Origin: Acidobacteriaceae bacterium
GTDB lineage: Bacteria; Acidobacteriota; Terriglobia; Terriglobales; Acidobacteriaceae
Direction of reading: 5' to 3'
Assembly (NCBI GenBank): GCA_025357215.1
Contig: JANXPR010000473.1
Coordinates: 1-54,743, forward strand
DNA length: 54,743 nt
The notes beneath the pieces were generated by a model. That model was not told where the DNA came from, ran no database searches, and saw nothing but the letters and a program-made list of their open reading frames with translations. How positions within the stretch are numbered: position 1 is the first letter of the stretch; each line of letters starts with the position of its first letter. This document shows positions 1 to 54,743 of the stretch, piece by piece. The position numbers and the translations under genes were made by a program.

Positions 1-216
1 CGGATCGGCAACGTCTACCAAACTCTTTAAGTTATCATCCGCTGAAGAAAAGTGTCAACGCGTAGAGGGCGTTTTGCGCTCCAACAAATCGCTGCGCGGA
101 GATTATTTTGGCGCCCAGACTTTCTCTCCGGCAAAACGCTCGTTCGCCCGCTAAAAATCATCGCAGCACGACACTTTCGTCTTCCTTTCAGCGCGCGTCA
201 ACTTTATGATTTCCTC

Positions 217-605
217 ATGAGCCTCGCATACTTGGTCTTTAGGACTTATCATCGGACTTATGATCGGCCTAGTCGCCGACGTGGTGGGCCATGGGCGGAG
301 GCGTTTTGATTGTCCGGCCCTGGTCTACATCTTCGGGATGAGCCAAAACTGGCTTACGTAAAAAAGGCCCAGGGCACATCCCTGGGCGGCTTTGTTGGCG
401 CCCATCGGCGTGCTCGCATTCTGGGAGCACTACAAGGCCGGCAACGTGGACGTCAGGCCGCAATACTGATCGCCGTGGGCTTTACAATTGGCGGCAATTT
501 CGGACGGACATTGGGCGTGAGCATCTGCCGGAAGTCATTGTGCGCAGGGCATTTGGCGTCCTGATGGTAGCCCTCGGCGTGCGCTTGATATTCGCCGCAA
601 AATAA
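217..605 (+). pseudogene. TauE/SafE-family (sulfite-exporter-like) small membrane protein gene, broken by multiple frameshifts
   Basis: These family-typical segments occur in the correct order but in alternating frames: MSLAYLV, GLIIGLMIGLVADVVG, MGGGVLIV, PALVYIFGMSQ, AQGTSLG, AALLAPIGVLAFWEHYKAGNVDV, AAILIAVGFTIGGNFG, LPEVIVRRAFGVLMVALGVRLIFAAK*. No single ORF spans them. Confidence 0.5.
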
Positions 606-719
606 GGCGCCCTTGGCTCCTATTGCGCCGTTAAGAAAAGCGCAAAAAGTGGCAAAAGTTGTCACTTTTCGCAGCGATTTCTAAGAAAGATTCTAAGTAA
701 AAAGAGTTTGCGGAATTGC

Positions 720-747
720 TTGACTCCGCAGGGAACAGGCCTAAAAT
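720..747 (+). promoter_or_regulatory. Candidate sigma70 promoter (TTGACT-16-TAAAAT) upstream of the VWFA gene
   Basis: TTGACT at 720-725, a 16-nt spacer, then TAAAAT at 742-747. It lies about 190 nt upstream of the CDS start. Confidence 0.25.
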
Positions 748-939
748 GGAACTATCACCTCCGATCCAATTCAGGATCGAATGGGCTTGTGGCCAAGGAA
801 ACCGTCACCGCTTCTTGGTCTCAGGCCCATTTAAATTTTTGCCCCTCCATCAAAGAATCCATTTCATCGTCTAACCTAGGCATCTTTGCGCATCTAAGTT
901 TCCGATTGCCAGACAACGTTTGAGCAAAGGAAGGGATTC

Positions 940-2733
940 GTGCCTATGCGTCTGAATACCGTGCGTCCAAGACTTCGCAGTTTTCTGGCCCTTGGGTTGG
1001 CGATGATCGCCATGTCGGCCGTCGGACAAAACTCCTCCGCCGCGCCGGAGCAGCAGCCACTACCAAAGTTCCGCGCCGCCTCCCGCCTGGTAGTCGTGGA
1101 TGTAATCACCACGGACCCCAAAGGCAAGCCGATCACCGCTCTTAAGAAAGAAGACTTCGTCCTTTTGGAAGACGGCAAGCCGCAGCAGATCAAAGTCTTT
1201 GGTTTCCAATCACCGCAGCCGCCGCCGGACGCAGCAACCACGTCGCAGCCGGCAGCCACCACGTCTGCTGTGCCAAAACTTCCGGAGCACGTGTTTACCA
1301 ATGTCCCCACATATAAATCCACCGGAGCGTTGAACGTGATCCTGATGGATTGGCTCAACACGCCGAACCTGAACCAGACAGACGCCCGGCTCAGGCTGAT
1401 CAAGGTGCTGGACCAGATGCCCGCGGGACGTCCCGTGGCCATCTACCTGCTTGGTTCGCGTCTTCGCCTGATACAGGATTTCACCAGCGATCAGGATGTA
1501 CTCCGCCAGGTTGTGGCCGGCATCAACAGCAAGAATTCGCCAAACCTGCCGAACCCGGTCAGCGACGCCACCGCCTCCATCATCCCTTCGCAGATTGCGC
1601 AGTACATCCCTGCAGCGAACCTGCAAAAGATCATTCAGTTTGAATCCCGTAACCAGGCAGCGCAAATCAATGACCGGGTGCAGCGCACTTTGCAAGGCAT
1701 GAATGAATTGACCCAGACCTTGGCCGCTTACCCGGGACGCAAGAACCTGATTTGGATTTCAGAGGCTTTTCCCTTGCAGTCAGCCCTGATCAGCGACGTC
1801 AATTTCGAAAACCGGGATACTGCCAGCGACTTCCGCGTGGAGGTCGCGCGCGTGGCGGATCGTTTGATGAGTTCGCAGATTGCCGTGTACCCGATTGACG
1901 TCCGCGGACTCACCGCCGTCTCTGATCTGTTCCAGATCGGCAATGACGGGCATGACGAGTACGGCCGCCCTTTGCGCGGCGACAACTTGCTGCACAACGA
2001 ACAGAAGCTCTCAGAAAACCTGAGCAACGCGCACGGCACCATGGACGACCTTGCCGACCAGACCGGCGGCCACGCCTATTACAACACCTCGGACTTTGGC
2101 AAAGTGATACTGGCCAGCATGGAAGACGGCTCCACCTACTACACACTCGGCTACTATCCTGACAACAAGAACTGGGACGGAAAATTCCGCAAGCTGCAAA
2201 TCAAGTCCACGTACCATGGCGCGAAGTTGCGCTACCGGCTGGGCTATTTTGCGTCCAGCCCCATGGCGTACCAGACGGAATCTGACCGGCAACGCGCCAT
2301 TGATCTCGGCAAGGCAATTGATCTGGCGTCGCCCGCATCAACATCTTTATTGTTTCAGGCGCAGGTGTTACCGCCGTCCGCGCAAACCCAAAACAAAATC
2401 CGCGTCAGTTTTGCCATTGATCCCCATGGCGTTTCATTTGATTTGGCGAATGACGATCTTTACCACGCCGACTTGAGCTGTGTTGTCCAGGTTTTTTCGG
2501 ATAAAGGAGATGCCTTGCACGCGGAGAGCTTTACCGTAACGACCGGCTTGAAACCGCCAGATTACGACCACGTAATGAAGACGTATGTGCCTTGCCGTTT
2601 GAATTTCGTTTTGCCGCCAGGAGATTATCCGTTGCGGCTCGCTGTGCGTGATGAACACACCGGCGCTATTGGAACCGCTAACGCGCGGGTGACAGTTACC
2701 GCCGATACGGCCACGGCCGCGCAGCCGCATTAA
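940..2733 (+). CDS. VWFA-related secreted protein (acidobacterial VWFA-domain family, TIGR03436-like)
   Basis: 597-aa ORF with a signal peptide (LALGLAMIAMSAVGQ). The N-terminal motif FRAASRLVVVDVITTDPKGKPITALKKEDFVLLEDGKPQQI is typical of this family. SD AAGGAAGG lies upstream of GTG 940 (ATG 946 is an alternative start). Confidence 0.8.
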   Translation: MPMRLNTVRPRLRSFLALGLAMIAMSAVGQNSSAAPEQQPLPKFRAASRLVVVDVITTDPKGKPITALKKEDFVLLEDGKPQQIKVFGFQSPQPPPDAATTSQPAATTSAVPKLPEHVFTNVPTYKSTGALNVILMDWLNTPNLNQTDARLRLIKVLDQMPAGRPVAIYLLGSRLRLIQDFTSDQDVLRQVVAGINSKNSPNLPNPVSDATASIIPSQIAQYIPAANLQKIIQFESRNQAAQINDRVQRTLQGMNELTQTLAAYPGRKNLIWISEAFPLQSALISDVNFENRDTASDFRVEVARVADRLMSSQIAVYPIDVRGLTAVSDLFQIGNDGHDEYGRPLRGDNLLHNEQKLSENLSNAHGTMDDLADQTGGHAYYNTSDFGKVILASMEDGSTYYTLGYYPDNKNWDGKFRKLQIKSTYHGAKLRYRLGYFASSPMAYQTESDRQRAIDLGKAIDLASPASTSLLFQAQVLPPSAQTQNKIRVSFAIDPHGVSFDLANDDLYHADLSCVVQVFSDKGDALHAESFTVTTGLKPPDYDHVMKTYVPCRLNFVLPPGDYPLRLAVRDEHTGAIGTANARVTVTADTATAAQPH

Positions 2734-2770
2734 ACTCTACGGGCGCGACTTGCTGGCGCAGCAGTAACTT

Positions 2771-3514
2771 TTAGTTTTCCGCAGGCTCGGGCTGGGCCTC
2801 AAAGATTTCTTCCACGTCTGTGGCGAACCACTGGCGCGGCTCCAGGCGATACCGCAACAGGGTCCACATGGCGGCAACGCCGTCCGTCCAGCGAATTTTC
2901 TTCCCGCCTTTTGCGGTCCGTGGAAAATAAGAAATTGGCACTTCCCAGATCTTTTCGCCGATCCGGCTCATCTTTGCCGTGACTTCAGGACAGAACTCAA
3001 AACGCTGGCACGTCAGTTGGACGCGGTCCAGTGTCGAACGCCGGAAAACCTTGTAGCAGGTGGCTTCGTCCTGAATGTTGCAGCCGTAAAGAAAATTCGC
3101 CAGGTGGGTAAGAAACTTTGCGCCGGTGTAATAAAAAAAACCGCGCTCCGGACGGTCGGGCCGTACGCCATAAACCACATTGGTCAGGCGTTGGCGCAAA
3201 GGTTCCAGTAGTGCCTCGTAATCCTGGGGATCGTATTCCAGATCAGCGTCCTGGATCAGCACGTATTCTCCGCGCGCCTGTTGCAGTCCGGAAAGAATCG
3301 CCGCTCCCTTGCCGCGGTTGTTCGCATGCAAGACCAACTGGATGTCAAATTCTTTTTGGTATTGGGCCAGGAGTTCGCGCGTTCCGTCGGTCGATCCATC
3401 GTCCACCACAATAATTTCCTTCAGGGTGGCCACGGCATTCACCTGGCGGAGCAGTTCGGCAATGGACTTGACTTCGTTAAAAACCGGAATGATGACGGAG
3501 ACATAGCCACGCAT
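2771..3514 (-). CDS. Family 2 glycosyltransferase (polyprenol-phosphate sugar transferase-like)
   Basis: GT2 signatures VSVIIPVFNE, VVDDGSTDGT and a DxD-like IQDADLEYDP. 247 aa. Confidence 0.85.
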   Translation of the reverse strand: MRGYVSVIIPVFNEVKSIAELLRQVNAVATLKEIIVVDDGSTDGTRELLAQYQKEFDIQLVLHANNRGKGAAILSGLQQARGEYVLIQDADLEYDPQDYEALLEPLRQRLTNVVYGVRPDRPERGFFYYTGAKFLTHLANFLYGCNIQDEATCYKVFRRSTLDRVQLTCQRFEFCPEVTAKMSRIGEKIWEVPISYFPRTAKGGKKIRWTDGVAAMWTLLRYRLEPRQWFATDVEEIFEAQPEPAEN

Positions 3515-3628
3515 ATCCGAAGTTGGTTTTGATTCGAAGGGTGTGAGTTCTTCAGCAATCAGAGTACTACCCGCAAAGTTATGAATGTGAACCCCTTATG
3601 AAATTCTGAATTTGATAAGATTTATTAG

Positions 3629-5209
3629 ATGCGGAGTCTAACACGCGCCGCCGTATGGAAGCCTGTTTTTTTGCTCGTGGCGCTCTCCGCGGCAGTGCCA
3701 TTGGTACATGGCTACCATCTGGGCGTAGAGGACCAGGCCATCTACCTTCCGGGCATTGAACAGAAGATCCACCCCAATCTTTTTGCCGCCGACGCTGAAC
3801 TTTTTCTTCCGCAAACACGGCCCACACTTCTGGTTCCGCTCGTCGCCTGGTCCGTTCGCACGACTGGTATGCCACTCGATGTCACCGTCTTTATCTGGCA
3901 CTTTCTGTCCATCTTTGCGCTGCTCTTTGCGGCCTGGCGGCTTGCCTGCCGTTGCTTTGCCCTGGAAGAAGCACGCTGGTGTGCCGTTGCTTTGCTCGCC
4001 GCGCTGTTCACCATGCCGGTGGCCGGGACGTCGATTTTTATCGTGGATACCTATCTTCATCCTCGCACCCTCGCGACGGCCCTGATTCTCTTGGCCATAG
4101 TGGACGTGCTGGACAGCGCAGTACTGGGCTTCAAAAAGTTAGACCGTCACATCGCACGCGCTATCCTGTGGATTGGGCTTGCTGCCACGATTCATATCCA
4201 GATGGCTCTCTACGGATTTCTGCTCTCCTTATTCTTAGGATGGAAACCAGGGCGGAAAGCAATGGCCCGAGTTGGCGATGGCGAACCGCCATCAGCCCCG
4301 GGAGCCACGACACAATCGACGACTATGGCTGCCGCATTTCCCTTACAGAGTCTTTTCCAGCCAGGGTCTGAAGCATGGAAAGAAGCTGCACGCACACGCT
4401 TCCAGCACTATTTATTGAATTGGGAATGGTATGAGTGGCTCGGCGCCATCGCCCCGCTGCTGTTCTTCTGGTGGTTCGTGAAGCTGGCCCGCCGCTCTGG
4501 ACTGGAGATGGTCGATTTAATTAGCCAGCGCGTCGCCGCGTTCCAGGTCTTCAGTATCGTATCCGCGCTCGTCCTAACGCTACCGCCGCAGTTTGAAAGA
4601 CTCACCCCATTTCAACCGATGCGCGCTCTCCATTTGGCCACGCTGATCTTCGTCCTGTTGGCTGGAGGCTTCATCGGACAATTCCTTCTGCGCCGCAGCG
4701 CGATCCGCTGGGCCCTGCTTTTCGCACCTCTGTGCGCGACGATGTTTTACGTTCAGCGGCAGATCTTCCCGGCTAGTGAGCACATTGAATTTCCGGGCCG
4801 AGCTTCACACAATCCATCTTCCCGCAATCCGTGTTCCCACAACCAATGGGTACAGGCTTTTCTGTGGGCAAAAAACAATACACCGGAAAATGCTTATTTC
4901 GCCCTGGATACCCACTACGTGGAGTTACCAGGCAACGACCAGCACGGCTTTCGCGCTTTCAGCCAACGCTCCATGATGGCTGACTGGAACAAGGATGGCG
5001 GCGTGGTCACGTTGTTCCCGGCCATCGCCGAACGCTGGCAACGCGAAACGCATGCGCGCGCGAATTGGAAGAATTTTTCTTCTGCTGACTTCCAGCATTT
5101 GCACGAACAATTCGGCGTGGGCTGGGTTGTTTTGGAAAAACCGATGAAGGTGGCGCTGAACTGTCCGTATGAAAATGCGCAAGTAGCAGTGTGCAAGGTT
5201 GCTGAGTAG
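3629..5209 (+). CDS. Polytopic membrane protein of unknown function (possibly GT-C-like), divergent from the GT2 gene
   Basis: 526-aa ORF with many hydrophobic helices in the first ~370 aa and a soluble C-terminal part. I recognised no motif. Confidence 0.6.
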   Translation: MRSLTRAAVWKPVFLLVALSAAVPLVHGYHLGVEDQAIYLPGIEQKIHPNLFAADAELFLPQTRPTLLVPLVAWSVRTTGMPLDVTVFIWHFLSIFALLFAAWRLACRCFALEEARWCAVALLAALFTMPVAGTSIFIVDTYLHPRTLATALILLAIVDVLDSAVLGFKKLDRHIARAILWIGLAATIHIQMALYGFLLSLFLGWKPGRKAMARVGDGEPPSAPGATTQSTTMAAAFPLQSLFQPGSEAWKEAARTRFQHYLLNWEWYEWLGAIAPLLFFWWFVKLARRSGLEMVDLISQRVAAFQVFSIVSALVLTLPPQFERLTPFQPMRALHLATLIFVLLAGGFIGQFLLRRSAIRWALLFAPLCATMFYVQRQIFPASEHIEFPGRASHNPSSRNPCSHNQWVQAFLWAKNNTPENAYFALDTHYVELPGNDQHGFRAFSQRSMMADWNKDGGVVTLFPAIAERWQRETHARANWKNFSSADFQHLHEQFGVGWVVLEKPMKVALNCPYENAQVAVCKVAE

Positions 5210-5231
5210 CGCACGGCGAATAGCGCGAAGC

Positions 5232-6572
5232 TTACTTGCGAACTGTCCGGGCCTTTACCACATAGGCGTCCAGTGTTCGCGCCAGCGATTCCGGCGCCTC
5301 CACTTCCAGTTGCACGTCATCGTCGCGATAGGCGCGTTTAAGAATGTGTGTGCGGGCTTCAATCTGCGCCAGCAGCTTGCCTTCACTCTGTGGAATGCGC
5401 AGCTTCATGGGGCGCAACGCGTCAATCTCCATGCGCTCATCGATGGCCGCCAGCAGGTCGTCCAGGCCCAGATGCCGCGCTGCCGAAATGTATACAGCCG
5501 AAGCCGTACTCTTCAACGACCGCCGTTGCGCTTCCGGCATCAGGTCAATCTTGTTCATCACGCGGATTTGCGGCGTGTTCTGGACTTCCAGGTCTTTCAA
5601 AACTTTCTCCACTTGCTGTTGCTGTTCCTGCGCCACCGGACTGGTCACGTCCCCCACGTGCAGCAGCAGCGCCGCGCGCTGGACTTCTTCCAAAGTGGCG
5701 CGGAAAGCCGTCACCAGTGTGGTGGGCAGACTGCGGATGAAACCTACCGTGTCCGATAGCAGCACTTTGCGTTTGCTGGGCAGAGTGATGCCGCGAATGG
5801 TTGGATCGAGCGTGGCAAACATTCGTGACGACGCAACTACGCCTGCGTCCGTGAGCGCGTTGAATAAAGTCGACTTGCCTGCGTTGGTGTAGCCGACCAG
5901 CGCCACTACCGGCAACGGCACGGCTTCTCTGCGCTGGCGCTGTTGCGCGCGCACGCGTCGAACTTCTTCTACCTGGAGTTTAATGTGCCGTATCCGCCGG
6001 TGAATTTTACGGCGGTCAGTCTCCAACTGCGTTTCACCTGGACCGCGCGTGCCGATGCCGCCGCCGAGCTGTGACATTTCAATGCCGCGCCCGGCCAGAC
6101 GAGGCAGCATGTATTCAAGTTGCGCCAACTCCACTTGCAACTGGCCTTCTCGGCTGCGCGCATGGCGCGCAAATATATCCAGGATCAACTGCGTGCGGTC
6201 AATCACCCTCGCCTGGACTTCATTTTCAATGTTGCGTTGTTGCGATGGCGTGAGTTCGTGATCGATCATCACCAGATCGGCTTCTGACGAAGCCACCGCC
6301 CCGGCAATTTCCTGCAATTTGCCAATGCCCAGCAGGGTTGCGGGATCAGGCCGGTCGCGGCGTTGAATGAATTCGCCCACAATTTCCGCGCCGGCCGAAG
6401 CCGCCAGTTCACGGAATTCGTCGAGCGAATCTTCCACGGACGTGCGCAGCATTCCTTCGCCGGCCGGGCCAGCAGTTTGCGGCACGACCTTTCGGCGGTC
6501 TGACTGTTTGGATGGATCGATTGGACCGGATTCGTCGGGTACGGAGCCTTTGCGCGCCGCTTCCCGCGCCAT
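5232..6572 (-). CDS. hflX: GTPase HflX (minimum ORF; the true start is probably upstream at ATT 6716, see findings)
   Basis: G1 motif [15 protein letters not shown], HflX N-domain [14 protein letters not shown]...[16 protein letters not shown], and a position directly downstream of hfq. Confidence 0.93.
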
Positions 6573-6719
6573 AATGGCGCCGGGCGGCAGGTCCAGATCG
6601 CGGTCGCTCCGCGAGCGATGGCGGAACTCTACCCCAACCAGAAACGCGCGTTCCGGCCGGTCACGGCCCGTACTGATGCCGGCCGTTTCACGAAAACGGG
6701 AACGCTGCCCAGGAATGGA

Positions 6720-6998
6720 TTACCCCTCTACTTTGGCGGGCGCGCTTTCCACATCGCCATGGTGTCCGCGGCCTTCATGGTGTGTGCTGCCCTTGGACAT
6801 CACCACCGTTGAGATGGCATGTTTGAAAATAAGCTGTTCCTGATTATTGGTTTCCAGGACTACCGAGTACTTATCAAACGACCGTATACGCCCGGTGAGT
6901 TTGACCCCGCTCAGCAGATAGATCGTGACCTGCGTCTTATCCTTCCGCGCAGTGTTTAAGAAGGAGTCCTGTATATTCTGTGCCGGCTTGTTTTCCAT
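6720..6998 (-). CDS. hfq: RNA chaperone Hfq
   Basis: Sm motifs [40 protein letters not shown]...[12 protein letters not shown], plus a His/Gly-rich C-terminal tail. Confidence 0.97.
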
Positions 6999-7175
6999 TT
7001 GCCGATCGTTCTCCTGTTAAGTCTTCTTCTACCCGAAACTGGGGGAACAGCTAGTTCGTCGCATTTTACATCTACCTTACATTGTAGCTTTTCAAGGCCT
7101 TCCGGGCAAAAGCCGCCCCGAATACCCAATGCCGCCCCAGCCGCCCTAAATGCTAGAATTTAGCTTACATCCTTC

Positions 7176-8339
7176 ATGAAAACTGTAGGCCAAAAGTTTG
7201 TGGAAGTGCCCATGCTGGACCTCTCGCGCCAATACACCGGGCTGCGGGACGAGTTTCTAGCCGCCATCACCCGTGTGTGCGATTCGCAACAGTACATTCT
7301 GGGCGAAGAAGTAAAAGTTTTTGAGCGCGAATTCGCCGCTCTCTGCGGGACCGCCGACTCCATTGCCTGCGCCTCCGGCACGGACGCCCTCTGGCTGGCC
7401 ATGGCCGCCGCCAACATCGGCCCCGGCGATTCGGTTATCACCACGCCCTTCAGTTTTTTTGCCACCGCCAGTTCCATCCTGCGCGCGGGCGCCCGTCCGG
7501 TGTTCGTGGACATTGACCCGGAAACCCTGAATATTGACGCCGCAAAAATCGAACAGACATTGCGCTCCGGCCCCAAACGTCACGGCATCATGCCTGTCCA
7601 TCTTTACGGCCAGTGCGCGGACATGGACGCCATCGGCAACCTCGCCGCCGAATTCAAACTCCATATCATTGAAGACGCGGCGCAGGCTTCCGGTGCCACA
7701 TGGAACGGCAAGCCCGCCGGCGCTTTGGGTACGGCCGCCGCATTCAGCTTCTATCCGACAAAAAACTTGAGCGCGTTTGGCGATGCCGGAGTGCTTACCA
7801 CCAGTGATCCCGCGCTGGCCGAACACGCACGCTCTTTGCGCAACCACGGAGCCAAGCAGCGTTACTATCACGATGAGATCGGCGCCAACAGCCGCATGGA
7901 TTCCATTCAAGCCGCGGTGCTGCGCGTGAAGATGCGTCACCTGCAAAGCTGGAATAACGCCCGCCGCAGCCACGCCAAGCTTTACGATCAATTGATCGCT
8001 ACCGCCGGACTAACCCGCACCGGCGCGAACTCCGCGGCGCCCGTCGTATTGCTCAAGACGCGTCCGCAGGCGCACCATATCTATCATCAATATGTTATCC
8101 GTGTTCAACAGCGCGAAAAGCTGCGTGACTTCCTGAAAGAACGCGGCGTGGGATCTGAAATCTACTACCCTGTGCCGCTGCATTTGCAGAAATGTTTTGG
8201 CTATCTCGGCCACGTGAAAGGCGATCTGCCGGAATCAGAGCTGGCCGCCGCGGAAGTACTTGCGTTGCCCATGTTCGCCGAACTTACGGAACCCGAGCAG
8301 CGGCATGTGGTGGAATCGATCGCGGAGTTTTACTCCTAG
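7176..8339 (+). CDS. DegT/DnrJ/EryC1/StrS-family PLP aminotransferase (sugar aminotransferase)
   Basis: Family-typical sequence across 387 aa, for example DALWLAMAAANIGPGDSVITTPFSFFATA, IIEDAAQASGA and FSFYPTKNLSAFGDAG (Lys in YPTKNL). Confidence 0.92.
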   Translation: MKTVGQKFVEVPMLDLSRQYTGLRDEFLAAITRVCDSQQYILGEEVKVFEREFAALCGTADSIACASGTDALWLAMAAANIGPGDSVITTPFSFFATASSILRAGARPVFVDIDPETLNIDAAKIEQTLRSGPKRHGIMPVHLYGQCADMDAIGNLAAEFKLHIIEDAAQASGATWNGKPAGALGTAAAFSFYPTKNLSAFGDAGVLTTSDPALAEHARSLRNHGAKQRYYHDEIGANSRMDSIQAAVLRVKMRHLQSWNNARRSHAKLYDQLIATAGLTRTGANSAAPVVLLKTRPQAHHIYHQYVIRVQQREKLRDFLKERGVGSEIYYPVPLHLQKCFGYLGHVKGDLPESELAAAEVLALPMFAELTEPEQRHVVESIAEFYS

Positions 8340-8475
8340 ACTCAGACCTCAACCGACTCCGAACGACAGCGGACCAAGGTTAACGGGCTGGTCCCTCCAC
8401 AAATGCCGCACTCCATTGCAGGCTGCCGAAAAACCCTTTGCGCAGCGAGTCCTATCAGGGCACAAGTCTTACCCG

Positions 8476-8540
8476 GATTGTCATCAACCGCGATGATTGT
8501 TATCAATCGTCCGGATTATCATCAACCGCCCGGATTGTCT
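8476..8540. repeat. Tandem 19-bp repeat, 3 full units plus a partial fourth
   Basis: Units start exactly 19 bp apart at 8476, 8495, 8514 and 8533: GATTGTCATCAACCGCGAT, GATTGTTATCAATCGTCCG, GATTATCATCAACCGCCCG, GATTGTC.... Confidence 0.8.
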
Positions 8541-9117
8541 CGCCTGAAGCCGGCCAGGTCTGTACCTATCCTGATTTGTCAAAGATCATTCGTTCCGCGC
8601 TCTGAAGCGCTTTCGCATTGTATCGTATTATGTTCGCTATCGCAACTCTGGCTGCCGGCGGTGATTACTCCCGGATGGCGCAGTCGAGAAGCAGAATCGC
8701 CCATCATTGAACATGCACGATGCCCGTGTCGGGGTCGGCATCGCGGATGAGCTGACGGATATAACAGCATGGCAGGGGAGACCTTGTCGGGATCTCTCCA
8801 CTCCTTTTCAGTCGCAAGGCTCCTTCGTCGTCGGTCGAGATGACAAGGGTCCGGGTGCGTGGTGACAACGGTTGGGGGTGTCCTGCTGGCGGCTGAAGCG
8901 GCACACAGCAAAGGACGCAGAGAAAGGGGTTTGGTGGAAGAGCGGCCATTGATGGCCGCGTAAAGAGTCTTAAACTTGGGCTTTAGCCTTGGTGGGCTCG
9001 AATCTCACTCTTTCGCAAATAGCGCGAAGAGATACGGCACCCGGCTCTGTCTTGCGACCTTCTTGCCCAGGCCTTCACTGCGCTATACAACGTATAATTA
9101 TCGCGAGGATTAAGTAA

Positions 9118-9315
9118 ATGGCACACGTACTGAATACAAGAGAGGCAGTTGATAAGCTGACGAGGCAAGGTCATAAAGTTCAATTGATGCCTGGTCCTCA
9201 GGGACACCGCTACGCGGTTGATGGTGAAGAATCCTATACTGACGACGAATTGGTCATGTTGGCGTCAGGTGTCAAAAAAGAGGATATTCAATCACAGCGA
9301 AAGACCACAAAATAG
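9118..9315 (+). CDS. Hypothetical small protein (65 aa)
   Basis: ORF preceded by GAGGA about 9 nt upstream and a TATAAT box about 25 nt upstream. It lies in a lower-GC stretch and I recognised no homology. Confidence 0.4.
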   Translation: MAHVLNTREAVDKLTRQGHKVQLMPGPQGHRYAVDGEESYTDDELVMLASGVKKEDIQSQRKTTK

Positions 9316-9691
9316 CAGACGCGGTGATTCACGCGGCTGACACAAGCTTTTTATAACCAAATCATGGCTGTCAAGGGAGGAAGCTGTGACACCAGAACAG
9401 TGGCGAAAACTGGAAGATATGGAACGAGCCATTACGGCTCCAGCTAGCCAGTCAAATTTCGCCCTGACCAGCGGCTCGTACTCACCAACATTTACCTAAT
9501 ACGTAGCGTGGACAGCCTGGATAAAACAAGCGCTCGCCTCTGGCGCGTGAACATTGCCCTCACAATCGTGGCTGTTCTGACTGGGATTGCCACACTAGCA
9601 ATCGCCCTCTTTCGGCGGCATTAGAGGTGACAAGTTAGAACACTGCCGAAAGCAGGTAGTGTCTCAGTTTGTCTGATGGACCACCCGGCTG

Positions 9692-10348
9692 TCACTTCTT
9701 CTCCGGTTTGGCGTCCGCGCCCTTCTCTTGGCCGAGAACAGTTTGCAGCGGGTCAGTGAGTCCGCCTTCATGTATCCATTTCATGGCATCCTCAATGATG
9801 TACCTGCTGGTATGGCACTTGATGGGGATTCCGTAGAGCGTATGACACAAACCCTTTCGTTGGAAATTGTGCAACACGGACCATTTTGTGTCAGCAATCT
9901 TTGTTGTCACGGAAAGTGTAAAAATAGGGTAATCGAAGGACTCAGGAACAGCTGTTGTTGTTGTCACTTCTTGATTCCCCTTGATGGTGGCTGTATTGCC
10001 GGCGTCGTCCCGCACCTCGCCCTTGATTGGCTCAGAATGGGTTTCCTGTGACGTACGATATCCGTGGTGGGTGTCCTTTGTCATCGCTATCCAAAAGACG
10101 AGATGAACGGACGGGTCGGGCTGAGCATAGCAAACGCCGGGATATTTCTTCTGCATTTTTTCCTGCATCCACTTGGCATCATCTTTTGACAGTCCCTGCT
10201 TGATATTGTTGAGGTGGTCTTTCCAAACAACGGAGAAATACGTCTTGCAGTTTGTGTCAGCTTTCGCCTGGCCCGTGCAGGGTATGGCGAGAAAGGAAAA
10301 CAACAGTGCTTTCAAAAGAGCACTAACTCGCAACGAACCAGTACACAT
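9692..10348 (-). CDS. Hypothetical secreted protein (218 aa)
   Basis: Start set at the internal ATG 10348 (GGAG 8 nt upstream), which gives a signal peptide MCTGSLRVSALLKALLFSFLAIPCTGQAKA. Lower GC than its surroundings and no recognised domain. Confidence 0.55.
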   Translation of the reverse strand: MCTGSLRVSALLKALLFSFLAIPCTGQAKADTNCKTYFSVVWKDHLNNIKQGLSKDDAKWMQEKMQKKYPGVCYAQPDPSVHLVFWIAMTKDTHHGYRTSQETHSEPIKGEVRDDAGNTATIKGNQEVTTTTAVPESFDYPIFTLSVTTKIADTKWSVLHNFQRKGLCHTLYGIPIKCHTSRYIIEDAMKWIHEGGLTDPLQTVLGQEKGADAKPEKK

Positions 10349-10730
10349 TTGGGCTCCTTCACAGCATGGTAATCGTATCCGCGCGATGGAGGAGTGTCTA
10401 GCGGAAACAGAGGCTGGGATCCCACGTTTTGATTGGTTCTTTCGAGGCCTTACGATAGCGCGGGTGCACCGTTCCGCGGGTGGCCCACGCTTTCGCCCGC
10501 TGTTGGCGAAGCGTGGGAAGTGAGAGTTGTGTTCCAAGACAGCGCAAGATACAGTGCTGCCGGCATGCCTTCACGATTGCAGCCGGGCATTCCATGGTTC
10601 GGGTTCCTCCGGCTACGTCGTCTCCCGTCGCAGGCTCCACAGTCCGCGCGCTGAGAGGATGAGGGAGAACATCCCAGTCACGCCCAGCGCAAGGAGCGAC
10701 CGGATGAGCCGGGCATACATGAGACCCGCT

Positions 10731-11048
10731 TCACCCCTGGCGGAGATGCCGCCGCGACGTTTTCGTCTCCGCGCGTTTCTTCTTCGCCTTGGCAGGCGGA
10801 GGCTCTTCTCCCGGCGCTTAGAACTTGCGCACGATGGGCGGATTGAACTTGTACATCTGCTCACGCGGTTTGCCGTCGTCGTTTTTCACATGGAGCTTGA
10901 AGGTGAGCAGCGTGCCTTCTCTGCCGCCAAAATCCTGTTTGCCCAGGGTCACCGGCAGTGATCCGGTCATGGTTTTTTCGCGATACGCCGTCTCATAGCG
11001 ATGCTTGCCGGGTGCCTCATCCTTGCGGAGAAGCTGGCATTTGCTTTT
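10731..11048 (-). pseudogene. Truncated, nonsense-containing fragment paralogous to the 3' end of the SH3-lipoprotein gene at 12985..14097
   Basis: The minus-strand frame reads ...KHRYETAYREKTMTGSLPVTLGKQDFGGREGTLLTFKLHVKNDDGKPREQMYKFNPPIVRKF*. The intact gene reads ...KHRYETAYREKNMNASLPVTLGKQDFGGREGTLLTFKLHVKDDDGKAREQMYKFNPPIVRKFYAPGEEPP.... The fragment has TAA where the intact copy has TAT. There is no upstream start, and an in-frame stop lies at 11049-11051. Confidence 0.8.
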
Positions 11049-11176
11049 TCAGCTTCGAAGCAAGGGTGGGATTAGATGAGCGTGACCCCGACATTGTTTT
11101 CCACCGTGGTGAATTCGAGATCATCTTCTCCCACCCTTCGCAAAAACGCGAAGGATGGTGCACCCGGCTTCCAACA

Positions 11177-11410
11177 TCATTTGTATCCCGGCCAGTTTTT
11201 CTGGACGTCCGCAATCTTGGCGCGCAGTTCTTCTTTTGATTGGGCTTCCGGGGATACAGCCGGTGCCGGCAGGGACGAGTTCTGCCGCTGCATTTCCGCC
11301 AGAATAGCTTTCAATGTGCCGTCAATACTGAAGAGCCGCAGTTGGGCAATGATCAGAACAATGCCAATGATCAGGGTGAGGATTGAAACGATAGCTCCTA
11401 TACCTTCCAT
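11177..11410 (-). CDS. Small membrane protein (77 aa), last gene of the ECF sigma module
   Basis: N-terminal TM helix GIGAIVSILTLIIGIVLIIAQL. Same strand as, and just downstream of, the anti-sigma-like gene. Confidence 0.5.
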   Translation of the reverse strand: MEGIGAIVSILTLIIGIVLIIAQLRLFSIDGTLKAILAEMQRQNSSLPAPAVSPEAQSKEELRAKIADVQKNWPGYK

Positions 11411-11460
11411 GTAGGTTCCCTCCCGGGGGCCGCTATCCTACATTTATGGTTATGAAGAAC

Positions 11461-11829
11461 TCAAGTACGCGATACCCGTCCGCTACGCAGGAATATCACT
11501 ACCGCTGAAACTACGGCGACCGCAACTATCAGCGCCAACAGAATTCCTCCTTGTGTAATCGACGCGCCCAACTTCGAGTTCGCCACCAGCGCGGCAATTA
11601 GTACGCCCACGCCAAAGGTTGTCACCAGCATCCGCATGATCACCATGGGACGCTCGATCCGCTCTTTCTGTTCCAGCTTCTTCAATATCTGCGCGCGCCA
11701 CCAGATCAAACCCGCACTAGTCCGCGGCGCCGGATGACTGGCCGCCATCTGCTTGATCAGCGAATCGAGTTGCAAATCACGATTCGCGATGTCCTTATTC
11801 ACATCATTACTCTTCTCTTCATCAAACAT
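11461..11829 (-). CDS. Putative membrane-anchored anti-sigma factor
   Basis: Its start overlaps the sigma gene stop by 8 nt (ATGTTTGA), which suggests translational coupling. It has a cytoplasmic N-terminus and two TM helices. The function is assigned from position only. Confidence 0.55.
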   Translation of the reverse strand: MFDEEKSNDVNKDIANRDLQLDSLIKQMAASHPAPRTSAGLIWWRAQILKKLEQKERIERPMVIMRMLVTTFGVGVLIAALVANSKLGASITQGGILLALIVAVAVVSAVVIFLRSGRVSRT

Positions 11830-12397
11830 GGGAACCTCTGAACCCTGCTTTTTCCAGCAGATCTTTCGCCTTCTCCCGCGCGCGGAACACTATCACCTTC
11901 ACGCTTTGTTCCTTCACGCTGAGAATCGCTCCAATTTCCTTGTGACTTAATTCTTCCACGTGCGCCAGCCATAGCACGGCTCGTTCCTGCGCGCTCAGTT
12001 GGTCGAATAACGCTTCCATGTCCACGGACAGATTGAAATTCTGGTGGATCTCTTCCGTCGCGGGATTAAGTTCGGTCCACTCGCGCTCGCGTTTCTGCCG
12101 CCGCCATAGATCACGCAGGATGTTTGTTGCCGTGGTGTAAAGATACGCCTTGCGCGCGGCTTCTTCCTTGCTCGAATCCATCGCTCCGATCACGCGGATG
12201 TACGCGTCTTGTAACACTTCTTCCGCCGTCGCGGGATCGCGGCTCAGGCGACATAGGTAGCCATGCAACTGCCGCGACGTCCGCAGGTAGAACGCCTCAA
12301 ACTCCACCTGAGCGGCAGACTCGGCCGTGATCTCGGCTTGTTTAGCGCGCTCTTCAGTCATCGCCAACCACCGTGCTCCAATTGCGGCGAATACCAC
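11822..12397 (-). CDS. ECF-subfamily RNA polymerase sigma-70 factor
   Basis: Region 2 (EEVLQDAYIRVIG, YLYTTATNILRDLWRRQKRE) and region 4 (LSAQERAVLWLAHVEELSHKEIGAILSVKEQSVKVIVFRAREK). ATG 12361 is an alternative start. Confidence 0.9.
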   Translation of the reverse strand: MVFAAIGARWLAMTEERAKQAEITAESAAQVEFEAFYLRTSRQLHGYLCRLSRDPATAEEVLQDAYIRVIGAMDSSKEEAARKAYLYTTATNILRDLWRRQKREREWTELNPATEEIHQNFNLSVDMEALFDQLSAQERAVLWLAHVEELSHKEIGAILSVKEQSVKVIVFRAREKAKDLLEKAGFRGSHV

Positions 12398-12400
12398 GGT

Positions 12401-12835
12401 CTACTCCTGCTCTTTGCCGATTTTTTTTGCCAGAAAGAATGAGACCACGGCGGAAGCAAGGAATCCGCCTCCCGCCAGAAACAATACGCAGCCGACCCGA
12501 TAGCTTAAGGTATCTGAACCTTGGCCACCCGCCAGAAACCCGGCTCCAGCGAAGGCGATAACAAAGCCCGCTCGAACCGCATTCAGGATTGCGCCGCGTG
12601 GACTGGTAACCTGGTCGGTCAGGCTGGTCACATACTTTTGTCCCGCCGGCGACTGCATGAACTCGGCAAAATCGTGGGCCGTGGCAAACTTCTCCAGCAG
12701 CGCTTTTTGCATCCCCATCTGCTGTCTGCGCCGCAATGAAGTTGCCACGATGTAGCCAAGCCACGCAATTGTTCCAATAAACGTGAGCAGTATGACCCAT
12801 TCTTTTATCTGACTGTTGAGTGCAAATGAATCCAT
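12401..12835 (-). CDS. Membrane protein of unknown function, first gene of the ECF sigma operon
   Basis: 144 aa with an N-terminal TM helix and Gly-rich C-terminal TM helices. SD GGAGGAAAG precedes the ATG. Its stop lies 4 nt before the sigma ORF. Confidence 0.6.
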   Translation of the reverse strand: MDSFALNSQIKEWVILLTFIGTIAWLGYIVATSLRRRQQMGMQKALLEKFATAHDFAEFMQSPAGQKYVTSLTDQVTSPRGAILNAVRAGFVIAFAGAGFLAGGQGSDTLSYRVGCVLFLAGGGFLASAVVSFFLAKKIGKEQE

Positions 12836-12855
12836 ATGATCTTTCCTCCGGCTCT

Positions 12856-12884
12856 AGTACGAACCAGCAGGGCACAAGGTTAAC
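12856..12884 (-). promoter_or_regulatory. Candidate ECF-type (autoregulated) promoter GTTAACC-N-CGTACT
   Basis: The minus strand reads TGTTAACCttgtgccctgctggttCGTACT, about 20 nt upstream of ATG 12835. AAC-N17-CGT matches the general ECF -35/-10 pattern. Confidence 0.35.
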
Positions 12885-12984
12885 AGGGCTTTTTGCGGAA
12901 AATGGCGGGAAATAGCAGGGCTAGGAGAATTAGGGAAATACGTCTGAAGGGACGACAGGGTCGCTTCGCCGCTCTTTGCTGGCT

Positions 12985-14097
12985 TTAGCCGCGACGGCGT
13001 GTACGCTTGGTGTCCGCGCTTTTCTTCTTCGTCTTGGCCGGAGGAGGCTCTTCTCCCGGGGCATAGAATTTGCGCACGATCGGCGGATTGAACTTGTACA
13101 TCTGTTCGCGCGCTTTGCCGTCGTCATCTTTCACATGGAGCTTAAAGGTTAGCAGCGTGCCTTCTCTGCCGCCAAAGTCCTGCTTGCCCAGCGTCACCGG
13201 AAGCGATGCGTTCATGTTCTTTTCACGATACGCCGTCTCGTAGCGATGCTTCCGCGTGTTCCATGTGTAAACGCGGACCTGGCTGAAGTCATACGGCAGG
13301 CCGTCTTTATTCTCAGTGAGCAACGCCAGGTATTCAGGGACTTTCTTGTCGCCATCCTGTACCTGGTCCAGGGGGAACGCGCCAATCACCCGCGAGCCTT
13401 CGGCATACTGTGCAATTTCCAATGGGATGTCCAGGTACAAAGCCCGGCCCAGCACCCAGCCCACGCGATTTTGCGGGTCGCGCACCAGCCACCAGTCTTC
13501 CATCACCACCTCGGGTCCGGCTGTGTCTTTATCGTCATCGCTGTCGGAATCTGTATCTTTGTCTTTATCCTTATCTTTATCCCTCAATTGCGCTGGGGTG
13601 GCGTTACGCGCGGCGGCACGACGCTCCAGCAAATCAACTTTCTGCTTTTCGTTGAGTAAATAAAGGTAGCCGGCTTTCCGTCCGGGAAGCACGTGGACTT
13701 TTACTTGCACTTCAACCGTTGCGGTCGCCTGGGGTGGCGCCGTTTTGTATTGGTCGGCCAGGCGTTGGAACTGATCAAAGGTTGGCTGGTCCGTAAGGAA
13801 GCGTTCCTGTATCCAACCTTCTTCGCCGCGCGGCGTCCGCACCCGAACAAACCGCCGGTTCTGTATGCGCTCCAGCACCTGCAACCGCTCGCCGTTATGG
13901 ACGAGCCCAGTCTTGTTGTAGATGGTGGAAACGTGGTCGCGGAGAGAAGCGTCCGGCACAGCGACGTATAGATACTCCGCCCTATCGGACGTCCCGCCGC
14001 CGCACCCGGCGGCCCCGAGCAGACCTGCCATAACGGCTGCCGCGCAGACAAAACCGCGCGCGCGTCCGGCGACCCGCCTTATGACTTGGAATTGCAT
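12985..14097 (-). CDS. Lipoprotein with bacterial SH3-like repeats and an acidic Asp/Lys low-complexity linker
   Basis: Start set at ATG 14097, which gives a lipobox LLGAAGCGG. SH3b-like segments are RFVRVRTPRGEEGWIQERFL and WWLVRDPQNRVGWVLGRALYL. The linker reads DKDKDKDKDTDSDSDDDKD. Confidence 0.65.
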   Translation of the reverse strand: MQFQVIRRVAGRARGFVCAAAVMAGLLGAAGCGGGTSDRAEYLYVAVPDASLRDHVSTIYNKTGLVHNGERLQVLERIQNRRFVRVRTPRGEEGWIQERFLTDQPTFDQFQRLADQYKTAPPQATATVEVQVKVHVLPGRKAGYLYLLNEKQKVDLLERRAAARNATPAQLRDKDKDKDKDTDSDSDDDKDTAGPEVVMEDWWLVRDPQNRVGWVLGRALYLDIPLEIAQYAEGSRVIGAFPLDQVQDGDKKVPEYLALLTENKDGLPYDFSQVRVYTWNTRKHRYETAYREKNMNASLPVTLGKQDFGGREGTLLTFKLHVKDDDGKAREQMYKFNPPIVRKFYAPGEEPPPAKTKKKSADTKRTRRRG

Positions 14098-14258
14098 TGG
14101 ATTCCTGAACCACAAATATAGCAGCCTTCCGCGCCGGGAAACAGATGACGCGAAAGTGTCCAGCTGGACATGCGGCAACAGGATGGCGGACGCAGGCCTC
14201 CGCTGCCACTGGCCAATGTACCTTGACTGATTTGTGGTTGAGTGCAGCCTGCCGTCAG

Positions 14259-14393
14259 CTACTTGGCCGGGGCGGCGGACTTGGCGGTGGTCTTTGCGGG
14301 CGCTTTCAGGCTGGCGCGGAGTTCGCGGTTTCTTTCGCGCTTCTTGGCGTTGGATTTGTTACGGGTGTTTTCCCGCGCATTCAATTTCGGCAT
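14259..14393 (-). CDS. Very small, highly basic protein (44 aa)
   Basis: MPKLNARENTRNKSNAKKRERNRELRASLKAPAKTTAKSAAPAK, with SD AAGGAG 7 nt upstream of ATG 14393. The longer track ORF (to 14534) has no such signal. Confidence 0.55.
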   Translation of the reverse strand: MPKLNARENTRNKSNAKKRERNRELRASLKAPAKTTAKSAAPAK

Positions 14394-14478
14394 GGTAAGA
14401 CTCCTTGAGTACACCTTGATCCTACCCTCTTCAGGCGCGCTGCGCCGGAAATCGCCGAATAAAGTGGTGTTGGGGTAG

Positions 14479-14754
14479 TCAAAGTTGGCACCCACCTGAC
14501 ACGCGAGATAGCCCGCGAAACAGACTCTGTCCAATATGTTTAAGGAGCATGATCGCCATCCACAGGCAAAAGCCGATGGCTAATGTAAGCACGGCGGCAG
14601 CGGGATCTTCAAAAATTCCTCCCACGAAGTCAAAGAAGCCCTCACCTAAATCGAAGGAGAACCTTTTGCCGGCGCCAGAGCCAGCACTCCAGACACCCAG
14701 CACCAACAATACCGCTGGAACCGCGATTGGCAGGACTCGCTCCAAGATCGCCAT
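14479..14754 (-). CDS. Hypothetical two-TM membrane protein (91 aa)
   Basis: The internal ATG gives MAILERVLPIAVPAVLLVLGVW...LTLAIGFCLWMAIMLL. There is no clear SD. Confidence 0.3.
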   Translation of the reverse strand: MAILERVLPIAVPAVLLVLGVWSAGSGAGKRFSFDLGEGFFDFVGGIFEDPAAAVLTLAIGFCLWMAIMLLKHIGQSLFRGLSRVSGGCQL

Positions 14755-14836
14755 ATAAAGGAGAGACGAAGCTCGGACAGGCCTATTTCGGACGCGGTTG
14801 AATTTTTTTCCCGATAACCGGGGACCAAGATGGCGA

Positions 14837-15283
14837 CTAATTCGGCTTTTCCCGTTTCCGGGGATTCTTGATGCGCTCGTCGATCGGCCTGCGTCCACGG
14901 AAGCCTTCTTCCAGGCCGTGCCAGTATTCGAGTTTTTCTTCGCCGTACTTCCAGCACAACAGTACAATCTCGCCTTCAACCACGCAGGGAAAATCCAGCA
15001 GACCGATGTCCAGGTCCTTTACCTGTACGCCAATGGAATCGATTTCCGCCAGAGCGTCTTTGGTTTGTTGTAAGACCTGTTCGCGCTGGGTGAGACGTTT
15101 CATGCGTGCGACAATGTCCACGTGAAATCCGCCGCTCACTAGAATGCGCCGCTGCAATTCCTGCGATTCTCTCTCGATCTGTTCCAGGGTCCGCTTGCCG
15201 TCCATGGCGACCTTGAATAGAGACTTGAGAACAGGAAGCAACGATTGCGCTTCTTCGAAGGTAAATGTCTTCATTTTGTCCAT
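14837..15283 (-). CDS. DUF2203-like protein
   Basis: Start at MDKMKTFTFEEAQSLLPVLKSLF.... The motif DLDIGLLDFPCVVEGEIVLLCWKYGEEKLEYWH is typical of this family. Confidence 0.7.
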   Translation of the reverse strand: MDKMKTFTFEEAQSLLPVLKSLFKVAMDGKRTLEQIERESQELQRRILVSGGFHVDIVARMKRLTQREQVLQQTKDALAEIDSIGVQVKDLDIGLLDFPCVVEGEIVLLCWKYGEEKLEYWHGLEEGFRGRRPIDERIKNPRKREKPN

Positions 15284-15426
15284 TTTTTCGCTACGCTCCA
15301 ACCCGCTCGACAGCCTCGCCCGCACCGAAGGCATTTCGGCGCTTGAATCAACTGGCTCAGCGCGCTAGTCGGCCTCGCCAGTTTTTCTCCGTGCCTCCAC
15401 GTCTACTTGCTTGGTTTTGGTTTTTA

Positions 15427-15458
15427 AATTACCCGATTACCAAATTACTCAATTACCA
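15427..15458. repeat. 8-bp tandem repeat x4 (ATTACCNN)
   Basis: ATTACCCG ATTACCAA ATTACTCA ATTACCAA, immediately 3' of the nadA stop. Confidence 0.8.
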
Positions 15459-15464
15459 ATTCCT

Positions 15465-16598
15465 TTACCGCACTTCCAGCATCCGGTCCAGCGCTACTTT
15501 CGCCCAGTGCTTCACATCGTCAGGGACTTGAATCCGATTCACCACTTGTCCCTCCACCAGGTTTTCCAGCGTCCAGCACAAATGCTGCGGTGAGATGCGG
15601 AACATGGTGGTGCACAGGCAACCGGAGTCATCCAGGGTAATCACTTTTTTGTTTTCAGGCGCAAACTCCTTGCCCATGCGGTTCACCAGATGGATCTCCG
15701 TTCCCACCGCGAATTTGCTGCCGGCTGGCGCGTCTTTGATCATCTTGATGAGACCTTCGGTGGAACCGATGCCGTCCGCCTTCTGGCAGACTTCCCATCG
15801 GCATTCCGGATGGACGATGACTCTAATATCCGGATACTTTTCGCGGACGCGGTCCACATGCTCCGGCAAAAATCTCTGGTGAACGGAGCAGTGCCCCTTC
15901 CACAGAATCACTTTTGCCGCGCGCAGTTGTTCCGGCGTTAATCCGCCCAGGACCTTGAACGGGTCCCAGACGACGCAGTCTTCCAGCGGAATGCCCATGG
16001 CGTAGGCCGTGTTGCGTCCCAGATGCTGGTCCGGTAGAAAGAAGATCTTTTCGTTGCGCGCGAACGCCCACTTGAAAGCCGCACCGGCATTTGACGACGT
16101 GCAGACCAGTCCGCCGCGTTCGCCGCAAAATGCTTTGATCGCCGCTGTGGAATTCATATACGTCAACGGCGTAATTCCCTGGCCCTGTTCATTGGTCAGT
16201 CCGGCTTTTACAAACTCTTCCCACGCGGCTTCCACTTGGCCAATCTCCGCCATGTCGGCCATGGAACAGCCTGCGTTCAGGTCCGGCAGGATCACTTGCT
16301 GGCCGCTTTGGCCCAACACGTCCGCGCTTTCCGCCATGAAATGCACGCCGCAGAAGACCACGTAGTCGGCCTTGGTGCGCCCGGATTCCTGAGAAAGTTT
16401 GTAAGAGTCGCCGCGAAAATCGGCAAAACGGATCACTTCATCGCGCTGGTAATGATGGCCCAGCACGACCACGCGGTCGCCCAGGGCTTGTCTGGCCGCA
16501 CGAATGCGCGCGTCCATGGATTTGTCGGGGAGTACGAGATAGTTTTCCAGCGAACAAGTCTCAACTCGCTCGCCAACTGGAGCAATTACGGTCGCCAT
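15465..16598 (-). CDS. nadA: Quinolinate synthase NadA
   Basis: NadA motifs VFCGVHFMAESADVL, NAGCSMADMA, HPEC and GCLCTTMFRISPQHL. Start set at ATG 16598 because the track's upstream extension (to 16697) overlaps the riboswitch. Confidence 0.93.
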   Translation of the reverse strand: MATVIAPVGERVETCSLENYLVLPDKSMDARIRAARQALGDRVVVLGHHYQRDEVIRFADFRGDSYKLSQESGRTKADYVVFCGVHFMAESADVLGQSGQQVILPDLNAGCSMADMAEIGQVEAAWEEFVKAGLTNEQGQGITPLTYMNSTAAIKAFCGERGGLVCTSSNAGAAFKWAFARNEKIFFLPDQHLGRNTAYAMGIPLEDCVVWDPFKVLGGLTPEQLRAAKVILWKGHCSVHQRFLPEHVDRVREKYPDIRVIVHPECRWEVCQKADGIGSTEGLIKMIKDAPAGSKFAVGTEIHLVNRMGKEFAPENKKVITLDDSGCLCTTMFRISPQHLCWTLENLVEGQVVNRIQVPDDVKHWAKVALDRMLEVR

Positions 16599-16599
16599 T

Positions 16600-16720
16600 T
16601 TTTCCGCCTTCAGTTCCCACCGGCTTGATGCCGCGGGAACGGGGATGTTGAAAGCATCCGCGGGCTCCAGTAGATTCACTGCGCGTTTCGCGCCCAATCC
16701 ACGGGGTTGTTGAAGCCCAC
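16600..16720 (-). ncRNA. NAD+-I riboswitch (nadA motif), two tandem domains
   Basis: The minus strand reads GGGCUUCAACAACCCCGUGGAUU-GGGCGCGAAACGCGC-AGUGAAUCUACUGGAGCCC, followed by GCUUUCAACAUCCCCGUUCCC...GGGAACUGAAGGCGGAAAAA-AUG. The box UUCAACA(A/U)CCCCGU is repeated, closing stems are present, and the second domain's 3' strand overlaps the SD (GAAGGCGGA). Confidence 0.8.
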
Positions 16721-16944
16721 AGTCTTACTCGTTTCTTTTGATGCCTATCGGCCGGGTTTCGACACAAACCTTTTGGGAGCAAGATTGCCACCACAAAAGC
16801 TGCCTAACCGCCGAAAAACACTGGGGTATTCTGCCATCGAGCGCCCCCGTAGCGCAAATAAAGGCGTAAAACGGGCGGACGCAAATCCGCGGCGGCAAAC
16901 CCGGTAAGGGGGCTATCGGCAAAATCCAGCAAAAACTCCGGGCT

Positions 16945-19725
16945 TTATTCGTAGCGCAGGGCCACCAAGGGATCGACCTTGGTTGCGCGGCGCGTCGGCA
17001 CCAGGCAAGCCAACATGGCCACTAGAACCATGAGCACGAGCACAAACAACAAGGTGGTTGGATCGCCGGGCTTCACTCCGTAGAGAAGTGTCGAAAGCAC
17101 GCGAGTCACACCCAGCGAAAGACCAACGCCGAGAACCGCTCCCAACGCAGCCACCAGCACGGCTTGTCCCATGACCAGGCGAATCACGTTGCCGGCTTGT
17201 GCGCCTACGGCCATGCGAATGCCGATCTCACGCGTTCTGCGCGTGACTTCATAGGACAAAAGACCGTACAGACCCATGCAGGCCAATACCAGGGCAAGCA
17301 TTCCAAAGAAACTGGCGAGTTGCGCCACCATGCGATCTTGTGACAGTTGCCGTTCGATTTCGGCCTTCTGCGTACTGATGCGATACATGGCCAGGTTGGG
17401 GTCAATGCCGTTCACCATGTTGCGGATGCTCGGAACCAAGGATGAAGGGTCGGCGACAGTACGCAATTCAAAGAACGCTCCACCGTCCGCGGCCGGCATA
17501 AAGATGGTTGGCTTGATTTCCCGGCGCAAATTGCTGTACTTGGCATCGCTCACCACGCCTACGATCTCATAACCGGGAAATGCCGGATAAGGCCCGTCAG
17601 CGAGCGAGTCGCCAAACAAGTGACCCAGCGGGTTCTGCTTGGGAAAGTACTGGTGCGCAAACAATTCATTCACCACAGCGGCTGCCGGAACCTTTCTGGC
17701 CTCAAGAGGTGAGGAGTGAGACAAGGCTTCCGCAAAATCAGCGGGAGCAAGATCACGGCCAGCCCGCAACGGCATGCCCATGGTTGCAAAAAAGTTGGGA
17801 CCTATTTCCATCTGGTCGGCATCAACCTGGTCCTTGGAGTCAACCGGTGTGCCGGGACGATGGAACGAAGTCATGGAAGAACTTCCCGACAACATCGGAG
17901 CCCAGGAATACGATACTGATTTGACGCCGGGCAGAGCCGAAAATTTTTCCTGCAATCCGCTGTAGAGATGGCCGACCTGTGTTCCTTTGTAGCCTGCGAA
18001 CTTAGGATCCAATCCAAACAACAAAATATTGCTGGTATTGAACCCCGGATCAATGTTCTTGAGGTTGCTTAGAGTGCGCACCAGCAGCCCAGCGGTAGCC
18101 AGAACCAGCACCGCTAAGCCTACCTGGGTAGCCACCAGCAGGTTTCCCATGGTAAATCGACGACGGCGCGACCCTGTACCGCCGGACATGTCCGCGGTTT
18201 TGAGTGACGGCGTAAGGTCCACACGCAGTCCGCGATATGCGGGCGCCATCCCAAATATCAGCCCGGTGAGAATGGACACGCCGAACGTAAACGCCAGCAC
18301 GCGCCAGTCAAGATGCGGTGAGAATGTGGGAGGCTGTATACGTCCTGAGAAAAGGACCGCCATGAGGATGCGCGATCCCCACACGGCCAGCAGCAGTCCC
18401 AATGCGCCGCCCAAGACCGAGAGCGTCAGGCTCTCCACCAGAAGTTGCCCAAGCAGCCTGGTCCGCTTGGCCCCTAAAGCCATGCGGACGGCGATCTCGC
18501 GCTCGCGGCTGGCAGCCCGGGCCAGCAATAATCCGGCAACGTTGGCGCAGGCGATCAGCAGAATAACGCCAACGCAAAGCATCAGCACATACACGGGTTG
18601 CAAGAGCCGGTTGTAGCCTCCACGCAGTTCTTGTTGCGCCGGCATGAGCCGCAGATGAGGATCGTCTTCGGATTTGAAAAATGCTTTGTCCCCCTTCAGC
18701 ATGAGGTTGCGAAAGATCACATTTGCCGCTGTTTCCGCCTGCGACCCGGAAACTCCAGGCTTAAGGCGGCCGACAATGGTGTATCCAAAGAAGCCCATCC
18801 CCTTGGCGTCTCGCAGCCAGGTCATTCCCATGATTTTCTGTTGGGCGAGAGGTACCCACAGATCGAACTGGCTGGCCATGGCCAGGGATGTAAAGCGTGG
18901 CTCCGCGACTCCGATGATGGTGAATGGGCTGTTGTTCAGCCGGACGGTTTTACCCACCACGGAAGGTGAGCCGCCAAAGTCGCTCTGCCAGATCTTGTAG
19001 TTAAGGACCGCCACCGCCGGCGCTTCCGTCCGGTCATCGGATTCAGAAAGCAGGCGGCCCGCCGCAGGCATTACGCCGATCGTTTCAAAATACTGCCCGG
19101 AAACGAACTGGCCTTGAACGCGTTTGGCGGGACCATTGCCCGCCAAATCCATCTGTCCGAATCCGGTGGACGCACCAAGACTGGAAAAAACATTCGTCTG
19201 AGTCTGAATCTCTTTGACCAGCGGGTACGGCAGTGAACATCCCATCGGATGTTCCCGCAATCCTTCATTGCAGTCGCCAAAGTTCATGGCGCCTTCCGAT
19301 TCAGGATCGTGGCGAGCTTCCCATTTCAAAACCACCAGGCTTTGCGGGTCGCGCACCGGCAAGGAACGGAACACTACGGCGTCAATCACGCTGAAGATGG
19401 CGGTGTTCATCCCAATACCCAGGGCGAGGGTAAGCACCGCGACGGTGGTAAACGCGGGACTCTTTCGTAGCACGCGCACGGCGTAGCGAAAGTCTTGTGC
19501 CAGCTTTTCAAGGAACGCCGTCCAACGTACGCTATGAACAGCTTCGCGTGTCTGCTGAACTCCGCCAAAGGCAATCAAAGCCCGGCGACGCGCTTCTTCA
19601 GCCGGCATGCCCGCGGCAATGTTCTGCTGGATTTCTTTTTCCAGGTGGAACCGCAGTTCCGCATTCATGTCATCGTCCAGCTTGCTGTGTTTCAGTCCAT
19701 TGACCAGCCGCGTGAAAAAGTTCAT
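16945..19725 (-). CDS. ADOP-family duplicated permease (MacB/FtsX-like)
   Basis: N-terminus [55 protein letters not shown], two FtsX-type TM blocks, and a C-terminus [15 protein letters not shown]. Confidence 0.9.
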   Translation of the reverse strand: MNFFTRLVNGLKHSKLDDDMNAELRFHLEKEIQQNIAAGMPAEEARRRALIAFGGVQQTREAVHSVRWTAFLEKLAQDFRYAVRVLRKSPAFTTVAVLTLALGIGMNTAIFSVIDAVVFRSLPVRDPQSLVVLKWEARHDPESEGAMNFGDCNEGLREHPMGCSLPYPLVKEIQTQTNVFSSLGASTGFGQMDLAGNGPAKRVQGQFVSGQYFETIGVMPAAGRLLSESDDRTEAPAVAVLNYKIWQSDFGGSPSVVGKTVRLNNSPFTIIGVAEPRFTSLAMASQFDLWVPLAQQKIMGMTWLRDAKGMGFFGYTIVGRLKPGVSGSQAETAANVIFRNLMLKGDKAFFKSEDDPHLRLMPAQQELRGGYNRLLQPVYVLMLCVGVILLIACANVAGLLLARAASREREIAVRMALGAKRTRLLGQLLVESLTLSVLGGALGLLLAVWGSRILMAVLFSGRIQPPTFSPHLDWRVLAFTFGVSILTGLIFGMAPAYRGLRVDLTPSLKTADMSGGTGSRRRRFTMGNLLVATQVGLAVLVLATAGLLVRTLSNLKNIDPGFNTSNILLFGLDPKFAGYKGTQVGHLYSGLQEKFSALPGVKSVSYSWAPMLSGSSSMTSFHRPGTPVDSKDQVDADQMEIGPNFFATMGMPLRAGRDLAPADFAEALSHSSPLEARKVPAAAVVNELFAHQYFPKQNPLGHLFGDSLADGPYPAFPGYEIVGVVSDAKYSNLRREIKPTIFMPAADGGAFFELRTVADPSSLVPSIRNMVNGIDPNLAMYRISTQKAEIERQLSQDRMVAQLASFFGMLALVLACMGLYGLLSYEVTRRTREIGIRMAVGAQAGNVIRLVMGQAVLVAALGAVLGVGLSLGVTRVLSTLLYGVKPGDPTTLLFVLVLMVLVAMLACLVPTRRATKVDPLVALRYE

Positions 19726-19754
19726 TAGGATACCTGCCGTCAGCAAATTGATTT

Positions 19755-22541
19755 TTATTCATAGCGCAGGGCCACCATGGGATCAACTTTGGTGGCACGC
19801 CGGGCCGGCACCAGACAAGCCAGCATCGCCACCAAACCAAGCAACAACAACACGGCCAGAAGAGTCAACGGATCTCCGGCCTTCACTCCGTACAAGGCGC
19901 TTTTCAACAGCCGCGCCACACCCAGCGAACCCGCGATGCCGATGACCGCTCCCACGCAGACCAGGACCATGGTCCTGCCCAGCACAAGCCGGATCACGTT
20001 GCCGGCCTGCGCGCCAATGGCCATGCGAATTCCGATCTCACGCGTCCGTCGCGTAACTTCGTATGCCAGCAACCCGTAAAGTCCCATGCAGGCCAGCCCC
20101 AGGGCGAGCAGTCCGAAAACGCTGGCCAGCTGCGCGGTCAGGCGCTCACCTGTCATCTGATTGTCGATGTCCTGTATCTGGGTAGAGATACGGAAGAGAG
20201 CCAGGTCCGGGTTCTCATGGGTCACCAGATTTCTGACGGTGGGAATCAACGCGTTGGGATCGGTGGCGGTCCGCAATTCAAAGAACGCCGAGCCGCTGGC
20301 ATTAGGCGAATACAAGGTTGGATGGACTTCGCGTTTCATCCCGCTGTACTTCGCATTGGCTACCACGCCCACAATTTGATATCCCGGATCTTTTTTGCCA
20401 TCACCCTTAGGTATTGGATTGTCGGCGAAAGTCTGGCCCAGAGGATTGGTCGATGGCAGAAACTTCTGCACAAAAAACTGATTCACAATCACCGGTGTCG
20501 GCACACTGCCTGGGATCTCCGAATCATTCGTCGCCGTCACGCTAAAATCAGCCACGGTGAAATCTCGTCCAATCTGAAACGGAATACGTAAAGTGGTAAA
20601 GAAGTTGGGCCCCACGGGAAGTTCGTCGCATTCCACTTCTTCCTTGGAGTCCCGCGGAGTTCCCGGTTTGCGGAAGCTCGTGGTCGACAAGCTGCCAATG
20701 AGAAGCGGTACCTGCGAATAACTGGCCGAGGTGACTCCCGGAAGCGCTGCGAATTTTTCCTGCAACTGATGGTAGAGATTGTCCACGTGTGCGCCTTTGT
20801 ATCCCGCCATGCGCGGATCCACGGCAAACAGCAGAAGGCTGCGCGTGTCAAAACCCGGATCAATGTTCTTCAGGTTGCCGAGCGTGCGGACCAGCAATCC
20901 GGCTACCACCAGCACTAGAATTGCCAGCGCCATCTGAACCGAAACCAAAGTACTGCCGGCAGTGAACCGCCGCTGCCGTCCGGCTGCTCCCGCGGACGCC
21001 GCTCCGCCTCCAGCTTTAAGAGACGACGTTAAGCTGACGGCAGAAGCGCGAAACGCGGGCGCAAGTCCAAAAATGATTCCGGTAAGGACGGAGATTCCTG
21101 CCGTGAATGCCAGTACGGTCCAGTCTATGTGCGGAGAAATTTGCGGCGGGTTTTCATCGCCGGCTCCAACCATCGCCAGCAGCACTCTCACGCCCCATAC
21201 TCCAAACACCAGTCCCAGCGCGCCGCCGATCGCAGACAGCATCACGCTTTCCGTAAGCAACTGCCGGATGAGCCGGCCACGCTTGGCGCCCAGCGCCAGT
21301 CGGACCGCCATTTCCCGTTGCCGAACGGCCGAGCGCGCCAACAGTAATCCAGCCACGTTGGCGCATGCGATCATCAAGACCACTCCCACAAAAAGCAGCA
21401 GAATGTAGAGCGGCTGCAGGATCTGGTCTTTGGCCGCGCCCAGGTGTTGAGCTGCAACCAGTTTGATTTCCGGTTGGCCTTCGGACTTGAAGATTGGCTT
21501 GGCGCCTTCCAGCATGTCATTGCGATAGAGCAAGCTCGCACCGGCCTGCGCCTGAGTCACGGGAACTTCCGGCTTCACGCGGCCAATAACAATCAACCAG
21601 TAGGAGTCCATTGCGTCTTGCTTGGCGGTCCATTGCGGCACCACGGCGCGATGATGAGTCAGCGGAACCCAAACATCATTCCTGCCACCCATGGTCAGTC
21701 CCTCAAACTTGGGCTCGGTCACACCGATGATGGCAAATGGCTGTCCATTGAGTCGCACGGTCTTGCCGATCACTGATTCCGATCCGCCAAACGTGGACTG
21801 CCAGAAAGCGTAACTCACCACCGCGACGGGCGGCGCTTCCGGAGTGTCGTCATTATCGAGAAACACGCGTCCCCTGTGCGGGCGAACGCCCAGCGTCCCA
21901 AAATAATCTCCGGAGACAAATTGTCCGTACACAATGCGCGCCGGACCGTTGCCGCTGAGATCGAGCCGTTCATGTCCGGTATACGCGGCTACATGAGAGA
22001 AAACGCCGCTCTTCGATTGCAGGTCCCTGAAGAACGGCACGGGCAACGAACAACCGTTAGGGCGCGGGCCGTCAGTGTCGTCCTCGCAATCGCCAAAGCT
22101 GCGGTAGCTGTGCGTCTGCGGTCGCTGGAGCGAATGCCATTCCAGGAACACTAAATTCTTTGGATCGCTTACTGGCAGCGGACGAAACAGCACCGCGTCA
22201 ATCAAACTAAAGATGGCCGAATTGGCGCCAATACCCAGCGCCAAAGTCAGCACCGCGACCAGCGTAAATACCGGCGTGTTGCGCAACATGCGCGCGCCAT
22301 AGCGGACGTCTTGCACCAAGGAATCCCAGAAACGGCCGTGCTGGACCTCACGCAACGATTCCCGCGTCTGCTGCACGCCGCCGAAAGAAATCAGCGCCTG
22401 ACGACGCGCTTCCTCCGCGGACATTCCGCGGGCCATGTTCTCTTCGATTTCTTTTTCCAGATGGAAACGCATCTCGGCGTTGAGTTCGTTTTCCAATTTG
22501 TTTTTTTTCGTCGCATTCCACAGACGTTTGAAAATGTTCAT
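19755..22541 (-). CDS. ADOP-family duplicated permease (paralogue of the previous gene)
   Basis: N-terminus [55 protein letters not shown] and C-terminus [15 protein letters not shown]. Start set at the internal ATG 22541. Confidence 0.9.
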
Positions 22542-22599
22542 AGGATTACCTGTAACAAGAAAATTTAACTTCCAGGCCCCGTAAGTTTTGTTGCAACGG

Positions 22600-22929
22600 C
22601 TAGCTTTGTTGCAAAACCAGCGCAATGGCCGCGGAGAGCCGTTCCCACTCGCCCATTTCTTTTTCCAGTTGCTTCACGCCGTTCCTGGTCAACGAATAAA
22701 ACTTGGCGCGGCGGTTGTTGTCAGAGGTACTCCACTCGGCGCCGATCCAGCCTTTCTGTTCCAAACGCGCCAGTGCGGGATAAAGCGATCCCTGCCCCAC
22801 TTGCAGCACCTCTTTTGAAACTTGCTGGATGCGTTGGGCAATTCCCCAGCCATGCATCGGGCCCAGAACGAGCGTCTTGAGGATCAAAAGGTCCAAAGTG
22901 CCTTGCAGCAGATCAATCTGGCTTCCCAT
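22600..22929 (-). CDS. PadR-family transcriptional regulator
   Basis: [51 protein letters not shown]...KFYSLTRNG. Confidence 0.92.
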
Positions 22930-22947
22930 AAGAACTCCCCTCGGATA

Positions 22948-22980
22948 TCGACAAGAGATTAGACTCGCGACTCTTGTCGA
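22948..22980. promoter_or_regulatory. Perfect 10-bp inverted repeat (candidate PadR operator)
   Basis: TCGACAAGAG (22948-22957), a 13-nt spacer, then CTCTTGTCGA (22971-22980). It starts 19 nt upstream of the padR start codon. Confidence 0.35.
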
Positions 22981-23306
22981 ATGTCAACAAGAAGCAACAT
23001 TTTTCCAGAGGGAGGTCTCGCCACCCCCTCGGGAAGTCTGAGAATAAAAAGACTTGGCTCGTTTCTGGAATACCCGTTCTGGAATAGAAGACGAACTGCA
23101 CAATCGAATGTGCATAAGTGGCACTTTGTGGCACTTCTAAGGTAAAAAAGCCATAAGCAGACTGTTAAAAATGCAGCGCAACTGATGCATTCCCAAAACA
23201 GATCGTCTAAGATAAGTGCCCTTCGTCTGGAGCAGTTTCAAGCTCCGCTTAGCTTGCTTCGCCAAAGCAAGCGGCTAAAACCCGCGCCACTTCCTCTGGA
23301 GACCCT

Positions 23307-23765
23307 ATGTTGAGGATCAGCAGGGCGGACTACGACTTGATCCGCTGGGAAGCCGAACGCAATTATCCGAACGAATGCTGCGGAATTCTTTTGGGCAATG
23401 TGATTGAAGGCGTGCGCCAGGTGAGTATGACGATTACCTGTGACAACGCGCGCACGGACTCGCTCGCCAACCGCTACAGTATCCGGCCGGATCAGGTGGT
23501 AGCCACCCAGAAACTGGCCCGGAGCCGCGGCGAAAACATCATCGGCTTCTACCACTCCCATCCCGACCACCCGGCGGACTATTCCCGGACCGACTTGGAT
23601 GAAGCTCACTGGTTTGACTGCTCTTATCTGATTATTTCCGTGGAGCGCGGCTCTCCCGGCGCCACCAGTTCTTTTGTGCTGCTGGGTGGAGAAGATCGCA
23701 AGAAGTTCGAGCAGGAAGCGATTCAGATTGTTGCGTACCGACAGCCGCTCAAAGTTGCCTTGTAA
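23307..23765 (+). CDS. JAMM/MPN+ metalloprotease (Mec+/QbsD/HcyD-like)
   Basis: ECCGILLG and the JAMM motif HSHPDHPADYSRTD. 152 aa. Confidence 0.88.
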   Translation: MLRISRADYDLIRWEAERNYPNECCGILLGNVIEGVRQVSMTITCDNARTDSLANRYSIRPDQVVATQKLARSRGENIIGFYHSHPDHPADYSRTDLDEAHWFDCSYLIISVERGSPGATSSFVLLGGEDRKKFEQEAIQIVAYRQPLKVAL

Positions 23766-23929
23766 CGTATAATGGTTTTCGTGACGATCAATTCTCAGTT
23801 GACGACCACCCCGCCACGCCGAATGTGTCGCCCCTCCCGTTAACGGCACGCGTGTGCGCTTCTTTTCAGGAAACAGCTTCGAAGAAGCAATCTCAACCGT
23901 AATCCCCAACATGCGAAAGGAAACCCATT

Positions 23930-25102
23930 ATGGCCACTACATTGGCGCCAGAGTCCAATCCAGTTTTGAGCAATGAAGAAGTTTTGCGTTATTCGCGGCA
24001 CCTGATCATGCCGGAAGTGGGGATGCACGGCCAGCAGAAGCTGAAGGCAGCGCGCGTGTTGTGTGTTGGCACTGGAGGACTGGGTTCGCCGCTGGCCCTG
24101 TATCTGGCCGCAGCCGGCGTGGGCACATTGGGCCTGGTGGATTTTGACGTTGTGGATTTCACCAACCTGCAGCGCCAGATCATCCACCACACCAGTGATG
24201 TGGGCCGTCCGAAACTGGAATCGGCGAAAGAAAAGATTGCAGCCATCAATCCTTTCGTCAACGTGAAGACCTTCAACACGAAACTCACCAGCGAAAACGC
24301 TCTGCAGATCTTTGCCGACTTCGACATCATCGTGGACGGTACAGACAACTTCCCTACGCGCTTCCTGGTCAACGATGCCTGCGTCTTCACCGGCAAGCCA
24401 AACGTTTATGGATCGATTTTCCGCTTTGAAGGACAGGCCAGCGTCTTTGCCGCCAAAGACGGACCGTGCTATCGCTGCCTGTATCCGGAGCCGCCACCGC
24501 CGGGTTTGGTTCCTTCTTGCGCGGAAGGCGGAGTGCTGGGCATTCTGCCCGGACTCGTCGGTCTAATCCAAGCCACGGAAGCCATCAAACTGATTCTGGG
24601 CACCGGACAGCCTCTCATCGGCCGCCTGCTGCTCGTCGATGCGCTGGGCATGAAGTTCCGTGAACTCAAGCTACGCAAAAATCCCGATTGCGTGGTTTGC
24701 GGGAACCACCCCACAGTGACTAAACTCATCGATTACGAAGAATTTTGCGGACTACGTGGACAGGAGACACCTGTGAATCAAAGCGGCACACCGGAAATCA
24801 GCGTGGAAGAATTGAAGCAAAAGCTGGACGCCAAGGAAGATATCTTTATTCTGGACGTCCGCGAACCCCACGAATACCAGATCTGTAACCTTAACGGCTA
24901 CCTTATTCCTCTCAACGATCTTCCCAAACGCGTGAGCGAACTGGATCCTGCCAAGGAAATGGTCGTGCATTGCCGTTCCGGCGTCCGCAGCGGACGGGCC
25001 GTGGCGTTTCTCCGCCAGGCTGGCTTTACCAAAGCCACCAACCTTGCCGGCGGGATACTAGCCTGGGCCGATAGGGTTGACCCGAAAGTGCCGAAGTACT
25101 GA
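23930..25102 (+). CDS. moeB: MoeB/ThiF-type adenylyltransferase fused to a rhodanese domain (MoeZ-like)
   Basis: RYSRHLIMPEVGMHGQQKLKAARVLCVGTGGLGSP, Zn-site Cys pairs (CYRC and CVVC), and a C-terminal rhodanese with active-site loop HCRSGVRS. Confidence 0.9.
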   Translation: MATTLAPESNPVLSNEEVLRYSRHLIMPEVGMHGQQKLKAARVLCVGTGGLGSPLALYLAAAGVGTLGLVDFDVVDFTNLQRQIIHHTSDVGRPKLESAKEKIAAINPFVNVKTFNTKLTSENALQIFADFDIIVDGTDNFPTRFLVNDACVFTGKPNVYGSIFRFEGQASVFAAKDGPCYRCLYPEPPPPGLVPSCAEGGVLGILPGLVGLIQATEAIKLILGTGQPLIGRLLLVDALGMKFRELKLRKNPDCVVCGNHPTVTKLIDYEEFCGLRGQETPVNQSGTPEISVEELKQKLDAKEDIFILDVREPHEYQICNLNGYLIPLNDLPKRVSELDPAKEMVVHCRSGVRSGRAVAFLRQAGFTKATNLAGGILAWADRVDPKVPKY

Positions 25103-25218
25103 AGAAGCAATTGGCAATTAGCAAATGGCTTTTGGCATGTGGATGATTGCCCACGAACCGCCTAGCGTGAGAAGTCAGAGCCAAAGGCCAGGAGCTAACT
25201 GCCAATGGCCGATTTTCC

Positions 25219-26148
25219 TCACCTCTCCGGCTGAAAAAGATAGCTTCCACCCACGTTTTGGCTTACTGATTCTGCTACCTGCAAAAATGCCCGTGCCGCG
25301 TGGGAAAGCTGTCCACCTTTGCGGGACACAATGCGCAGTTTACGTTCCAGCTTTAACTCTTTCACCGGCACGGCCACCAGTTCGCCGCGTAACAGCTCCG
25401 GCTCCACCGATATCTGCGGCACCAGCGCCACGCCATTGCCTGCTGCTACAAAACGTTTGATGGCTTCCAGCGTGGGCATTTCCACGTCCATATTGAGCGG
25501 CGTTTTGTGTTTGGCAAAAGCTTCCAGCACTTTCAAGCGGTAAGGCGACACCACGTTGTGCGCCACAAAAGATTCCGCGCCAAGTTGCCGGATGCTCACG
25601 GTCTTCGCTTTCGCCAACGGGTGCTTCGGCGGCACAACAAAGACTAGTTCGTCGCGAAAGACCACCACCGATTGCAGATTCGAACTTTCCGGGCGAAACG
25701 AGAGCACACCCAGTTCCACCGAGTGATCCGCCACCTGGCTGGCGATGTCGCTGGCCAGGGACCGTTGCACCGCAACTTTAATCATCGGCGAAAAGCGCCG
25801 GAATTCTTCCAGCACGCGCAACAGGTAGAGCGAAGTAAATTCGTTGGCGGCTATGGTCAGCATGCCGCGCTGAAATTGCCGCAGCTCTTCCATGGAGGCG
25901 CGCGCTTCCCGCCGCAGGTTCAACATTTTCTGCGCGTATTCCTGCAACACGCGGCCGGCGTCAGTAAGCATGCCGTCCCGCGACGAACGGTCAAACAGCG
26001 CTTCGCCCACCTCTGCTTCCAGTTTGCGAACCATCTGGCTTACAGCCGGCTGCGTCCGGTGGACGATCTTGGCCGCGCCGGAAAAGCTGCCGGTCTGTGC
26101 TACGGCCAGAAATGTTTCGAGTTGGAAGAAATCCATAGTCTCATCCAC
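25219..26148 (-). CDS. LysR-family transcriptional regulator, divergent from the leu cluster
   Basis: HTH region FFQLETFLAVAQTGSFSGAAKIVHRTQPAVSQMVRKLE, followed by a LysR substrate-binding-type C-terminal part. Confidence 0.9.
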   Translation of the reverse strand: MDETMDFFQLETFLAVAQTGSFSGAAKIVHRTQPAVSQMVRKLEAEVGEALFDRSSRDGMLTDAGRVLQEYAQKMLNLRREARASMEELRQFQRGMLTIAANEFTSLYLLRVLEEFRRFSPMIKVAVQRSLASDIASQVADHSVELGVLSFRPESSNLQSVVVFRDELVFVVPPKHPLAKAKTVSIRQLGAESFVAHNVVSPYRLKVLEAFAKHKTPLNMDVEMPTLEAIKRFVAAGNGVALVPQISVEPELLRGELVAVPVKELKLERKLRIVSRKGGQLSHAARAFLQVAESVSQNVGGSYLFQPER

Positions 26149-26223
26149 CAGCCTGAAGGCCGCTTCCTAGAAGCAACCTTCCTGGAAACAGGCTTTCTCA
26201 CCTGAGAAGGCGTGGCTTATACA

Positions 26224-26238
26224 ATAAGTGATTCTTAT
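26224..26238. promoter_or_regulatory. Candidate LysR box (T-N11-A palindrome ATAAG-N5-CTTAT)
   Basis: ATAAGTGATTCTTAT in the lysR/leuA-like divergent intergenic region. CTTATAC also occurs twice, 20 bp apart. Confidence 0.35.
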
Positions 26239-26322
26239 ACTATCAGAAGAATTATAACTTTGACTTATCATCTCCGGCGGCTGAAGATTACCTGTTCTTG
26301 TTGACTAGGGAGGAAACCGCCA

Positions 26323-27510
26323 ATGGAACGCCCCCGTATCTCTATTTTTGACACCACGTTACGTGATGGAGAACAGGCCCCCGGTTGCAGCATGGGAATC
26401 CGCGAGAAGTCCCGCATGGCCTTCCAACTGGAAAACCTGGGCGTGGACATTATTGAAGCCGGGTTCCCGGCCGCCGCCGACGCCGACTTTGAAGCCGTGC
26501 GAGTGATCTCCGGACAGCTACGCAGCCCGATCATCGCTGGACTGGCCCGCGCCTCCGAGCCGGACATTCTCCGCGCATGGACGTCGCTGGAAAATGCCAG
26601 GCGCCCGCGCATCCATGTGTTTCTGGCGAGTTCTGATCTGCATTTGACATGCAAGCTGCGCATCACGCGCGAACAAGCGCTGGACCAGGTCTACAAAGCG
26701 GTTTCTTACGCGCGCACATTGTGCAATGACGTGGAGTTTTCGCCGGAAGACGCATCACGCTCAGACGTTTATTTCCTTTGCCGCTTTGTGCAGGCCGCCG
26801 TGGACGCCGGCGCCACTGTCATCAACATCCCGGACACGGTGGGCTACACGCTGCCGCAGGAATTTTCCGAGCTCATTCAGATGGTCCGGAAATCAGTCCA
26901 TGGAATCGAGAAAGTAACGATCTCCGCGCACTGCCACAATGATCTTGGACTGGCCGTGGCCAACACGCTGGCTGCCATACAGGCCGGAGCCCGGCAGGTG
27001 GAATGCACGATCAACGGCATTGGCGAGCGCGCAGGTAACGCGTCTTTGGAAGAGATCATCATGGCGCTCAACGTCCGCCAGGAAAAGCTGCCGTATGAAA
27101 CCGGCATCGATACGCGGGAAATCTACCCCACCAGCCGATTGCTGGCCGAACTGATCGGCTTTGAGCCGCAACCGAATAAAGCCATCGTCGGACGGAACGC
27201 GTTCGCGCATGAAGCTGGCATCCACCAGCACGGCGTGATCAGCAATCCACTGTGCTACGAGATCATGACGCCGCAATCGGTCGGCGTGCCCGGCAACAAC
27301 CTGGTACTGGGCAAACATTCTGGACGCCACGCGCTGGGCAAACGTCTGGCGGAACTGGGCCATGCAGTTTCGCGCGACGATCTGGACGGCGTCTACAAAC
27401 GGTTCATGAAACTGGCAGAAATGAAGAAGAACATCTACGACCAGGATTTGATTTCCTTGCTGCCCTCCGCGGCGCGGCAATCTGTCGCGGTACAACAGGC
27501 GACGAACTAG
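26323..27510 (+). CDS. leuA: 2-isopropylmalate synthase/homocitrate synthase-family enzyme, short form without the C-terminal LeuA regulatory domain
   Basis: [30 protein letters not shown] and HEAGIHQHG. At 395 aa it is shorter than canonical LeuA. SD GGGAGGAAA precedes the start. Confidence 0.8.
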
Positions 27511-27555
27511 CATTTTTGAAACAGACTTTTTGGCGAAGTAGCTGTTAAGAGGTAT

Positions 27556-28692
27556 GTGGGACCCATGCGTATCAAGATGAAGATCACCATGCTTCCGGGC
27601 GACGGTGTTGGGCCAGAAGTTTGCCGCGAAGCCGTGCGAGTGCTCAAGACACTCAACCACTATTACGATTGCGATTTTCAGTTCGATGAAAAACCGATTG
27701 GCGGCGCGGCCATCCGCGAACATGATAATCCGCTGCCGGACGCCACACTGCAAGCTTGCCTGAAGAGTGACGCGGTTTTCCTGGGCGCCGTTGGCGCGCC
27801 GGAATTTGATCATCTATCGAGCCAGCTGCGTCCGGAAGCTGGGCTTCTTCGTTTGCGGACCGCGCTCGGCGGATTTGCTAATTTGCGTCCAGCCATCAGC
27901 TATCCGGCGATTGCCGATTGCTCGCCGTTGCGTGAATCGCGCGTGAAAGGCGCGGACGTACTTACCGTCCGCGAACTGCTGGGCGGCATGTACTTCTCTG
28001 AACCCCGTGGTTTCGGTCCAGACAAAGAATCCGCGTTCAATACCATGCGCTATTCCATCCCGGAGATTGAGCGCGTGGCGCGCGTGGCGTTTGATCTGGC
28101 GCGCACCCGCCGCAAGAAAGTCACGTCCGTGGACAAAGCCAATGTGCTGGAAACGTCCCAGCTGTGGCGTAACACGGTAAACGCCGTGGCCCAGAAATAT
28201 CCAGACGTAAAGCTCGATCACATGTACGTAGACGCTTGCGCCATGCACCTGATCACCACGCCCACGCGCTTTGATGTGCTGCTCACGGAAAATCTTTTTG
28301 GCGACATTTTGTCGGACGAATCCGCGGCCATCACCGGATCGCTGGGCACGCTGGGGTCGGCCACCATCGGGGGTAAGGTGAATCTATACGAGCCGGTCCA
28401 CGGATCGGCGCCGGACATCGCGGGCAAAGGCATTGCTAATCCGCTGGGCGCCATTGCTTCCGCCGCCATGTTGTTGCGCCACTCCGCTGACATGCCGCAG
28501 GAAGCTGACGACCTGGAAGAGGCCATCAATGACGTACTGGAAGCCGGACATCGCACAGCGGACCTGATTGAACCAATAAAGACCGCACTAGCCGCTAAGC
28601 GCCATCTGGCCAGTACCAGTGAAATGGGTAAGCAGGTGGAACGCGCGTTTGCCGCCCGGCTGGACGGACGCTTTGCCTACCATGCTGTATAG
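27556..28692 (+). CDS. leuB: 3-isopropylmalate dehydrogenase
   Basis: [20 protein letters not shown] and [14 protein letters not shown]. The start is ambiguous (GTG 27556, ATG 27565 or ATG 27577). Confidence 0.93.
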
Positions 28693-28734
28693 TCTTGCGA
28701 AAATACTTCTAAGCGCGGAGAGATTCGAGAACTG

Positions 28735-30141
28735 ATGCCGGCACGCACGCTGTTTGAAAAAATCTGGGACAATCACACCGTCTGCGCCGGGCCGGAAGGC
28801 TCCACCATCCTTTATATCGATCTGCACCTGGTGCATGAGGTCACGTCTCCGCAGGCCTTTGAGGGTCTGCGCATCGCCGAACGTAAAGTTCGCCGCACAG
28901 ACCGCACCTTTGCCACGCTCGATCACAACATTCCCACGATCGGCAACCGTATGGTGATCGACGATCCCCTGGCGCGCGGACAAGTGGAAGCCCTGCGGCA
29001 TAATTGCCGTGAATTTGGTGTTCCGCTGTTTGATCTGGAAGCGCCGGAGCAAGGCATCGTCCACGTGATTGGCCCGGAATTGGGACTGACGCAGCCGGGC
29101 GCGACAATTGTTTGCGGTGACAGCCATACCAGCACGCACGGAGCTTTCGGTGCATTGGCTTTCGGCATCGGCACATCAGAAGTCGAACATGTGTTGGCCA
29201 CGCAGTGTCTGGTCCTGAAAAAAGCCAAAACCATGCTGGTGAACTTTACCGGCCAGCTTTCTCCAGGCGTCACATCAAAGGACGTGATCCTGGCATTGAT
29301 CGCGCAGATAGGAACCGATGGCGCCACCGGACACGTGATCGAATACTCGGGCGAAGCCATTCGCGCTCTCTCCATGGAAGCGCGCATGACCATCTGCAAC
29401 ATGAGTATTGAAGCTGGAGCGCGCGCCGGCATGATTGCCGCCGACCAGATCACGTTCAACTATTTGCGCGGACGCCGTTACGCGCCCAAAGCCTGGGGAG
29501 AAGCTGAGGCCCACTGGAAGACGCTACACAGCGATCCCGGGGCAAAGTTCGACACCACGATTGAGATTGACGCCACGCGCATCGCGCCTTTTGTCACCTG
29601 GGGAACGAATCCGGGTATGGCCGCGCCGGTGACCGGTGTTGTCCCAGATCCGGACCGCGCCGCCAACGAGTCCGAACGCAACGGCATCCGGCGAGCTCTT
29701 GAATACATGGACCTGCGTCCGGGAATGCGGCTGGAAGAAATTCCCGTGGACCGCGTGTTCATTGGCTCGTGTACCAACGCGCGGCTTGAAGATCTGCGCG
29801 CGGCGGCGCAGGTGATCAAGGGTTACAAAATTTCTAAAGGGATCCAGGCCATGGTAGTGCCCGGCTCGCAGCAGGTCAAACGCGCGGCGGAGCAGGAAGG
29901 TTTGCACACGATCTTTCGCGACGCGGGCTTTGAGTGGCGCGAAGCGGGGTGCTCCATGTGCCTGGGTATGAATGCTGACCGCTTGCAACCGGGTGAGCGG
30001 TGCGCTTCCACCAGCAACCGGAACTTTGAAGGCCGCCAGGGCGCCGGCGGACGCACACACCTGATGAGTCCGGCGATGGCGGCAGCGGCGGCGGTGTCCG
30101 GGCACTTTGTGGACATACGAAAGTGGCAATACAAGACTTAG
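28735..30141 (+). CDS. leuC: 3-isopropylmalate dehydratase large subunit
   Basis: Aconitase-family motifs [48 protein letters not shown], and CSMCLG...NRNFEGRQG. Confidence 0.95.
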
Positions 30142-30205
30142 CCGTCCAGTGCGTATAGACCATAGTCATATCGATGTGGTCACAGAACAAAGTTAGGACC
30201 AATAA

Positions 30206-30793
30206 ATGCAGAGTTTCACCGTACATACCGGACTGGTCGCACCACTGGAACGCGAAAATGTGGACACCGATCAGATCATCCCCAAACAGTTTCTCAAGCG
30301 CACGGAGCGCACCGGCTACGGCGAATGCTTGTTCTTCGATTGGCGCTTTGACGCGGCGGGCAGACCCAACCCGGCGTTCCCGCTGAACGCTCTGCAATAT
30401 ACCGGCGCAAGCATTCTGCTGACAGGGAAAAACTTTGGCTGCGGATCGTCGCGCGAACACGCCGTGTGGGCGCTGCGCGATTACGGATTCCGCGCGGTGA
30501 TTGCTCCCAGCTTCGCGGACATCTTTTCCAGCAACTGCGTAAAGAACGGCCTGTTAACAGTCGCCCTGAAACCGGAGGAGATCAATACTTTGATGGCGCG
30601 GGCTTCCGCCGATCGCCTGAACCTGAAAGTTGATCTGGAAAAATGCGAAGTCTCAACCGCCGATGGTTTCACCGCGAAGTTTACGGTTGAGCCGTTTCGA
30701 CGCATGTGCCTGTTGGAAGGCATGGACGAAATTGGCATGACGCTGAAACACGATGCGGAGATTTCGGCGTACGAGCGAAGGCAAAGGGTTTAG
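30206..30793 (+). CDS. leuD: 3-isopropylmalate dehydratase small subunit
   Basis: NVDTDQIIPKQFLK and GKNFGCGSSREHAVWAL. Confidence 0.95.
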   Translation: MQSFTVHTGLVAPLERENVDTDQIIPKQFLKRTERTGYGECLFFDWRFDAAGRPNPAFPLNALQYTGASILLTGKNFGCGSSREHAVWALRDYGFRAVIAPSFADIFSSNCVKNGLLTVALKPEEINTLMARASADRLNLKVDLEKCEVSTADGFTAKFTVEPFRRMCLLEGMDEIGMTLKHDAEISAYERRQRV

Positions 30794-30813
30794 CCGCAGA
30801 TTTGCAAACCATA

Positions 30814-30890
30814 AACCACAAAGGACACAAAGTTTCACGAAGGAAGGACTTACACAAAGCCCTTCGTGTTCCTTCGTGTCCTTTGTGGTT
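30814..30890. terminator. Long hairpin / bidirectional terminator-like element between convergent genes
   Basis: Perfect 15-bp inverted repeat: AACCACAAAGGACAC (30814-30828) and GTGTCCTTTGTGGTT (30876-30890). Nested CACGAAGG / CCTTCGTG pairing lies inside it. Confidence 0.6.
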
Positions 30891-30907
30891 AAAAAGCTCT
30901 ATGCGTC

Positions 30908-32254
30908 TTATTGCGGGATCACCGGCGTCACCACTCCTGTGCTGGTATCGCCCGTCATGCCCAGCGCCTGAATAGGCGCATTGCCAGAAGTCACGGTCAT
31001 TCGCACCTTGACAGCACCCGCCGGGACTGGACCTGGGAACCAATCGGCTAGCACGTCACGCGTGATCTTCTTGCCAGCAGTTCCGCCAGCGGCAATACCC
31101 GGCAAGATAAAGTTGACTGGAGTTCCCACCGTAGCATTGCTGGCGTTCAGCAGCTCAATCTTGATCCCATCGTCAACTGCCGACGTATTCTGCAAAGAGA
31201 ATCCCGTAAATGTGGTGCCGCCTGTCACCAGTGGAATGGTCGCCGTGAGATACGTCGTCTTGGACGCATACATGGGATGCACCTGCGCCACCAGCGTATT
31301 GGAACTGGCTGGCAGAACATCGTCCCCGCGGAGGTAGCTGTAGTAGTCAATCTGGGTGGTGGGATTGTTGGTGGTGTCGCGCACGCGGATGCGTTCGCCA
31401 TCCAGTTGGAAAACCGGGCCGCCACCCGGGCAGGTTGCCGGAGCCGGTGTAGGCAGCACACCGTTGCATATCTTCACGTCAACTTCCGTGGCGCTGATCA
31501 ACGTGATGTCCACCGGCAGAATATTGGTGTCTTCAATCGCCACGCGCGTGTTGGCCGTGAATCCGCTGCCGAAAATCTTAATAAGAGTACGGTCCGGCAA
31601 AGAACCGCCCGCCGGCACTACGTCAGTGACATAGGGCGTACCGACACCGCCGATGGTCAAAAAGCCAGGACCGGTCGGCGGAAAGAGTGTGTACGGTGCT
31701 TGCGAGGCGTCGAAGAAAGAGGAATTGGCTAGGTCGAAATTGGCGAAAAACTGCTGTCCTTGCGCTCCGCTGATCACAGGCATCGAAAGGGTCAACAACG
31801 GGTAGGCGGTGGTGTTTCCCAGAGTGGAGCCCAGATTCGGTCCAACGAGCTGCACGGAAATATTCGTACCATTGATCACCGCGATGCCTGCGGCCAGTCC
31901 AGCGGGATCATTGAGCGCCGCGCCGCGTACCGGGCCTACCGGTCCGGCAGGAACCTGGGGACGTGTGCTGCCGTGGCCAATCGGTTTGGGTTCGGTGGTG
32001 GAAAGCTGGTATTGATAAATACCACCGACAGGAACCGTGCTATCCAGGACTTTGAATTCGATCGCGCCAGAAGGCAACGGCGTTGGAGTGGGCACGGGTG
32101 TAGGAACAGGTGTAGGCGTGGGAGTTGGCGTTGGCGTGGAACCGACGGCGCCACCTGATCCGCCGCAACCGGCAAGCGCCAGCACAGCGGATAGCACCAC
32201 GACAGAAAGACACGTTCTCCAGGCAAGCTGGGGTTGGCCTGCGCGACTAGCCAT
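30908..32254 (-). CDS. Lipoprotein with Pro/Thr linker and IPT/TIG-like Ig-fold region
   Basis: Lipobox LALAGCGG, linker PTPTPTPTPVPTPVPTPTP, and an IPT/TIG-like segment LIKIFGSGFTANTRVAIED. Confidence 0.6.
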   Translation of the reverse strand: MASRAGQPQLAWRTCLSVVVLSAVLALAGCGGSGGAVGSTPTPTPTPTPVPTPVPTPTPLPSGAIEFKVLDSTVPVGGIYQYQLSTTEPKPIGHGSTRPQVPAGPVGPVRGAALNDPAGLAAGIAVINGTNISVQLVGPNLGSTLGNTTAYPLLTLSMPVISGAQGQQFFANFDLANSSFFDASQAPYTLFPPTGPGFLTIGGVGTPYVTDVVPAGGSLPDRTLIKIFGSGFTANTRVAIEDTNILPVDITLISATEVDVKICNGVLPTPAPATCPGGGPVFQLDGERIRVRDTTNNPTTQIDYYSYLRGDDVLPASSNTLVAQVHPMYASKTTYLTATIPLVTGGTTFTGFSLQNTSAVDDGIKIELLNASNATVGTPVNFILPGIAAGGTAGKKITRDVLADWFPGPVPAGAVKVRMTVTSGNAPIQALGMTGDTSTGVVTPVIPQ

Positions 32255-32548
32255 GGGGAAAACTCCTTGTCACCCGGTACTTTCTAATGTTTTGGGGTTG
32301 CAGTCCAGGCGGAACTCTAAACAAAAGCCTCAAGAGTCCTCATCACTATAGTGGCTTCCTGGCCTCCGAAAAATATAAGACCCATGCCCAGGGCTACCGG
32401 GTTTCCTGGAGGATGAGTGTCTCGCCGTTACTAACGTAAAAGCATATTTATCAATAGGTTGGATGCATCTCCATGGTCTCGCGATTCGTGCCTTTCGCGG
32501 CAATTTCACAATTTCTGCACTGCAACGTTCTGTTAACCTGTAAAAGCG

Positions 32549-34120
32549 ATGGGCGAACCCACCTACCTTCTTTCTGTGCCCGGCTACAAACCCGGCAAAA
32601 AAGCCTTGCTGGTCTTTTTTGAGACCGACTGCCCCACCTGTCAACTGGCGTTGCCTTACCTTAATTCACTCGACTCGAACGCCGTGCAGGTACTTGGCCT
32701 CTCTCAAGATGATGAGACACACACCCGGGCCTTTGTGGAACAACTAAATCTCAAATACCCGGTCAACGTGGACCGCGGCCTGAAGCTGACGCGGGAGTTC
32801 GACCCGCAATCCGTACCCACCATGTACCTGCTGGATGAAAGCGGTCACGTGCAAAGTAGTCTGATCGGGCTGGACAAAGCGGCCATGAACACAATGGCTG
32901 CGGCCCTGGGACAGAAGACCATTGCTCCTCTCGACGACGGGACGCCGGCCTGGAAACCAGGATGCGGTTCGCGGCATTTGGAACCCGCGACTCAGGATGG
33001 ACACAGCGGCGCCGGAGATGTAAGCGAGGAATCCGCGAACGGTCCGCTGCTGCGGCGCATCGCCGAACCCGCCAGCCGGATCACGCTGCGTGACGACGAA
33101 GATCCGTTCGAATACTGCATACAGAAATTTGGTGACGCGCTACCAGTCATCCCACCGACGGAAGCAAAAGTCTCTGCGATGGTGACGGCATCCGGACTCG
33201 CGGCGGAAAACGTGATAGCCCGCGTGCCTCCCGTATACGGCGAAGCTACAGTAGAAAAGATTGCCGCCAACGCTGTGATGGCCGGCTGCACACCGGAGAT
33301 GATGCGCGTCCTGCTGCCGCTGGTACGGGCTGTTTGCGACGAAAACTTTAACGCCCACGGCGTCCAGGCCACCACGCATTTCGCCGCGCCCATCATCATC
33401 ATCAACGGGCCGGTTCGGCAGGAATTGGGATTTTGGTGCAAGCAAAACGTCTTCAGCAACGTGGCCCGCGCTAACAGCACAGTTGGCCGCGCGCTACAGT
33501 TGATCCTGCTGAACCTGGGCGGCGGGCGTCCGGATGGCATTGATATGTCGGCGCTGGGCAACTCCGCGAAATTTTCCTGCTGCATTGCGGAAAACGAAGA
33601 AGAAAACCCCTGGGAACCGTTTCACGTGGACCGCGGATTGCAACGCGACCAAAGCGCGCTTAGCCTGTTTGCCGCGGAGCCTCCGCGCGGCGTGAGTGAA
33701 CATACCGCCCAAAAAGGCGCTGTGGTGCTCAAAGCAGTTTGCCAGGCGCTGGCCACGGTATGGAGCTACCGCATCTGCATGAACCACGAAGCGATTGTTG
33801 TGTTGTGTCCGGAACACGCCAAGACGCTGGCGCGCGACGGCTTCACCAAACAACAAGTCCGGCAATTTCTTTTTGAAAATACCGGCGTGCCCAAGCGGCT
33901 CTACGCGGAAAAAGATACCGGCGAAGGCACGCAACTCGTCCCTTACTATCGCGAGATCATGATTCAGGGCGAGCCTTGTTACCAGAAATTCCGCTCGGCT
34001 GAATCGATTCACATCGTGGTCACCGGCGGGACGGCAGGAAAGTTTTCCGCTGTGCTGGGCAGCTGGGCTGTTGGACCAACAGGCAGTCAACTCGTCACAT
34101 ATCCAATTTCACCGAAGTAA
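32549..34120 (+). CDS. Fusion protein: N-terminal thioredoxin-fold (TlpA/redoxin-like, CPTC) domain plus ~380-aa uncharacterised Cys-rich C-terminal domain
   Basis: The N-terminal part reads KALLVFFETDCPTCQLALPYLNSL...VPTMYLLDESG. The C-terminal part has VEKIAANAVMAGCTPEMM, NAHGVQATTHFAAPIIIINGP and KFSCCIAENEE, and I recognised no family. Confidence 0.75.
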   Translation: MGEPTYLLSVPGYKPGKKALLVFFETDCPTCQLALPYLNSLDSNAVQVLGLSQDDETHTRAFVEQLNLKYPVNVDRGLKLTREFDPQSVPTMYLLDESGHVQSSLIGLDKAAMNTMAAALGQKTIAPLDDGTPAWKPGCGSRHLEPATQDGHSGAGDVSEESANGPLLRRIAEPASRITLRDDEDPFEYCIQKFGDALPVIPPTEAKVSAMVTASGLAAENVIARVPPVYGEATVEKIAANAVMAGCTPEMMRVLLPLVRAVCDENFNAHGVQATTHFAAPIIIINGPVRQELGFWCKQNVFSNVARANSTVGRALQLILLNLGGGRPDGIDMSALGNSAKFSCCIAENEEENPWEPFHVDRGLQRDQSALSLFAAEPPRGVSEHTAQKGAVVLKAVCQALATVWSYRICMNHEAIVVLCPEHAKTLARDGFTKQQVRQFLFENTGVPKRLYAEKDTGEGTQLVPYYREIMIQGEPCYQKFRSAESIHIVVTGGTAGKFSAVLGSWAVGPTGSQLVTYPISPK

Positions 34121-34146
34121 AGAAACAGGAAAGTAGAGGTTGACTT

Positions 34147-34677
34147 ATGCCGATCACTCTTGTTCATCCGGGTAACGAAAAAGTGGCCACCGCAGCCGCG
34201 CCGCCACCGCGACTTAGCACGCTGAGCGGAAAAAAAATCGGCCTGCTGGACATCAGCAAGCCGGGTGGCAGCCACTTCCTTGATCGCATGGAACAACTGT
34301 TGCGCCAAACTTACGGCGCTGCGGACGTTGTCCGCGTAAAGAAGCCCACATATACCAAGAATGCTCCGCAAGCGGTCATTGATCAGTTGCGTGGCATGGA
34401 CGCAGTCATCGAAGGTTTGGCCGATTGAGGATCGTGCACAACGTGCAGTTTGCACGATACGGTCCGCCTAGAGAATCTTGGAATACCCGCTGTAGCCGTC
34501 GCGACCACGGAATTCATGGCGCCCGCGCGAATTCAAGCTGGAGCGCTGGGACGTCCGGGCTTTGACGCTATTTACGTTCAACATCCGATCCAGGACCAGA
34601 CGCTGGAGCAGATTGCCGCGCGCGCGGATGCCGTGGCTGCGGAGATCGTGAAGCGACTAACCACAGCCGGGAAGTGA
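34147..34677 (+). CDS. UGSC-family selenoprotein (TGA 34426-34428 read as selenocysteine; 176 aa)
   Basis: Track ORFs 34147..34428 and 34450..34677 are in the same frame with no other stop between them. The joined sequence is ...DAVIEGLAD-U-GSCTTCSLHDTVRLENLGIPAVAVATTEF.... A hairpin follows the TGA directly. Confidence 0.8.
34431..34458 (+). promoter_or_regulatory. Bacterial SECIS-like stem-loop
   Basis: AUCGUGCA-C-AAC[GUGCA]GUU-UGCACGAU: an 8-bp stem, a bulged C, a 3-bp stem and a 5-nt apical loop beginning GU. It starts 2 nt after the UGA codon (at 34431). Confidence 0.65.
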
Positions 34678-34751
34678 CAAAAGTTTCAGCCCAGTGGCTG
34701 ACAACCATGTTTTACCGCCAGGTTCTGGGTAGAATTGAGCCATCAGGAAAG

Positions 34752-34785
34752 CCCGCTGCACGGCAAGCAGCGGGTCTTCCGTTTA
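34752..34785 (+). terminator. Weak terminator-like hairpin after the selenoprotein gene
   Basis: CCCGCTGC-acggcaa-GCAGCGGG followed by TCTTCCGTTT. The U-tract is poor. Confidence 0.3.
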
Positions 34786-34848
34786 ATGAGAACCAGTTTT
34801 TTGCGAGCGCCGCAGTCTTTTTAAAAGCGGAAAGGACCAACCAACGCG

Positions 34849-35721
34849 ATGACTTCCACTTCTGCTTCCTCCGGCACCAAGACCCAAACCCAGACCGCGG
34901 CAACATCCGCGAAAAAGAAAATCGCGGTGCTGGGTTGCGGCAAGATGGGCACCATTTTGCTCCAGGGATTTTTGCAACACGGTCTGATCGCCAAAGGCGA
35001 AGCCGTGGCCACGGTGCAGCATGAAGAACATCGCCGCGAACTTTCGCGCGAGCTGGGCGGGGTGACCGTAACGACCGACAACCGCGCGGCCGTCCACGGA
35101 GCGCCGACCGTCCTGCTGGGCGTGAAGCCGCAAGCGTTGCCCGCATTGCTGGAAGAGATCACGCCAGAGCTTGCGCCGGACACGCTGATCATTTCGATTG
35201 CCGCGTCCACCACGACGGGATTCATTCAGGAAAAAATCGGCAAAGATGCGCATGTAGTCCGTGCCATGCCCAACACTCCGGCCATGGTCGGCGCGGCGAT
35301 GACCGCGTTGTGTGCCGGACGCTCCGTCCGCAAAGAACATTTGGAAACCGTGAAGAAGCTGTTTGAAAGCGTGGGCCGCGCGGTGATCGTTGACGAAAAA
35401 CACATGGACGCCATTACGGCGCTTTCCGGCAGCGGTCCGGCGTTCGCGTTTGTGATACTGGAATCCATGGCCGAAGCCGGTGTAAGTGTGGGACTGCCGC
35501 GCGAACTGGCGACAACTCTTGCCGCGCAGACTTTGTTTGGCGCGTCCAAGCTGGCGCTGGAAACCGGACACCATCCTGCGCTGCTCAAAGACGCTGTAAC
35601 CACGCCCGCTGGATGCACCATTGAAGGCCTGATCGAGCTGGAAAAAGGCGGCCTGCGTGTGACACTGATGAACGCCATCATCAAGACGACGATTCGGGCC
35701 AGGGAGTTGATGAACAGCTAA
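34849..35721 (+). CDS. proC: Pyrroline-5-carboxylate reductase
   Basis: KIAVLGCGKMGTILLQG, RAMPNTPAMVG, ALSGSGPAFAF and TTPAGCTIEGL. Confidence 0.93.
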   Translation: MTSTSASSGTKTQTQTAATSAKKKIAVLGCGKMGTILLQGFLQHGLIAKGEAVATVQHEEHRRELSRELGGVTVTTDNRAAVHGAPTVLLGVKPQALPALLEEITPELAPDTLIISIAASTTTGFIQEKIGKDAHVVRAMPNTPAMVGAAMTALCAGRSVRKEHLETVKKLFESVGRAVIVDEKHMDAITALSGSGPAFAFVILESMAEAGVSVGLPRELATTLAAQTLFGASKLALETGHHPALLKDAVTTPAGCTIEGLIELEKGGLRVTLMNAIIKTTIRARELMNS

Positions 35722-35724
35722 AAC

Positions 35725-35775
35725 AATCGGGTGATCTGATGATCGCGAGTGATCCGGTGATCGGGAAACCAATCC
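35725..35775. repeat. Short GTGATC-type repeat cluster
   Basis: GGGTGATCTGATGATCGCGAGTGATCCGGTGATCGGG, immediately 3' of proC. Confidence 0.6.
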
Positions 35776-35825
35776 CACCGTGGAGACGCGGAGGCACGGA
35801 GAAGACCTGGGCAGCGCAACGTTTC

Positions 35826-35875
35826 CGCAATTTTCAATTTTGGCAATTCCGGCGATTTTGGCAATTCTGCAAGGA
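35826..35875. repeat. Short GGCAATT-type repeat cluster
   Basis: GCAATTTTCAATTTTGGCAATTCCGGCGATTTTGGCAATTCTGC. Similar GGCAATT motifs occur at 25107-25122. Confidence 0.6.
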
Positions 35876-35908
35876 GTTAGCTATCCTGCATACCTCCCAC
35901 CCTTTCCC

Positions 35909-35937
35909 TTGCCCAACCGTCCATCCTTATATATAGT
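35909..35937 (+). promoter_or_regulatory. Candidate sigma70 promoter TTGCCC-17-TATAGT
   Basis: The -35 box is at 35909-35914 and the -10 box at 35932-35937. The leader-peptide ATG lies only 9 nt downstream. Confidence 0.45.
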
Positions 35938-35946
35938 AATGACCTG

Positions 35947-36030
35947 ATGTTTACTCCTGTCGCCAACATGGCCATGTGCTGTCACACCATGGCTATGCGT
36001 GTGTTCACACAAAGGCAGACAGGTTCATAA
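35947..36030 (+). CDS. Met/Cys-rich leader peptide (27 aa) of a putative transcription attenuator
   Basis: MFTPVANMAMCCHTMAMRVFTQRQTGS* has 5 Met and 2 Cys in the first 17 residues. An intrinsic terminator follows 25 nt later. Confidence 0.55.
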   Translation: MFTPVANMAMCCHTMAMRVFTQRQTGS

Positions 36031-36055
36031 GCAAAGATTCATTCAGCAATTTTTG

Positions 36056-36092
36056 AACCCGCTGCCTCAGGGCAAGCGGGTTTTGTGCTTTT
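36056..36092 (+). terminator. Intrinsic terminator (attenuator) in the 5' leader of the ThrC-paralogue operon
   Basis: AACCCGCTGCC-TCAG-GGC(A)AGCGGGTT followed by TTGTGCTTTT. It lies about 95 nt upstream of ATG 36188. Confidence 0.65.
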
Positions 36093-36187
36093 GGGCCGGA
36101 AGAATCGGACTAAAGCAAGCTAGCAGACAGCGCAGCCGACGAGACATACCTGAGAGCAGCAGAAAACCGAGAGAAGATAAAAAGATC

Positions 36188-37522
36188 ATGAGCAATCAAG
36201 CCAGCACCAAGCCGAAACCGACGCAATTCTACGAACTGCGATGTCGCGAATGCCATACGCCGTGGGGCAACCAGCCGATTTCCTTCTGCCAGAAATGTTT
36301 CGCTCCGCTGGAAGTAGTGTACGACTGGGCGAGCATCAAGCCGCTAATCAGTCGCGACGAAATTGCCCGCCGCGGCACCACGCTGTGGCGCTACAAGGAA
36401 CTGCTTCCGCTTCCCGATGAATACGACGCTTCGCTTCCAGTGGGCTTCACGCCCCTGGTAAAAGCCGCGAACCTGGGTGACGCTCTTCCCGGCGGCAGCG
36501 CGCGCAACAAATCGTTGTACCTAAAAAATGACGCTTCCTGTTTCCCCACGTTGAGCTTCAAGGACCGCGTGGTGGCCGTGGCTCTGGCGCAGGCGCGCAA
36601 CTTCGGGTTTGAAGTCGTCAGTTGCTCTTCCACCGGCAACCTGGCGAACGCCGTTGCGGCGCAAGCCGCGCGCGGCGGATTCAAAGCCTGCGTGTTCATC
36701 CCGTCTGATCTGGAGTCCGCCAAAGTCTTGGGCACGGAGGTCTACGGCGCGCAGATCGTCCGCATTGCCGGCAATTATGACCACGTGAATCGCCTGTGCT
36801 CGCAGATCGCGGACAAACACCGCTGGGGATTTGTGAACGTAAACCTGCGGCCATACTATGCCGAAGGCTCGAAGACCGTAGGTTATGAAATTGCCGAACA
36901 ACTCGGCTGGCGCCTGCCGGACAACGTTGTCGTCCCCATGGCCGGCGGGTCTTTGATTACGAAAATCTACAAGGCGTTCAAAGAACTGGTAGAACTGGGC
37001 CTGGTGGAAGCCAAGAACGTCAAGTTCTTTGGCGCGCAAGCCACCGGCTGCAGCCCAATCAGTACTGCCGTTAAAGCCGGACGCAACGAGATCCAGCCGC
37101 AGAAGCCGGCAACAATTGCGCGCTCGCTGGCCATCGGCAACCCGGCGGACGGATTCTACGCGGCCCGCACTATCGCCAGCACCGGCGGCTGGGCGGAAGA
37201 CGCAAGCGATCCGGAAATTGTGGACGGCATCGCTCTGCTGGCCGAAACCGAAGGCATCTTCACGGAGACCGCGGGCGGCGTGACCGTGGCTTCCGCGCGC
37301 AAGCTCTACGCGCAAGGCCGCATCAAGCCGGAGGAAACTACCGTGCTCTGCATCACCGGCAACGGACTCAAGACCACCGACGCACTCGTCGGACGTTATG
37401 AAGCTTCCGAGCCCATCGCGCCAAAACTGGCGGCGCTTGAAGAATATCTTGAACAAAAACTGGTTGGCGTCTATGAAGCGTTTGGCGAAGCCCGCGCCGG
37501 AGCGCGTGGAGGTGTGCTGTGA
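36188..37522 (+). CDS. Threonine-synthase-family PLP enzyme with N-terminal zinc ribbon (paralogue; candidate sulfur-carrier-dependent homocysteine/cysteine synthase)
   Basis: CRECH...CQKC zinc ribbon and PLP-lysine context FPTLSFKDRVVAVAL, with ThrC-like sequence throughout. Start set at ATG 36188 because the track's upstream extension overlaps the leader and terminator. Confidence 0.85.
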   Translation: MSNQASTKPKPTQFYELRCRECHTPWGNQPISFCQKCFAPLEVVYDWASIKPLISRDEIARRGTTLWRYKELLPLPDEYDASLPVGFTPLVKAANLGDALPGGSARNKSLYLKNDASCFPTLSFKDRVVAVALAQARNFGFEVVSCSSTGNLANAVAAQAARGGFKACVFIPSDLESAKVLGTEVYGAQIVRIAGNYDHVNRLCSQIADKHRWGFVNVNLRPYYAEGSKTVGYEIAEQLGWRLPDNVVVPMAGGSLITKIYKAFKELVELGLVEAKNVKFFGAQATGCSPISTAVKAGRNEIQPQKPATIARSLAIGNPADGFYAARTIASTGGWAEDASDPEIVDGIALLAETEGIFTETAGGVTVASARKLYAQGRIKPEETTVLCITGNGLKTTDALVGRYEASEPIAPKLAALEEYLEQKLVGVYEAFGEARAGARGGVL

Positions 37523-37791
37523 GCGTTACCGTTTCAATTCCGTCGGCCTTCCGGCGGCACACAGAAGGCCTGGATCGCTTTGATGCATCCGCGGCGAACA
37601 TTAATGAACTCCTGGACGTTCTGGGCAATCGCTTCCCTGAACTCAAGCCGCACCTGCGCGATGAGCAAGGCAACGTCCGGCGCTTTCTGAATATTTACGT
37701 CAACGACGAAGACATCCGTTTTCTGGACAAGGACTACAAGTTCGCCGAAGGCGATGACGTAACGCTAGTGCCATCAATTGCAGGGGGGTAG
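37519..37791 (+). CDS. MoaD/ThiS-family ubiquitin-like sulfur-carrier protein ending in Gly-Gly
   Basis: 90 aa ending ...DDVTLVPSIAGG*. Its GTG start overlaps the upstream stop (GTGA), which suggests translational coupling. Confidence 0.85.
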   Translation: MSVTVSIPSAFRRHTEGLDRFDASAANINELLDVLGNRFPELKPHLRDEQGNVRRFLNIYVNDEDIRFLDKDYKFAEGDDVTLVPSIAGG

Positions 37792-37858
37792 GGCGAGTAT
37801 CGCTTACTGATTCGGCGGATTTACGGGTCGGATTGGAGCCACTTCGCTTCTAGCCTCT

Positions 37859-38094
37859 GTCATACTGAGCGCCGCTCGAGCGCGCCATGCAATGCGAGAG
37901 CAAGTCGAAGTATCCCGAGAATGTTTGATCGACGATGAAGATTCAGGGAGTTTCACCGAATCTTCCTGACGAAACAAGCCTTGGGCGCGACTGGATGGTG
38001 AGAACTCCCCGCTGCAGTATCGTCGAGGAAACATCCTCGGGATCTTTCGACTTCGCTCCGCCTGCTAACGTAGCGTCGCTACGCTCAAGATGAC
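37859..38094. repeat. Pair of ~65-bp imperfect inverted repeats (dispersed repeat family) between convergent operons
   Basis: Arm 1 (37859-37925) runs GTCATACTGAGCG...AAGTCGAAGTATCCCGAGAATGTT. The reverse complement of arm 2 (38030-38094) runs GTCATCTTGAGCG...AAGTCGAAAGATCCCGAGGATGTT. Each arm has an internal palindrome. Confidence 0.7.
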
Positions 38095-38173
38095 AGGGGG
38101 CAACGATTGGCATTGGTGTTCATAGGCCCGAATGCCTTCCGCAAAACGCTGCGCGGATGCGGAGCGTAAGAAT

Positions 38174-38992
38174 CTACGCCAGCAACTCCAGGCGCTTCAC
38201 GTCGCTTCGGTTTTCGTCTGATTCCGCCAGTACTGGCGGAAGAAATTCACGCGCATCAATTCCTTGCTCGCCCGGCACGCGTCGCGCGACTTCGCCCACA
38301 ATCAAAATGGCCGGCGCGGCCACGCCACCGGCAAACGGCAAATCCAGTAAAGACATGAAGCATGTTTTCTGGTTGGCGCGCCCTGCGCTGGAGATCAGGA
38401 CCACGGGCGCGTTGCAATCCACGCCGGCTTCCATCAATTCGCGCGCTGTCTTGTTGTAGTCCGGTCCCGGCATGTAGACGGCAAAAGTTGTGCGCTGGGG
38501 ATCAAGCCCCGGGGTTCGGAGCTTGTCGCCACGGATGTTGTGTCCGGTAACGATCGCCAGCGCTGACGCCGAGTTGCGATCGGTGAGCGTGATGCCCGCC
38601 GTGGAAGCCGCCGCCGATGCCGCCGTAACGCCCGGCACGATTTCATAGGCTACGCAGGCCTTGCGCAGCGCGTCGAGTTCTTCACCCAGTCGTCCGAAAA
38701 CCGCAGGATCACCGGACTTGAGACGCACCACGGCCTTGCCCCGGCGCGCGTGCCAGATCATGAGAGCGTTAATCTGGGCTTGGTTGATTTGACCCTGACT
38801 GTTCGTCCGGTTGCCGCAACGTTTGCCAACGTTCACAATTCTGGCATCAGGCGCGGCTAGGGCGAGAATCTCCGGGGTCACCAGATCGTCATGCAAAACG
38901 ACCTGGGCCGCGCGTAACACTGCTGCGGCCCGCACCGTGAGCAAATCAGCCGAGCCTGGCCCGGCGCCTACGAGATGGACTTTCCCCGGCAC
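38174..38992 (-). CDS. cobA: Uroporphyrinogen-III C-methyltransferase (SUMT)
   Basis: VHLVGAGPGSADLLTVRAA...VVLHDDLV and VVRLKSGDPAVFGR. Confidence 0.92.
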   Translation of the reverse strand: MPGKVHLVGAGPGSADLLTVRAAAVLRAAQVVLHDDLVTPEILALAAPDARIVNVGKRCGNRTNSQGQINQAQINALMIWHARRGKAVVRLKSGDPAVFGRLGEELDALRKACVAYEIVPGVTAASAAASTAGITLTDRNSASALAIVTGHNIRGDKLRTPGLDPQRTTFAVYMPGPDYNKTARELMEAGVDCNAPVVLISSAGRANQKTCFMSLLDLPFAGGVAAPAILIVGEVARRVPGEQGIDAREFLPPVLAESDENRSDVKRLELLA

Positions 38993-39067
38993 TTAGTCGT
39001 GCTTCTCTCCAGCGCTTTCGCGCTTGTTTTCTTCGAGCATCCACGCACTTTTCTTTCTAACGAGAAC

Positions 39068-39289
39068 TTAGGCGCTCTTCATTTTTCGGGGAACGCTCAC
39101 GCGGCCACCTTCATATGAAACGCTACGCGCTTTTGCGAGAAGTGCGCTCTTCGTCCAGCCACTGTTCCACGGCCGAAAGAATGCGGCCACCAGTTGGTCC
39201 ACACCGCCGATCATGTGCAGACCTTCGTGCTGGTGCTCTTTCAATGCTTCGCGAATCTTGGTTTCCAATGGGGTTGCTTTCAGACTCAT
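39068..39289 (-). CDS. Small hypothetical protein (73 aa) inside the siroheme/sulfite reductase operon
   Basis: Start set at the internal ATG 39289 (MSLKATPLETKIREALKEH...), with GAGAGGTG just upstream. No recognised domain. Confidence 0.5.
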   Translation of the reverse strand: MSLKATPLETKIREALKEHQHEGLHMIGGVDQLVAAFFRPWNSGWTKSALLAKARSVSYEGGRVSVPRKMKSA

Positions 39290-39326
39290 GTTCACCTCTC
39301 GTTTCGGTTCACGTACTTTAGTTGGT

Positions 39327-39908
39327 TCACTCACTAACAAAAGACTTCGGCCTGCATAGTGCAATCAGATGCAGCAACTGCTTGCGGCGTTCGCCAGCCG
39401 GGAGTACATGGCGGAGGGTTGTCCGTATGCGCCCCAGCCACTCGGCGAATGGGCCAAACTCCGGCCCGTACTGCCGTTCCAAATTTTTTCGCACTTGCTG
39501 GGCCAGCGCCGGACTTTGTCCGCCGGTGGAAATGGCGATCTGAAACTCACCGCGGCTAACCACGGATGGCGTGTAGTAATCGCAGTATGCGGGATCATCC
39601 ACGGCATTGCCCAAAGCGCCGGCTTGCTGCGCGTCTTGATAGACTGCCCGATTTACGGCTTCCAATTCTGTGGCGCCGATCACCAGGAAAAAGTGACGCG
39701 CCATGCCAGCCTGGTACTCGGTTTCTTTGTGCTTGAGTAGGCCTTGCGCTGCCCACTGGGCGATGCGCGGCGAGATGCGCGGCGAAACAACGGTCACGTC
39801 CGTGGCCGAGCGCAACACGCCTTCCAGCTTTTCTTCGCCGATGTTTCCGCCGCCGACAACCAATACCTTGCGGCCTTCGAGTTTGAGAAAAATCGGATAG
39901 AGGGCCAT
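39327..39908 (-). CDS. Precorrin-2 dehydrogenase / sirohydrochlorin ferrochelatase (CysG N-terminal-type, SirC-like)
   Basis: MALYPIFLKLEGRKVLVVGGGNIGEEKLEGVL, a Rossmann-type motif typical of the siroheme synthase N-domain. Confidence 0.88.
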   Translation of the reverse strand: MALYPIFLKLEGRKVLVVGGGNIGEEKLEGVLRSATDVTVVSPRISPRIAQWAAQGLLKHKETEYQAGMARHFFLVIGATELEAVNRAVYQDAQQAGALGNAVDDPAYCDYYTPSVVSRGEFQIAISTGGQSPALAQQVRKNLERQYGPEFGPFAEWLGRIRTTLRHVLPAGERRKQLLHLIALCRPKSFVSE

Positions 39909-39916
39909 GTTTGTTT

Positions 39917-41689
39917 TTATCCTTCCGCTCCGTGGGGTACGCGACCCGGAGCTGCATCGCGCGCCACGGGAGCAACCGTTTCGCCCGCGAGGAACGTCCG
40001 AAGCTCCGCGTCCGAATGCCGCAAAAAAAACTTGCGCAGATTTTCGTTGGCTTCGCGCCGGACAAGATATTCGCGCAGCAAGCGCTCAATGGCGTCTGGG
40101 GCTTCCGTGGCCACGCAGCGGTAACCGACCGGCCTGCCAAACGCCGCGTATTCACCGACGGCGCCGCCCAGGCAGAAGTAGTAGGCGTCCTGCATGCGGC
40201 CATCGACTTTTAACTTCTTGCCTTCCAGACCGATGTCCGCGATGCGATGCTGCCCGCAGCTGTTGGGGCAACCGGTTACGTTGATCTTGAGCGGCTGGTC
40301 GAATTCCGGGAGACGTTCTTCCAGTTCGTCCACGAGCCAGCGCGTGTAGGACTTGGTTTCCGTGATGGCCAGCTTGCAGAACTCCGTTCCGGTGCAAGCC
40401 ACCGCGCCGCGCCAGAACGGCGAAGCTGTAACGTGAAGTCCGGCGTTTTCCAGGCCCTGAACCACGGCTTGCGTTCTTGCCTGAGGCACGTTCACGATCA
40501 CCAGGTTCTGCGCGATGGTAGCGCGCAGGTCGCCGGAACCGTATTGCTCGGCGAGATCGGCGGCGGCACGCAGTTGCTCCGGCGAGATGCGACCGCGCAA
40601 CACAGCAGCGCCAACGTAAAAAAGCCCCGGCAGTTTTTGCGGATGGACGCCGGCATGATCGCGAAATACATCTGCCGGAATTTCTTCCGGCACGCCCGGC
40701 GCGAGTTTGAATCCCAGCCGGCGCTCAACTTCGGCGAGAAAGCTTTCCGCCGTCCAGCCGTGTTGCAGGAAAAGAAATTTCAGACGGGCGCGTTCGCGAT
40801 TTTGGCGCAATGGCTCCGCGTTGCGAAAAATCTCGCTGATGGCTTTGGTCACCGGCAACATCTGTTCCCAGGCGACAAAAGCGTTCAGGCGCACGGCGAG
40901 GTGCGGATCAGTGGAAAGGCCGCCGACGACGCGGACGGAAAAGCCGATTTCCTTTTTGCCACCCTCGTCCTCACCACGAACTTCGCGTACGGCCGGAGTG
41001 AAAGCCAGATCGTTGATTTCTGGATAAGAGCACCAGTCGCGGCAACCGCTCACGCTGATTTTGTACTTGCGCGGAAAGTTGTAATAATCCGCGCTGCCGA
41101 CCAACAGCTTTTCCATCTGGGCCACAAGTGGCGAGGCGTCACAGATTTCGTGCGCGTCCAAACCAGCCAGCGGGCAGCCAGTGATGTTGCGAGTAACATC
41201 ACCGCATGTGGCAAGCGAAGTTAGACCCACGGCATCCAGTTGCTCCAAAACGTCCGGCAGATCCTGCACGGTGATCCAATGGAGCTGAATGTTCTGACGC
41301 ACCGTGATGTCCGCGGAACCGCGCGCGTATTTTTCTGACAATTCGGCGATCGTACGCAACTGGCGGGCACTGACGATCCCGTTACCTAGACGTATGCGCA
41401 GCATGAGGAAAGGCAGGGCTTTGCCTTCACCGTTGGCACCGCCGAGAACACCAGCGCCATCACCTTGCGTGTACACGCCCCACCAGCGGAAGTACGTCTT
41501 GATCCAGGCTTCAGGAACTTCGGTGAAGCCTCCGCGCGCAAAGCTCCGGATTTCTTCCAGACACTCCCAGGGATTTTTTTCGCGCTTGAGCCGCTCGGCC
41601 TTCTGCGCCTTGCTTTCCTTCACTACAGTACCGGGTGTGCCGATGGCCTGTGTGACCGTTGCTTGTGATCCGTTTATTTCCAAACCCAT
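39917..41689 (-). CDS. sir: Assimilatory sulfite reductase (ferredoxin-type nitrite/sulfite reductase, siroheme/4Fe-4S)
   Basis: Cluster-binding motifs CTGTEFCKLA and TGCPNSCGQH, with duplicated NIR_SIR-type sequence. Start set at ATG 41689 because the track's TTG 41728 lies in the terminator U-tract. Confidence 0.9.
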   Translation of the reverse strand: MGLEINGSQATVTQAIGTPGTVVKESKAQKAERLKREKNPWECLEEIRSFARGGFTEVPEAWIKTYFRWWGVYTQGDGAGVLGGANGEGKALPFLMLRIRLGNGIVSARQLRTIAELSEKYARGSADITVRQNIQLHWITVQDLPDVLEQLDAVGLTSLATCGDVTRNITGCPLAGLDAHEICDASPLVAQMEKLLVGSADYYNFPRKYKISVSGCRDWCSYPEINDLAFTPAVREVRGEDEGGKKEIGFSVRVVGGLSTDPHLAVRLNAFVAWEQMLPVTKAISEIFRNAEPLRQNRERARLKFLFLQHGWTAESFLAEVERRLGFKLAPGVPEEIPADVFRDHAGVHPQKLPGLFYVGAAVLRGRISPEQLRAAADLAEQYGSGDLRATIAQNLVIVNVPQARTQAVVQGLENAGLHVTASPFWRGAVACTGTEFCKLAITETKSYTRWLVDELEERLPEFDQPLKINVTGCPNSCGQHRIADIGLEGKKLKVDGRMQDAYYFCLGGAVGEYAAFGRPVGYRCVATEAPDAIERLLREYLVRREANENLRKFFLRHSDAELRTFLAGETVAPVARDAAPGRVPHGAEG

Positions 41690-41724
41690 GGTTCCCACTT
41701 TCTCGAACGCTTGCCTGGTTTCTC

Positions 41725-41770
41725 CCAAAAAAGCAAAAGGCCCATCACCTTGTCTGGCGATGGGCCCTTC
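41725..41770 (-). terminator. Intrinsic terminator (attenuator) in the 5' leader of the sulfite reductase operon
   Basis: The minus strand reads GGGCCCATC-gccagacaaggt-GATGGGCC followed by TTTTGCTTTTTTGGG, about 35 nt upstream of ATG 41689. Confidence 0.65.
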
Positions 41771-41791
41771 CTAAAGTTGAATAATGGCTTT

Positions 41792-41872
41792 TTAGGTAGC
41801 GGCTTCATTGGCCAGAGACACGAGTGTCGCCTTACAGCAACACATACACATGTCCTGGCAAAGAATCCGCAT
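41792..41872 (-). CDS. Cys-rich leader peptide (26 aa) of a putative attenuator
   Basis: MRILCQDMCMCCCKATLVSLANEAAT* has 5 Cys and 3 Met in the first 13 residues. It lies between a promoter-like element and the terminator. Confidence 0.55.
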   Translation of the reverse strand: MRILCQDMCMCCCKATLVSLANEAAT

Positions 41873-41878
41873 GAATCC

Positions 41879-41906
41879 AAGCTAACCGCGAACGAAAAAG
41901 TGTCAA
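41879..41906 (-). promoter_or_regulatory. Candidate sigma70 promoter TTGACA-16-TAGCTT
   Basis: On the minus strand, TTGACA is at 41906-41901 and TAGCTT at 41884-41879. The leader ATG lies 6 nt downstream of the -10 box. Confidence 0.4.
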
Positions 41907-41957
41907 GGCGGAACTTGCCCGGCAACACTTACATTCACTTGCTTTGGCGAATATTCA

Positions 41958-43169
41958 TTAATGAGTTTTTGCGACTCCCACGCCACTTGTTGCATCGCCA
42001 GATCGGGTTGTTTGCGGCGATGCGCTGTTCCTGGTTTTGATTACCGCTTGTATCGGCTCAAGGAACCGGCTGTATTTAGCCAAGGTGACTTGATCGTTGG
42101 AAGCGAGTGCGGCTTGCACGGCTTTTTGCGTTGCCGGACTGACAATTTCAAGCCTTCCAACAAAAACGCGAACCGTCTGCGCCGGAGATGGCGCGATCGT
42201 CAGAGGCAGAATGCTGTCCACGAAGGATGGCGGCACAATGTAAAACAAGCGGGAGCCTTCTTCAAACCACGTGCTGCGCCAAGTCTCAAGCATGGCATGC
42301 GCTTCGTCAGGATAAAGGCCGTTTTCAACCAGGATACTCTCCAGGTCGGCATAGAGCGATTCGACGGAGGAAGTCAGTTCTGGAAAATCCAGCAGGGTGG
42401 TCTCCTGAAGCGGACGTGACAGGCGATAGCCAACTTTATCTCCACGGCGCTCGAACAGGATGGCTGCCGGAATCTCTGCCTTGATCAATGGTTTGACCAA
42501 CAACCTGCCCTGAGGATCGATCTGGGCCGCGACCGGAACCCGCATCGCGGACACTCCACGATAGAAGAGGAATTTCTCATGCTGGTCACCCTTGGAACTG
42601 TTCACGCGGAGCGGCGTAGCTGAAGTTGCGCGGGCGGCATAGTAGTGATTATCACTGTCGCTGGTTTCGCGCAGGAAAGTGGCGGGGCCGGGCTCCAGGG
42701 AAACAGATTTCCATGCAAGAGTGGCGTTGCCCGTTCCAGAAAGCGTTCCGCCAGTCCATGCGGTATTCGGAGTAACGCGGGCGTGCGGGTACCATTCCGT
42801 GAAGAGTCCGTTGGCAAACGCCACTTGCACGGATACCGTCATGCTTCGCGGCGAGTAGAAATAAAGGACCGGCGTTTCCATCCGTACCGTGCCCCGTAAA
42901 CTTACCTTGAACCCTTCGGTCCGAAAATGTTCAACGAACCCAGGCAGATTCGGTCCGCTGAGCGGCGACCACTCAACGGCCAACCCGTCAACGCCGGCGA
43001 CGGAAGTAAACGTACCCCATTCGTGGACCGTGAGTGCGGGATCAACTATCCGCGATTGGGCGTTCCCACACTGTGCCAGCAGCCCCGAGAGGATGATCAC
43101 CAGCGTCACGAAACGTAATACGAAACGAAATGAAAAATGAAGAAGGTGATTGTGCTGGGAAGTGTTCAT
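41958..43169 (-). CDS. Hypothetical secreted protein
   Basis: Start set at MNTSQHNHLLHFSFRFVLRFVTLVIILSGLLAQCGNAQS (signal peptide). No recognised domain. Confidence 0.6.
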   Translation of the reverse strand: MNTSQHNHLLHFSFRFVLRFVTLVIILSGLLAQCGNAQSRIVDPALTVHEWGTFTSVAGVDGLAVEWSPLSGPNLPGFVEHFRTEGFKVSLRGTVRMETPVLYFYSPRSMTVSVQVAFANGLFTEWYPHARVTPNTAWTGGTLSGTGNATLAWKSVSLEPGPATFLRETSDSDNHYYAARATSATPLRVNSSKGDQHEKFLFYRGVSAMRVPVAAQIDPQGRLLVKPLIKAEIPAAILFERRGDKVGYRLSRPLQETTLLDFPELTSSVESLYADLESILVENGLYPDEAHAMLETWRSTWFEEGSRLFYIVPPSFVDSILPLTIAPSPAQTVRVFVGRLEIVSPATQKAVQAALASNDQVTLAKYSRFLEPIQAVIKTRNSASPQTTRSGDATSGVGVAKTH

Positions 43170-43455
43170 GTTCGCTACCGCCTTTTCCAAAAGCCTTTCG
43201 CTTTTCGAACAAGGACGCGCCATCTGCGCAAACTGTTAGCGAGCGAAGGCGATTCGCCGATTTTGGTTTGGTTGAAGCGGGCAAGTTATTAGGACGGCTT
43301 AATCTCCAGCGAGAAATGGCAGCCCGGGCGAAGCCCTGTGGGCGAAAAAAACGCGGCTATTACGCTAGCTACAAATCCATCTAACAGCATGAAAACTCAA
43401 GGGAATCGCGCATGCACGAAGGAGTTACCTCGGTTCGCGTCGTCCACGCTTTTCC

Positions 43456-43484
43456 TTGACTCCATCGCACAGCAAAGCTATAGT
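43456..43484 (+). promoter_or_regulatory. Candidate sigma70 promoter TTGACT-17-TATAGT
   Basis: The -35 box is at 43456-43461 and the -10 box at 43479-43484. The leader ATG lies 9 nt downstream. Confidence 0.5.
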
Positions 43485-43493
43485 TCAGGCTAG

Positions 43494-43595
43494 ATGCACC
43501 GGAATCAGAACATCGCGATGGCCAAGACATGCATGTGCACAACAGGCACAGGCACAACTACATCCATGCGATTTTCTGGCGAGCCGGTGAGATAA
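43494..43595 (+). CDS. Thr-rich (plus Met/Cys) leader peptide (33 aa) of the thr operon attenuator
   Basis: MHRNQNIAMAKTCMCTTGTGTTTSMRFSGEPVR* has 7 Thr within 12 residues, plus a CMC motif. Confidence 0.6.
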   Translation: MHRNQNIAMAKTCMCTTGTGTTTSMRFSGEPVR

Positions 43596-43623
43596 GAACT
43601 AAGCAGCAATCATAAAGTTCCTT

Positions 43624-43663
43624 AACCCACTCGCCCAATCAAGCGAGTGGGTTTTTCGCTTTT
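43624..43663 (+). terminator. Intrinsic terminator (attenuator) upstream of thrB
   Basis: AACCCACTCGC-ccaatcaa-GCGAGTGGGTT followed by TTTCGCTTTT. The track ORF start at 43647 falls inside it. Confidence 0.7.
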
Positions 43664-43751
43664 ATGCGGTGAGGATTTGGAGACATCCCCGGGGATGAAT
43701 GGCGTAAGTCCTTATTTTTCGGGGATGACCGGGGTAGGGGTACAAATAGGC

Positions 43752-44729
43752 ATGAGCAAAATTGATCACAGCTTTGACAGCAGCGCCGTTCGCGACACTG
43801 GTTACGGATGGCGCGCGGTAGTCCCGGCGACTTCAGCTAATCTGGGCTGCGCGTTTGACTGCGGAGGACTCGCGCTCAAGCTGTACCTGAAAGCCCTGTT
43901 CGTCCCCGGTGAAGGCGAGCAGCTGGCTCTGGAATACAAAGGCGTGACCCCGGACCGTTTCCCCACCGACGACTCCAACCTGATCCTACATGCTTTGCGT
44001 TTTGCGGCAGCCGAACTTGACGTGCCTCCTCCCGCCGGAAAAGTCTTTGTCGAAAGTGAAATCCCTATCAGCGTTGGACTGGGCAGCAGCGCTGCCGCGG
44101 TGATCGCCGGCCTGCTTCTGGGCGCACGCTACTCCGGAAAAGACGCCCCGGCGGAAGACATACTGCGTTGGGCGGAAAAGATTGAAGGCCATATCGACAA
44201 CGCGGCAGCCGCATATCACGGCGGACTGGTGCTGGCCCTGTCCAACAACGTGGAAAAAGTGCACTCGCTGAAAACGGATTTCCCGGAGAGCATCCGCCTG
44301 GTGGTGGTAAGTCCATCAGTAACTGTGCCCACGCACGAAGCACGACAGGTGCTGCCCAAGGCTTATGAACGAGCGGACGTCCTGCACACGCTGCAACGCA
44401 CCGCGCTGTTGGCCGCAACCTGCTTCTCCGGATATTTCGATCTCTTCCCTGAACTCTTCCATGACAAATTGCACCAGCCGTACCGGCAAAAACTGGTTCC
44501 CGGTATTGAGCGCTGCCTGAAATACCGGCGTGAAGGCTTGTTGGGAGTGGCCATCAGCGGATCAGGCTCGTCAGTAATTGCGTTCGTGACGAAGCACGAC
44601 GAACAGATCGCGGAAGATTTGCAGGAACTTTTCAATCTGGAAGGCGTGCAGACGGAAGCACGATCTACTTCAGCCGACAATCACGGCGCATGGGTGACAC
44701 GCGAACCGGTGGAAGCAAACAGAACGTAA
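43752..44729 (+). CDS. thrB: Homoserine kinase
   Basis: VPATSANLGCAFDCGGLAL and GLGSSAAAVIAG (GHMP kinase motif). Start set at ATG 43752, downstream of the terminator. Confidence 0.9.
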   Translation: MSKIDHSFDSSAVRDTGYGWRAVVPATSANLGCAFDCGGLALKLYLKALFVPGEGEQLALEYKGVTPDRFPTDDSNLILHALRFAAAELDVPPPAGKVFVESEIPISVGLGSSAAAVIAGLLLGARYSGKDAPAEDILRWAEKIEGHIDNAAAAYHGGLVLALSNNVEKVHSLKTDFPESIRLVVVSPSVTVPTHEARQVLPKAYERADVLHTLQRTALLAATCFSGYFDLFPELFHDKLHQPYRQKLVPGIERCLKYRREGLLGVAISGSGSSVIAFVTKHDEQIAEDLQELFNLEGVQTEARSTSADNHGAWVTREPVEANRT

Positions 44730-44794
44730 AGCTTCGGCAGTTAGAAATTCAAGACAAGGAAGCTGAGAGTTTTTTGCAAGTCAGGGAGCATGGC

Positions 44795-46264
44795 ATGAGC
44801 AGCAGACGCTTGATCGTGATGAAATTTGGGGGCACGTCCGTGGGCAACGCGGAACGTATCCGCCAGTGTGCGCAGATTGTGAGTCAGGCGGCGCAGCAGG
44901 ACCGCATTGTGGTGGTGGTATCCGCCATGGCCGGTATCACAGATCTGATCTTCAAGACTATTGATGCCGCGCGGCAGGGCGACGCCGCTTCTACTGAGAC
45001 GAACCTGAAAAAGTTTGAGGCGCTGCACCGCGAGTTGATGGCCGAGTTGTTTGGCGCTTCCGCGCCCGCCGCTGTTGAGTTTCTGGCACAGGTAGTTGCC
45101 CAGTTACAGAAATCAAGCGGCGCGTTGCTTGCATTGCGGACGGACATCTCTGCACAGACCGCCGACTCGCTGGTCGCACTGGGTGAACGCATCACAGCTT
45201 GGGCATTAGCGAATTACCTTCAACAATCTGGCAGTCCGGCCGAATTTGTGGCCGCGGAAAAAGTAATCGCCACGGACGGCAACTTTGGCAACGCCGCTCC
45301 GGACATGGAAGGCACGCGAGCCAACTGCCAGTCCGAATTACTGCCGATCCTGGATCGCGGCGCTTCGCCCATCGTGGCAGGTTACAGCGGCGCTGCTCCT
45401 GGCGGCCAAACCACCACGCTGGGACGCGGCGGTTCAGATTATTCGGCTACGATCATCGGCGCGGCGGCCGGAGCCGACGAAGTCTGGATATGGACTGATG
45501 TTGACGGCGTCCTAACGGCCGATCCGCGCATTTGTCCGGACGCCACTACACTGCCGGAAATCACTTTTCCTGAAGCTATCGAGCTCGCGTATTACGGCGC
45601 CAAAGTTATCCATCCCAAAGCGTCTTATCCCGCGGCGGACGCCGGCTTCCCGGTGTGGATCAAGAATTCGTTTCGCCCGGAAGTCCAAGGCACCAAAATC
45701 ACCAATGACGCAACACCCTGGAATTCTCCGGTCAAGTCCGTGACGTGCGTGAAGAACGCAACGCTCATCACCATGGTCACCCGACGCGACGTGCATCCGG
45801 TAGATCTTTGGGGACGGCTGTTCCTGCGGCTTGGGCAGGAACAGGTTGAAGTACTGTTTGCCACGCAGTCTTCTCCGGAACATGCGCTTGGTCTAGTGTT
45901 GCGCAAAGAAGACAGCGCGCGAGTGCTCAAACTGATCAACACCACGTTCCGCATCGAACTGGCGCAAGGCGTGTTGTTGCCGGTGGAGGTGAACAACGAA
46001 ATTGCCGTGGTGGCCGTGCTGGGCGAATCCATGAAAGGCACCTGCGGCATTCTGGGACGCGTGTTTTCTGCCGTGGCCCGCGAAGAAGTAAGCGTGATTG
46101 CCGTGGCCCAGGGCGCCAGCGAGTTGAGCATATGCTTTGCCGTACCTGCTCCGGCAGCTTCGCAGGTGGTGCGCGCGGTGCATAATGAGTTTTGCGGCAA
46201 GGCGGATTTCTCAGTGCCGGTATGCCTGCGTCCCACGGCAGCGGCCGCTTCAGGAGCGCGATGA
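44795..46264 (+). CDS. lysC: Aspartate kinase
   Basis: LIVMKFGGTSVGNAERI, LGRGGSDYSATIIGAA, and C-terminal ACT-like repeats. SD AGGGAG precedes ATG 44795. Confidence 0.92.
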   Translation: MSSRRLIVMKFGGTSVGNAERIRQCAQIVSQAAQQDRIVVVVSAMAGITDLIFKTIDAARQGDAASTETNLKKFEALHRELMAELFGASAPAAVEFLAQVVAQLQKSSGALLALRTDISAQTADSLVALGERITAWALANYLQQSGSPAEFVAAEKVIATDGNFGNAAPDMEGTRANCQSELLPILDRGASPIVAGYSGAAPGGQTTTLGRGGSDYSATIIGAAAGADEVWIWTDVDGVLTADPRICPDATTLPEITFPEAIELAYYGAKVIHPKASYPAADAGFPVWIKNSFRPEVQGTKITNDATPWNSPVKSVTCVKNATLITMVTRRDVHPVDLWGRLFLRLGQEQVEVLFATQSSPEHALGLVLRKEDSARVLKLINTTFRIELAQGVLLPVEVNNEIAVVAVLGESMKGTCGILGRVFSAVAREEVSVIAVAQGASELSICFAVPAPAASQVVRAVHNEFCGKADFSVPVCLRPTAAAASGAR

Positions 46265-47583
46265 AAACTACGTTACCGAATCCGGCTGGGATTATTTCGT
46301 CCGCGGGAGCGCATGCACTGCGTTGCGTTCATTGCGGCGTGGTGCAGGCCACCACGGACCGAATGTTCCGCTGCCACGAATGTTCCGAACTTGTGGAAGT
46401 GATCTATCCCGAGTGGTCCGGCGCCGGACGCGAATTCGGCCTTCGCTTGAAAGAAATTTGGCGGGAACGCAAAGCTTCCACTCTTCCTGAAGATCAGAGC
46501 GGAGTTTGGCGCTTCCGTGAACTTCTTCCGCAGGTGGACGGCAAACACATCGTCACCATGTGCGAAGGAAATACGCCGTTGCTGCGGCTCACGGCCGCGG
46601 CCCGAGCGCTTGGGCTGCCTAACCTGATGGTCAAGCACCAAGGCATGAATCCAACAGGATCATTTAAAGATACAGGCATCTCCGCGGCCATCAGCGTGGC
46701 ACGCTCACAAGGCTTTTCGATTGTCTGTTGCGCTTCCACGGGAAACACGTCGGCATCTGTAGCAGCGTACGCGGCTCGCGCGGGGATCAAGAGCATCGTT
46801 CTGCTGCCCGCCGGACAAGTCACTTCCGGCAAATTGGCGCAAGCGCTGGAATATGGCGCACACGTCCTTCAACTTCACACGGATTTTGATGGCTGCCTTA
46901 CGGTGCTGCATGAAGTGGTGAACAAGTTTCCTGCTTACCTTTTGAACTCGCTCAACCCGTATCGACTGGAAGGACAAAAGACCGTTGCGTTCGAGATGAT
47001 GGAGCAACTGGACTGGCAAGCGCCGGATCACGTGATCGTCCCTGGCGGCAACTTGGCCAACAGCTCGGCGCTGGGCAAAGGATTTCTTGAGCTGCAGCAG
47101 CTTGGACTCATCCGTTCGCTGCCGAAGATTTCCATCATCCAGGCCGCGGGCGCAAATCCTCTTGTCCGCACCATGCGCGAGAACGGTGGAACGGAACTCA
47201 TCCGCGTGAACGCGGAGACGCGCGCCACGGCCATCCGCATTGGCAACCCAGCATCGTGGCGCAAAGCGGCAACGATCCTGAAGACCACCGGCGGCGCGTG
47301 CGAAGACGTAACGGAAAAAGAAATTGCGCAAGCTAAAGCTGAGTTGGGCGCGGAAGGCGTGGGATGTGAACCGGCGTCGGCGGCAACATTGGCAGGGCTG
47401 AAGAAACTCGTCCATGCAGGCTTTGTGAAGGCCGGGGAAAGCGCAGTGCTCGTACTCACCGGACACATGCTTAAGGACGTGGACTACATGCTGAGCGACC
47501 AGGTCAAGCGCGTTTACGGTCCCATGGACGCAGCTCCGGCCACGGTGATCAAGACATTGGAGACCATCTATGCGGGGAACTGA
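46261..47583 (+). CDS. thrC: Threonine synthase (with N-terminal zinc ribbon)
   Basis: CVHCG...CHEC zinc ribbon and PLP-lysine context NPTGSFKDTG. The ATGA start overlaps the lysC stop. The gene lies in the thr operon. Confidence 0.9.
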   Translation: MKTTLPNPAGIISSAGAHALRCVHCGVVQATTDRMFRCHECSELVEVIYPEWSGAGREFGLRLKEIWRERKASTLPEDQSGVWRFRELLPQVDGKHIVTMCEGNTPLLRLTAAARALGLPNLMVKHQGMNPTGSFKDTGISAAISVARSQGFSIVCCASTGNTSASVAAYAARAGIKSIVLLPAGQVTSGKLAQALEYGAHVLQLHTDFDGCLTVLHEVVNKFPAYLLNSLNPYRLEGQKTVAFEMMEQLDWQAPDHVIVPGGNLANSSALGKGFLELQQLGLIRSLPKISIIQAAGANPLVRTMRENGGTELIRVNAETRATAIRIGNPASWRKAATILKTTGGACEDVTEKEIAQAKAELGAEGVGCEPASAATLAGLKKLVHAGFVKAGESAVLVLTGHMLKDVDYMLSDQVKRVYGPMDAAPATVIKTLETIYAGN

Positions 47584-48937
47584 AATCTCAGCCGAGCCCA
47601 AAGCGGTGGCGGTCACGCCGGAGAGCGGCAAGCAGGTGCGCGTGGGCATCGTCGGCTACGGAACGGTGGGCCGCGCTACAGCGGAAATTCTTGCGGGCAA
47701 CGCCGCTGACATTCGCCGCCGCATGGACGGAGTCTCAGTGGTCGTCACGCGCATCAGCCGCAAAACGCCGCGCGGATCGGAGACCGGACCGAACGGTGTT
47801 GCGGTCGTCGCCGACTGGCGGCAAGTAGTCACGGCGGATGACGTGGACATCGTCGTCGAAGCGGTCGGCGGGACAACGACTGCGTATGAAGTTGTCCGCG
47901 CCGCGCTGGAACATGGCAAGGCCGTGGTGACCGCCAACAAAGCTCTCATCGCTAAGCATGGCGAAGAACTGTTTGCGCTGGCCCGCGAACGCAACCTGCC
48001 CATCGGCATTGAAGCCAGCGTGGCCGGCGGCGTGCCGGTGATCCGCGCAATTTCTGAAGCGCTGGCCGCGGACCGCGTTACCGCGATCTACGGCATCGTG
48101 AACGGAACGTGCAATTACATCCTGACGCAGATGGAACTGCGTGGCCTGGATTTTGCCGCGGCGCTGGAACAAGCCCAAGCCGCCGGATTTGCCGAAGCCG
48201 AAGCCAGCCTGGATATTGACGGCTGGGACTCACGCGATAAGATCGCGATCCTGGCGCGCATCGCTTTCGGGCTGAGCGTGAATCCGCAGGACATTCCTGT
48301 TTCTGGTATCCGGCAGATTTCCGCCACGGACTTGCACTATGCACACCGGATGAATTCAACCATTCGTCTGGTGGCGTCAGCTGAGTTGACGAAAGACGGA
48401 GTCCACATAGCCGTGCAGCCGTGGCTGGAGCCGCGCGATTCCATGCTGGCTAAAGTTGACGGCGCCAACAATGCAATCTTCATCGCCGGCGAGCGCGTTG
48501 GCACACAAATGCTTTATGGACGTGGCGCCGGCGGCGACGCCACCGGCACGGCTGTACTCTCAGACGTGTTGCAGATCGCGCAACAGATTGCCAAAGGGCA
48601 GTCGGCTCCCTCTGCGATTGCCGGATTCCATAACGCCAAGCCGTTGCGCTTTTCTCCGCGCCAGCAGCCGATGTGCTGGTTCCTGCGGCTCGCCGTGAAT
48701 GACGCTCCGGGAATTCTGGCGAAAACGGCGCAGGCCATTGCGGATGAGGGCATCAACATTGATTCGGTGATCCAGGAACCCAACATGCGCAAAGACCGCT
48801 TGTCGTTCGTGATCACTCTGGAACCAACGGACCAAGCCCGCGTGCTGCGCGCCGTCAAGAATATCGATGGCTTTGAATTTATGCGCGAACCTGTGCTGCT
48901 GCTGCCGATGATTTCATCGGTGGAAGAGCATGTTTAG
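47570..48937 (+). CDS. hom: Homoserine dehydrogenase
   Basis: VGIVGYGTVGRATAEIL, NGTCNYILTQM, and a C-terminal ACT domain. Confidence 0.92.
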   Translation: MRGTEISAEPKAVAVTPESGKQVRVGIVGYGTVGRATAEILAGNAADIRRRMDGVSVVVTRISRKTPRGSETGPNGVAVVADWRQVVTADDVDIVVEAVGGTTTAYEVVRAALEHGKAVVTANKALIAKHGEELFALARERNLPIGIEASVAGGVPVIRAISEALAADRVTAIYGIVNGTCNYILTQMELRGLDFAAALEQAQAAGFAEAEASLDIDGWDSRDKIAILARIAFGLSVNPQDIPVSGIRQISATDLHYAHRMNSTIRLVASAELTKDGVHIAVQPWLEPRDSMLAKVDGANNAIFIAGERVGTQMLYGRGAGGDATGTAVLSDVLQIAQQIAKGQSAPSAIAGFHNAKPLRFSPRQQPMCWFLRLAVNDAPGILAKTAQAIADEGINIDSVIQEPNMRKDRLSFVITLEPTDQARVLRAVKNIDGFEFMREPVLLLPMISSVEEHV

Positions 48938-48961
48938 CGATTGCGTCACACTTACGATCGA

Positions 48962-50635
48962 TCAGGGCAACGGTTCAGGTTCCGCCACGCCGTCAGCTCG
49001 CGGGTCTGATCCGGCAAAGTTCATTCCAGTTTTTGCGTTGTGCATCACGGCCTGTCCGCGTCCCATCAGCGAAGTGTATTCCTTGCGGACGATCAGATTG
49101 TGGCCCTTGGCGCGGAGAGCGTCGAGCACATCGGGCTTCACGCGGGACTCAATCACAATGTCACAGGTCACGGTGTTTCCGGCAACGGTGAACCGCGGCG
49201 CTTCCAAAGCTCCTTGCAGGTTCATGTTGTAGTCCACGAAGTTGGAAACAAATTGCGCATGCGCCAGAGGCTGATTGGCTCCGCCCATGATGCCAAAACC
49301 AATGCGGACGTCACCGCGCGCCATAAACGCAGGAATAATGGTATGGAAAGGACGCTTGCGCGGCTCCAGCACGTTAGGATGGTTCGCTTCCAGAGTAAAA
49401 AGAGCGCCGCGGTTTTGCAGAACAAAGCCCATGCCTTTTACCACGACTCCCGAACCGAACGCCGAATAGTTACTCTGGATCAAAGACGCGATATTGCCTT
49501 CCTTGTCTACAACCGCAAGATAGGTCGTATCACTCGTAGCAGGACTTCCCGTCCCCGGATTGCAGTTCGCCACGTCGGGACTTATCTGTGCAGCGCGTTG
49601 TGCGGCAAACTCTTTGTTCAGCAGGCCGTGCACTGGAACTTTCGCGAATCGCGGATCGGCATTGAAGCGATACAGATCGGCGTAGGCCAGCTTCATGGCT
49701 TCAATTTTCTTGTGCAGTTCAACTGTCCCCTGTGGGCCGGCGTTGTCTGGCGAAAATGTTTCCATGATGTTGAGCATCTCCAGCGCGGCCATGCCCTGGC
49801 CGTTGGGAGGAAGTTCGTAAACCGTCCAGCCACGATAGTCGGTGGAAATTGGCTCAACCCATTCGGACGAGAATTCGGCGAGGTCGTCCAGCCGCATTGT
49901 TCCACCCAAGGCGGACGAAGTATTCACGATGGCCTGGGCGATCTCGCCTTTGTAAAACACATCGCGGCCTTGCTGGGCGATTAGACGAAGCGCCTTGCCA
50001 ACGTCCGGGTTCGCAAACTTTGCGCCAATCTCAGGAGATTTGCCGCCGGGCAGAAACACGCGACGCGCTTCGTCCGTCTTCTGCATCTTGGCTTCGCCAT
50101 CTACCCAATAGTCATGGATGATTTCCGGCACTGCATAACCATGGTCGGCGTGGTAGATTGCGGCGCTGAACAAATCTTTCCATGCGAGCCGGCCAAACTT
50201 CTTGTGGGCCTGGCTCCATCCATCCACCGTTCCGGGAACGGTCACGCTATGGATGCCTTCACGCGGCATGATCTTAAAACCTTCCCGCGCGGCGTAAGCA
50301 ACGGTGAGTTTCTTCGGCGCCCACCCGCTGGCGTTCAGGCCGTAGAGCTTGCCGGCTTTGGCGTCCCAATAGATCAGGAAGAGATCGCCGCCGATGCCGT
50401 TCATCATCGGCTCGGTCACGCCCAGCGTGGCGTTCGCGGCGATGGCCGCGTCCATGGCCGATCCGCCTTTGGCCAGCACCTGCGCGCCGGCTTGCGACGC
50501 CAGATAGTGACTCGTCGCCACAATGCCGCGGTCCGTCATCACGACGGAGCGTCCGTAAGCGCGGTCCTGGCAGTAGATGTTCACAGTAGTTCCCAGAAAA
50601 CAGGCAAGCAGAAGAAGAGAGCGCAGCATCCGCAC
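48962..50635 (-). CDS. ggt: Gamma-glutamyltransferase
   Basis: Signal peptide, autoprocessing site DTTYLAVVD, and GGANQP. Confidence 0.92.
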   Translation of the reverse strand: MRMLRSLLLLACFLGTTVNIYCQDRAYGRSVVMTDRGIVATSHYLASQAGAQVLAKGGSAMDAAIAANATLGVTEPMMNGIGGDLFLIYWDAKAGKLYGLNASGWAPKKLTVAYAAREGFKIMPREGIHSVTVPGTVDGWSQAHKKFGRLAWKDLFSAAIYHADHGYAVPEIIHDYWVDGEAKMQKTDEARRVFLPGGKSPEIGAKFANPDVGKALRLIAQQGRDVFYKGEIAQAIVNTSSALGGTMRLDDLAEFSSEWVEPISTDYRGWTVYELPPNGQGMAALEMLNIMETFSPDNAGPQGTVELHKKIEAMKLAYADLYRFNADPRFAKVPVHGLLNKEFAAQRAAQISPDVANCNPGTGSPATSDTTYLAVVDKEGNIASLIQSNYSAFGSGVVVKGMGFVLQNRGALFTLEANHPNVLEPRKRPFHTIIPAFMARGDVRIGFGIMGGANQPLAHAQFVSNFVDYNMNLQGALEAPRFTVAGNTVTCDIVIESRVKPDVLDALRAKGHNLIVRKEYTSLMGRGQAVMHNAKTGMNFAGSDPRADGVAEPEPLP

Positions 50636-50714
50636 CTCAGTTCACAACCAGACTCAGTTCAAAACCAGATTCAGTTCACACCAGCAGCGCAGATTATAGT
50701 TCGCCGGACCATTG

Positions 50715-51518
50715 CTACGGATGAGATTCTTGTTTCTTCCAGTTGAACCGCCGGCCGATGATGGCTTTCACGATCAAGTGGTCGGTGGATCGCGTCACGC
50801 CCCAGCCAACGCCGAAATTGACTTCCCATTCGGGTGAAAGGTTGAGGTCAATAGACGGGAAAAACTGTTGTTGCTGGTCCGCCAGCGGATCAAAAGTGGT
50901 GGCCGGACCAACCGCTCCGTAATATTCCAGGCCGCCAGTTATTTTTTTGGAAAAATCGTAAGACACCTTGGCGTTCGGCGAAAACTCAAAGCCCTTGCTC
51001 ACGTTGCCGCCATGCAGCGACTTGTCGAATACCGGATTGAAGGCCAAGTACCAACGCCCGGCTTTCTTATCGATGATCGGACGCATCTCCCACGTCCATG
51101 TGTCTTCAGAAAACTTGCGCCGCTGATAGCCAACTTCGTTGGAGATACTCAGGCCCACCGGCCAGTGCCATTTTTCCGGTATACGAAACCGCGGCCGGAT
51201 ATGGTCGCCTACCCAATCCCATCCATCACCGGAACGGGCGCTGGTAAAAATGTAAAAGCCAGTTTCAAACCAGTCGTTGAAGCCCTGAGTGATCTCGATG
51301 GTTTCATGGATCGCATGGTTGGTGGGCGCCACACCGTTGACGGTCGTTTTGCTGCCCTGGATGGTGAAGTTGGTATGGAATTCAACCATGGTGGAGTGGG
51401 GCTCCACCGTGTCCGCGCCGTATACCTGTATTTCGTAGTTGTCCTGGGCCTGGGATGAAACGCCTGCCGCCAGCACCGCGCACACCAGCAGAGATGAACG
51501 AAACATACTGCTATTCAA
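50715..51518 (-). CDS. Putative outer-membrane beta-barrel protein
   Basis: Signal peptide SSLLVCAVLAAGVSSQAQ, alternating aromatic/hydrophilic strands, and an aromatic residue near the C-terminus. Confidence 0.55.
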   Translation of the reverse strand: MNSSMFRSSLLVCAVLAAGVSSQAQDNYEIQVYGADTVEPHSTMVEFHTNFTIQGSKTTVNGVAPTNHAIHETIEITQGFNDWFETGFYIFTSARSGDGWDWVGDHIRPRFRIPEKWHWPVGLSISNEVGYQRRKFSEDTWTWEMRPIIDKKAGRWYLAFNPVFDKSLHGGNVSKGFEFSPNAKVSYDFSKKITGGLEYYGAVGPATTFDPLADQQQQFFPSIDLNLSPEWEVNFGVGWGVTRSTDHLIVKAIIGRRFNWKKQESHP

Positions 51519-51649
51519 TCACACCGCGGGCGATTCCCAAACTTCCGGCGAAAATGAGTCAATTGGCATCCGGCGCCTGCGGCCACCAATAAAGAAGGCC
51601 GCTGTTTTCAGCGACCTTCTTTATACCTTTATTTTTGCCTTGCTTCAGC

Positions 51650-51871
51650 TTACGCTGCTTTCATGGCTCTTTTGCGTTCGGCCCAGCGCTTTTTCATCAT
51701 TTCAGAAATGCGCCTTTTTGCAGCAGCACTCAACCGGCGGCGGCCACGGCGTCCTTTTACTACAGGCCCGGCCCCGCGGCGACCACTCATGGATCCCTTC
51801 AGAGCAGAGATCGCCTGCTCCAAACGGTCCCGTTCTGCTTCCAACTCCGAAAGAATCTGTTGCGTATCCAT
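51650..51871 (-). CDS. Small basic protein (73 aa)
   Basis: Start set at MDTQQILSELEAERDRLEQAISAL..., with SD GGAAGGAG 6 nt upstream. The C-terminus is Arg/Lys-rich (RRLSAAAKRRISEMMKKRWAERKR). Confidence 0.6.
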   Translation of the reverse strand: MDTQQILSELEAERDRLEQAISALKGSMSGRRGAGPVVKGRRGRRRLSAAAKRRISEMMKKRWAERKRAMKAA

Positions 51872-52574
51872 ATAGCTCCTTCCGGGTGCAATGCTAACAG
51901 TGAAAAGTGCGCTGTGGCAAGATGAATCCAACCTCTGCGCGGATTTTTCCCTATCCAAGTCTCTTTCCGCGTTCCTGCCCATGCACGCTAGCCCAACCTA
52001 CCATCTACCTCAATGTATAGACTTGGATAGATAGTATTAAGCTGAAAGTATCGCCAGCTTATTCTGTTAACTCTAAGGGTTGTTTGAACTAAGGATGTTA
52101 TCTACAAATCAGCTTCACCTATGTTTGCGCCAGCGCGCCTACGCGCTGCACCACTGACAACCGCATAATCGAACGCTTAAGAAACGATGAGGAAATTAGA
52201 AAATTAGAAGCAACTCGCAATCAAGCCAAGCCGGCCCCCTGCGAATCCGGCAAAACTCTTGAACATGGCGCAAGCATGAAAGCAACACCCGCCGCGTTTC
52301 TTTGCTGCAAGGAGTCAGAAAAATCACCTGAGGTATCACCCTTGAGTTGTGAGGAATGTACTCTTAACCTAACTAAACCTTCTTATAAGCTTGTAAAAAC
52401 TAGCTGCAAAGAAGGACACACAACTACATCCGGTACGGAGATTGCTTGTTTCAGACTTACAGCCTATAGCAACAATTGGCTATACCTATATGTCCGCCGG
52501 CAGTTTTTCCTGGGAAGGAAAAACATCACCGACAATAACGAGGTATGATTAAGAGGCCTGCGGCGGCAGTTACT

Positions 52575-53267
52575 TTAACTTGGGAAGTGGTAGAGCACAT
52601 CGTGTTTCGAAGGGATGGGCACGCCGTTCCGGGTGGCCGGCCGGAAGTGCCAGGCGCGCACCGCGGCAATTACTGTTTCATCAATTCCGTAGCCAATTCC
52701 CTTGAGCAGCTTTTCTTCAATCACGTTGCCTTGCACGTCAATGGTGATTTCCACCACCACATCACCCACTACGCCACTGGGGACCTGGCCACGAGGAATC
52801 TTAGGATCAGGAAAAGTTTGTACCAGCGCCGGCACAACTTCGTCCCCGAAAGCTGGGCCGTCCAGCTCTGAGCCGTGCTTTGAACCGGCTTCCGCGGTCT
52901 TGGATTTGTCTTCCTTCTCCAGAAGGTTGGTGCGTTTCTGCGGAATCGATTTGATTTTCTTCTGCGTGCGCGCCGCCACCGGCAAGGTGAGCTGGGGCAT
53001 TTGCGCCTGGGAAGTCACCCGGGTATCCGCCGGCAGGTAAAGCGCCACCGCAACCGGGGTGGCGTAGCCGCCTTCTCCGTGCACCACGAAATTCGGCTTA
53101 ATAAAGAGCTCATTAAAAACGGGCAAAGTCGGCCAGCAAAGGACCAACAGCACAACAATGTGGACGACCGTTGACACTACAAAAGACAAGCTCCAGCGCT
53201 TACGCCGAGGCTGGTCCTCCGGCGCCACCGGCGTTTGATCGGTCTTCAGTTGGATGAAATTCCACAC
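52575..53267 (-). CDS. TonB-family energy transducer
   Basis: N-terminal TM helix, and a TonB C-terminal domain DVVVEITIDVQGNVIEEKLLKGIGYGIDETVIAAVRAWHFRPATRNGVPIPS. Confidence 0.85.
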   Translation of the reverse strand: MWNFIQLKTDQTPVAPEDQPRRKRWSLSFVVSTVVHIVVLLVLCWPTLPVFNELFIKPNFVVHGEGGYATPVAVALYLPADTRVTSQAQMPQLTLPVAARTQKKIKSIPQKRTNLLEKEDKSKTAEAGSKHGSELDGPAFGDEVVPALVQTFPDPKIPRGQVPSGVVGDVVVEITIDVQGNVIEEKLLKGIGYGIDETVIAAVRAWHFRPATRNGVPIPSKHDVLYHFPS

Positions 53268-53404
53268 AGCTTAAAGCCTTATCTGGTTAAGCTTCACTCT
53301 TCGACACGTTCTAGCGACTGCTTTCTGTTAGACGTGCATCCTTATATTATGGTCATCCATGTGGAATTTCAGAAGAAGAAAATGGTTTCTTTGAGTTACC
53401 TCAG

Positions 53405-54238
53405 CTACCAGCCTGTAACCAATAACTTGCGGGCCCCTCCTAAGCTACATTTCTGATACTTGCTGTAAGCACTCGCCGCGCGGCTGCGGACGGCTTCGGC
53501 ATTTTCGTGCAAAATCCAACCGTCCAGTGCGCTTTTGAGCGTATAGGCTTCTGGCGTCATCAGGCCTGTGGTCCAAACCAGGGGCGTCGCTCCGGCGCTG
53601 CGCAACGCGTCACGAAAGTATGTCTTGCTGATGCACGCCAGCACAATGGCGTCGCGATGTCCTTGACCGCTGGCCTGCGGGAGCGCCTGCAGTTGGAAAT
53701 CCATGAAACCTTCATGCCCGATGTAGGCCACCAGATTGGCGCCGCCGTGGCCGCTTAAGACAACTTCTCGCGAACCGTCCCTCGCCTTGATCTGTGCCGG
53801 ACCAGCACCAGCCGCGGCGCTCAGAAAATCGATCATTGCCTGCTTGATTTTGTCTCCTTGATACGCGTCGGCGATCATGAAGACGTTGGCGTGGCGGTGC
53901 TTGAAGATGCAACGCTCCAGAACTTCGGCTTTCGGCGTCTGCCCTTGGGAAATTAGTTCCCACTCAGCGCTACGGGCAAAATATGTCTTTATGCCATATG
54001 CCGATCCCCAATAGAGATTGTTCCTGGGGTCGGTTCCATTACCTAGCTTAGCTGCGACCGGAACGATTCCCTGGTTCTTGTTGTCAGCCAGCGCAACAAA
54101 AACATGGACCGTCCGTAGAGGTTCCTGCGCCGCGCCTTTTGACCCGCCGACCAATGAACCGGCGACCAACGCAGTACACAGGAGGACCATCAACCATACG
54201 GTGCGCGTTGTCGTCGCAAAAGTTTTCATAATAAGCAC
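53405..54238 (-). CDS. Hypothetical secreted protein
   Basis: Signal peptide VWLMVLLCTALVAGSLVGG. No recognised domain. The SGHGG / ACIS pairing is only faintly reminiscent of a His/Cys peptidase dyad. Confidence 0.55.
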   Translation of the reverse strand: MLIMKTFATTTRTVWLMVLLCTALVAGSLVGGSKGAAQEPLRTVHVFVALADNKNQGIVPVAAKLGNGTDPRNNLYWGSAYGIKTYFARSAEWELISQGQTPKAEVLERCIFKHRHANVFMIADAYQGDKIKQAMIDFLSAAAGAGPAQIKARDGSREVVLSGHGGANLVAYIGHEGFMDFQLQALPQASGQGHRDAIVLACISKTYFRDALRSAGATPLVWTTGLMTPEAYTLKSALDGWILHENAEAVRSRAASAYSKYQKCSLGGARKLLVTGW

Positions 54239-54286
54239 ACAAGCCGGCTTGATCTACTGCAGCCATTCGTCATGGCAAACGTTGCG

Positions 54287-54743
54287 TTATTGCAAATATT
54301 CAATGATGGTCGCGTTAGCCATGCCACCGCCTTCACACATCGTCTGCAATCCATAGCGGCCGCCGCTGCGCGCAAGTTCGTGGACCAGCGTCGTCATGAG
54401 TCTGGCGCCGCTCGCGCCCAGTGGATGCCCCAGGGCAATCGCGCCACCGTTGACATTCACTCGCGCAAAATCCGCGTGCGTTTCTTTTTGCCAGGCCAGC
54501 ACCACGCTGGCAAAAGCTTCGTTGATTTCGATCCGGTCCATGTCTTCCAGCTTCATCCCGGATTTTTCCAGAATGCGCCGTGTGGCTGGAATCGGCGCGC
54601 CCAGCATCAGCACGGGATCTTCCGCCACCAGCGCAAACGCCACGAACCGCGCCATGGGCTTGTATCCCATCTTTTCCGCGAGCGCGCGTTCCATGATCAA
54701 TACGGCCGCCGCGCCGTCAGTAATTTGAGAAGAGTTCCCTGCC
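54287..54743 (-). CDS. Acetyl-CoA C-acyltransferase (thiolase), C-terminal part; the N-terminus lies beyond the window
   Basis: NEAFASVVLAWQ, NVNGGAIALGHPLGASGARL and CEGGGMANA. The ORF is still open at the window edge. Confidence 0.9.
   Translation of the reverse strand, partial: AGNSSQITDGAAAVLIMERALAEKMGYKPMARFVAFALVAEDPVLMLGAPIPATRRILEKSGMKLEDMDRIEINEAFASVVLAWQKETHADFARVNVNGGAIALGHPLGASGARLMTTLVHELARSGGRYGLQTMCEGGGMANATIIEYLQ

Follow-up and report, generated by a model that had tools for sequence, protein, structure and literature searches.

A thioredoxin-fused protein of new predicted fold and a UGSC-family selenoprotein: a conserved gene pair that may form a thioredoxin-driven reductase

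The UGSC proteins have been on lists of selenoprotein families since 2007 with their function given as unknown (PMC1976440, PMC2398784, PMC13188914), and a 2026 review still describes them in that way. The window analysed here, a stretch of 54,743 nucleotides of DNA from an Acidobacteriaceae bacterium, carries one such gene directly after a gene for a 523-residue protein in which a thioredoxin fold precedes a large domain, and the question raised by this locus is what the two proteins do together. The initial annotation had proposed a dedicated thiol/selenol relay acting on a substrate of the large domain, and had regarded the system as undescribed. The latter view stands in part only: the UGSC family has long been listed and a 2008 metagenome paper has one sentence on a 'UGSC/Unknown_1' fusion (PMC2398784), whose Unknown_1 may be the domain studied here, whereas neither the partner nor the link to thioredoxin is otherwise reported in these surveys, and the literature that we searched contained nothing on them beyond that 2008 fusion.

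Computation places both genes on the plus strand, the one for the 523-residue protein at 32549–34120 and the UGSC gene, translated through an in-frame TGA, at 34147–34677 with an ATG start at 34147, so that the gene size, the shared strand and the intergenic gap of 26 nt (34121–34146) are as first annotated. A consensus scan of this gap returned no promoter-like and no terminator-like site, in agreement with what had been claimed, and a GAGG ribosome-binding site can be read within it (34136–34139, plus strand), 7 nt before the UGSC ATG. Beyond the UGSC gene, a GC-rich hairpin that is terminator-like by pattern match in the consensus scan (34751–34775, plus strand) is likely to mark the end of the two-gene transcript. 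Scanning with Rfam detected no known RNA family in positions 31500–35500 and no riboswitch in the 294-nt upstream region. The window's own subfamily has housekeeping neighbours (leu-type genes and proC, the latter following the UGSC gene in the window), and this neighbourhood gives no hint of the substrate. More than 5,400 close homologues of the 523-residue protein are found, mostly in Acidobacteriota, and the names they bear do not go beyond 'TlpA family disulfide reductase', 'peroxiredoxin' and 'hypothetical'; the first two automatic names cover just the N-terminal quarter of the protein.

Read through the TGA at 34426–34428, the product of the second gene has 176 residues and displays the motif A-D-U-G-S-C-T-T-C at residues 92–100, Sec94 being followed by Cys97 (34435–34437) and Cys100 (34444–34446), all on the plus strand. 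Both family models recognise it above their cut-offs, Pfam PF24696 with 160.6 bits (cut-off 25, 5e-47) and NCBIfam NF041046 with 144.3 bits (cut-off 125, 2.7e-42). The in-frame UGA occupies the same column in at least 70 loci, and in Cys-type homologues a Cys is found there. A SECIS-type hairpin, CGUGCA-GUU-UGCACG (34442–34456, plus strand), spans +17 to +31 when counted from the U of the UGA, and its loop has an invariant G and an invariant U. In an alignment of 64 distinct sequences, 98.7% of the cells of the stem are paired and three of the six pairs show compensatory changes; no shuffle out of 500 attained these values, and the signal collapses in slid controls. Folded alone, the 81 nt around the UGA do no better than shuffles (z −0.56), and the SECIS is thus convincing only because of the covariation, a single-sequence fold not being enough. 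The conserved UGA, the covarying SECIS and the family scores argue together for a genuine selenoprotein gene. Also, many UGSC members have Trp in place of the third Cys of the UxxCxxC motif and the motif is devoid of Cys in some fused forms, for which reason a metal or Fe-S site formed by this motif was rejected. Comparison of the UGSC protein with PDB sequences, both as a single sequence and as a profile, gave no match.

The first gene product begins with a thioredoxin-fold domain (residues 1–125, 32549–32923, plus strand) whose C28-P-T-C31 is encoded at 32630–32641, and the TlpA/redoxin-type fold that had been read here is well founded. Residues 15–104 match the Pfam model Redoxin (PF08534) with 46.4 bits against a cut-off of 26.6, AhpC-TSA (PF00578) overlaps this stronger match with 44.6 bits (cut-off 26), and Thioredoxin_8 is matched as well. 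In a Foldseek search with the AlphaFold model, ResA, StoA and DsbE superpose on the domain with E-values from 5e-8 to 1e-6 and target TM scores of 0.6–0.7; the model score above cut-off, the CxxC and the superposition on solved members place it within the Redoxin/TlpA/ResA-like thioredoxin fold. ResA-type reductases are the best matches of this domain both in NCBIfam and by fold, with scores of 46.9, 37.5 and 24 bits for the ResA, StoA and DsbE (CcmG) equivalogs against cut-offs of 170, 210 and 359, respectively. The N terminus, MGEPTYLLSVPGYKPGKK..., has no hydrophobic stretch, an in-frame stop closely precedes the start codon, and signal peptide and membrane anchor are both absent.

A flexible linker (residues ~131–185) leads from this domain to the remainder of the protein, and its later part, residues 143–169, has pLDDT values below 50 in the full-length AlphaFold model. 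Where the linker begins there is a P-G-C-G-S motif (residues 137–141, 32957–32971, plus strand), recognised by its conservation: of 50 homologues that have the thioredoxin fusion and come from several phyla, at least 80% keep it. Its cysteine, C139 (codon 32963–32965), is a conserved residue that was absent from the motif list of the initial annotation.

The C-terminal part had been said to match no recognised family, and the remote-homology searches bear this out at every level at which they were carried out, no characterised enzyme being retrieved by sequence or by solved fold. Residues ~131–523, searched as a single sequence with a threshold as loose as E≤10, match nothing in Pfam or NCBIfam and no PDB sequence, 43 members of the domain family gave none against Pfam at E≤10, and the domain profile gave none against PDB sequences. 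The domain itself comprises ~335 residues (186–523, 33104–34117, plus strand), and its AlphaFold model, computed alone, is confident (pLDDT 91.3, pTM 0.91). The fold search with the full-length model was dominated by thioredoxin matches; that with the domain model retrieved nothing significant from the PDB (best E 2.8e-3, TM 0.17–0.29), and we do not treat as meaningful the best of these matches, class I fumarate hydratase and Toblerone-fold (amide) hydrolases. As its best match is not significant, the predicted fold appears to be one not matched in the PDB. The predicted secondary structure is helix-rich alpha/beta, and a DapF/proline-racemase-like fold with two catalytic cysteines was rejected on this account. 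By profile–profile comparison, the domain and UGSC are unrelated.

Across this family, which amounts to 4,499 clusters at 50% identity, several residues are strongly conserved. Over 268 sequences C247 (codon 33287–33289) is kept in 98%, R314 (33488–33490) and E348 (33590–33592) in 100%, N309 and G313 in ~100% and H423 (33815–33817) in 92%, while C345 (33581–33583) is kept in 93% of the family; all codons are on the plus strand. These near-invariant polar residues suggest an enzyme-like active site. In respect to the motifs for which this part of the protein had been called Cys-rich, AVMAGC (C247) and KFSCC (C345) hold conserved cysteines, whereas those of AVCDENF and FWCKQN are not conserved.

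Whether the two families belong together was examined in both directions, the co-occurrence across genomes being the check on which the proposed relay had been made to depend. Of 83 loci selected by way of the large domain, 72 have an adjacent UGSC gene on the same strand, and these paired loci are spread over Acidobacteriota, Binatia, Methylomirabilota, Chloroflexota, Alpha-, Beta- and Gammaproteobacteria, Actinomycetota, Spirochaetota and Myxococcota. Reciprocally, among 67 UGSC loci picked by the UGA/SECIS DNA pattern alone, the domain is directly upstream in 61 and within 2.5 kb in 2 more; the pair is likewise found on each of the six Pfam-annotated contigs whose genes are complete. Fusions of the two occur in both orders, UGSC-domain and domain-UGSC, together with Sec-truncated gene calls of either order. 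When the neighbours were clustered over 82 loci, no further gene proved to be conserved with the pair, and no other family occurred in more than 10 loci. The two families form a near-obligate pair.

The thioredoxin system is attached to this pair repeatedly and in different manners. About 54 of 86 domain ORFs in the surveyed loci, across phyla, have the thioredoxin fusion, with C-x-T-C conserved in it, and in cluster P0127 the position of the thioredoxin is taken by a fused FeThRed_B, the catalytic chain of ferredoxin:thioredoxin reductase. When unfused, the module is found in Arthrobacter as an operon trxB-trxA-domain-UGSC and in Roseovarius as domain-UGSC-trxB, the Variovorax SRS16 operon includes trxB, and in Haloterrigena and V. 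boronicumulans TrxB-like flavoproteins of ~300 residues with a CxxC adjoin the pair. Of the 82 genome loci, one alone (L040) has a TrxB-like ORF next to the pair, which indicates that the trxB linkage pertains to some unfused subfamilies and is not general. The unfused members have LysR regulators, TRAP/TTT carboxylate transporters, CaiB/BaiF CoA-transferases and SDRs around them, contexts that look catabolic and count in favour of the reductase proposed below.

We consider it somewhat probable that the two genes encode subunits of one thioredoxin-driven thiol/selenol reductase; the pairing, the thioredoxin fusions and the trx operons support the dedicated relay that had been suggested, which we still infer. 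The ~335-residue domain would be the catalytic, substrate-binding subunit, employing Cys247, Arg314, Glu348 and His423 together with Cys345, and the UGSC protein would serve as the small redox subunit, similar to selenoprotein B (GrdB/PrdB). Sec94 would act as the reactive nucleophile and attack the substrate held by the large domain, and Cys97 would resolve Sec94 to a selenenyl-sulfide. The ResA/TlpA-like domain (C28/C31), carried on the disordered linker with Cys139, could then swing in and re-reduce the oxidised centre, being itself probably recharged by the NADPH-thioredoxin reductase of the cell. The order of electron transfer and thiol-selenol exchange in this scheme is guesswork. The chemistry may be the reductive cleavage or reduction of a small molecule of organic-acid or amino-acid type, by analogy with glycine and D-proline reductases.

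This analogy has its strengths and its limits. Protein B of glycine, sarcosine and betaine reductase (GrdB+GrdE) likewise has a small Sec subunit with UxxCxxC, found here as U94-G-S-C97-T-T-C100, and a separate substrate-binding partner encoded alongside; its operon holds thioredoxin and thioredoxin reductase genes as the electron supply, and the GrdB complex is reduced by thioredoxin (PMC13188914). The Sec region of the GrdB and GrdF models weakly matches UGSC residues 68–157, with E-values of 3e-4 and 1.6e-3. Against this, the scores lie far below the family cut-offs for selenoprotein B (19.8 bits versus 602 for TIGR01917; 11.6 versus 65 for TIGR01918), the UGSC protein has no match to Pfam GRDB (PF07355), the similarity being local around the Sec site, and GrdB has ~430 residues compared with ~176. 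Furthermore, the UGSC partner is unrelated to GrdE, having no Pfam Gly_reductase match and a new predicted fold, and it does not qualify as a GrdE/PrdA-type partner in the searches of Pfam (43 members, E≤10) and NCBIfam; the analogy with glycine and proline reductases is therefore functional only. GrdA, GrdC and GrdD equivalents are not conserved near the pair in the neighbour clustering of the 82 loci, and its hosts are mostly aerobes of soil and water, haloarchaea included, unlike those of glycine reductase systems. D-proline reductase (PrdA+PrdB) has a comparable two-subunit logic, PrdB being a UxxC selenoprotein of ~26 kDa homologous to GrdB, as well as a dithiol-dependent reductive reaction, and the UGSC pair occasionally has proline-related neighbours. 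It differs in that the UGSC pair has no PrdA-like sequence, no sign of self-cleavage and no PrdC/PrdD/PrdE/PrdF context, and UGSC gave no significant match to the PrdB model. Concerning the thioredoxin part, ResA, StoA and DsbE match it in structure, and like the ResA, TlpA and StoA oxidoreductases it is a CxxC domain, at the N terminus here and tethered to a catalytic module that needs re-reduction; however, the 523-residue protein is cytoplasmic and does not come near the cut-offs of the equivalogs ResA, StoA and DsbE, and its client would be the new domain and the selenoprotein. In PilB (Trx-MsrA-MsrB), too, a thioredoxin-fold domain is fused to the reductases that it recycles.

The large domain could instead be a non-redox enzyme such as a hydro-lyase, isomerase or transferase with Cys247 as nucleophile, UGSC and thioredoxin merely keeping this cysteine reduced or switching the enzyme, with no electrons delivered to the substrate. 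Indeed, several fused Cys-type members have lost all cysteines of the UGSC motif and have kept C247 and C345, so that the UGSC domain there cannot be a redox relay, and an adjacent UGSC gene is absent in about 10% of loci, both of which weigh against the reductase proposed above. The weak fold resemblances to class I fumarate hydratase and Toblerone-fold amide hydrolases would also agree with such an enzyme, as would the dehydratase AcnX, enolase and CoA-ester lyase encoded near some relatives. Nevertheless, these resemblances are not significant (TM <0.3), and a dedicated selenoprotein, with selA-selB adjoining the pair in Alphaproteobacteria and directly upstream of it in Caulobacterales/Hyphomonadaceae, seems too costly for upkeep; the dedicated trxB/trxA genes in the operon suggest stoichiometric consumption of electrons. 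We regard this explanation as unlikely.

A role as an antioxidant or general reductase, i.e. a peroxidase, a sulfoxide reductase or a protein-disulfide reductase akin to Trx-MsrA/B fusions or peroxiredoxins, appears to us distinctly improbable. The AhpC-TSA score, the frequent automatic name 'peroxiredoxin' and the housekeeping surroundings of the window subfamily could be read in this sense, and UxxC selenoproteins are mostly assumed to be thiol oxidoreductases (PMC2398784). However, the site, F-F-E-T-D-C-P-T-C, is a CxxC with Thr at −2 in a ResA-like fold and appears not to be a peroxiredoxin active site, for which the pattern would be Pxxx[TS]xxC without CxxC, and a domain in which Arg, Glu, His and Asn residues are invariant, which has diverged into thousands of subfamilies and which lies in operons with transporters, CoA-transferases and LysR regulators has rather the look of small-molecule catabolism.

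Very improbable, in our judgement, is a pyruvoyl enzyme, that is, a proenzyme that would cleave itself at Gly246|Cys247 in the manner of PrdA and GrdE and be a true mechanistic analogue of D-proline and glycine reductases. G246-C247 is essentially invariant, the Sec region of PrdB/GrdB resembles UGSC and the pyruvoyl of PrdA and GrdE is cysteine-derived (PMC13188914, ref. 82); hints of proline metabolism come from proC after UGSC and from AcnX+DUF126, ornithine-cyclodeaminase-family and DHDPS-family genes near some relatives. Yet the domain does not resemble the Gly_reductase (GrdE/PrdA) family in sequence, C247 sits at a confidently predicted helix-helix junction and not in a cleavage loop of the strand-turn-strand type, position 247 is Ala or Gly in five homologues, and the proline-type context is anecdotal. 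Finally, sulfur or selenium trafficking, in which the pair would carry persulfide/perselenide or deliver selenium with no reduction of an organic substrate, is scarcely credible, as the DsrE, TusA and cysteine desulfurase genes near the pair are those of one locus only (Paracoccus ferrooxidans), the selD-like AIRS gene and selA/selB nearby in some loci are of a kind common beside any selenoprotein gene, the very weak fold matches to HypE and SelD have probability <0.1, and a Cys version of the module exists in organisms without Sec (haloarchaea, Arthrobacter, Roseovarius).

Returning to the thioredoxin-driven reductase, the results add to the UGSC family a near-constant partner of ~335 residues, fusions of the two and a wiring to the thioredoxin system. 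This would turn an orphan selenoprotein into a defined enzyme amenable to reconstitution; the all-cysteine trxB-trxA-domain-UGSC set of Arthrobacter, for example, could be expressed in E. coli. As a family of ~4,500 clusters with no entry in the copies of Pfam and NCBIfam searched and no structural relative in the PDB, the partner is a target for structural and functional work. On a wider and more tentative reading, which we put forward as a possibility less probable than the subunit relationship itself, the pair may be the core of an unrecognised class of reductases that is very widespread, depends on Sec or Cys, is powered by thioredoxin and has a catalytic fold new to the PDB. In haloarchaea and in aerobic bacteria of soil and water, these enzymes would cleave bonds reductively in small substrates of the amino-acid or organic-acid type. 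Such a class would be to aerobes what the glycine and proline reductases are to clostridia, and may be the main reason why lineages like Caulobacterales/Hyphomonadaceae keep the selenocysteine machinery.

The gene of the 523-aa protein (32549..34120, + strand) and that of the 176-aa UGSC-family selenoprotein (34147-34677, + strand, ATG at 34147, read through an in-frame TGA at 34426-34428) are separated by 26 nt, with a GAGG placed 7 nt 5' of the UGSC ATG. Scanned against consensus patterns, this gap shows neither promoter-like nor terminator-like sites, as the initial annotation had claimed, and a terminator-like hairpin lies 3' of the UGSC gene, at 34751-34775; the gap, the ORFs and the UGSC family scores bear out the two-gene arrangement proposed there. 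The TlpA/redoxin-type thioredoxin fold with CPTC was likewise recovered, as residues 15-104 exceed the Pfam cut-offs for Redoxin, AhpC-TSA and Thioredoxin_8 and the active site is C28-P-T-C31 (523-aa protein numbering, here and below). The top NCBIfam matches (ResA, StoA and DsbE) are all far under the equivalog cut-offs, and Foldseek matches of the full-length model to the PDB are confined to the thioredoxin part (ResA, StoA, DsbE). The fusion protein is predicted to be cytoplasmic, because it has no hydrophobic segment at the N-terminus and an in-frame stop lies just 5' of the ATG.

The product of the second gene is a full UGSC-family member (Pfam PF24696, 160.6 bits; NCBIfam NF041046, 144.3 bits, cut-off 125) and reads AD-U-G-S-C-T-T-C around the TGA. 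This codon is found at the same column in the UGSC genes of at least 70 related loci, the Cys-type homologues having DCGSC at this position. Folding of the window's single UGSC sequence by itself was uninformative; an alignment of 64 distinct sequences evidences a 6-bp hairpin (CGUGCA-GUU-UGCACG, 34442-34456, +17 to +31 from the UGA), with 98.7% pairing, invariant G and U in the loop and compensatory changes in three pairs. One of these changes, GCA/UGC to GGA/UCC, alters the protein too (Cys to Trp, Leu to Ile). The observed values were reached by none of 500 shuffles and register-shifted controls collapse; comparative sequence analysis thus indicates that the selenocysteine codon is real.

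Searches with a single sequence, with a profile and with 43 members matched the C-terminal domain to nothing in Pfam, NCBIfam or PDB sequences, and the AlphaFold2 model of the domain alone, although confident (pLDDT 91.3, pTM 0.91), retrieved nothing from the PDB by Foldseek at E≤1e-3, the top matches (TM 0.17-0.29) being class I fumarate hydratase and Toblerone-fold amide hydrolases. The earlier impression that the ~380-aa remainder resembles nothing recognised is thus upheld, and the domain represents an undescribed family whose predicted fold is unmatched in the PDB. In the full-length model (pLDDT 88) residues 143-169 are disordered. An exhaustive HMMER search yielded 4,499 clusters (50% identity) at E≤1e-3 and 924 at E≤1e-30, the family core spanning residues ~190-520; homologues are named just 'hypothetical protein', or, when fused, 'TlpA family disulfide reductase' or 'peroxiredoxin'. 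Among 268 sequences G246, R314 and E348 are conserved at 100%, N309 and G313 at about 100%, C247, D196 and W355 at 98%, C345 at 93% and H423 at 92%. Two of the four motifs initially taken as Cys-rich signatures are therefore conserved, AVMAGC (C247) and KFSCC (C345), and AVCDENF and FWCKQN are not. In six proteins of ~710 aa (P0132, P0136, P0145, P0151, P0167 and P0181) the domain is tandemly duplicated within one polypeptide, the aligned copy keeping C247 and having Val for C345; these duplications hint at a dimeric or pseudo-dimeric mode of action for the domain.

When one genome per species was scanned, the domain profile retrieved 80 loci, from Acidobacteriota, Binatia, Methylomirabilota, Chloroflexota, Alpha-, Beta- and Gammaproteobacteria, Actinomycetota, Spirochaetota, Myxococcota and Poribacteria. 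When the window and two loci of a close homologue are included, 72 of 83 loci have a UGSC ORF next to, and co-oriented with, the domain gene, the ORF usually starting 40-200 nt 3' of that gene and having an in-frame TGA in nearly every case; an adjoining UGSC is missing in about 10% of loci, contig ends accounting for two of these. Reciprocally, in metagenome contigs searched only with a DNA pattern of the UGA/SECIS region, with at least 500 nt upstream required, the domain lies immediately upstream in 61 of 67 UGSC loci and within 2.5 kb in two more, four being without it. The co-occurrence that the initial annotation had left to a neighbourhood survey thus holds both ways. The pair is also present, in either order, in all six Pfam-annotated contigs with complete genes. 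Among the best 150 cluster representatives we found about 12 full UGSC-domain fusions of the Cys type, at least 10 proteins in which the post-Sec half of UGSC forms the N-terminus and the domain comes next, and 5 in which the domain precedes the pre-Sec half; in both orders, the half-UGSC proteins reflect gene calls cut short at the UGA. Clustering of all neighbours gave no third conserved gene, the next best families occurring in at most 10 loci. Adjacency by chance is excluded, and the domain and UGSC constitute a near-obligate two-gene or fused module, whose architecture and linkage are established computationally. Several genomes carry a side-by-side second domain copy and sometimes a second UGSC, which points to paralogous expansion: Dehalococcoidia locus L056 (184-438, 214-1608, 2512-2991, 3902-4933), Halostagnicola L218 (5941-8788) and Halalkalicoccus L210 (4279-6978).

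Several links tie the module to the thioredoxin system. An N-terminal thioredoxin fold with C-x-T-C occurs in about 54 of the 86 domain ORFs of these loci, across several phyla. Among 50 thioredoxin-fused proteins a P..PGCGS..P motif is conserved where the linker begins, shortly ahead of the low-confidence residues 143-169, its cysteine being C139 (codon 32963-32965). In one cluster (P0127) the thioredoxin domain is replaced by FeThRed_B, the ferredoxin:thioredoxin reductase catalytic domain (Pfam 2e-21). Where the domain lacks a thioredoxin fusion, annotated records from cultured organisms show the orders trxB-trxA-domain-UGSC in Arthrobacter sp. ERGS1:01 and domain-UGSC-trxB in Roseovarius sp. 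THAF8, an operon including trxB in Variovorax sp. SRS16, and ~300-aa, CxxC-containing TrxB-like flavoproteins encoded next to the module in Haloterrigena turkmenica and Variovorax boronicumulans. However, the trxB linkage is not universal: an adjacent TrxB-like ORF occurs in a single one of 82 genome loci (L040), and such a neighbour is absent from four further unfused contexts. In six Alphaproteobacteria loci (L057, L060, L068, L077, L079, L081) selB lies about 130-750 nt 5' of the domain gene on the same strand, with selA farther 5' in most, which suggests that in those lineages the Sec machinery mainly serves the Trx-domain/UGSC module. In Paracoccus ferrooxidans (L208) selB is about 3 kb from a Sec-type pair, whose UGSC gene the annotation divides at the UGA into two 'hypothetical protein' ORFs; on pFER4 (1565-3711) genes for DsrE, a TusA-family sulfurtransferase and a cysteine desulfurase are about 2-4 kb away from the pair.

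The best-supported reading is that the pair forms a two-subunit reductase, for which the exchange order, the function of Sec and the kind of chemistry are our inferences. The new domain would bind the substrate and help to activate it through C247, R314, E348, H423 and C345, Sec94 of UGSC would act as the reactive nucleophile, Cys97 (both UGSC numbering) would resolve it to a selenenyl-sulfide, and the tethered CPTC domain would re-reduce the centre, possibly via C139. UGSC residues 68-157 weakly resemble the Sec-region models of GrdB and GrdF (E 3e-4 and 1.6e-3, far under cut-off), and UGSC and GrdB have a UxxCxxC motif in common; thioredoxin is the reductant of the GrdB complex, and D-proline reductase has a GrdB homologue, PrdB, as its Sec subunit (PMC13188914). 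Alternatively, the domain could be a non-redox enzyme with a catalytic cysteine that is simply kept protected or regulated; two observations keep this reading alive: fused members without any UGSC-motif cysteine, in which UGSC is unable to relay electrons since all these cysteines are lost, retain C247 and C345, and some loci have no adjacent UGSC. Self-cleavage of the domain at G246|C247 to give a pyruvoyl group would have an attractive parallel in PrdA and GrdE, but finds no support in the sequence, and C247 sits at a confidently predicted helix-helix junction. For an antioxidant role, or one in S/Se trafficking, the support is anecdotal.

Regarding the substrate of the putative reductase, unfused relatives neighbour LysR regulators, TRAP or TTT transporters, CaiB/BaiF CoA-transferases, SDRs, CoA-ester lyase, AcnX with DUF126, and ornithine-cyclodeaminase and DHDPS family genes; these contexts point to small-molecule catabolism and no one common substrate emerges from them. 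Fused UGSC-domain proteins stand beside aconitase X and DUF126 in the entries L207 (Vibrio europaeus pVEu, 3022-4731), L212 (Sporomusa termitida pSPTER, 1863-3568) and L211 (Variovorax boronicumulans, 1-1278); in V. boronicumulans the neighbours are ornithine-cyclodeaminase-family and DHDPS-family genes. The AcnX family includes cis-3-hydroxy-L-proline dehydratase, and taken together these neighbours hint at proline or hydroxyproline catabolism. A phosphosulfolactate synthase (ComA) gene is found close to the pair on plasmids of two organisms unrelated to each other, Natrinema zhouii (L083, 3889-4356) and Arthrobacter sp. ERGS1:01 (L209, 3671-4459); genes of the PEP-mutase/isocitrate-lyase family are present in L083 and L213, and an enolase gene in L207. 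In the window's own clade the pair is flanked by housekeeping genes. Upstream (26323-30793, + strand) lies a leucine- or lysine-type chain-elongation cluster of HMGL-like/HCS (homocitrate-synthase-like), Iso_dh (isopropylmalate/isocitrate dehydrogenase-like) and aconitase large and small subunit genes; locus L001 has the identical four families in identical order 5' of the pair, which in L001 and L008 begins 30 nt after the aconitase small subunit gene. In the window a 448-aa ORF (30908-32254, - strand), with a lipoprotein-like N-terminus, a long (PT)n linker and no Pfam match, is interposed at this point. Directly 3' of UGSC is proC (pyrroline-5-carboxylate reductase, 34849-35721, + strand, Pfam P5CR_dimer 9e-38), and a PALP enzyme gene is also downstream. 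In the close relatives L003, L005 and L007 the pair is followed by an ORF that BLAST clustering groups with this proC; its position may be plain synteny, but deserves mention given the likeness of UGSC to the Sec subunits of proline and glycine reductases.

UGSC was introduced in 2007 as a selenoprotein of unknown function (PMC1976440), a 'UGSC/Unknown_1' fusion, whose Unknown_1 is a candidate for the new domain, was mentioned in 2008 (PMC2398784), and a 2026 review still lists UGSC among selenoproteins with largely uncharacterised biological functions (PMC13188914); our full-text literature search on UGSC selenoproteins returned survey-type papers only. The near-obligate two-gene or fused module, its wiring to thioredoxin, FTR and TrxB, the conserved linker cysteine and a UGSC partner domain without a PDB relative all appear to be new. 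We regard the module as a probable thioredoxin-dependent selenoprotein reductase, itself a known kind, and there is a substantial chance that the module represents a new enzyme class.

Follow-up and report, generated by a model that had tools for sequence, protein, structure and literature searches.

The UGSC proteins are among the most abundant selenoprotein families of aquatic metagenomes. Known since about 2007, they already figure in the literature as a selenoprotein family (PMC1976440, PMC2398784), and they are functionally uncharacterised. In GOS, 255 Sec forms of UGSC were found and the family is established as a Sec/Cys pair family; the 2008 GOS paper suggested for it a "likely Trx-like fold" together with a redox role of a generic kind (PMC2398784). 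Selenoproteins are also known in Acidobacteria (PMC1794560). Two further systems are relevant to the acidobacterial locus considered here. One is selenoprotein B, a component of the glycine/betaine/sarcosine reductases (GrdB, GrdH, GrdF) and of D-proline reductase (PrdB), for which, in the form of GrdB, a UxxCxxC Sec motif has been described (PMC13188914). The other is the SelB-binding SECIS element of E. coli fdhF, in the numbering of which the mini-hairpin spans positions 15-31 and carries G23 and U24 (PMC8659212); the fdhF SECIS sequence used here for comparison was confirmed in 5,419 E. coli genomes. How does a gene from an acidobacterium, recognised at first from its sequence alone, compare with these systems? 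The sequence-only reading of the locus had pointed to both the UGSC literature and an NCBIfam model for the family, and it was correct on both.

A UGSC gene spanning an in-frame UGA

The locus lies in a 54.7-kb window, by which is meant the whole stretch of DNA that was analysed (54,743 nucleotides). The gene, its partner and their candidate signals are as follows.

32549 to 34120, + strand: partner gene encoding 523 aa, with Redoxin, AhpC-TSA and ResA matches and conserved synteny; its end lies 26 nt before the UGSC start
34135 to 34139, + strand: Shine-Dalgarno-like AGAGG, 7 nt 5' of the ATG at 34147, a candidate read from the sequence
34147 to 34677, + strand: complete UGSC-family gene, very probably encoding a selenoprotein (translation, NF041046, PF24696, tblastn)
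34426 to 34428, + strand: in-frame UGA, probably read as selenocysteine (conservation and Cys alignment)
34751 to 34775, + strand: terminator-like hairpin, a pattern match from a consensus scan

The UGSC gene consists of 176 codons and a TGA stop at 34675-77, with the probable Sec as codon 94, and its translation contains the redox motif U94-G-S-C97-T-T-C100 (UxxCxxC). As had been claimed from the sequence, the ORF 34147..34428 ends with the TGA at 34426-28, the ORF 34450..34677 continues in that frame, and no stop is found in the intervening 21 nt (34429-49; GGA TCG TGC ACA ACG TGC AGT). Read-through gives the expected 176-aa protein, made up of 93 aa, U and 82 aa, with the sequence ...VIEGLAD-U-GSCTTCSLHDTVRLENLGIP... 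across the junction and, around residue 94, the peptide ...AVIEGLAD-U-GSCTTCSLHDTVR. The TGA at 34426-28 is the only interruption of the 176-codon frame. An HMM search of the joined sequence, which had been proposed as a check, exceeded both curated cut-offs: the protein reaches 144.3 bits with NF041046 "UGSC family (seleno)protein" (residues 28-172; cut-off 125) and 160.6 bits with PF24696 (residues 5-172; cut-off 25), the UGA being spanned. By tblastn, 13 genome loci were matched at full length across the UGA. The expectation that gene callers would mis-split such genes also held, and relatives in the databases are truncated "hypothetical proteins" of ~100 aa. A scan of the window for other in-frame TGA codons with at least 50 codons on either side and a redox context returned none. 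Downstream, the terminator-like hairpin at 34751..34775 is GC-rich with a U-rich tail, begins 74 nt 3' of the UGSC stop, and is likely to mark the end of a two-gene operon.

The in-frame UGA is strongly conserved. Across 100 related loci, codon 94 is TGA in 96, TGC (Cys) in three and GGA in one. The proposed alignment with Cys-containing homologues, in which the window protein entered as its two halves beside full-length homologues, places residue 94, as anticipated, opposite Cys in the Cys forms P0014, P0017 and P0019, where the motif reads ADCGSC; GDCGSC is found in at least 90% of 40 diverse UGSC representatives. Among the same 40 representatives, the third Cys of the motif is replaced by W in many Cys-form UGSC proteins. 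Protein P0012 shows G at residue 94, corresponding to a genuine GGA in the DNA of locus L014. In the half of the gene downstream of the UGA, synonymous changes account for 74% of the altered codons when these are read in frame and for 5% when they are read in the other two frames, and this pattern indicates that the downstream half is translated and under purifying selection in the frame directly after the UGA. Homologues ending consistently at the TGA, or halves occurring as independent genes, had been named as observations that would speak against a single gene; neither is the case, the downstream frame being conserved and under selection.

The hairpin downstream of the UGA

Three overlapping RNA structures have to be distinguished immediately 3' of the UGA.

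34429 to 34465, + strand: two-tier fold, the MFE fold of 34426-34470 at -16.8 kcal/mol
34431 to 34458, + strand: hairpin proposed in the sequence-only reading, an alternative fold that is present in the window, uses the same 3' arm and is not conserved
34442 to 34456, + strand: conserved mini-hairpin, most likely the SECIS (pair conservation and synonymous-site comparison)

The stem-loop that had been noticed in the sequence is there as described, with 8 bp, a bulged C at 34439, 3 bp and the apical loop GUGCA at 34443-47, and it is the MFE fold of 34420-34480, but it is not the conserved element. Its thermodynamics are unremarkable: it has a z-score of -1.95, nine of 200 dinucleotide shuffles fold at least equally well, and in a 45-nt context it reaches -13.1 kcal/mol against -16.8 for the rival fold. 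When 84 distinct Sec-type sequences are compared, 21 can form all eight of its outer pairs and six can form the full set of 11; the pair 34434-34455 is canonical in 27 of the 84 and the pair 34440-34450 in 24, and the 5' arm falls on synonymous sites that vary freely. The conserved element, at 34442-56, shares just the 3' arm with this hairpin. Thus the orthologue comparison that had been suggested does find a hairpin kept 3' of the UGA, but as 34442-56 and not as 34431-58.

The mini-hairpin has the stem CGUGCA/UGCACG (34442-47 with 34451-56), the loop G-U-U (34448-50) and the consensus CGUGCA-GUN-UGCAYG. It starts 13 nt after the UGA and occupies positions 17-31, counting the U of UGA as 1, so that the loop nucleotides G34448 and U34449 take positions 23 and 24. 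Neither of them varies in any of the 84 sequences. All six pairs are canonical in the 84 distinct Sec-type sequences, the sole variation being a change from G-C to G-U at 34443/34455. Conservation at the codon level follows the same boundaries: among 89 distinct sequences there is zero synonymous variation in codons +5 to +8, codons +1 to +4 vary freely, and the ACG, TGC, AGU and NUG codons are invariant in 88-89 of 89 (ACG 88/88, TGC 89/89, AGT 89/89). The identical amino acids at +2 to +4, three codons upstream, use two to five codons. The conserved peptide (TGC-A...-TG-CA) by itself partly fixes four of the six stem pairs, and constraint on the RNA is separable from constraint on the protein only because of the synonymous-site analysis. 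The hairpin is significant because of the comparison across sequences, not because of its folding energy. It is most likely that 34442-56 is the bacterial SECIS element of this gene.

In the window, the mini-hairpin forms the upper tier of the two-tier fold, separated by an internal loop from a lower stem that pairs 34429-36 with 34458-65. This lower stem is 71% canonical across the 84 sequences and its conservation is therefore weak; a conserved lower SECIS stem was rejected, as the two candidates for it are just 71-72% canonical. Rfam returned no SECIS family in the whole window at the gathering threshold, and at E<=10 no match in 34380-34520; the SECIS elements of bacteria are short and vary widely. 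A 15-nt hairpin presenting GU at positions 23 and 24 would be a compact natural SECIS and, because it lies inside a Cys-rich motif, it shows cleanly how constraints on RNA and on protein can overlap.

Could the UGA instead be a true stop, separating two small genes (93 aa and 75 aa), or else a nonsense mutation or a sequencing error? Gene callers do split the locus, 12 of the 19 rows of alignment A1 are database proteins ending in ...LAD, and a TTG at 34450 could serve as the start of the 75-aa ORF. Against this stand the identical TGA in 96 loci, sampled from soil, fresh water and the sea, the 21-nt gap, which encodes the best-conserved motif of UGSC proteins (GSCTTCS), the domains of both Pfam and NCBIfam that cross the codon, the in-frame purifying selection that continues after it, and the Cys-form homologues, which are single proteins. 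A true stop is scarcely credible, and two independent genes or a pseudogene are effectively refuted by the conserved TGA, the spanning domains and the in-frame selection. Read-through of the UGA with insertion of something other than Sec is very unlikely; it would need a suppressor or tRNASec-like tRNA that inserts Cys or another residue, or a reassigned UGA. Acidobacterial allo-tRNAs and selC*-type tRNACys are candidates; Acidobacteria carry unusual tRNASec-like allo-tRNAs that have been proposed as suppressors (PMC5389517). The Sec machinery was not seen in the 54.7-kb window, where Pfam scans of ~40 ORFs together with ARAGORN detected no selA, selB, selD or tRNA-Sec, and ARAGORN no tRNA gene at all. 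The database translations P0001 and P0021 show G or W at the residue, but this may reflect translation with an alternative code, and the loop of the conserved hairpin has the SelB-type GU, canonically spaced from the UGA, in a family already established as a Sec/Cys pair with 255 Sec forms in GOS (PMC2398784). Reassignment of UGA across the genome is rejected because TGA terminates many Pfam-validated genes in the window, being the ordinary stop codon of, for example, the ThiF, LysR, PALP, aspartokinase and GGT genes.

It is highly probable that 34147-34677 is one UGSC selenoprotein gene with an in-frame UGA recoded as Sec, and as such it represents already-known biology. The UGA at 34426-28 would be decoded as Sec by recruitment of SelB-GTP-Sec-tRNASec to the mini-hairpin, the loop of which would present, in the fdhF geometry, its G as position 23 and its U as position 24 counted from the UGA. 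Judging from these sequence patterns, Sec is expected to be inserted at residue 94, with SelB bound to the hairpin.

Fold, partner gene and possible function

The AF2 model of P0017, a Cys form that is 45% identical to the window protein, has a pLDDT of 87.8 and consists of five beta-alpha units. A Foldseek search of the PDB with this model gave flavodoxin-like domains as the best matches and not one Trx-fold protein in the top 50. The UGSC fold is accordingly predicted from this model to be flavodoxin-like and not thioredoxin-like; the thioredoxin fold (beta-alpha-beta-alpha-beta-beta-alpha) was rejected for UGSC on the basis of the five beta-alpha units. PDB sequence searches with UGSC, both single-sequence and profile, gave nothing meaningful. 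Among the family profiles, the window UGSC matches TIGR01917 with 19.8 bits against a cut-off of 602.2, residues 68-157 aligning with positions 323-404 of the 431 in the profile. The same model is matched by 12 of 40 UGSC representatives, with a best E of 2.9e-10, and other representatives match TIGR01918, GrdF, GrdH and PrdB. These profile matches indicate remote homology between UGSC and the region around Sec in selenoprotein B (GrdB/PrdB), a family of which UGSC is not a member. No grdA, grdC or prdC gene and no GrdE or PrdA gene was found in the window or among 113 neighbouring ORFs.

The partner protein comprises an N-terminal thioredoxin/ResA-like domain with the motif C29-P-T-C32, a disordered linker and an unnamed domain of ~350 aa, here called domain X. 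The Redoxin, AhpC-TSA and ResA matches are confined to residues 15-108, and when the model of the 523-aa protein was searched with Foldseek, all top 50 matches were to the Trx domain. The names given to the partner in databases, "TlpA family disulfide reductase" and "peroxiredoxin", cover only a quarter of the protein. Domain X contains an invariant Cys (NAVMAGC, residue 247); it has no Pfam (E<=1), NCBIfam or PDB sequence match, and no detectable similarity in Pfam to the GrdE/PrdA pyruvoyl proproteins. It adjoins UGSC on the same strand in 84 of the 91 loci with enough flank, at 30-43% identity, and UGSC occurs without it in the other seven. Twelve of the top 150 representatives are full-length UGSC-X fusions, proteins of 530-570 aa. 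Pfam analysis of the 113 ORFs flanking the pair yielded a heterogeneous set, in which no third conserved gene appeared. The linkage and fusion to domain X, the predicted flavodoxin-like fold and the remote homology with GrdB/PrdB go beyond the original finding.

What might a protein of this kind do? It could be a stand-alone thioredoxin-like thiol/selenol oxidoreductase, active in antioxidant defence or disulfide exchange, with a neighbour that is merely syntenic. The fold and generic redox role suggested in the 2008 GOS paper (PMC2398784) are in keeping with such an activity, as are the seven loci that lack domain X and the dissimilarity of domain X from GrdE/PrdA. We consider it unlikely, given that the P0017 model is flavodoxin-like instead of Trx-like, that domain X adjoins UGSC in 84 of 91 loci despite identities of 30-43% and has repeatedly been fused with it into a single chain, and that HMM matches to the Sec region of GrdB, GrdF, GrdH and PrdB are consistent. 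A functional module of UGSC and the 32549-34120 protein is a tentative model, with somewhat less than an even chance of being right. UGSC would be a ~19-kDa flavodoxin-like alpha/beta domain with U94xxC97xxC100 in the loop that leads from strand 3 into the N-terminus of helix 3, and would serve as the selenol/thiol redox subunit of the two-gene module, with domain X as the partner that handles the substrate. An attack by Sec on the substrate, or on a partner adduct, would lead to an Se-S bond with C97, and the fused thioredoxin-like CxxC domain would re-reduce this bond. We infer both the direction of electron flow and the nature of the substrate in this model.

More broadly, the Trx-like-domain X protein and UGSC might constitute an undescribed selenium-dependent reductase system that is widespread in aerobic soil, freshwater and marine bacteria, with UGSC as a minimal relative of the GrdB/PrdB centre, domain X as the substrate-binding component and the Trx-like domain as a built-in reductant. 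The scattered neighbours (MFS/TRAP transporters, acyl-CoA dehydrogenases, CoA-transferases) suggest some small organic acid or amine as a possible substrate. This reading, taken as a whole, is conceivable and rather doubtful; if true, Stickland-type Se-C or Se-S reductive chemistry would extend beyond anaerobic fermenters. With a near-obligatory and sometimes fused partner, a flavodoxin-like fold and homology to GrdB/PrdB, UGSC function becomes experimentally approachable. There is also a consequence for annotation: the window's UGSC gene and its relatives in Terriglobia/Ca. Angelobacter MAGs are mislabelled and truncated to ~100 aa, and the names of both UGSC and its partner need correction.

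Comparison with known systems

The window protein is the same domain, at full length, as the "UGSC-containing protein" of Zhang and Gladyshev from Hyphomonas neptunium, an Olavius symbiont and GOS. The U-G-S-C motif, the Sec/Cys dichotomy and the mis-splitting by gene callers are common to both, and there is no essential difference. The family was first described from aquatic sources, whereas the source here is a soil Terriglobia/Ca. Angelobacter-like acidobacterium, and the window copy carries the extended UxxCxxC version of the motif.

Like the fdhF SECIS, the UGSC element is an intra-coding hairpin directly 3' of the UGA. The two have in common a UGCA...UGCA(C) stem and an apical-loop G/U at positions 23/24, and both mini-hairpins end at position 31; with the optional lower stem, the window's element would adopt a ~40-nt two-tier fold resembling the 40-nt layout of fdhF. 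They differ in the loop, which has 3 nt (GUN) in UGSC and 4 nt (GGUC) in fdhF, and in the start of the stem, 13 nt after the UGA in UGSC and 11 nt in fdhF. The bulged U17 of the E. coli SECIS is absent from the perfect 6-bp stem of UGSC, which counts little because the bulge is an E. coli-specific feature.

The N-terminal domain of the partner shares the thioredoxin fold and a CxxC (CPTC) with the ResA/TlpA/CcmG-type proteins, and ResA, StoA and DsbE are its best sequence and structure matches. Unlike those proteins, it is fused to a 350-aa unnamed domain, and it scores far under the equivalog cut-offs. The selenoprotein B family is the most distant comparison. GrdB, GrdH, GrdF and PrdB share UxxCxxC with UGSC, and the similarity is centred on the Sec region. 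Like GrdB/PrdB, UGSC would rely on a co-encoded second protein and, plausibly, on a thioredoxin-type reductant too, but domain X, the partner of UGSC, is not related to GrdE and PrdA, the pyruvoyl proproteins. UGSC is also smaller, at ~176 aa compared with ~240-435 aa for selenoprotein B, and it belongs to aerobic soil and water bacteria, whereas GrdB and PrdB belong to amino-acid-fermenting anaerobes.

A single gene with a conserved in-frame UGA

What might explain two adjacent ORFs that lie in one frame across a TGA? The upstream ORF stops at TGA 34426-34428, the next 21 nt (34429-34449) are free of stops, and the downstream ORF continues in frame to the TGA at 34675-34677. Read-through gives the product described in the sequence-only reading: 93 residues, U and a further 82 residues, 176 aa in all, with the motif LAD-U-GSCTTC.

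34147-34428 (+), upstream ORF, ending at the in-frame TGA
34450-34677 (+), downstream ORF
34147-34677 (+), joined UGSC gene, Sec at codon 94
34087-34455 (-), antisense ORF, 122 aa, over the N-terminal half of the UGSC gene

With C substituted for U, the joined protein exceeds the curated cut-offs of NCBIfam NF041046, 'UGSC family (seleno)protein' (144.3 bits, cut-off 125, residues 28-172), and Pfam PF24696, 'UGSC' (160.6 bits, cut-off 25, residues 5-172), and both matches run uninterrupted over the UGA position. The family is established in the literature, and a 2026 review lists both it and NF041046 (PMC13188914). The anticipated splitting by gene callers is also seen: a protein search gave mostly ~100-aa proteins ending in ...LAD, as expected when a gene caller truncates at the TGA, plus a few full-length ones. 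The antisense ORF, the longest in a naive non-overlapping ORF pick, is almost certainly spurious. The locus represents a typical case of an already known selenoprotein family, mis-split by standard gene callers, and its novelty is limited to the minimal SECIS geometry, a predicted flavodoxin-like fold, the link to the selenoprotein B subunits of glycine and D-proline reductase (GrdB and PrdB), and an unnamed partner domain.

We compared 100 related loci, comprising 13 from Terriglobia/Ca. Angelobacter-type MAGs (75-83% amino-acid identity), 7 obtained by exact-protein look-up and 80 out of metagenomes. The Sec-position codon is TGA in 96, TGC in three and GGA in one. Residue 94 aligns, as expected, with Cys in the homologues P0014, P0017 and P0019, and at least 90% of a set of 40 diverse representatives also have Cys here, in the sequence GDCGSC[TS]S[WC]. 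Between the window and 12 orthologues, 74% of the changed codons 3' of the UGA are synonymous in frame, compared with 5% in each other frame; the C-terminal half is therefore translated, and the homologues selectively keep the downstream frame rather than ending at the TGA.

Genome-wide reassignment of UGA is excluded, since TGA is an ordinary stop elsewhere in the window, where ThiF-rhodanese, LysR, PALP, aspartokinase, GGT and other genes terminate with it. None of selA, selB, selD or tRNA-Sec is present in the 54,743-nt window. Selenoproteins are known from Acidobacteria (PMC1794560); Acidobacteria also carry tRNASec-like allo-tRNAs (PMC5389517), and reading of the UGA by one of these instead of by standard Sec insertion is a small residual alternative. 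Judged from comparative sequence evidence, it is highly probable that 34147-34677 is one gene whose UGA is read as Sec.

The hairpin downstream of the UGA

34431-34458 (+), hairpin of the sequence-only reading: 8 bp, bulged C, 3 bp, loop GUGCA
34442-34456 (+), conserved hairpin CGUGCA-GUN-UGCAYG, loop GUU at 34448-34450
34429-34436 with 34458-34465 (+), lower stem of the conserved hairpin

The hairpin first proposed as the SECIS element is present as drawn and is the minimum-free-energy fold of 34420-34480 (-18.9 kcal/mol). Dinucleotide shuffling gives it a z-score of -1.95, and 9 of 200 shuffles are as stable; folding energy alone therefore exceeds chance only slightly. Nor is it kept across homologues: among 84 distinct sequences, all 8 outer pairs are possible in 21 and all 11 pairs in 6. 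All six pairs of the 34442-34456 stem, by contrast, are canonical in every one of the 84. The two hairpins share a 3' arm, which the first pairs with an upstream CGUGCA copy at freely varying sites. With its lower stem, which is only ~71% canonical across sequences, the conserved hairpin reaches -16.8 kcal/mol, compared with -13.1 kcal/mol for the first. The overall interpretation was right and those of its own tests that could be applied to the window and its homologues came out in its favor, including conservation of a hairpin at orthologous loci, whereas the exact hairpin was wrong and is corrected here.

Codon usage after the UGA in 89 distinct Sec-type sequences (TGA at the Sec position); offsets counted from the UGA
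+1 Gly: 4 codons in use
+2 Ser: 5 codons in use
+3 Cys: TGC 50, TGT 39
+4 Thr: 4 codons in use
+5 Thr: ACG 88/88
+6 Cys: TGC 89/89
+7 Ser: AGT 89/89
+8 Leu/Val: NTG, third base G throughout
+9 His: CAC or CAT, either pairing with G

Synonymous choice is fixed at codons +5 to +8, whereas identical amino acids a few codons upstream vary freely. Coding for the peptide C-[S/T]-[L/V]-H partly imposes four of the six stem pairs, and it is the freezing of synonymous sites and of the GU loop that demonstrates constraint at the RNA level. Rfam holds no model matching the hairpin region. At one locus with a Cys codon at the Sec position (Cys-form; L020), a similar stem is retained and the loop is different. 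The fdhF SECIS sequence used for comparison occurs with 100% identity in the fdhF gene of 5,419 E. coli genomes. In E. coli the mini-SECIS covers positions 15-31 (U of UGA being 1), with loop residues G23 and U24 essential (PMC8659212); the UGSC hairpin spans 17-31, with G23 and U24 invariant, as in fdhF, but without the bulged U17. From this conservation we infer that the 34442-34456 hairpin most likely acts as the SECIS element, by which the UGA would be decoded through SelB-dependent Sec insertion.

The partner gene and its neighborhood

32549-34120 (+), partner gene, 523 aa, ending 26 nt before the UGSC start
34751-34775, terminator-like hairpin 3' of UGSC

The partner begins with a ResA/TlpA-like thioredoxin (Trx) domain (CPTC, residues 15-108). 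The remainder, domain X (residues ~172-523, ~350 aa), has no sequence match in Pfam, NCBIfam or PDB, and Foldseek matches for the partner protein are dominated by the Trx domain. More than 4,000 homologues in the protein collection are all named after the Trx-like quarter only, as 'TlpA family disulfide reductase' or 'peroxiredoxin'. One Cys of domain X is invariant (residue 247, in NAVMAGC), as are several motifs. Of 91 loci whose upstream flank reaches 600 nt or more, 84 have domain X next to UGSC on the same strand (upstream in 82, downstream in two Cys-form loci), and its protein identity to the window is 30-43%.

The seven loci without it (L048, L053, L054, L057, L067, L072, L087) form a minority Sec-type clade with 600-2900 nt of upstream flank, its place being taken by transporter permease-like, hydrolase-like and other ORFs. 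Val at codon +8, encoded by GUG, is common to six of their UGSC genes, as is ACG-ACN after Asp; L087 reads ACA-ACC. At L014, the locus with GGA (Gly; Sec codon 6277-6279), the mini-hairpin is kept with a G-U pair and the domain X gene (4479-5973) is split by a frameshift, reflecting either recent module decay or long-read assembly errors. Locus L002 (JBLMYN010000583.1), labelled an Actinomycetota MAG, matches Terriglobia loci at 79% identity and in complete synteny (domain X, UGSC, proC, thrC-like, thiS); the contig is probably mis-binned.

At E<=1e-3 an exhaustive profile search gave 4,756 representative clusters, and the best 150 include 12 full-length single-chain fusions of 528-574 aa, with Cys-form UGSC N-terminal and domain X C-terminal (P0167, P0206, P0207, P0218, P0222, P0230, P0235, P0242, P0254, P0267, P0299, P0300). 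These fusions are Rosetta-stone evidence for a joint function of the window's two genes, and they are probably what the GOS paper (PMC2398784) records as the 'UGSC/Unknown_1 fusion'.

Beyond the pair the genes are heterogeneous: 113 flanking ORFs include 8 MFS transporters, 7 acyl-CoA dehydrogenases, 4 CoA-transferase III and 3 RraA-like proteins. At L020 (1759-6564), the TRAP transporter genes DctP, DctQ and DctM immediately precede domain X-UGSC, in the same orientation and separated by short gaps, possibly a sign that an imported organic acid is what the module acts on.

16606-16655 (-), nadA-motif riboswitch (RF03013), 49.7 bits
16663-16717 (-), second tandem copy, 60.6 bits
15465-16697, quinolinate synthase nadA ORF
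23930-25102 (+), 35999-37791 (+) and 38174-41728 (-), sulfur-assimilation and sulfur-carrier genes

The riboswitch copies sit at the 5' end of the nadA ORF, whose listed start probably lies too far upstream, within the leader. The sulfur-theme genes near UGSC encode ThiF-rhodanese (MoeZ-like), CobA, a siroheme synthase domain and sulfite/nitrite reductase, together with a ThrC-like PLP enzyme that overlaps a ThiS-family carrier by 4 nt; they suggest thiocarboxylate-dependent amino-acid biosynthesis.

Predicted fold and remote kinship with selenoprotein B

The AF2 model of P0017, a 45%-identical Cys homologue (pLDDT 87.8, pTM 0.81), has five beta-alpha units, with the C/U-G-S-C motif between strand 3 and the N-terminus of helix 3. 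Among PDB structures, Foldseek ranks flavodoxin-like domains highest (3hly, FprA flavodoxin domains and flavodoxins; E around 1e-4, TM around 0.45-0.5), and the model lends no support to the 'likely Trx-like fold' proposed for UGSC in 2008 (PMC2398784).

The window protein matches the GrdB model TIGR01917 weakly (E 3e-4), with residues 68-157 on profile positions 323-404 of 431, and also matches the GrdF model.

Selenoprotein B-type models matched by 40 diverse UGSC representatives
TIGR01917 (GrdB): 12/40, best E 2.9e-10
TIGR01918: 8/40
GrdF: 8/40
GrdH: 6/40
PrdB: 4/40

The UxxCxxC motif of GrdB (PMC13188914) recurs in form in the window as U94xxC97xxC100. The scores are far below the GrdB, GrdF, GrdH and PrdB cut-offs and therefore indicate remote homology to the Sec-bearing region, not membership. 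UGSC and the domain X/Trx protein could form a selenol/thiol relay in which Sec94 would be the nucleophile, C97 (and C100) would resolve it, the partner's fused Trx-like CxxC domain would re-reduce UGSC, and domain X would handle the substrate. We offer this model, for which the B proteins of glycine and D-proline reductase supply the analogy, tentatively, as possible though somewhat doubtful.

Follow-up and report, generated by a model that had tools for sequence, protein, structure and literature searches.

The window analysed here, a 54,743-nt contig of an Acidobacteriaceae bacterium (JANXPR010000473.1), carries two overlapping genes for a ThrC-like enzyme and a small sulfur-carrier protein, preceded by a short leader. 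The features of the locus are listed below, with the basis on which each was assigned.

nt 35909–35937 (+): sigma-70-type promoter-like element, TTGCCC (35909–35914), 17-nt spacer, TATAGT (35932–35937); from the sequence and from a promoter scan that listed the same hexamer pair.
nt 35947–36030 (+): predicted leader-peptide sORF of 27 codons plus stop, MFTPVANMAMCCHTMAMRVFTQRQTGS; from translation, and kept in 75 non-identical leaders.
nt 35956–35964 (+): segment 1 (anti-antiterminator strand), CCUGUCGCC, codons 4–6; partner of segment 2 when the RNA is folded without a ribosome.
nt 35967–35997 (+): internal hairpin, CAUGGCCAUGUG paired with CACCAUGGCUAUG; 88.5% of alignment cells paired across 57 sequences.
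nt 35968–35997 (+): putative regulatory codons Met8, Met10, Cys11, Cys12, Met15 and Met17; Met-x-Met at codons 8 and 10 in every leader.
nt 36013–36027 (+): segment 2, AGGCAG-ACA-GGUUCA, the last leader codons up to the stop codon; pairs with segment 1 or segment 3.
nt 36054–36067 (+): segment 3, UGAACC-CG-CUGCCU, serving as the terminator's 5' arm and as the antiterminator's 3' strand; from the 2:3 duplex energy and conserved pairing.
nt 36056–36092 (+): intrinsic terminator, AACCCGCUGCC-UCAG-GGCAAGCGGGUU then UUGUGCUUUU, a 12-bp G+C-rich stem with one bulged A, a UCAG loop and a U-rich tail; fold of -20.2 kcal/mol.
nt 36188–37522 (+): ThrC-family PLP enzyme with an N-terminal CxxC...CxxC zinc ribbon, probable MetM; TIGR00260 thrC (266 bits) and Pfam PALP.
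nt 37519–37791 (+): ThiS/MoaD-family sulfur-carrier protein with a Gly-Gly end, probable MetO; Pfam ThiS and NCBIfam MoaD/SAMP1.

The canonical thrC is a separate gene, at nt 46192 of the window, and near the pair lie the gene for sulfite reductase and thrB, whose product supplies the substrate O-phosphohomoserine. The sulfur-carrier protein ends in ...SIAGG*, and the start of its gene overlaps the stop codon of the ThrC-like gene. Among 18 distant-phylum loci scanned, 13 have a SAM-I riboswitch directly upstream of the ThrC-like orthologue, and one orthologue in another phylum is preceded by a T-box, which is read as Met-specific because its specifier appears as AUG in the alignment. A thiocarboxylate-dependent route to homocysteine that uses MetM and MetO is attributed to Hasebe et al. 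2024, as cited in the GapMind preprint. Since the orthologues carry SAM-I or Met T-box leaders and the pair matches MetM/MetO, the pathway is taken to be that of methionine, which supports the role in sulfur amino-acid synthesis proposed in the initial annotation. From homology and context the two genes are a probable MetM/MetO homocysteine synthase, for which there are no activity data and no comparison with the characterised Streptomyces MetM.

Only 9 nt separate the TATAGT hexamer from the ATG at nt 35947, and there is no Shine-Dalgarno sequence. Across 56 related genomes (Terriglobia / Ca. Angelobacter) the block from nt 35942 to 36096 has about 80% identity, and the sequence upstream of the -35 hexamer shows no conservation. 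Metagenomes provided 23 further copies, bringing the total to 75 non-identical leaders with 65 distinct peptides. All 57 of the related leaders examined for a promoter have a TTGnnn-17/18-TAnnnT pair at the same position, and in each the start codon lies 7–10 nt past the end of the -10 hexamer, so that no space remains for a Shine-Dalgarno sequence. The leader sORF is most likely leaderless, an inference from the geometry of promoter and ATG; its translation is unproven, and we know of no demonstration of leaderless translation in Acidobacteriota.

In the window ORF, Met occupies codons 1, 8, 10, 15 and 17, and Cys codons 11 and 12, which places 4 internal Met and 2 Cys codons inside 10 codons; a single frame holds all of the ATG triplets of the leader. 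This density is rare: at least 6 Met/Cys codons within 10 were found in only 2 of the 549 ATG-started ORFs of 12–45 codons in the window, namely the ORF at nt 35947 and a second leader at nt 41872 (-), and an ORF with at least 6 such codons in 10 was present in none of 20 shuffled windows. The initial annotation had described the same hexamers, the ATG 9 nt further on and a 27-codon ORF with five Met and two Cys in codons 1–17, all of which were confirmed by position and translation. It was also correct that a 507-aa ORF hides the leader, as the ORF starting at GTG 35999 does cross it and represents an over-extension.

Three mutually exclusive helices can form in the leader RNA. The 1:2 duplex of the window has an energy of -15.5 kcal/mol (z = -3.2 against shuffles), and 85.8% of alignment cells in the segment 1 helix are paired. 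The 2:3 duplex (36013–36027 with 36054–36067) reaches -19.0 kcal/mol (z = -5.3 against shuffles), with 87.8% of cells paired compared to 30–52% with slid partners. An antiterminator had been suggested earlier from the pairing of GGCAG, in the last leader codons, with CTGCC of the terminator 5' arm; the pairing is real, and its length is 12–13 bp rather than the 5 bp then described. Shuffled sequences were outperformed at p <= 0.05 by the 1:2 duplex in 51 of 57 leaders and by the 2:3 duplex in 52 of 57. The 1:2 duplexes of the majority type and of the window range from -15.5 to -17.6 kcal/mol, and the antiterminator is merely -9 to -10 kcal/mol in a subgroup of four leaders (L005, L015, L021, L027). 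All leaders carry the GGCRG core of segment 2, and the stop codon is always found -3 to +14 nt from this core. The internal hairpin is still formed, with another 3' arm, in divergent lineages such as L005, and is possibly a transcription-pause hairpin, the pause function being inferred only.

No part of the element is better conserved than the terminator, in which 97% of cells are paired and which ends 95 nt before the metM ATG at nt 36188. Both its position and its fold agree with the strong intrinsic terminator that had been placed at nt 36056–36092, about 95 nt ahead of the gene; a simple terminator scan of the window missed this hairpin, probably owing to the one-base bulge in the stem. 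It was also the sole helix recovered by RNAalifold from the leader alignment (covariation term -0.21), the 1:2 and 2:3 helices not being recovered. Counted by column, pairing is high and double substitutions are few. There is little variation with which to test covariation since the sequences are close relatives, and register shifts between lineages (e.g. the window against the majority type) defeat column-based counting. Because of the few double substitutions and these shifts, no proof by covariation is claimed, and the case for the proposed 1:2 and 2:3 helices is mostly that the potential to pair is conserved, with a small number of double changes in addition. A search of the whole window against Rfam at gathering thresholds returned nothing in the leader, and the leader searched at E <= 10 gave nothing beyond a SmY match attributable to chance. 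Families of known riboswitches and leaders (Thr_leader, Trp_leader, His_leader, Leu_leader, RF00162, RF00230) were considered for the window leader and set aside in the absence of a covariance-model match.

Folding was modelled for 57 leaders with a ribosome footprint of 28 nt. With the full-length leader at equilibrium, the terminator forms in almost every footprint state, and this test cannot discriminate between states; it was replaced for that reason by a co-transcriptional model in which the RNA is cut before the 3' terminator arm, and the switch model depends on the truncation chosen. Since the full-length fold at equilibrium favours the terminator whatever the footprint, the switch must be kinetic. 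Kinetic dependence is normal among attenuators. In the truncated RNA, the antiterminator formed in 53–55 of the 57 leaders with the footprint on Met8 or Met10, and in only 8 of the 57 with the footprint on the stop codon. In silico, the fold that forms follows ribosome position among the three exclusive structures, and the idea that a ribosome at the stop codon would mask the antiterminator, already put forward in the initial annotation, is upheld. Without a ribosome, at least 6 of the 12 terminator-arm bases of the truncated RNA are still paired upstream in 42 of 57 leaders. In 5 of 15 representatives inspected (L002, L010, L013, L035, L042) the ribosome-free fold is the 2:3 antiterminator and not 1:2, so that the state without translation is not uniformly predicted to be off.

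We are confident, short of certainty, that the element works by ribosome-mediated transcription attenuation in the manner of trpL/thrL, with Met sensor codons, Cys as a second input and a leaderless leader peptide. That layout had been recognised from the window alone, and the sequence-level predictions of it that could be tested were borne out, by computation and without transcript or expression data, the anti-antiterminator (1:2) being clear in the window and the majority type but not in every leader. The anatomy, its conservation, the constraint on the reading frame, the alternative pairings and the pathway link are direct results of that computation; what is inferred is where transcription starts, that the sORF is translated, that ribosomes stall, and that expression responds to Met and Cys. 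In the proposed mechanism, the transcript would begin at AUG 35947 or no more than about 3 nt away, with a ribosome loading on its 5' end. With Met-tRNA and Cys-tRNA plentiful, the ribosome would reach UAA 36028 and cover segment 2 (36013–36027), leaving segment 3 to pair with segment 4 as the terminator and to stop transcription at about nt 36092. If Met-tRNA or Cys-tRNA were scarce, it would stall on codons 8–17 (35968–35997) with segment 1 (35956–35964) covered or blocked; segment 2 could then pair with segment 3 once this is made, no terminator would form, and transcription would read through into metM-metO. With no ribosome, 1:2 would pair and the terminator would form. The operon is predicted to make homocysteine from O-phosphohomoserine and a protein thiocarboxylate, and the loop would thus be one of end-product control of methionine synthesis. 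Methionine starvation also lowers the fMet-tRNA needed to initiate the leader peptide, a shortage by which the response could be blunted or inverted.

The sORF might instead sense Met/Cys by stalling and have a main output that is translational or Rho/RNase-dependent, the hairpin being a partial or incidental terminator. There is a documented precedent in mycobacteria, where leaderless polycysteine sORFs lacking an intrinsic terminator sequester the downstream ribosome-binding site and act on translation, and for which the multi-locus principle was named "ribulon" (Canestrari et al. 2020, bioRxiv 10.1101/834739). The window element resembles these in that a probably leaderless sORF comes first in an operon of sulfur metabolism, in putative sensing through Cys codons, and in the use of one principle at several loci; it differs in possessing a strong terminator with an antiterminator that overlaps it, and in that Met codons, not Cys codons, are universal. 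The terminator also wins at equilibrium, hence the size of any transcriptional effect is unknown. However, the 12-bp G+C-rich stem and U tract, as the most conserved and most consistently paired part of the element, are hard to view as incidental, and the 2:3 helix overlaps the terminator arm rather than the metM ribosome-binding region, which lies about 95 nt further on and is unconserved. A mainly translational or Rho/RNase-dependent output is considered improbable.

Constraint on the reading frame bears on the other alternatives. The ORF and the Met codons at positions 8 and 10 are kept in all 75 leaders, with internal Met counts of 2–5 and Cys counts of 0–4; judged by this comparison, Met8 and Met10 are the universal putative sensor codons, and the Cys codons are missing from some lineages. 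Met8 lies 43, 46 or 49 nt from GGCRG in 70 of the 75, and the remaining five have gained a stop codon directly before GGCRG. Indels within the ORF keep the frame; those in the non-coding spacer do not, its length of 40–47 nt including all three mod-3 classes. This pattern of indels is the one piece of evidence, and an indirect one, for translation of the leader ORF. The peptide is 27 residues long in most leaders, 21–22 in frame-shifted leaders and 23–24 in a clade with an in-frame deletion. Outside the Met/Cys core it varies freely, and conservation at its N- and C-termini coincides with RNA segments 1 and 2. The mini-ORF plus terminator, conservation of which in related Acidobacteriota had been proposed as a check, is thus found in 57 of 57 aligned sequences and throughout the 75 non-identical leaders. 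The Asn and Ala codons of N-M-A-M are almost invariant at the nucleotide level, and the near-invariance of the synonymous positions indicates an RNA-level constraint on the same bases as the coding constraint.

That last observation could also be accommodated by a metabolite- or protein-binding RNA switch (e.g. a new SAM or homocysteine riboswitch), with the ORF a by-product of CAUGG-type hairpin arms, as could the location of the Met codons in a near-palindromic hairpin (CAUGGCCAUG paired with CAUGGCUAUG) and the riboswitch control of the same gene in other phyla. Such a switch would not explain why the ORF, its post-promoter start, and a stop codon beside segment 2 occur in 75 of 75 leaders with frame-keeping indels, nor why the Met codons persist where the hairpin arms no longer pair (3' arm GCU to GGC, alignment pair 27-52). 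The alignment contains no conserved multi-helix junction and no large unpaired conserved core, the leader has no Rfam match even at E <= 10 beyond the chance one, and a ligand pocket would not predict sister leaders in which Thr, Cys or Pro codons are matched to their operons (described below). An RNA switch is accordingly given very little credence. A functional Met/Cys-rich micropeptide (for metal or sulfur handling, or as a substrate of the ThrC-like enzyme and carrier), with the terminator only setting the stoichiometry of peptide to enzyme, is scarcely credible: the peptide does conserve an M-A-M-C-C core and the linkage of sORF to metM is invariable, but the remaining sequence varies freely with terminal conservation explained by segments 1 and 2, several lineages have a shortened ORF, some lack the Cys residues, and sister sORFs with Thr or Pro runs share no peptide chemistry with it.

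The same arrangement of promoter, ATG, sORF and terminator occurs with other codons, in each case before the matching pathway and with no crossed cases. The cases were as follows.

Met-type sORFs before MetM: 75 cases.
Pro-containing sORFs before proC: 33 cases in relatives.
Thr-rich sORFs before thrB: 7 cases, including one at nt 43494 of the window.
Cys-rich sORFs before sulfite reductase: 3 cases, including one at nt 41872 (-) of the window.

A common scaffold can be proposed for these, made up of a promoter, an immediate AUG, a cassette of sensor codons, a GGCRG strand, a GCAATCAT box and a near-identical terminator. The hairpin ACCCGCTGCC-N3-8-GGCAGCGGGT was tried as a signature of the family and rejected, as a metagenome scan also matched ordinary terminators on unrelated gut and marine contigs. 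Among metagenome contigs with a leaderless sORF just upstream of the hairpin, only the Met-type and Pro-type use exactly this hairpin. The ribosome-state model is ambiguous for the Pro leaders, with the antiterminator formed in 9 of 11 on stalling and also in 6–7 of 11 otherwise. We lean, by no great measure, towards the view that Terriglobia (Ca. Angelobacter and relatives) possess a paralogous family of leaderless attenuators built on one scaffold, in which specificity has been re-programmed by swapping the codon cassette, and of which the Met member, having displaced SAM-I, is the first ribosome-mediated transcription attenuator to read methionine. If so, Met/Cys codons would govern metM-metO, Cys codons sulfite reductase, Thr codons the thr operon and Pro codons proC.

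Leader-peptide attenuation is a textbook mechanism, and Met regulons use SAM riboswitches, T-boxes or repressor proteins. To our knowledge, methionine is absent from the amino acids sensed by leader-peptide attenuation, and no earlier Met-codon leader-peptide attenuator was found in open-access papers and bioRxiv. With E. coli trpL, thrL, hisL and leuL the window element has in common a small ORF enriched in end-product codons, overlapping pairings for antiterminator, intrinsic terminator and, less uniformly among the leaders, anti-antiterminator, and a stop codon at which a ribosome completing the peptide would hide one strand of the antiterminator. The order of stability is also similar to that of the E. 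coli trp attenuator, the helices of which have energies of about -11, -12 and -20 kcal/mol (1:2, 2:3 and terminator; -15.5, -19.0 and -20.2 kcal/mol in the window). It differs from the classical attenuators in its Met and Cys sensor codons, in lacking a Shine-Dalgarno sequence and being probably leaderless, in matching no Rfam leader family, in its host phylum, Acidobacteriota, and in controlling metM/metO rather than a classical met gene. The SAM-I and Met T-box leaders of other phyla occupy the same site, directly upstream of orthologous MetM-type genes, and they too report methionine status through a choice between termination and antitermination, the T-box likewise by reading the charging of tRNA-Met. 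The window element has no homology to either, and unlike it they sense SAM or uncharged tRNA directly by RNA, without translation.

For the annotation of these genomes, the leader corrects both the default 'threonine synthase' label and the over-extended 507-aa ORF, and it is evidence, on the regulatory side, for regarding the ThrC-paralogue/ThiS-like pair of Acidobacteriota as a module for methionine (homocysteine) synthesis. It is commonly argued that methionine starvation would also block initiation of a leader peptide. A conserved leaderless attenuator with Met codons makes this question directly testable and, if the reading is true, a translating ribosome can sense the charging of tRNA-Met although initiation needs Met too. 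In soil Acidobacteria the attenuator most likely takes the role that SAM riboswitches have at this gene in other phyla, and it would clearly illustrate how control of a gene can pass from riboswitch or T-box to leader peptide. The sister elements suggest that attenuator specificity evolves via the exchange of codon cassettes and, should the family reading hold, a soil phylum with almost no characterised cis-regulation would have modular leaderless attenuators for at least four pathways.

By sequence inspection, the region 5' of the ThrC-like gene carries a promoter-like element and a short ORF rich in Met and Cys codons, followed by a terminator hairpin, and the initial annotation of these parts proved exact in its coordinates:
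35909–35937 (+), promoter-like element: TTGCCC (35909–35914), 17 nt, TATAGT (35932–35937)
35947–36030 (+), leader-peptide sORF MFTPVANMAMCCHTMAMRVFTQRQTGS, with its ATG (35947) 9 nt after TATAGT
36056–36092 (+), terminator hairpin, G+C-rich and bulged, with a U-rich tail (−20.2 kcal/mol)
36188–37522 (+), first structural gene (ATG 36188), a ThrC-family PLP enzyme (TIGR00260, 266 bits; Pfam PALP)
37519–37791 (+), ThiS/MoaD-family protein of 90 aa with a Gly-Gly C-terminus
In MFTPVANMAMCCHTMAMRVFTQRQTGS, Met occupies codons 1, 8, 10, 15 and 17, and Cys codons 11 and 12. This richness is not due to chance: only 2 of the 549 ATG-started ORFs of 12–45 codons in the window pack 6 or more Met/Cys codons into a stretch of 10, the second being a related leader at 41872 (−), and no ORF of this density occurred across 20 shuffled windows. 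As had been claimed, the ORF track lists a 507-aa ORF (from GTG 35999) that traverses the leader; this is an over-extension, since the terminator would fall inside it.

The ThrC-like protein has a CxxC...CxxC zinc ribbon at its N-terminal end, and as a canonical thrC is found separately at 46192, within a thrB-ask-thrC-hom cluster, the gene at 36188 is a paralogue. It lies downstream of proC, and among its neighbours are, on the opposite strand, sulfite reductase, siroheme synthase and cobA. The pair at 36188 and 37519 matches a putative MetM/MetO, which would convert O-phosphohomoserine to homocysteine via a thiocarboxylate, an enzymatic identity inferred from sequence. This route is known from Streptomyces (Hasebe et al. 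2024, cited via the GapMind preprint, 10.1101/2024.10.14.618325), and MetM is frequently misannotated as threonine synthase (same preprint). Regulatory RNAs at orthologues agree with this match and with the role in sulfur amino-acid synthesis first proposed for the pair. A SAM-I riboswitch is directly upstream of the orthologous ThrC-like gene in 13 of 18 distant-phylum loci scanned (L057, L058, L063, L067–L071, L073, L076, L077, L079, L080), among them Acidimicrobiia, Planctomycetota, Binatia, 'Deltaproteobacteria' and others. Locus L061 has a T-box instead (2053–2348), its specifier read as AUG (Met) from an alignment showing GAA-A-AUG-G, and among the 18 loci L059, L064, L065 and L074 have no known RNA family upstream. 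This places the ThrC-like gene in methionine regulons and marks its leader as a position of regulator turnover.

Two other features of the window were recorded. Tandem nadA riboswitch aptamers lie at 16606–16717 (−) (Rfam RF03013, 60.6 and 49.7 bits). The ORF at 34147–34428 (+) matches the UGSC (seleno)protein family, with coverage limited to the profile's first half; its in-frame TGA (34426) is followed by GGA TCG TGC (U-G-S-C) and by hairpin-capable sequence, and the frame carries on as ORF 34450–34677 (+), so that 34147–34677 (+) is probably one gene for a selenoprotein, with Sec encoded in frame, that ORF calling divided in two.

Relatives of the ThrC-like protein were scanned at 80 loci, using one genome per species. 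The leader through its terminator (35942–36096) is kept at ~70–90% DNA identity in 56 of these, all Terriglobia / Ca. Angelobacter MAGs, as the initial annotation would lead one to expect of related Acidobacteriota, and there is no conservation upstream of the −35 hexamer; one more locus, L006, carries a divergent leader copy that escaped blastn. Every aligned leader keeps the mini-ORF (consensus MLLSVSNMAMCCxxMAM[RC]VFTxRQKGS). With metagenomic copies included there are 75 non-identical leaders encoding 65 distinct peptides; all 75 place the two Met of a Met-x-Met motif at codons 8 and 10, and they contain 2–5 internal Met and 0–4 Cys codons.

Folding of the window leader revealed three alternative pairings of four RNA segments:
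35956–35964 (+), segment 1, CCUGUCGCC, pairing with segment 2 as anti-antiterminator (−15.5 kcal/mol, z −3.2 vs shuffles)
36013–36027 (+), segment 2, AGGCAG-aCa-GGUUCA, pairing with segment 3, UGAACC-cG-CUGCCU (36054–36067), as antiterminator (−19.0 kcal/mol, z −5.3 vs shuffles)
36056–36092 (+), segments 3 and 4, the terminator (−20.2 kcal/mol)
These are mutually exclusive, and the GGCAG/CTGCC antiterminator pairing suggested initially turned out to be part of the longer 2:3 duplex. Across 57 leaders, the 1:2 duplex beats shuffles (p ≤ 0.05) in 51 and the 2:3 duplex in 52, the antiterminator being weak in one subgroup (L005, L015, L021, L027). RNAalifold recovers the terminator only; covariation is weak because the leader sequences are close relatives. 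At equilibrium the terminator always wins; the same holds for classical attenuators, which decide kinetically. In a co-transcriptional model, with each leader folded up to the terminator loop and a 28-nt ribosome footprint kept unpaired, segments 1 and 2 of the window RNA pair in the absence of a ribosome and the terminator arm stays free; with a ribosome anywhere in codons 8–17 the full 2:3 antiterminator forms, and with one at the stop codon segment 2 is masked and the arm is free again. The arm is sequestered in 53–55 of the 57 leaders with the ribosome at Met8 or Met10, and in 8 of 57 at the stop codon. The ribosome-free state is less uniform: at least 6 of 12 terminator-arm bases are paired upstream in 42/57 leaders, and in 5 of 15 representatives inspected these pairs were 2:3, not 1:2.

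The Met codons sit within hairpin arms (CAUGGCCAUGUG pairs with CACCAUGGCUAUG), and the ORF could for this reason be a by-product of structure. Yet where the 3' arm has changed (e.g. M-A-M to M-G-M), pairing is lost and the Met codons are retained (pair 27-52). In 70 of the 75 leaders Met8 and the invariant GGCRG core are 43, 46 or 49 nt apart, and the other five (45 or 48 nt) are exactly those with a gained stop directly before GGCRG, while the untranslated spacer from GGCRG to the terminator takes all lengths from 40 to 47 nt. The stop codon lies −3 to +14 nt from GGCRG in all leaders, so a terminating ribosome would always cover this strand. Finally, the start codon is 7–10 nt past a TAnnnT hexamer in 57/57 leaders, with TTG 17–18 nt further 5', and no Shine-Dalgarno sequence can fit in the gap; the arrangement is that of a leaderless mRNA, translation itself being inferred. 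Indel pattern, stop position, Met retention and start position argue, at the level of sequence, that the leader ORF is read.

The same layout (promoter, ATG 6–10 nt later, sORF, strong terminator, operon) recurs in the window and its relatives with other codons:
43456–43663 (+), Thr-type element: TTGACT-17-TATAGT, 9 nt, sORF MHRNQNIAMAKTCMCTTGTGTTTSMRFSGEPVR (43494–43595; 7 Thr codons in 10), GCAATCAT box (43606), terminator AACCCACUCGC-loop-GCGAGUGGGUUUUUCGCUUUU (~43626–43663); upstream of thrB-ask-thrC-hom
41906–41727 (−), Cys-type element: TTGACA-17-TAGCTT, 6 nt, sORF MRILCQDMCMCCCKATLVSLANEAAT (41872–41792; 5 Cys codons), strong terminator (41767–41727); upstream of sulfite reductase, siroheme synthase and cobA
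The former is probably a Thr attenuator, with Thr-rich homologues 5' of thrB in L032, L051, L084, L092, L141 and L198; ATG 43752 is the likelier thrB start, since the listed GTG 43647 overlaps the terminator. The latter, probably a Cys attenuator, has Met at codons 8 and 10 like the metM leader and is conserved in L084 and L092 (QDMCxCC core); ATG 41689 is the likely sulfite reductase start. In relatives, proC is preceded by a leaderless sORF (e.g. MFTSRPNPAQAAYPLPC) whose A-Y-P-L-P core is conserved, in many cases together with P-N-P (L009:1020–1205, L021:1170–1365, L022:990–1180; also L038, L048, L078, L090, L091, L097, L108, L152, L191, L195 and others). This Pro element and the Met leader have nearly identical terminators; modelling of ribosome states gave an ambiguous result for the Pro leaders. 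The window's own proC lacks the Pro-type sORF and has only a diverged hairpin (34753–34785). In L038 (Ca. Angelobacter sp. Gp1-AA117; 2150–2520) the Met leader is absent, and a Pro-type leader precedes proC, which is followed by a ~100-nt intergenic region and the ThrC-like gene; the leader may have been lost here, the proC promoter driving metM as well. When all fetched DNA was scanned, Met-type sORFs preceded MetM (75 cases), Pro-type ProC (33), Thr-type ThrB (6, plus 1 weaker) and Cys-type sulfite reductase (3), without a single crossed case. In one genome the Met leader and the Pro leader align over their full length, sharing an N-terminal MFTxxAN, the GCAATCAT box and a terminator that hardly differs, which suggests that they are paralogues whose sensor codons were exchanged.

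Computation shows how the leader is built, that it is conserved, that its reading frame is under constraint and that it is linked to the pathway. In the mechanism proposed, a leaderless transcript would start at ~35947 and the ribosome load at its 5' end. With ample Met-tRNA and Cys-tRNA, the ribosome would reach UAA 36028 and mask segment 2, letting the terminator fold and ending transcription at ~36092. Were either tRNA scarce, at least short of Met levels so low that initiation is limited by fMet-tRNA as well, it would stall in codons 8–17 and block segment 1, leaving segment 2 to pair with 3; no terminator would form and metM-metO would be transcribed. Without a ribosome, segments 1 and 2 would pair and termination follow. 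The start of transcription, translation of the ORF, ribosome stalling and the regulatory outcome are inferences; the reading as ribosome-mediated Met/Cys attenuation is supported by computational evidence only, without experimental data.

The inferred operation resembles that of trpL/thrL, and the leader differs from classical attenuators in sensor amino acid, leaderless start and host phylum. Rfam searches gave no match to a curated leader RNA family, and no prior report of a Met-codon leader-peptide attenuator was found in full-text searches of open-access papers and bioRxiv. In a comparative study of Actinobacteria, no upstream RNA element was found for methionine operons (PMC1262725), and a survey of attenuators found almost none with assigned function in Acidobacteria (PMC2965389). 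The nearest leaderless precedent is the mycobacterial polycysteine sORF family, which differs in acting translationally and in lacking terminators (10.1101/834739). The mechanism proposed is classical; the interest of the leader lies in its inferred methionine specificity, leaderless design and replacement of a SAM riboswitch, and further in a proposed codon-swapped family spanning Met, Cys, Thr and Pro.

Follow-up and report, generated by a model that had tools for sequence, protein, structure and literature searches.

The 54.7 kb window, by which we mean the whole stretch of DNA analyzed, carries three sets of biosynthetic genes that are each preceded by a short leader (L1, L2 and L3). The leaders have in common a sigma-70-like promoter, an open reading frame (sORF) of 26-33 codons and, 21-28 nt past its stop codon, a strong intrinsic terminator. 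Their components are as follows.

35909..35937 (+): L1 promoter, with a -35 box TTGCCC at 35909, a 17 nt spacer and a -10 box TATAGT ending at 35937.
35947-36030 (+): L1 leader ORF, peptide MFTPVANMAMCCHTMAMRVFTQRQTGS.
35956..35964 (+): L1 region 1, CCTGTCGCC, pairing with region 2 in ribosome-free RNA (MFE fold).
36013..36027 (+): L1 region 2, AGGCAGACAGGTTCA, ending at the stop codon; its partners are region 1 or the terminator 5' arm.
36056..36092 (+): L1 intrinsic terminator, AACCCGCTGCC-TCAG-GGCAAGCGGGTT (stem 36056-36082) and a U-run.
36188..37791 (+): L1 downstream genes, a ThrC-like PLP enzyme (36188-37522) and a ThiS/MoaD-like carrier with a GG end (37519-37791).
41879..41906 (-): L2 promoter, TTGACA (41906-41901), a 16 nt spacer and TAGCTT (41884-41879).
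41872-41792 (-): L2 leader ORF, peptide MRILCQDMCMCCCKATLVSLANEAAT, with five Cys codons, of which three are TGT, the rarer one.
41849..41861 (-): L2 region 1, TTGCCAGGACATG, immediately 5' of the Cys codons (MFE fold).
41791..41816 (-): L2 region 2, TCTGGCCAATGAAGCCGCTACCTAAA.
41727..41770 (-): L2 intrinsic terminator, 15-bp stem GAAGGGCCCATCGCC / GGTGATGGGCCTTTT (stem 41770-41735) and a U-run.
38174..41689 (-): L2 operon, a NirA/Sir-type sulfite reductase (41689-39917, ATG at 41689), a siroheme synthase N-terminal-domain protein (39908-39327), a small ORF and a uroporphyrinogen-III C-methyltransferase (38992-38174).
43456..43484 (+): L3 promoter, TTGACT at 43456, a 17 nt spacer and TATAGT ending at 43484.
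43494-43595 (+): L3 leader ORF, peptide MHRNQNIAMAKTCMCTTGTGTTTSMRFSGEPVR.
43497..43516 (+): L3 region 1, CACCGGAATCAGAACATCGC (MFE fold).
43578..43591 (+): L3 region 2, GGCGAGCCGGTGAG.
43624..43665 (+): L3 intrinsic terminator, AACCCACTCGC ... GCGAGTGGGTT (stem 43624-43653) and a U-run.
43752..48937 (+): L3 operon, thrB (ATG at 43752), aspartate kinase, thrC and homoserine dehydrogenase.

Judging from its context, the gene pair behind L1 is probably a MetM/MetO pair for homocysteine synthesis (10.1101/2024.10.14.618325). The L1 sORF contains four internal Met and two Cys codons, and Met plus Cys are enriched relative to the window's own codon usage (P = 1.7e-4), as they are in the L2 sORF (P = 1.2e-5). 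In the L3 sORF, seven Thr codons (six ACA and one ACT, both rare here) are accompanied by three internal Met and two Cys codons (Thr plus Met plus Cys, P = 2.2e-5). Where Thr or Cys is presumed to be sensed, rare codons are used (ACA/ACT and TGT, respectively), and the amino-acid mixes differ from leader to leader: Met with or without Cys in L1, Cys in L2, and Thr plus Met/Cys in L3. An earlier note on this DNA had described a common C-M-C core; the strings AMCC, MCMCCC and CMC are indeed present, but the core is not conserved among relatives. Its suggestion that the elements stem from duplication finds weak support, as does a common descent of the three leaders, in cross-family nhmmer E-values of ~1e-3. 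Among the pathways it had assigned to the set, sulfur-carrier-dependent sulfur incorporation and the Asp-to-homoserine/threonine branch are supported, but L2 precedes genes for sulfite reductase and siroheme synthesis rather than for sulfate reduction as a whole.

The -10 box ends 9, 6 and 9 nt before the leader ATG in L1, L2 and L3, within the 6-9 nt range previously claimed, and the distance peaks at 6-9 nt in all families. For instance, it is 7-9 nt in 53 of the 59 scored L1 relatives and 6-9 nt in 44 of 61 scored loci of the sulfite reductase (sir) leader family, with a mode of 6, while most L3 relatives have TTGACT..TATAGT 8-10 nt 5' of the start codon (11 nt in L161). Direct reading of the upstream 18-mers confirmed that none of the three window leaders has an SD-like 4-mer at -16 to -4; such a 4-mer occurs in 3 of 61 leaders of the L1 family. 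For a transcript that starts exactly at the A of the ATG, the expected -10 gap is 6-7 nt. The gaps of L1 and L3 (9 nt) are longer, and a leader of 1-3 nt is therefore as probable as none at all. This promoter geometry suggests that the three transcripts are leaderless or nearly so. At their other end the ORFs stop, as had been noted, shortly before the terminator, 25, 21 and 28 nt from its stem.

We scanned both strands of the window for this arrangement. Only at L1, L2 and L3 does a TAnnnT box lie 6-9 nt 5' of an ATG whose sORF is followed by a strong, compact terminator and a gene. At 22140-22072, a further sORF is preceded at 7 nt by a TAnnnT box and accompanied by a terminator-like hairpin; it was taken as a chance match, presumed to lie inside a long ORF. 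The enrichment test that the earlier note had proposed does not refute its reading: in 1.85 Mb of related DNA, searched blindly for a promoter, an ATG within 5-10 nt of it, a short ORF, a terminator and a gene, all 153 matches, counting alternative-start and alternative-frame calls at the same sites, fall at leaders of sir, thrB, proC or the ThrC-like gene. Likewise, 69 of the 82 matches to a Cys-rich sORF plus terminator in 80 loci are the sir leader.

The leaders are conserved in their enriched residues. In about 62 loci, all metagenomic, the L1 family keeps the pattern MLLSVSNMAMCC..MAM.VFTPRQKGS; M-A-M...M-A-M is conserved while Cys is variable, and some variants without Cys still keep Met. 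In 68 of 76 relatives, nearly all of them from Terriglobia, sulfite reductase has a Cys-rich sORF (at least three Cys in six residues) on its 5' side, compared with 3.7% of random windows, and the gene order of the L2 operon is identical in relatives L162 and L163. An HMM of L3 found 16 related loci, and the leader peptides that could be read in 12 relatives conserve the Thr run with flanking Met/Cys.

The leaders could also be structured RNAs with a metabolite or protein ligand (riboswitches or protein-dependent attenuators). The ORFs would then be incidental, and the ATG/TGY strings would reflect RNA motifs, self-complementary CAUG blocks for example. Regions 1-3 are very highly conserved in their nucleotides, and the Met codons of L1 make both arms of a 10-bp hairpin (ATGGCCATG / ATGGCTATG). 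We nevertheless regard this explanation as very unlikely. The leaders have no Rfam match even at E<=10, and indels in the L1 ORF among relatives are mostly multiples of three. Across Terriglobia, the sir subfamilies differ entirely in nucleotides and in the rest of the peptide (MCMCCC, CCCACCCC, CCRCC), yet the Cys run stays in frame, the ORF still starts right at the promoter and its stop codon still lies beside region 2. Moreover, in four independent families the enriched amino acid fits the pathway encoded downstream, with Cys, Met and Thr here and Pro (with proC) in relatives.

Cys-rich micropeptides exist, and the sORFs might instead encode functional Cys/Met-rich peptides (metal- or redox-active, or RiPP precursors) that merely happen to be sited upstream of operons. 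C-terminal residues are kept within clades (VSLA..E.AT, VFTPRQKGS, SGEP), and trans-acting leader peptides such as peTrpL are known. The C-terminal codons coincide with region 2, however, and we attribute their conservation to RNA constraint for that reason. Between clades the peptides are unrelated save for the enriched residue, no modification or export genes are adjacent, and each sORF is directly followed by a terminator and then the cognate biosynthetic operon. We consider a peptide function the least probable of the explanations weighed here.

In MFE folds, the three loci form an ORF-spanning hairpin and the terminator (z = -3.0, -6.8 and -6.1). A segment at the 3' end of each ORF (region 2) can pair either with the 5' part of the ORF (region 1) or with the terminator 5' arm, and this layout matches the 1:2 / 2:3 / 3:4 design of the classical attenuator. 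The hairpin arms of L1 are the two ATGGCNATG blocks within its ORF; the consensus 1:2 helix is paired in 92% of alignment cells, with a register one column off in the window sequence, and was not recovered by RNAalifold. L2 region 2, in which TCTCTGGC is invariant among close relatives, is complementary to region 1, whose GCCAG is near-invariant among them, and to GCCAGA at the top of the terminator 5' arm. L3 region 2 resembles the terminator 3' arm GCGAGTGGG, and its partner is CTCGCC in the 5' arm.

When all RNA 5' of and under a stalled ribosome was masked and the molecule was cut before the terminator 3' arm, a 2:3 antiterminator folded in all three leaders (-17.9 kcal/mol in L1, -20.6 to -23.2 in L2 and -16.8 to -17.4 in L3) and also in divergent sir-leader subfamilies (-23 to -35 kcal/mol). 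Compared with dinucleotide shuffles, the duplex of region 2 with the terminator arm reached p<=0.05 in 11 of 11 L3 family members (window z = -3.5), in 72% of the L1 family (mean z -2.2) and in 49% of the L2 family (mean z -1.7); the window's own duplex is marginal for L1 (p = 0.087) and L2 (p = 0.057). The 2:3 pairs of L1 form in 85.6% of alignment cells, and in 28-58% when slid. Swapping region 2 between sir subfamilies revealed a modest advantage of the native pairs (-18.5 vs -16.1 kcal/mol, z = -0.7). Covariation showed no excess over shuffles for the terminator conformer and a small one for the antiterminator (0.053 vs 0.035, six double-change cells); since the paired segments hardly vary, the compensatory signal is weak.

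Weak covariation of the 2:3 helix is what one might see if the sORFs sensed amino acids by stalling but acted through translation (unmasking of the downstream start, as in mycobacterial Ms5788A) or Rho-dependent polarity, with a minor or different role for the hairpin and U-run. The best-studied polycysteine leaderless sORF does act translationally (10.1101/834739), and a simple detector found no terminator in a few sir-leader relatives. Still, a GC-rich stem followed by a U-run is present at all three window elements and in most relatives, and the L1 terminator stem is essentially invariant across 60 relatives. Region 2 complements the terminator 5' arm, not the downstream start region, and the window terminators lie 46-95 nt 5' of the structural gene start and therefore do not overlap its ribosome-binding site. 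A non-terminator output is thus unlikely, though less so than the other two alternatives.

We conclude, with a probability of roughly 0.8, that L1, L2 and L3 are ribosome-mediated transcription attenuators on leaderless or nearly leaderless ORFs. Their interpretation as leader-peptide attenuators in the earlier note is supported by sORFs, enriched codons, promoter spacing and terminators that are kept in relatives and by an antiterminator that can form in all three. From this anatomy we infer the course of events at the leaders. The RNA would start at the ATG or 1-3 nt 5' of it, and a ribosome would translate it as it emerges. With plentiful cognate aminoacyl-tRNAs, the ribosome would reach the stop codon and cover region 2, the terminator (3:4) would form and the RNA would end after about 140-170 nt. 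In untranslated RNA, region 1 would pair with region 2 and the terminator would form too. If the cognate tRNA is poorly charged, the ribosome would stall at the regulatory codons and mask region 1; the freed region 2 would pair with the terminator 5' arm before the 3' arm is made, and RNA polymerase would read into the operon. The leader of the sulfite reductase/siroheme operon would sense Cys, that of the MetM/MetO-like pair chiefly Met and less so Cys, and that of thrB-ask-thrC-hom Thr together with Met/Cys. We know of little experimental precedent for Met sensing through the charging of elongator tRNA-Met.

This is a known kind of system, leader-peptide transcription attenuation with leaderless sORFs, as in Actinobacteria. 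Streptomyces has leaderless leader peptides with Rho-independent terminators, including a predicted metL peptide ...RCMCRRMCAF (PMC8079986), mycobacteria have polycysteine leaderless sORFs (10.1101/834739), and in Rhodobacterales a Cys-Cys uORF and a terminator precede cysS (PMC8632094). About 13% of acidobacterial genes are predicted to be leaderless (PMC3160421). As the earlier note supposed, we found no earlier description of such leaders for Acidobacteriota in the literature. Because all three leaders would depend on tRNA charging, they would form a co-regulated set that needs no regulatory protein. A textbook mechanism would operate in a soil acidobacterium, a member of an almost unstudied phylum, as a set of switches for its sulfur, methionine and threonine biosynthesis operons.

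The earlier note had claimed three leader elements between 35909 and 43663, and we located each of them directly in the sequence. L1, with a Met/Cys-rich short leader ORF (sORF), precedes a pair of ThrC-like and ThiS-like genes; L2, with a Cys-rich sORF, precedes the sir/siroheme operon; and L3, with a Thr/Met/Cys-rich sORF, precedes thrB-ask-thrC-hom. The enriched codons, terminators, predicted antiterminators and conservation in relatives support their interpretation as leader-peptide attenuators, that is, as Cys-, Met- and Thr-type transcription attenuators on apparently leaderless transcripts that are widely conserved in Terriglobia.

Leader elements in the window
35909-35937, + strand: L1 promoter, TTGCCC-17-TATAGT, 9-nt gap to the ORF
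35947-36030, + strand: L1 leader ORF, peptide MFTPVANMAMCCHTMAMRVFTQRQTGS
36056-36092, + strand: L1 terminator, hairpin AACCCGCTGCC/GGCAAGCGGGTT and U-run, 25 nt past the ORF
41906-41879, - strand: L2 promoter, TTGACA-16-TAGCTT, 6-nt gap to the ORF
41872-41792, - strand: L2 leader ORF, peptide MRILCQDMCMCCCKATLVSLANEAAT
41770-41735 and U-run, - strand: L2 terminator, 15-bp stem, 21 nt past the ORF
43456-43484, + strand: L3 promoter, TTGACT-17-TATAGT, 9-nt gap to the ORF
43494-43595, + strand: L3 leader ORF, peptide MHRNQNIAMAKTCMCTTGTGTTTSMRFSGEPVR
43624-43653 and U-run, + strand: L3 terminator, 28 nt past the ORF

An intrinsic terminator separates each leader ORF from the first gene of its operon; its stem (-18 to -27 kcal/mol, with a U-run) lies 21-28 nt past the stop codon, and most relatives keep it. 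A 421-aa ORF (window 41958-43223, - strand) is located between the L2 and L3 promoters. It gave no Pfam or NCBIfam match, and among 80 genome loci its counterpart was present only in the closest relative, locus L001 (65% identity). The L2 terminator might be taken as the terminator of this upstream ORF. We rejected this and assigned it to the leader, because the leader promoter lies between the two and because most relatives have the terminator but not the ORF. Most of the close relatives with this synteny have sir and thrB leaders that diverge directly. The window also contains a second hairpin with a T-run (GTGAGGATTTGGAGACATCCCCGGGGATGAATGGCGTAAGTCCTTATTTTT, 43669-43715, + strand), placed between the L3 terminator and thrB; parts of it (GGGGATGAAT..GTAAGTCC) recur in three sampled loci of relatives (L001, L002 and L161) and are absent from other relatives.

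With codon usage in the window itself as the reference (Met 1.8%, Cys 1.5%, Thr 6.3%), the leader ORFs are enriched in the expected codons, with binomial P values of 1.7e-4 for L1, 1.2e-5 for L2 and 2.2e-5 for L3. The sensing codons of L3 and L2 are rarer synonyms: the Thr codons of L3 are six ACA (14% usage) and one ACT (13% usage), with no ACC or ACG, and three of the five Cys codons of L2 are TGT (22% usage). At least two consecutive Cys codons, which characterise the sORFs of the mycobacterial Cys ribulon, occur in L1 (CC) and L2 (CCC). Because L3 has C-M-C only, it is better described as a Thr leader.

Downstream genes were identified using Pfam and NCBIfam. L1 is followed by a ThrC-like PLP enzyme (36188-37522), which is 34% identical to the operon ThrC and whose closest solved structures are threonine synthases, and then by a ThiS/MoaD-family protein with the C-terminus ...SIAGG. 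In the MetM/MetO route, a ThrC-homologous enzyme and a sulfur carrier convert O-phosphohomoserine to homocysteine (10.1101/2024.10.14.618325); judging from its context, the pair after L1 is a putative MetM/MetO system for homocysteine synthesis. The L2 operon encodes a NirA/Sir-type sulfite reductase (41689-39917), a protein with a siroheme-synthase N-terminal domain and a uroporphyrinogen-III C-methyltransferase, and the L3 operon comprises thrB, aspartate kinase, thrC and homoserine dehydrogenase. With these identities, each leader's enriched codons match its pathway: those for Cys go with sulfite reduction, those for Met (and Cys) with homocysteine synthesis, and those for Thr plus Met/Cys with the L3 operon, whose product O-phosphohomoserine is likely the common precursor of Thr and Met here. 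Gene order is conserved among relatives (proC, ThrC-like, ThiS-like; cobA, sirC, sir; thrB, ask, thrC, hom). A small ORF of ~60-74 aa (MSLKATPLETKIREALKEHQHEGLHMIGGVDQLVAAFF..., window 39068-39292, - strand) sits between the siroheme-synthase-domain gene and cobA, and genes of 41-57 aa are called at the same position in two relatives' loci (L162 and L163).

The earlier note had proposed comparative genomics across Terriglobia, and a comparison with relatives recovered all three leader types. The sampled loci all come from MAGs or metagenomes. For the sulfite reductase, a scan with one genome per species yielded 80 loci, nearly all from Terriglobia MAGs; the closest enzyme was 82% identical, followed by those of Candidatus Angelobacter (69-75%). 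An L2-type leader, here an ATG-initiated ORF in which 3 or more of 6 residues are Cys, was present in 68 of the 76 usable sir upstream regions, and 50 of the 76 had at least 4 Cys. The same thresholds were reached in 3.7% and 1.1%, respectively, of 2,996 random 430-nt windows from the same loci. The few sir loci attributed to non-acidobacterial phyla are mostly without the leader. Peptide sequences differ wholly between clades (for instance MR.L.Q.MCMCCC..VSLA.E.AT, ..CMCACCCCA.VCSGAGKLLT and M...CCRCC..LRA.R), and the features kept are limited to the Cys run, a start that abuts the promoter, and the terminator.

The ThrC-like protein, used as the query for L1 in a scan of metagenomes, gave 80 loci, of which ~62 carry the leader, with the consensus MLLSVSNMAMCC(R/H/C)AMAM(C/R)VFTPRQKGS. 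Variants such as MTTAFNMAMRNHIMGMRVSMLRQTRS keep Met while Cys is lost, so L1 is primarily a Met leader. L3-type peptides could be read in 12 relatives (for instance MQVRQNIIAMAMCLTTTSTCTPMRNSGEPSA and MRDRHNIFAMAMWTTTGTCTSTRKSGEPAA), and the L3 HMM identified 16 related loci. The ThrB protein search returned only relatives of at least 73% identity, which left distant Terriglobia beyond its reach; distant Thr-type leaders surfaced through an nhmmer cross-match. In two distant Acidobacteria, a different aspartate kinase (32-34% identical) follows Thr/Ile-rich sORFs and strong terminators. These Thr/Ile(/Met) leaders are located at 15598-15462 (- strand) in locus L043 and ~2050-2150 (+ strand) in locus L016, with sORFs MGMSIQNGKRITSTGIITSTRIKC... 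and MMRSLRVSIAMMTLISTATISATRD... and peptides ...ITSTGIITSTRI... and ...IAMMTLISTATISAT...; their codon mix resembles that of E. coli thrL. The C-M-C core that had been proposed as common to the three leaders was not conserved in relatives; the sir clades keep a Cys run and L1 variants lose Cys.

We searched the 80 loci on both strands for a Cys-rich sORF plus terminator and found 82 matches, 69 of which were the sir leader. Across the whole window, a TAnnnT box 6-9 nt ahead of an ATG was found together with an sORF, a strong and compact terminator and a downstream gene only at L1, L2 and L3; one extra match (sORF 22140-22072) presumably lies within a long ORF and was treated as chance. We also ran the pattern scan suggested in the earlier note on 1.85 Mb of sampled DNA from relatives, both strands, a set biased towards sir, ThrC-like, thrB and proC loci. 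To count as a match, a site needed a promoter score of at least 8, a -10 box 5-10 nt before the ATG, an ORF 9-50 codons long, a terminator at -14 kcal/mol or below that began no more than 70 nt away, and a second ORF, 150 aa or longer, no more than 220 nt away. All 153 matches were leaders of sir, ThrC-like, thrB or proC genes, or alternative-start or alternative-frame calls at these leaders, and the remaining genes in the scanned DNA (an estimated ~1,700) gave none. The attenuator reading thus withstood the scan, and on the random-window, both-strand, whole-window and 1.85-Mb controls we rejected chance occurrence of the leaders.

Other Cys-rich sORFs were seen in Terriglobia loci L047 (-, 11960), L054 (-, 11927), L029 (+, 14064), L031 (+, 11693) and L070 (+, 8611). 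The sORFs MQTILIKIACCCCLR and MQNILIKFACCC precede a protein with a hydrophobic N-terminal segment, putatively secreted or located in the outer membrane, and have no clear terminator, and MIKIPSQCCCCTAPCAGCCRPLCI precedes an unannotated 1114-aa protein. A Cys sORF with a terminator also occurs between sir and a putative PAPS/APS reductase gene (cysH, judged by eye), and L070 has an extra membrane-protein gene after the sir leader. These additional sORFs hint at a wider Cys regulon in Terriglobia.

The proximity of the -10 box to the leader ATG (6-9 nt in the window), which the earlier note had pointed out, is retained in all three families. Close sir-leader relatives carry TTGACA-N16-18 followed by a -10 box at a distance of 6-9 nt from the ATG; in some of them longer ORFs are called, with the promoter inside and pointing to an internal ATG. 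In the sir family, 61 loci reached a promoter score of 7 or more out of 12; the gap measures 6 nt at 24 of these loci, 7 nt at 10, 8 nt at 3 and 9 nt at 7 (44 of 61 at 6-9 nt), and several of the larger gaps arose because the scoring picked an internal ATG instead of the upstream one. L1-family gaps are 7-9 nt in 53 of 59 loci. In most L3-family loci TATAGT lies 8-10 nt before the ATG (before GTG in one locus, and at 11 nt in L161). The reported absence of an SD was likewise borne out: the upstream 18-mers of the three window leaders have no SD-like 4-mer at -16..-4, and such 4-mers occur in 3 of 61 L1-family leaders. A 6-nt gap is expected if transcription starts at the A of the ATG, and 9-nt gaps suggest a leader of 0-3 nt. 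Promoter spacing gives strong comparative support to the prediction that the transcripts are leaderless or nearly so. About 13% of Acidobacteria genes are predicted to be leaderless (PMC3160421).

We then considered the RNA as four regions, with region 1 the 5' ORF segment, region 2 the ORF 3' end and region 3 the terminator 5' arm. Ribosome-free folds contain an ORF-spanning hairpin and the terminator, with z = -3.0 (L1), -6.8 (L2) and -6.1 (L3). For the alternative fold, a ribosome was placed on the regulatory codons, everything 5' of its 3' edge was masked, and the RNA was cut before the terminator 3' arm; masking of the footprint only was dropped because it permitted pairs spanning the ribosome, which is physically unrealistic. 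In all three leaders, region 2 then paired in silico with the terminator 5' arm.

Predicted antiterminators
L1: region 2 AGGCAGACAGGTTCA, partner TGAACCCGCTGCCT, -17.9 kcal/mol
L2: region 2 TCTGGC..ATG..GCC, partner GGGC.CAT.GCCAGA, -20.6 to -23.2 kcal/mol
L3: region 2 GGCGAG..CGGTGAG, partner CCCACTCGCC, -16.8 to -17.4 kcal/mol

This predicted 2:3 helix would exclude the terminator and would itself be excluded either by the 1:2 pairing or by a ribosome at the stop codon. The end of region 2 coincides with the stop codon or adjoins it, so that region 2 would be covered by a ribosome terminating there. Region 1 resembles region 3 (GCCAGGA and GCCAGA in L2; CCTGTCGCC and CCCGCTGCC in L1). Divergent sir subfamilies with different terminators have predicted antiterminators of -23 to -35 kcal/mol. 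Compared with dinucleotide shuffles, region 2 pairing reached p<=0.05 in 11 of 11 L3-family leaders (mean z -3.4), in 72% of the L1 family (mean z -2.2) and in 49% of the L2 family (mean z -1.7). On a 60-sequence L1 alignment, the share of paired cells was 93.7% for the terminated conformer and 85.6% for the antiterminator, as opposed to 26-58% for slid controls. Explicit-structure pair counts on this alignment revealed few compensatory changes, and RNAalifold recovered the terminator but missed the 1:2 helix; near-invariance of the paired segments left it with 0 compensatory pairs. Since pairing is high and compensatory changes are few, we claim no covariation support; energetics and conservation of pairing support the predicted alternative structures. 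Swapping region 2 between sir subfamilies gave a modestly positive result; the weakness of the effect is probably due to promiscuous pairing of the GC-rich arms. The Met codons of L1 also have a structural role: a 10-bp hairpin (window 35970-36000, + strand) has ATGGCCATG and ATGGCTATG as its two arms and is paired in 89% of alignment cells, so the ATG-rich pattern serves both coding and folding.

The classical leader-peptide transcription attenuators are E. coli trpL, thrL, hisL, leuL, ilvL and pheL, and thrL senses both Thr and Ile. We know of no enterobacterial leader peptide for Cys or Met. The window elements share with the E. coli leaders a short ORF with end-product codons, exclusive 1:2, 2:3 and 3:4 pairings and an intrinsic terminator before the first gene, and the mixed sensing of thrL has a parallel in L3 (predicted Thr and Met/Cys). 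However, the E. coli leaders are SD-led whereas the window ORFs are apparently leaderless and lack an SD, the predicted sensed amino acids here include Cys and Met, and the leaders from Acidobacteriota have no sequence or Rfam-model similarity to the enterobacterial ones.

The mycobacterial 'Cys ribulon' consists of leaderless polycysteine sORFs that form the first cistron of cysteine/sulfur operons (Canestrari et al., 10.1101/834739). Cys-run sORFs (apparently leaderless here), the coordination of several loci through tRNA-Cys charging alone (predicted here) and the concept of a ribosome-directed regulon are common to both systems. There is no sequence homology between them, and Met and Thr sensing (both predicted) are additional here. 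The characterised mycobacterial element, Ms5788A, is translational and relieves sequestration of the downstream ribosome-binding site (10.1101/834739), whereas the window elements have canonical intrinsic terminators, which lie 46-95 nt ahead of where the structural genes begin, and a predicted antiterminator in which region 2 pairs with the terminator arm. They are thus like the ribulon in concept but outside its mechanistic class.

Leaderless trpL, leuL and ilvL with Rho-independent terminators are known in S. lividans, where a metL (...RCMCRRMCAF) is predicted before metNIQ (PMC8079986), and Seliverstov 2005 (PMC1262725) reports predicted Cys leader peptides before actinobacterial cys operons. 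The Streptomyces and Corynebacterium leaders resemble the acidobacterial elements in leaderless leader-ORF transcription (apparent here), in hairpins with a U-run in several cases and in the C-M-C of metL. Streptomyces metL differs from L1 in its downstream gene, a transporter, and in lacking a clear terminator; L1 has a strong invariant terminator and precedes the MetM/MetO-like pair. In Rhodobacterales, uORFC-8-2 before cysS has tandem Cys codons in its first stem followed by an intrinsic terminator, as in L2, and it was read as Cys-sensing ribosome-mediated attenuation (PMC8632094). This alphaproteobacterial element is unrelated in sequence and controls a tRNA synthetase gene, whereas L2 precedes a sulfite reductase, and leaderlessness does not figure in the description consulted.

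Using cmscan at gathering thresholds on the whole window, no Rfam leader family (such as Thr_leader) matched the leaders; the matches obtained were two tandem nadA riboswitches (RF03013; 16606-16717, - strand; 60.6 and 49.7 bits, above the gathering score). A permissive scan of 34500-44000 (E<=10) returned only three chance eukaryotic matches. In a survey, almost none of the attenuators predicted in Acidobacteriota had an associated function or annotation (PMC2965389). Consistent with the earlier note, a limited literature search found no earlier description of such leaders in this phylum, although such absence is not proof. The mechanism itself is already known as classical leader-peptide attenuation, and its leaderless form from Actinobacteria. 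With a textbook mechanism, what these leaders add lies in their distribution and specificity and not in principle.

In many loci, an HMM built from the L1 leaders also matched another element, 1.3-1.9 kb upstream, whose 3' half scored E = 1e-7 to 1e-8. This half comprises region 2 and the CCCGCTGCC..GGCAGCGGG terminator and is nearly the same as that of the ThrC-like leader. This fourth, apparently leaderless leader is an sORF (MFISPANQAHAAYPLPCAP.GGG...) before proC, with TATAGT 6-10 nt (mostly 7) before the ATG. Examples are located at L144 231-374, L084 1247-1390, L088 2484-2629 and L162 2973-3060, among others, with a conserved AAYPLP (AAYPLPC). We rejected a proC leader in the window itself: the candidate region (34690-34850) has a terminator-like hairpin (34751-34775) with a poor U-run and no matching sORF, and the window proC (34849-35721) is without the AAYPLPC leader of its relatives. 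The L1 HMM cross-matched one L3 leader (E = 0.0024) and one sir leader (E = 2e-4), the L3 HMM cross-matched L1 leaders at ~1e-3, and ATGGCCATGTG, which encodes A-M-A-M-C, is common to L1 and L3 relatives.

As for the suggestion that the elements arose by duplication, the proC and ThrC-like leaders plausibly share an origin, and for the three window elements the cross-matches of ~1e-3 point to one only weakly. We tentatively raise the possibility, which we consider rather unlikely at present, that Terriglobia have a duplicating family of leaderless attenuator cassettes with a shared region-2/terminator module that was copied ahead of different amino-acid operons, and in which the sensor codons were re-written for Cys, Met, Thr/Ile and possibly Pro. 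The hints are the likeness of the proC and ThrC-like modules, the L1-L3 cross-matches with ATGGCCATGTG, and the distant Thr/Ile leaders.

Acidobacteriota are among the most abundant soil bacteria and their gene regulation is almost uncharted. The leaders would provide a concrete regulatory logic for sulfur assimilation and for methionine and threonine synthesis in Terriglobia, and would extend leaderless leader-peptide attenuation beyond Actinobacteria. Besides the phylum, three points stand out: the Cys leader is widespread, at ~90% of the sir loci in a sample that is nearly all Terriglobia; L1 is a candidate for the rare case of a leader that senses Met, and is tied to a MetM/MetO-like pathway; and a modular attenuator family is hinted at. 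The leaders are also simple markers for annotating sir, ThrC-like and thrB operons in metagenomes. If the cassette family is real, it would constitute a multi-amino-acid, protein-free 'ribulon' that includes a genuine Met-tRNA-sensing leader for the MetM/MetO pathway, itself described only recently.
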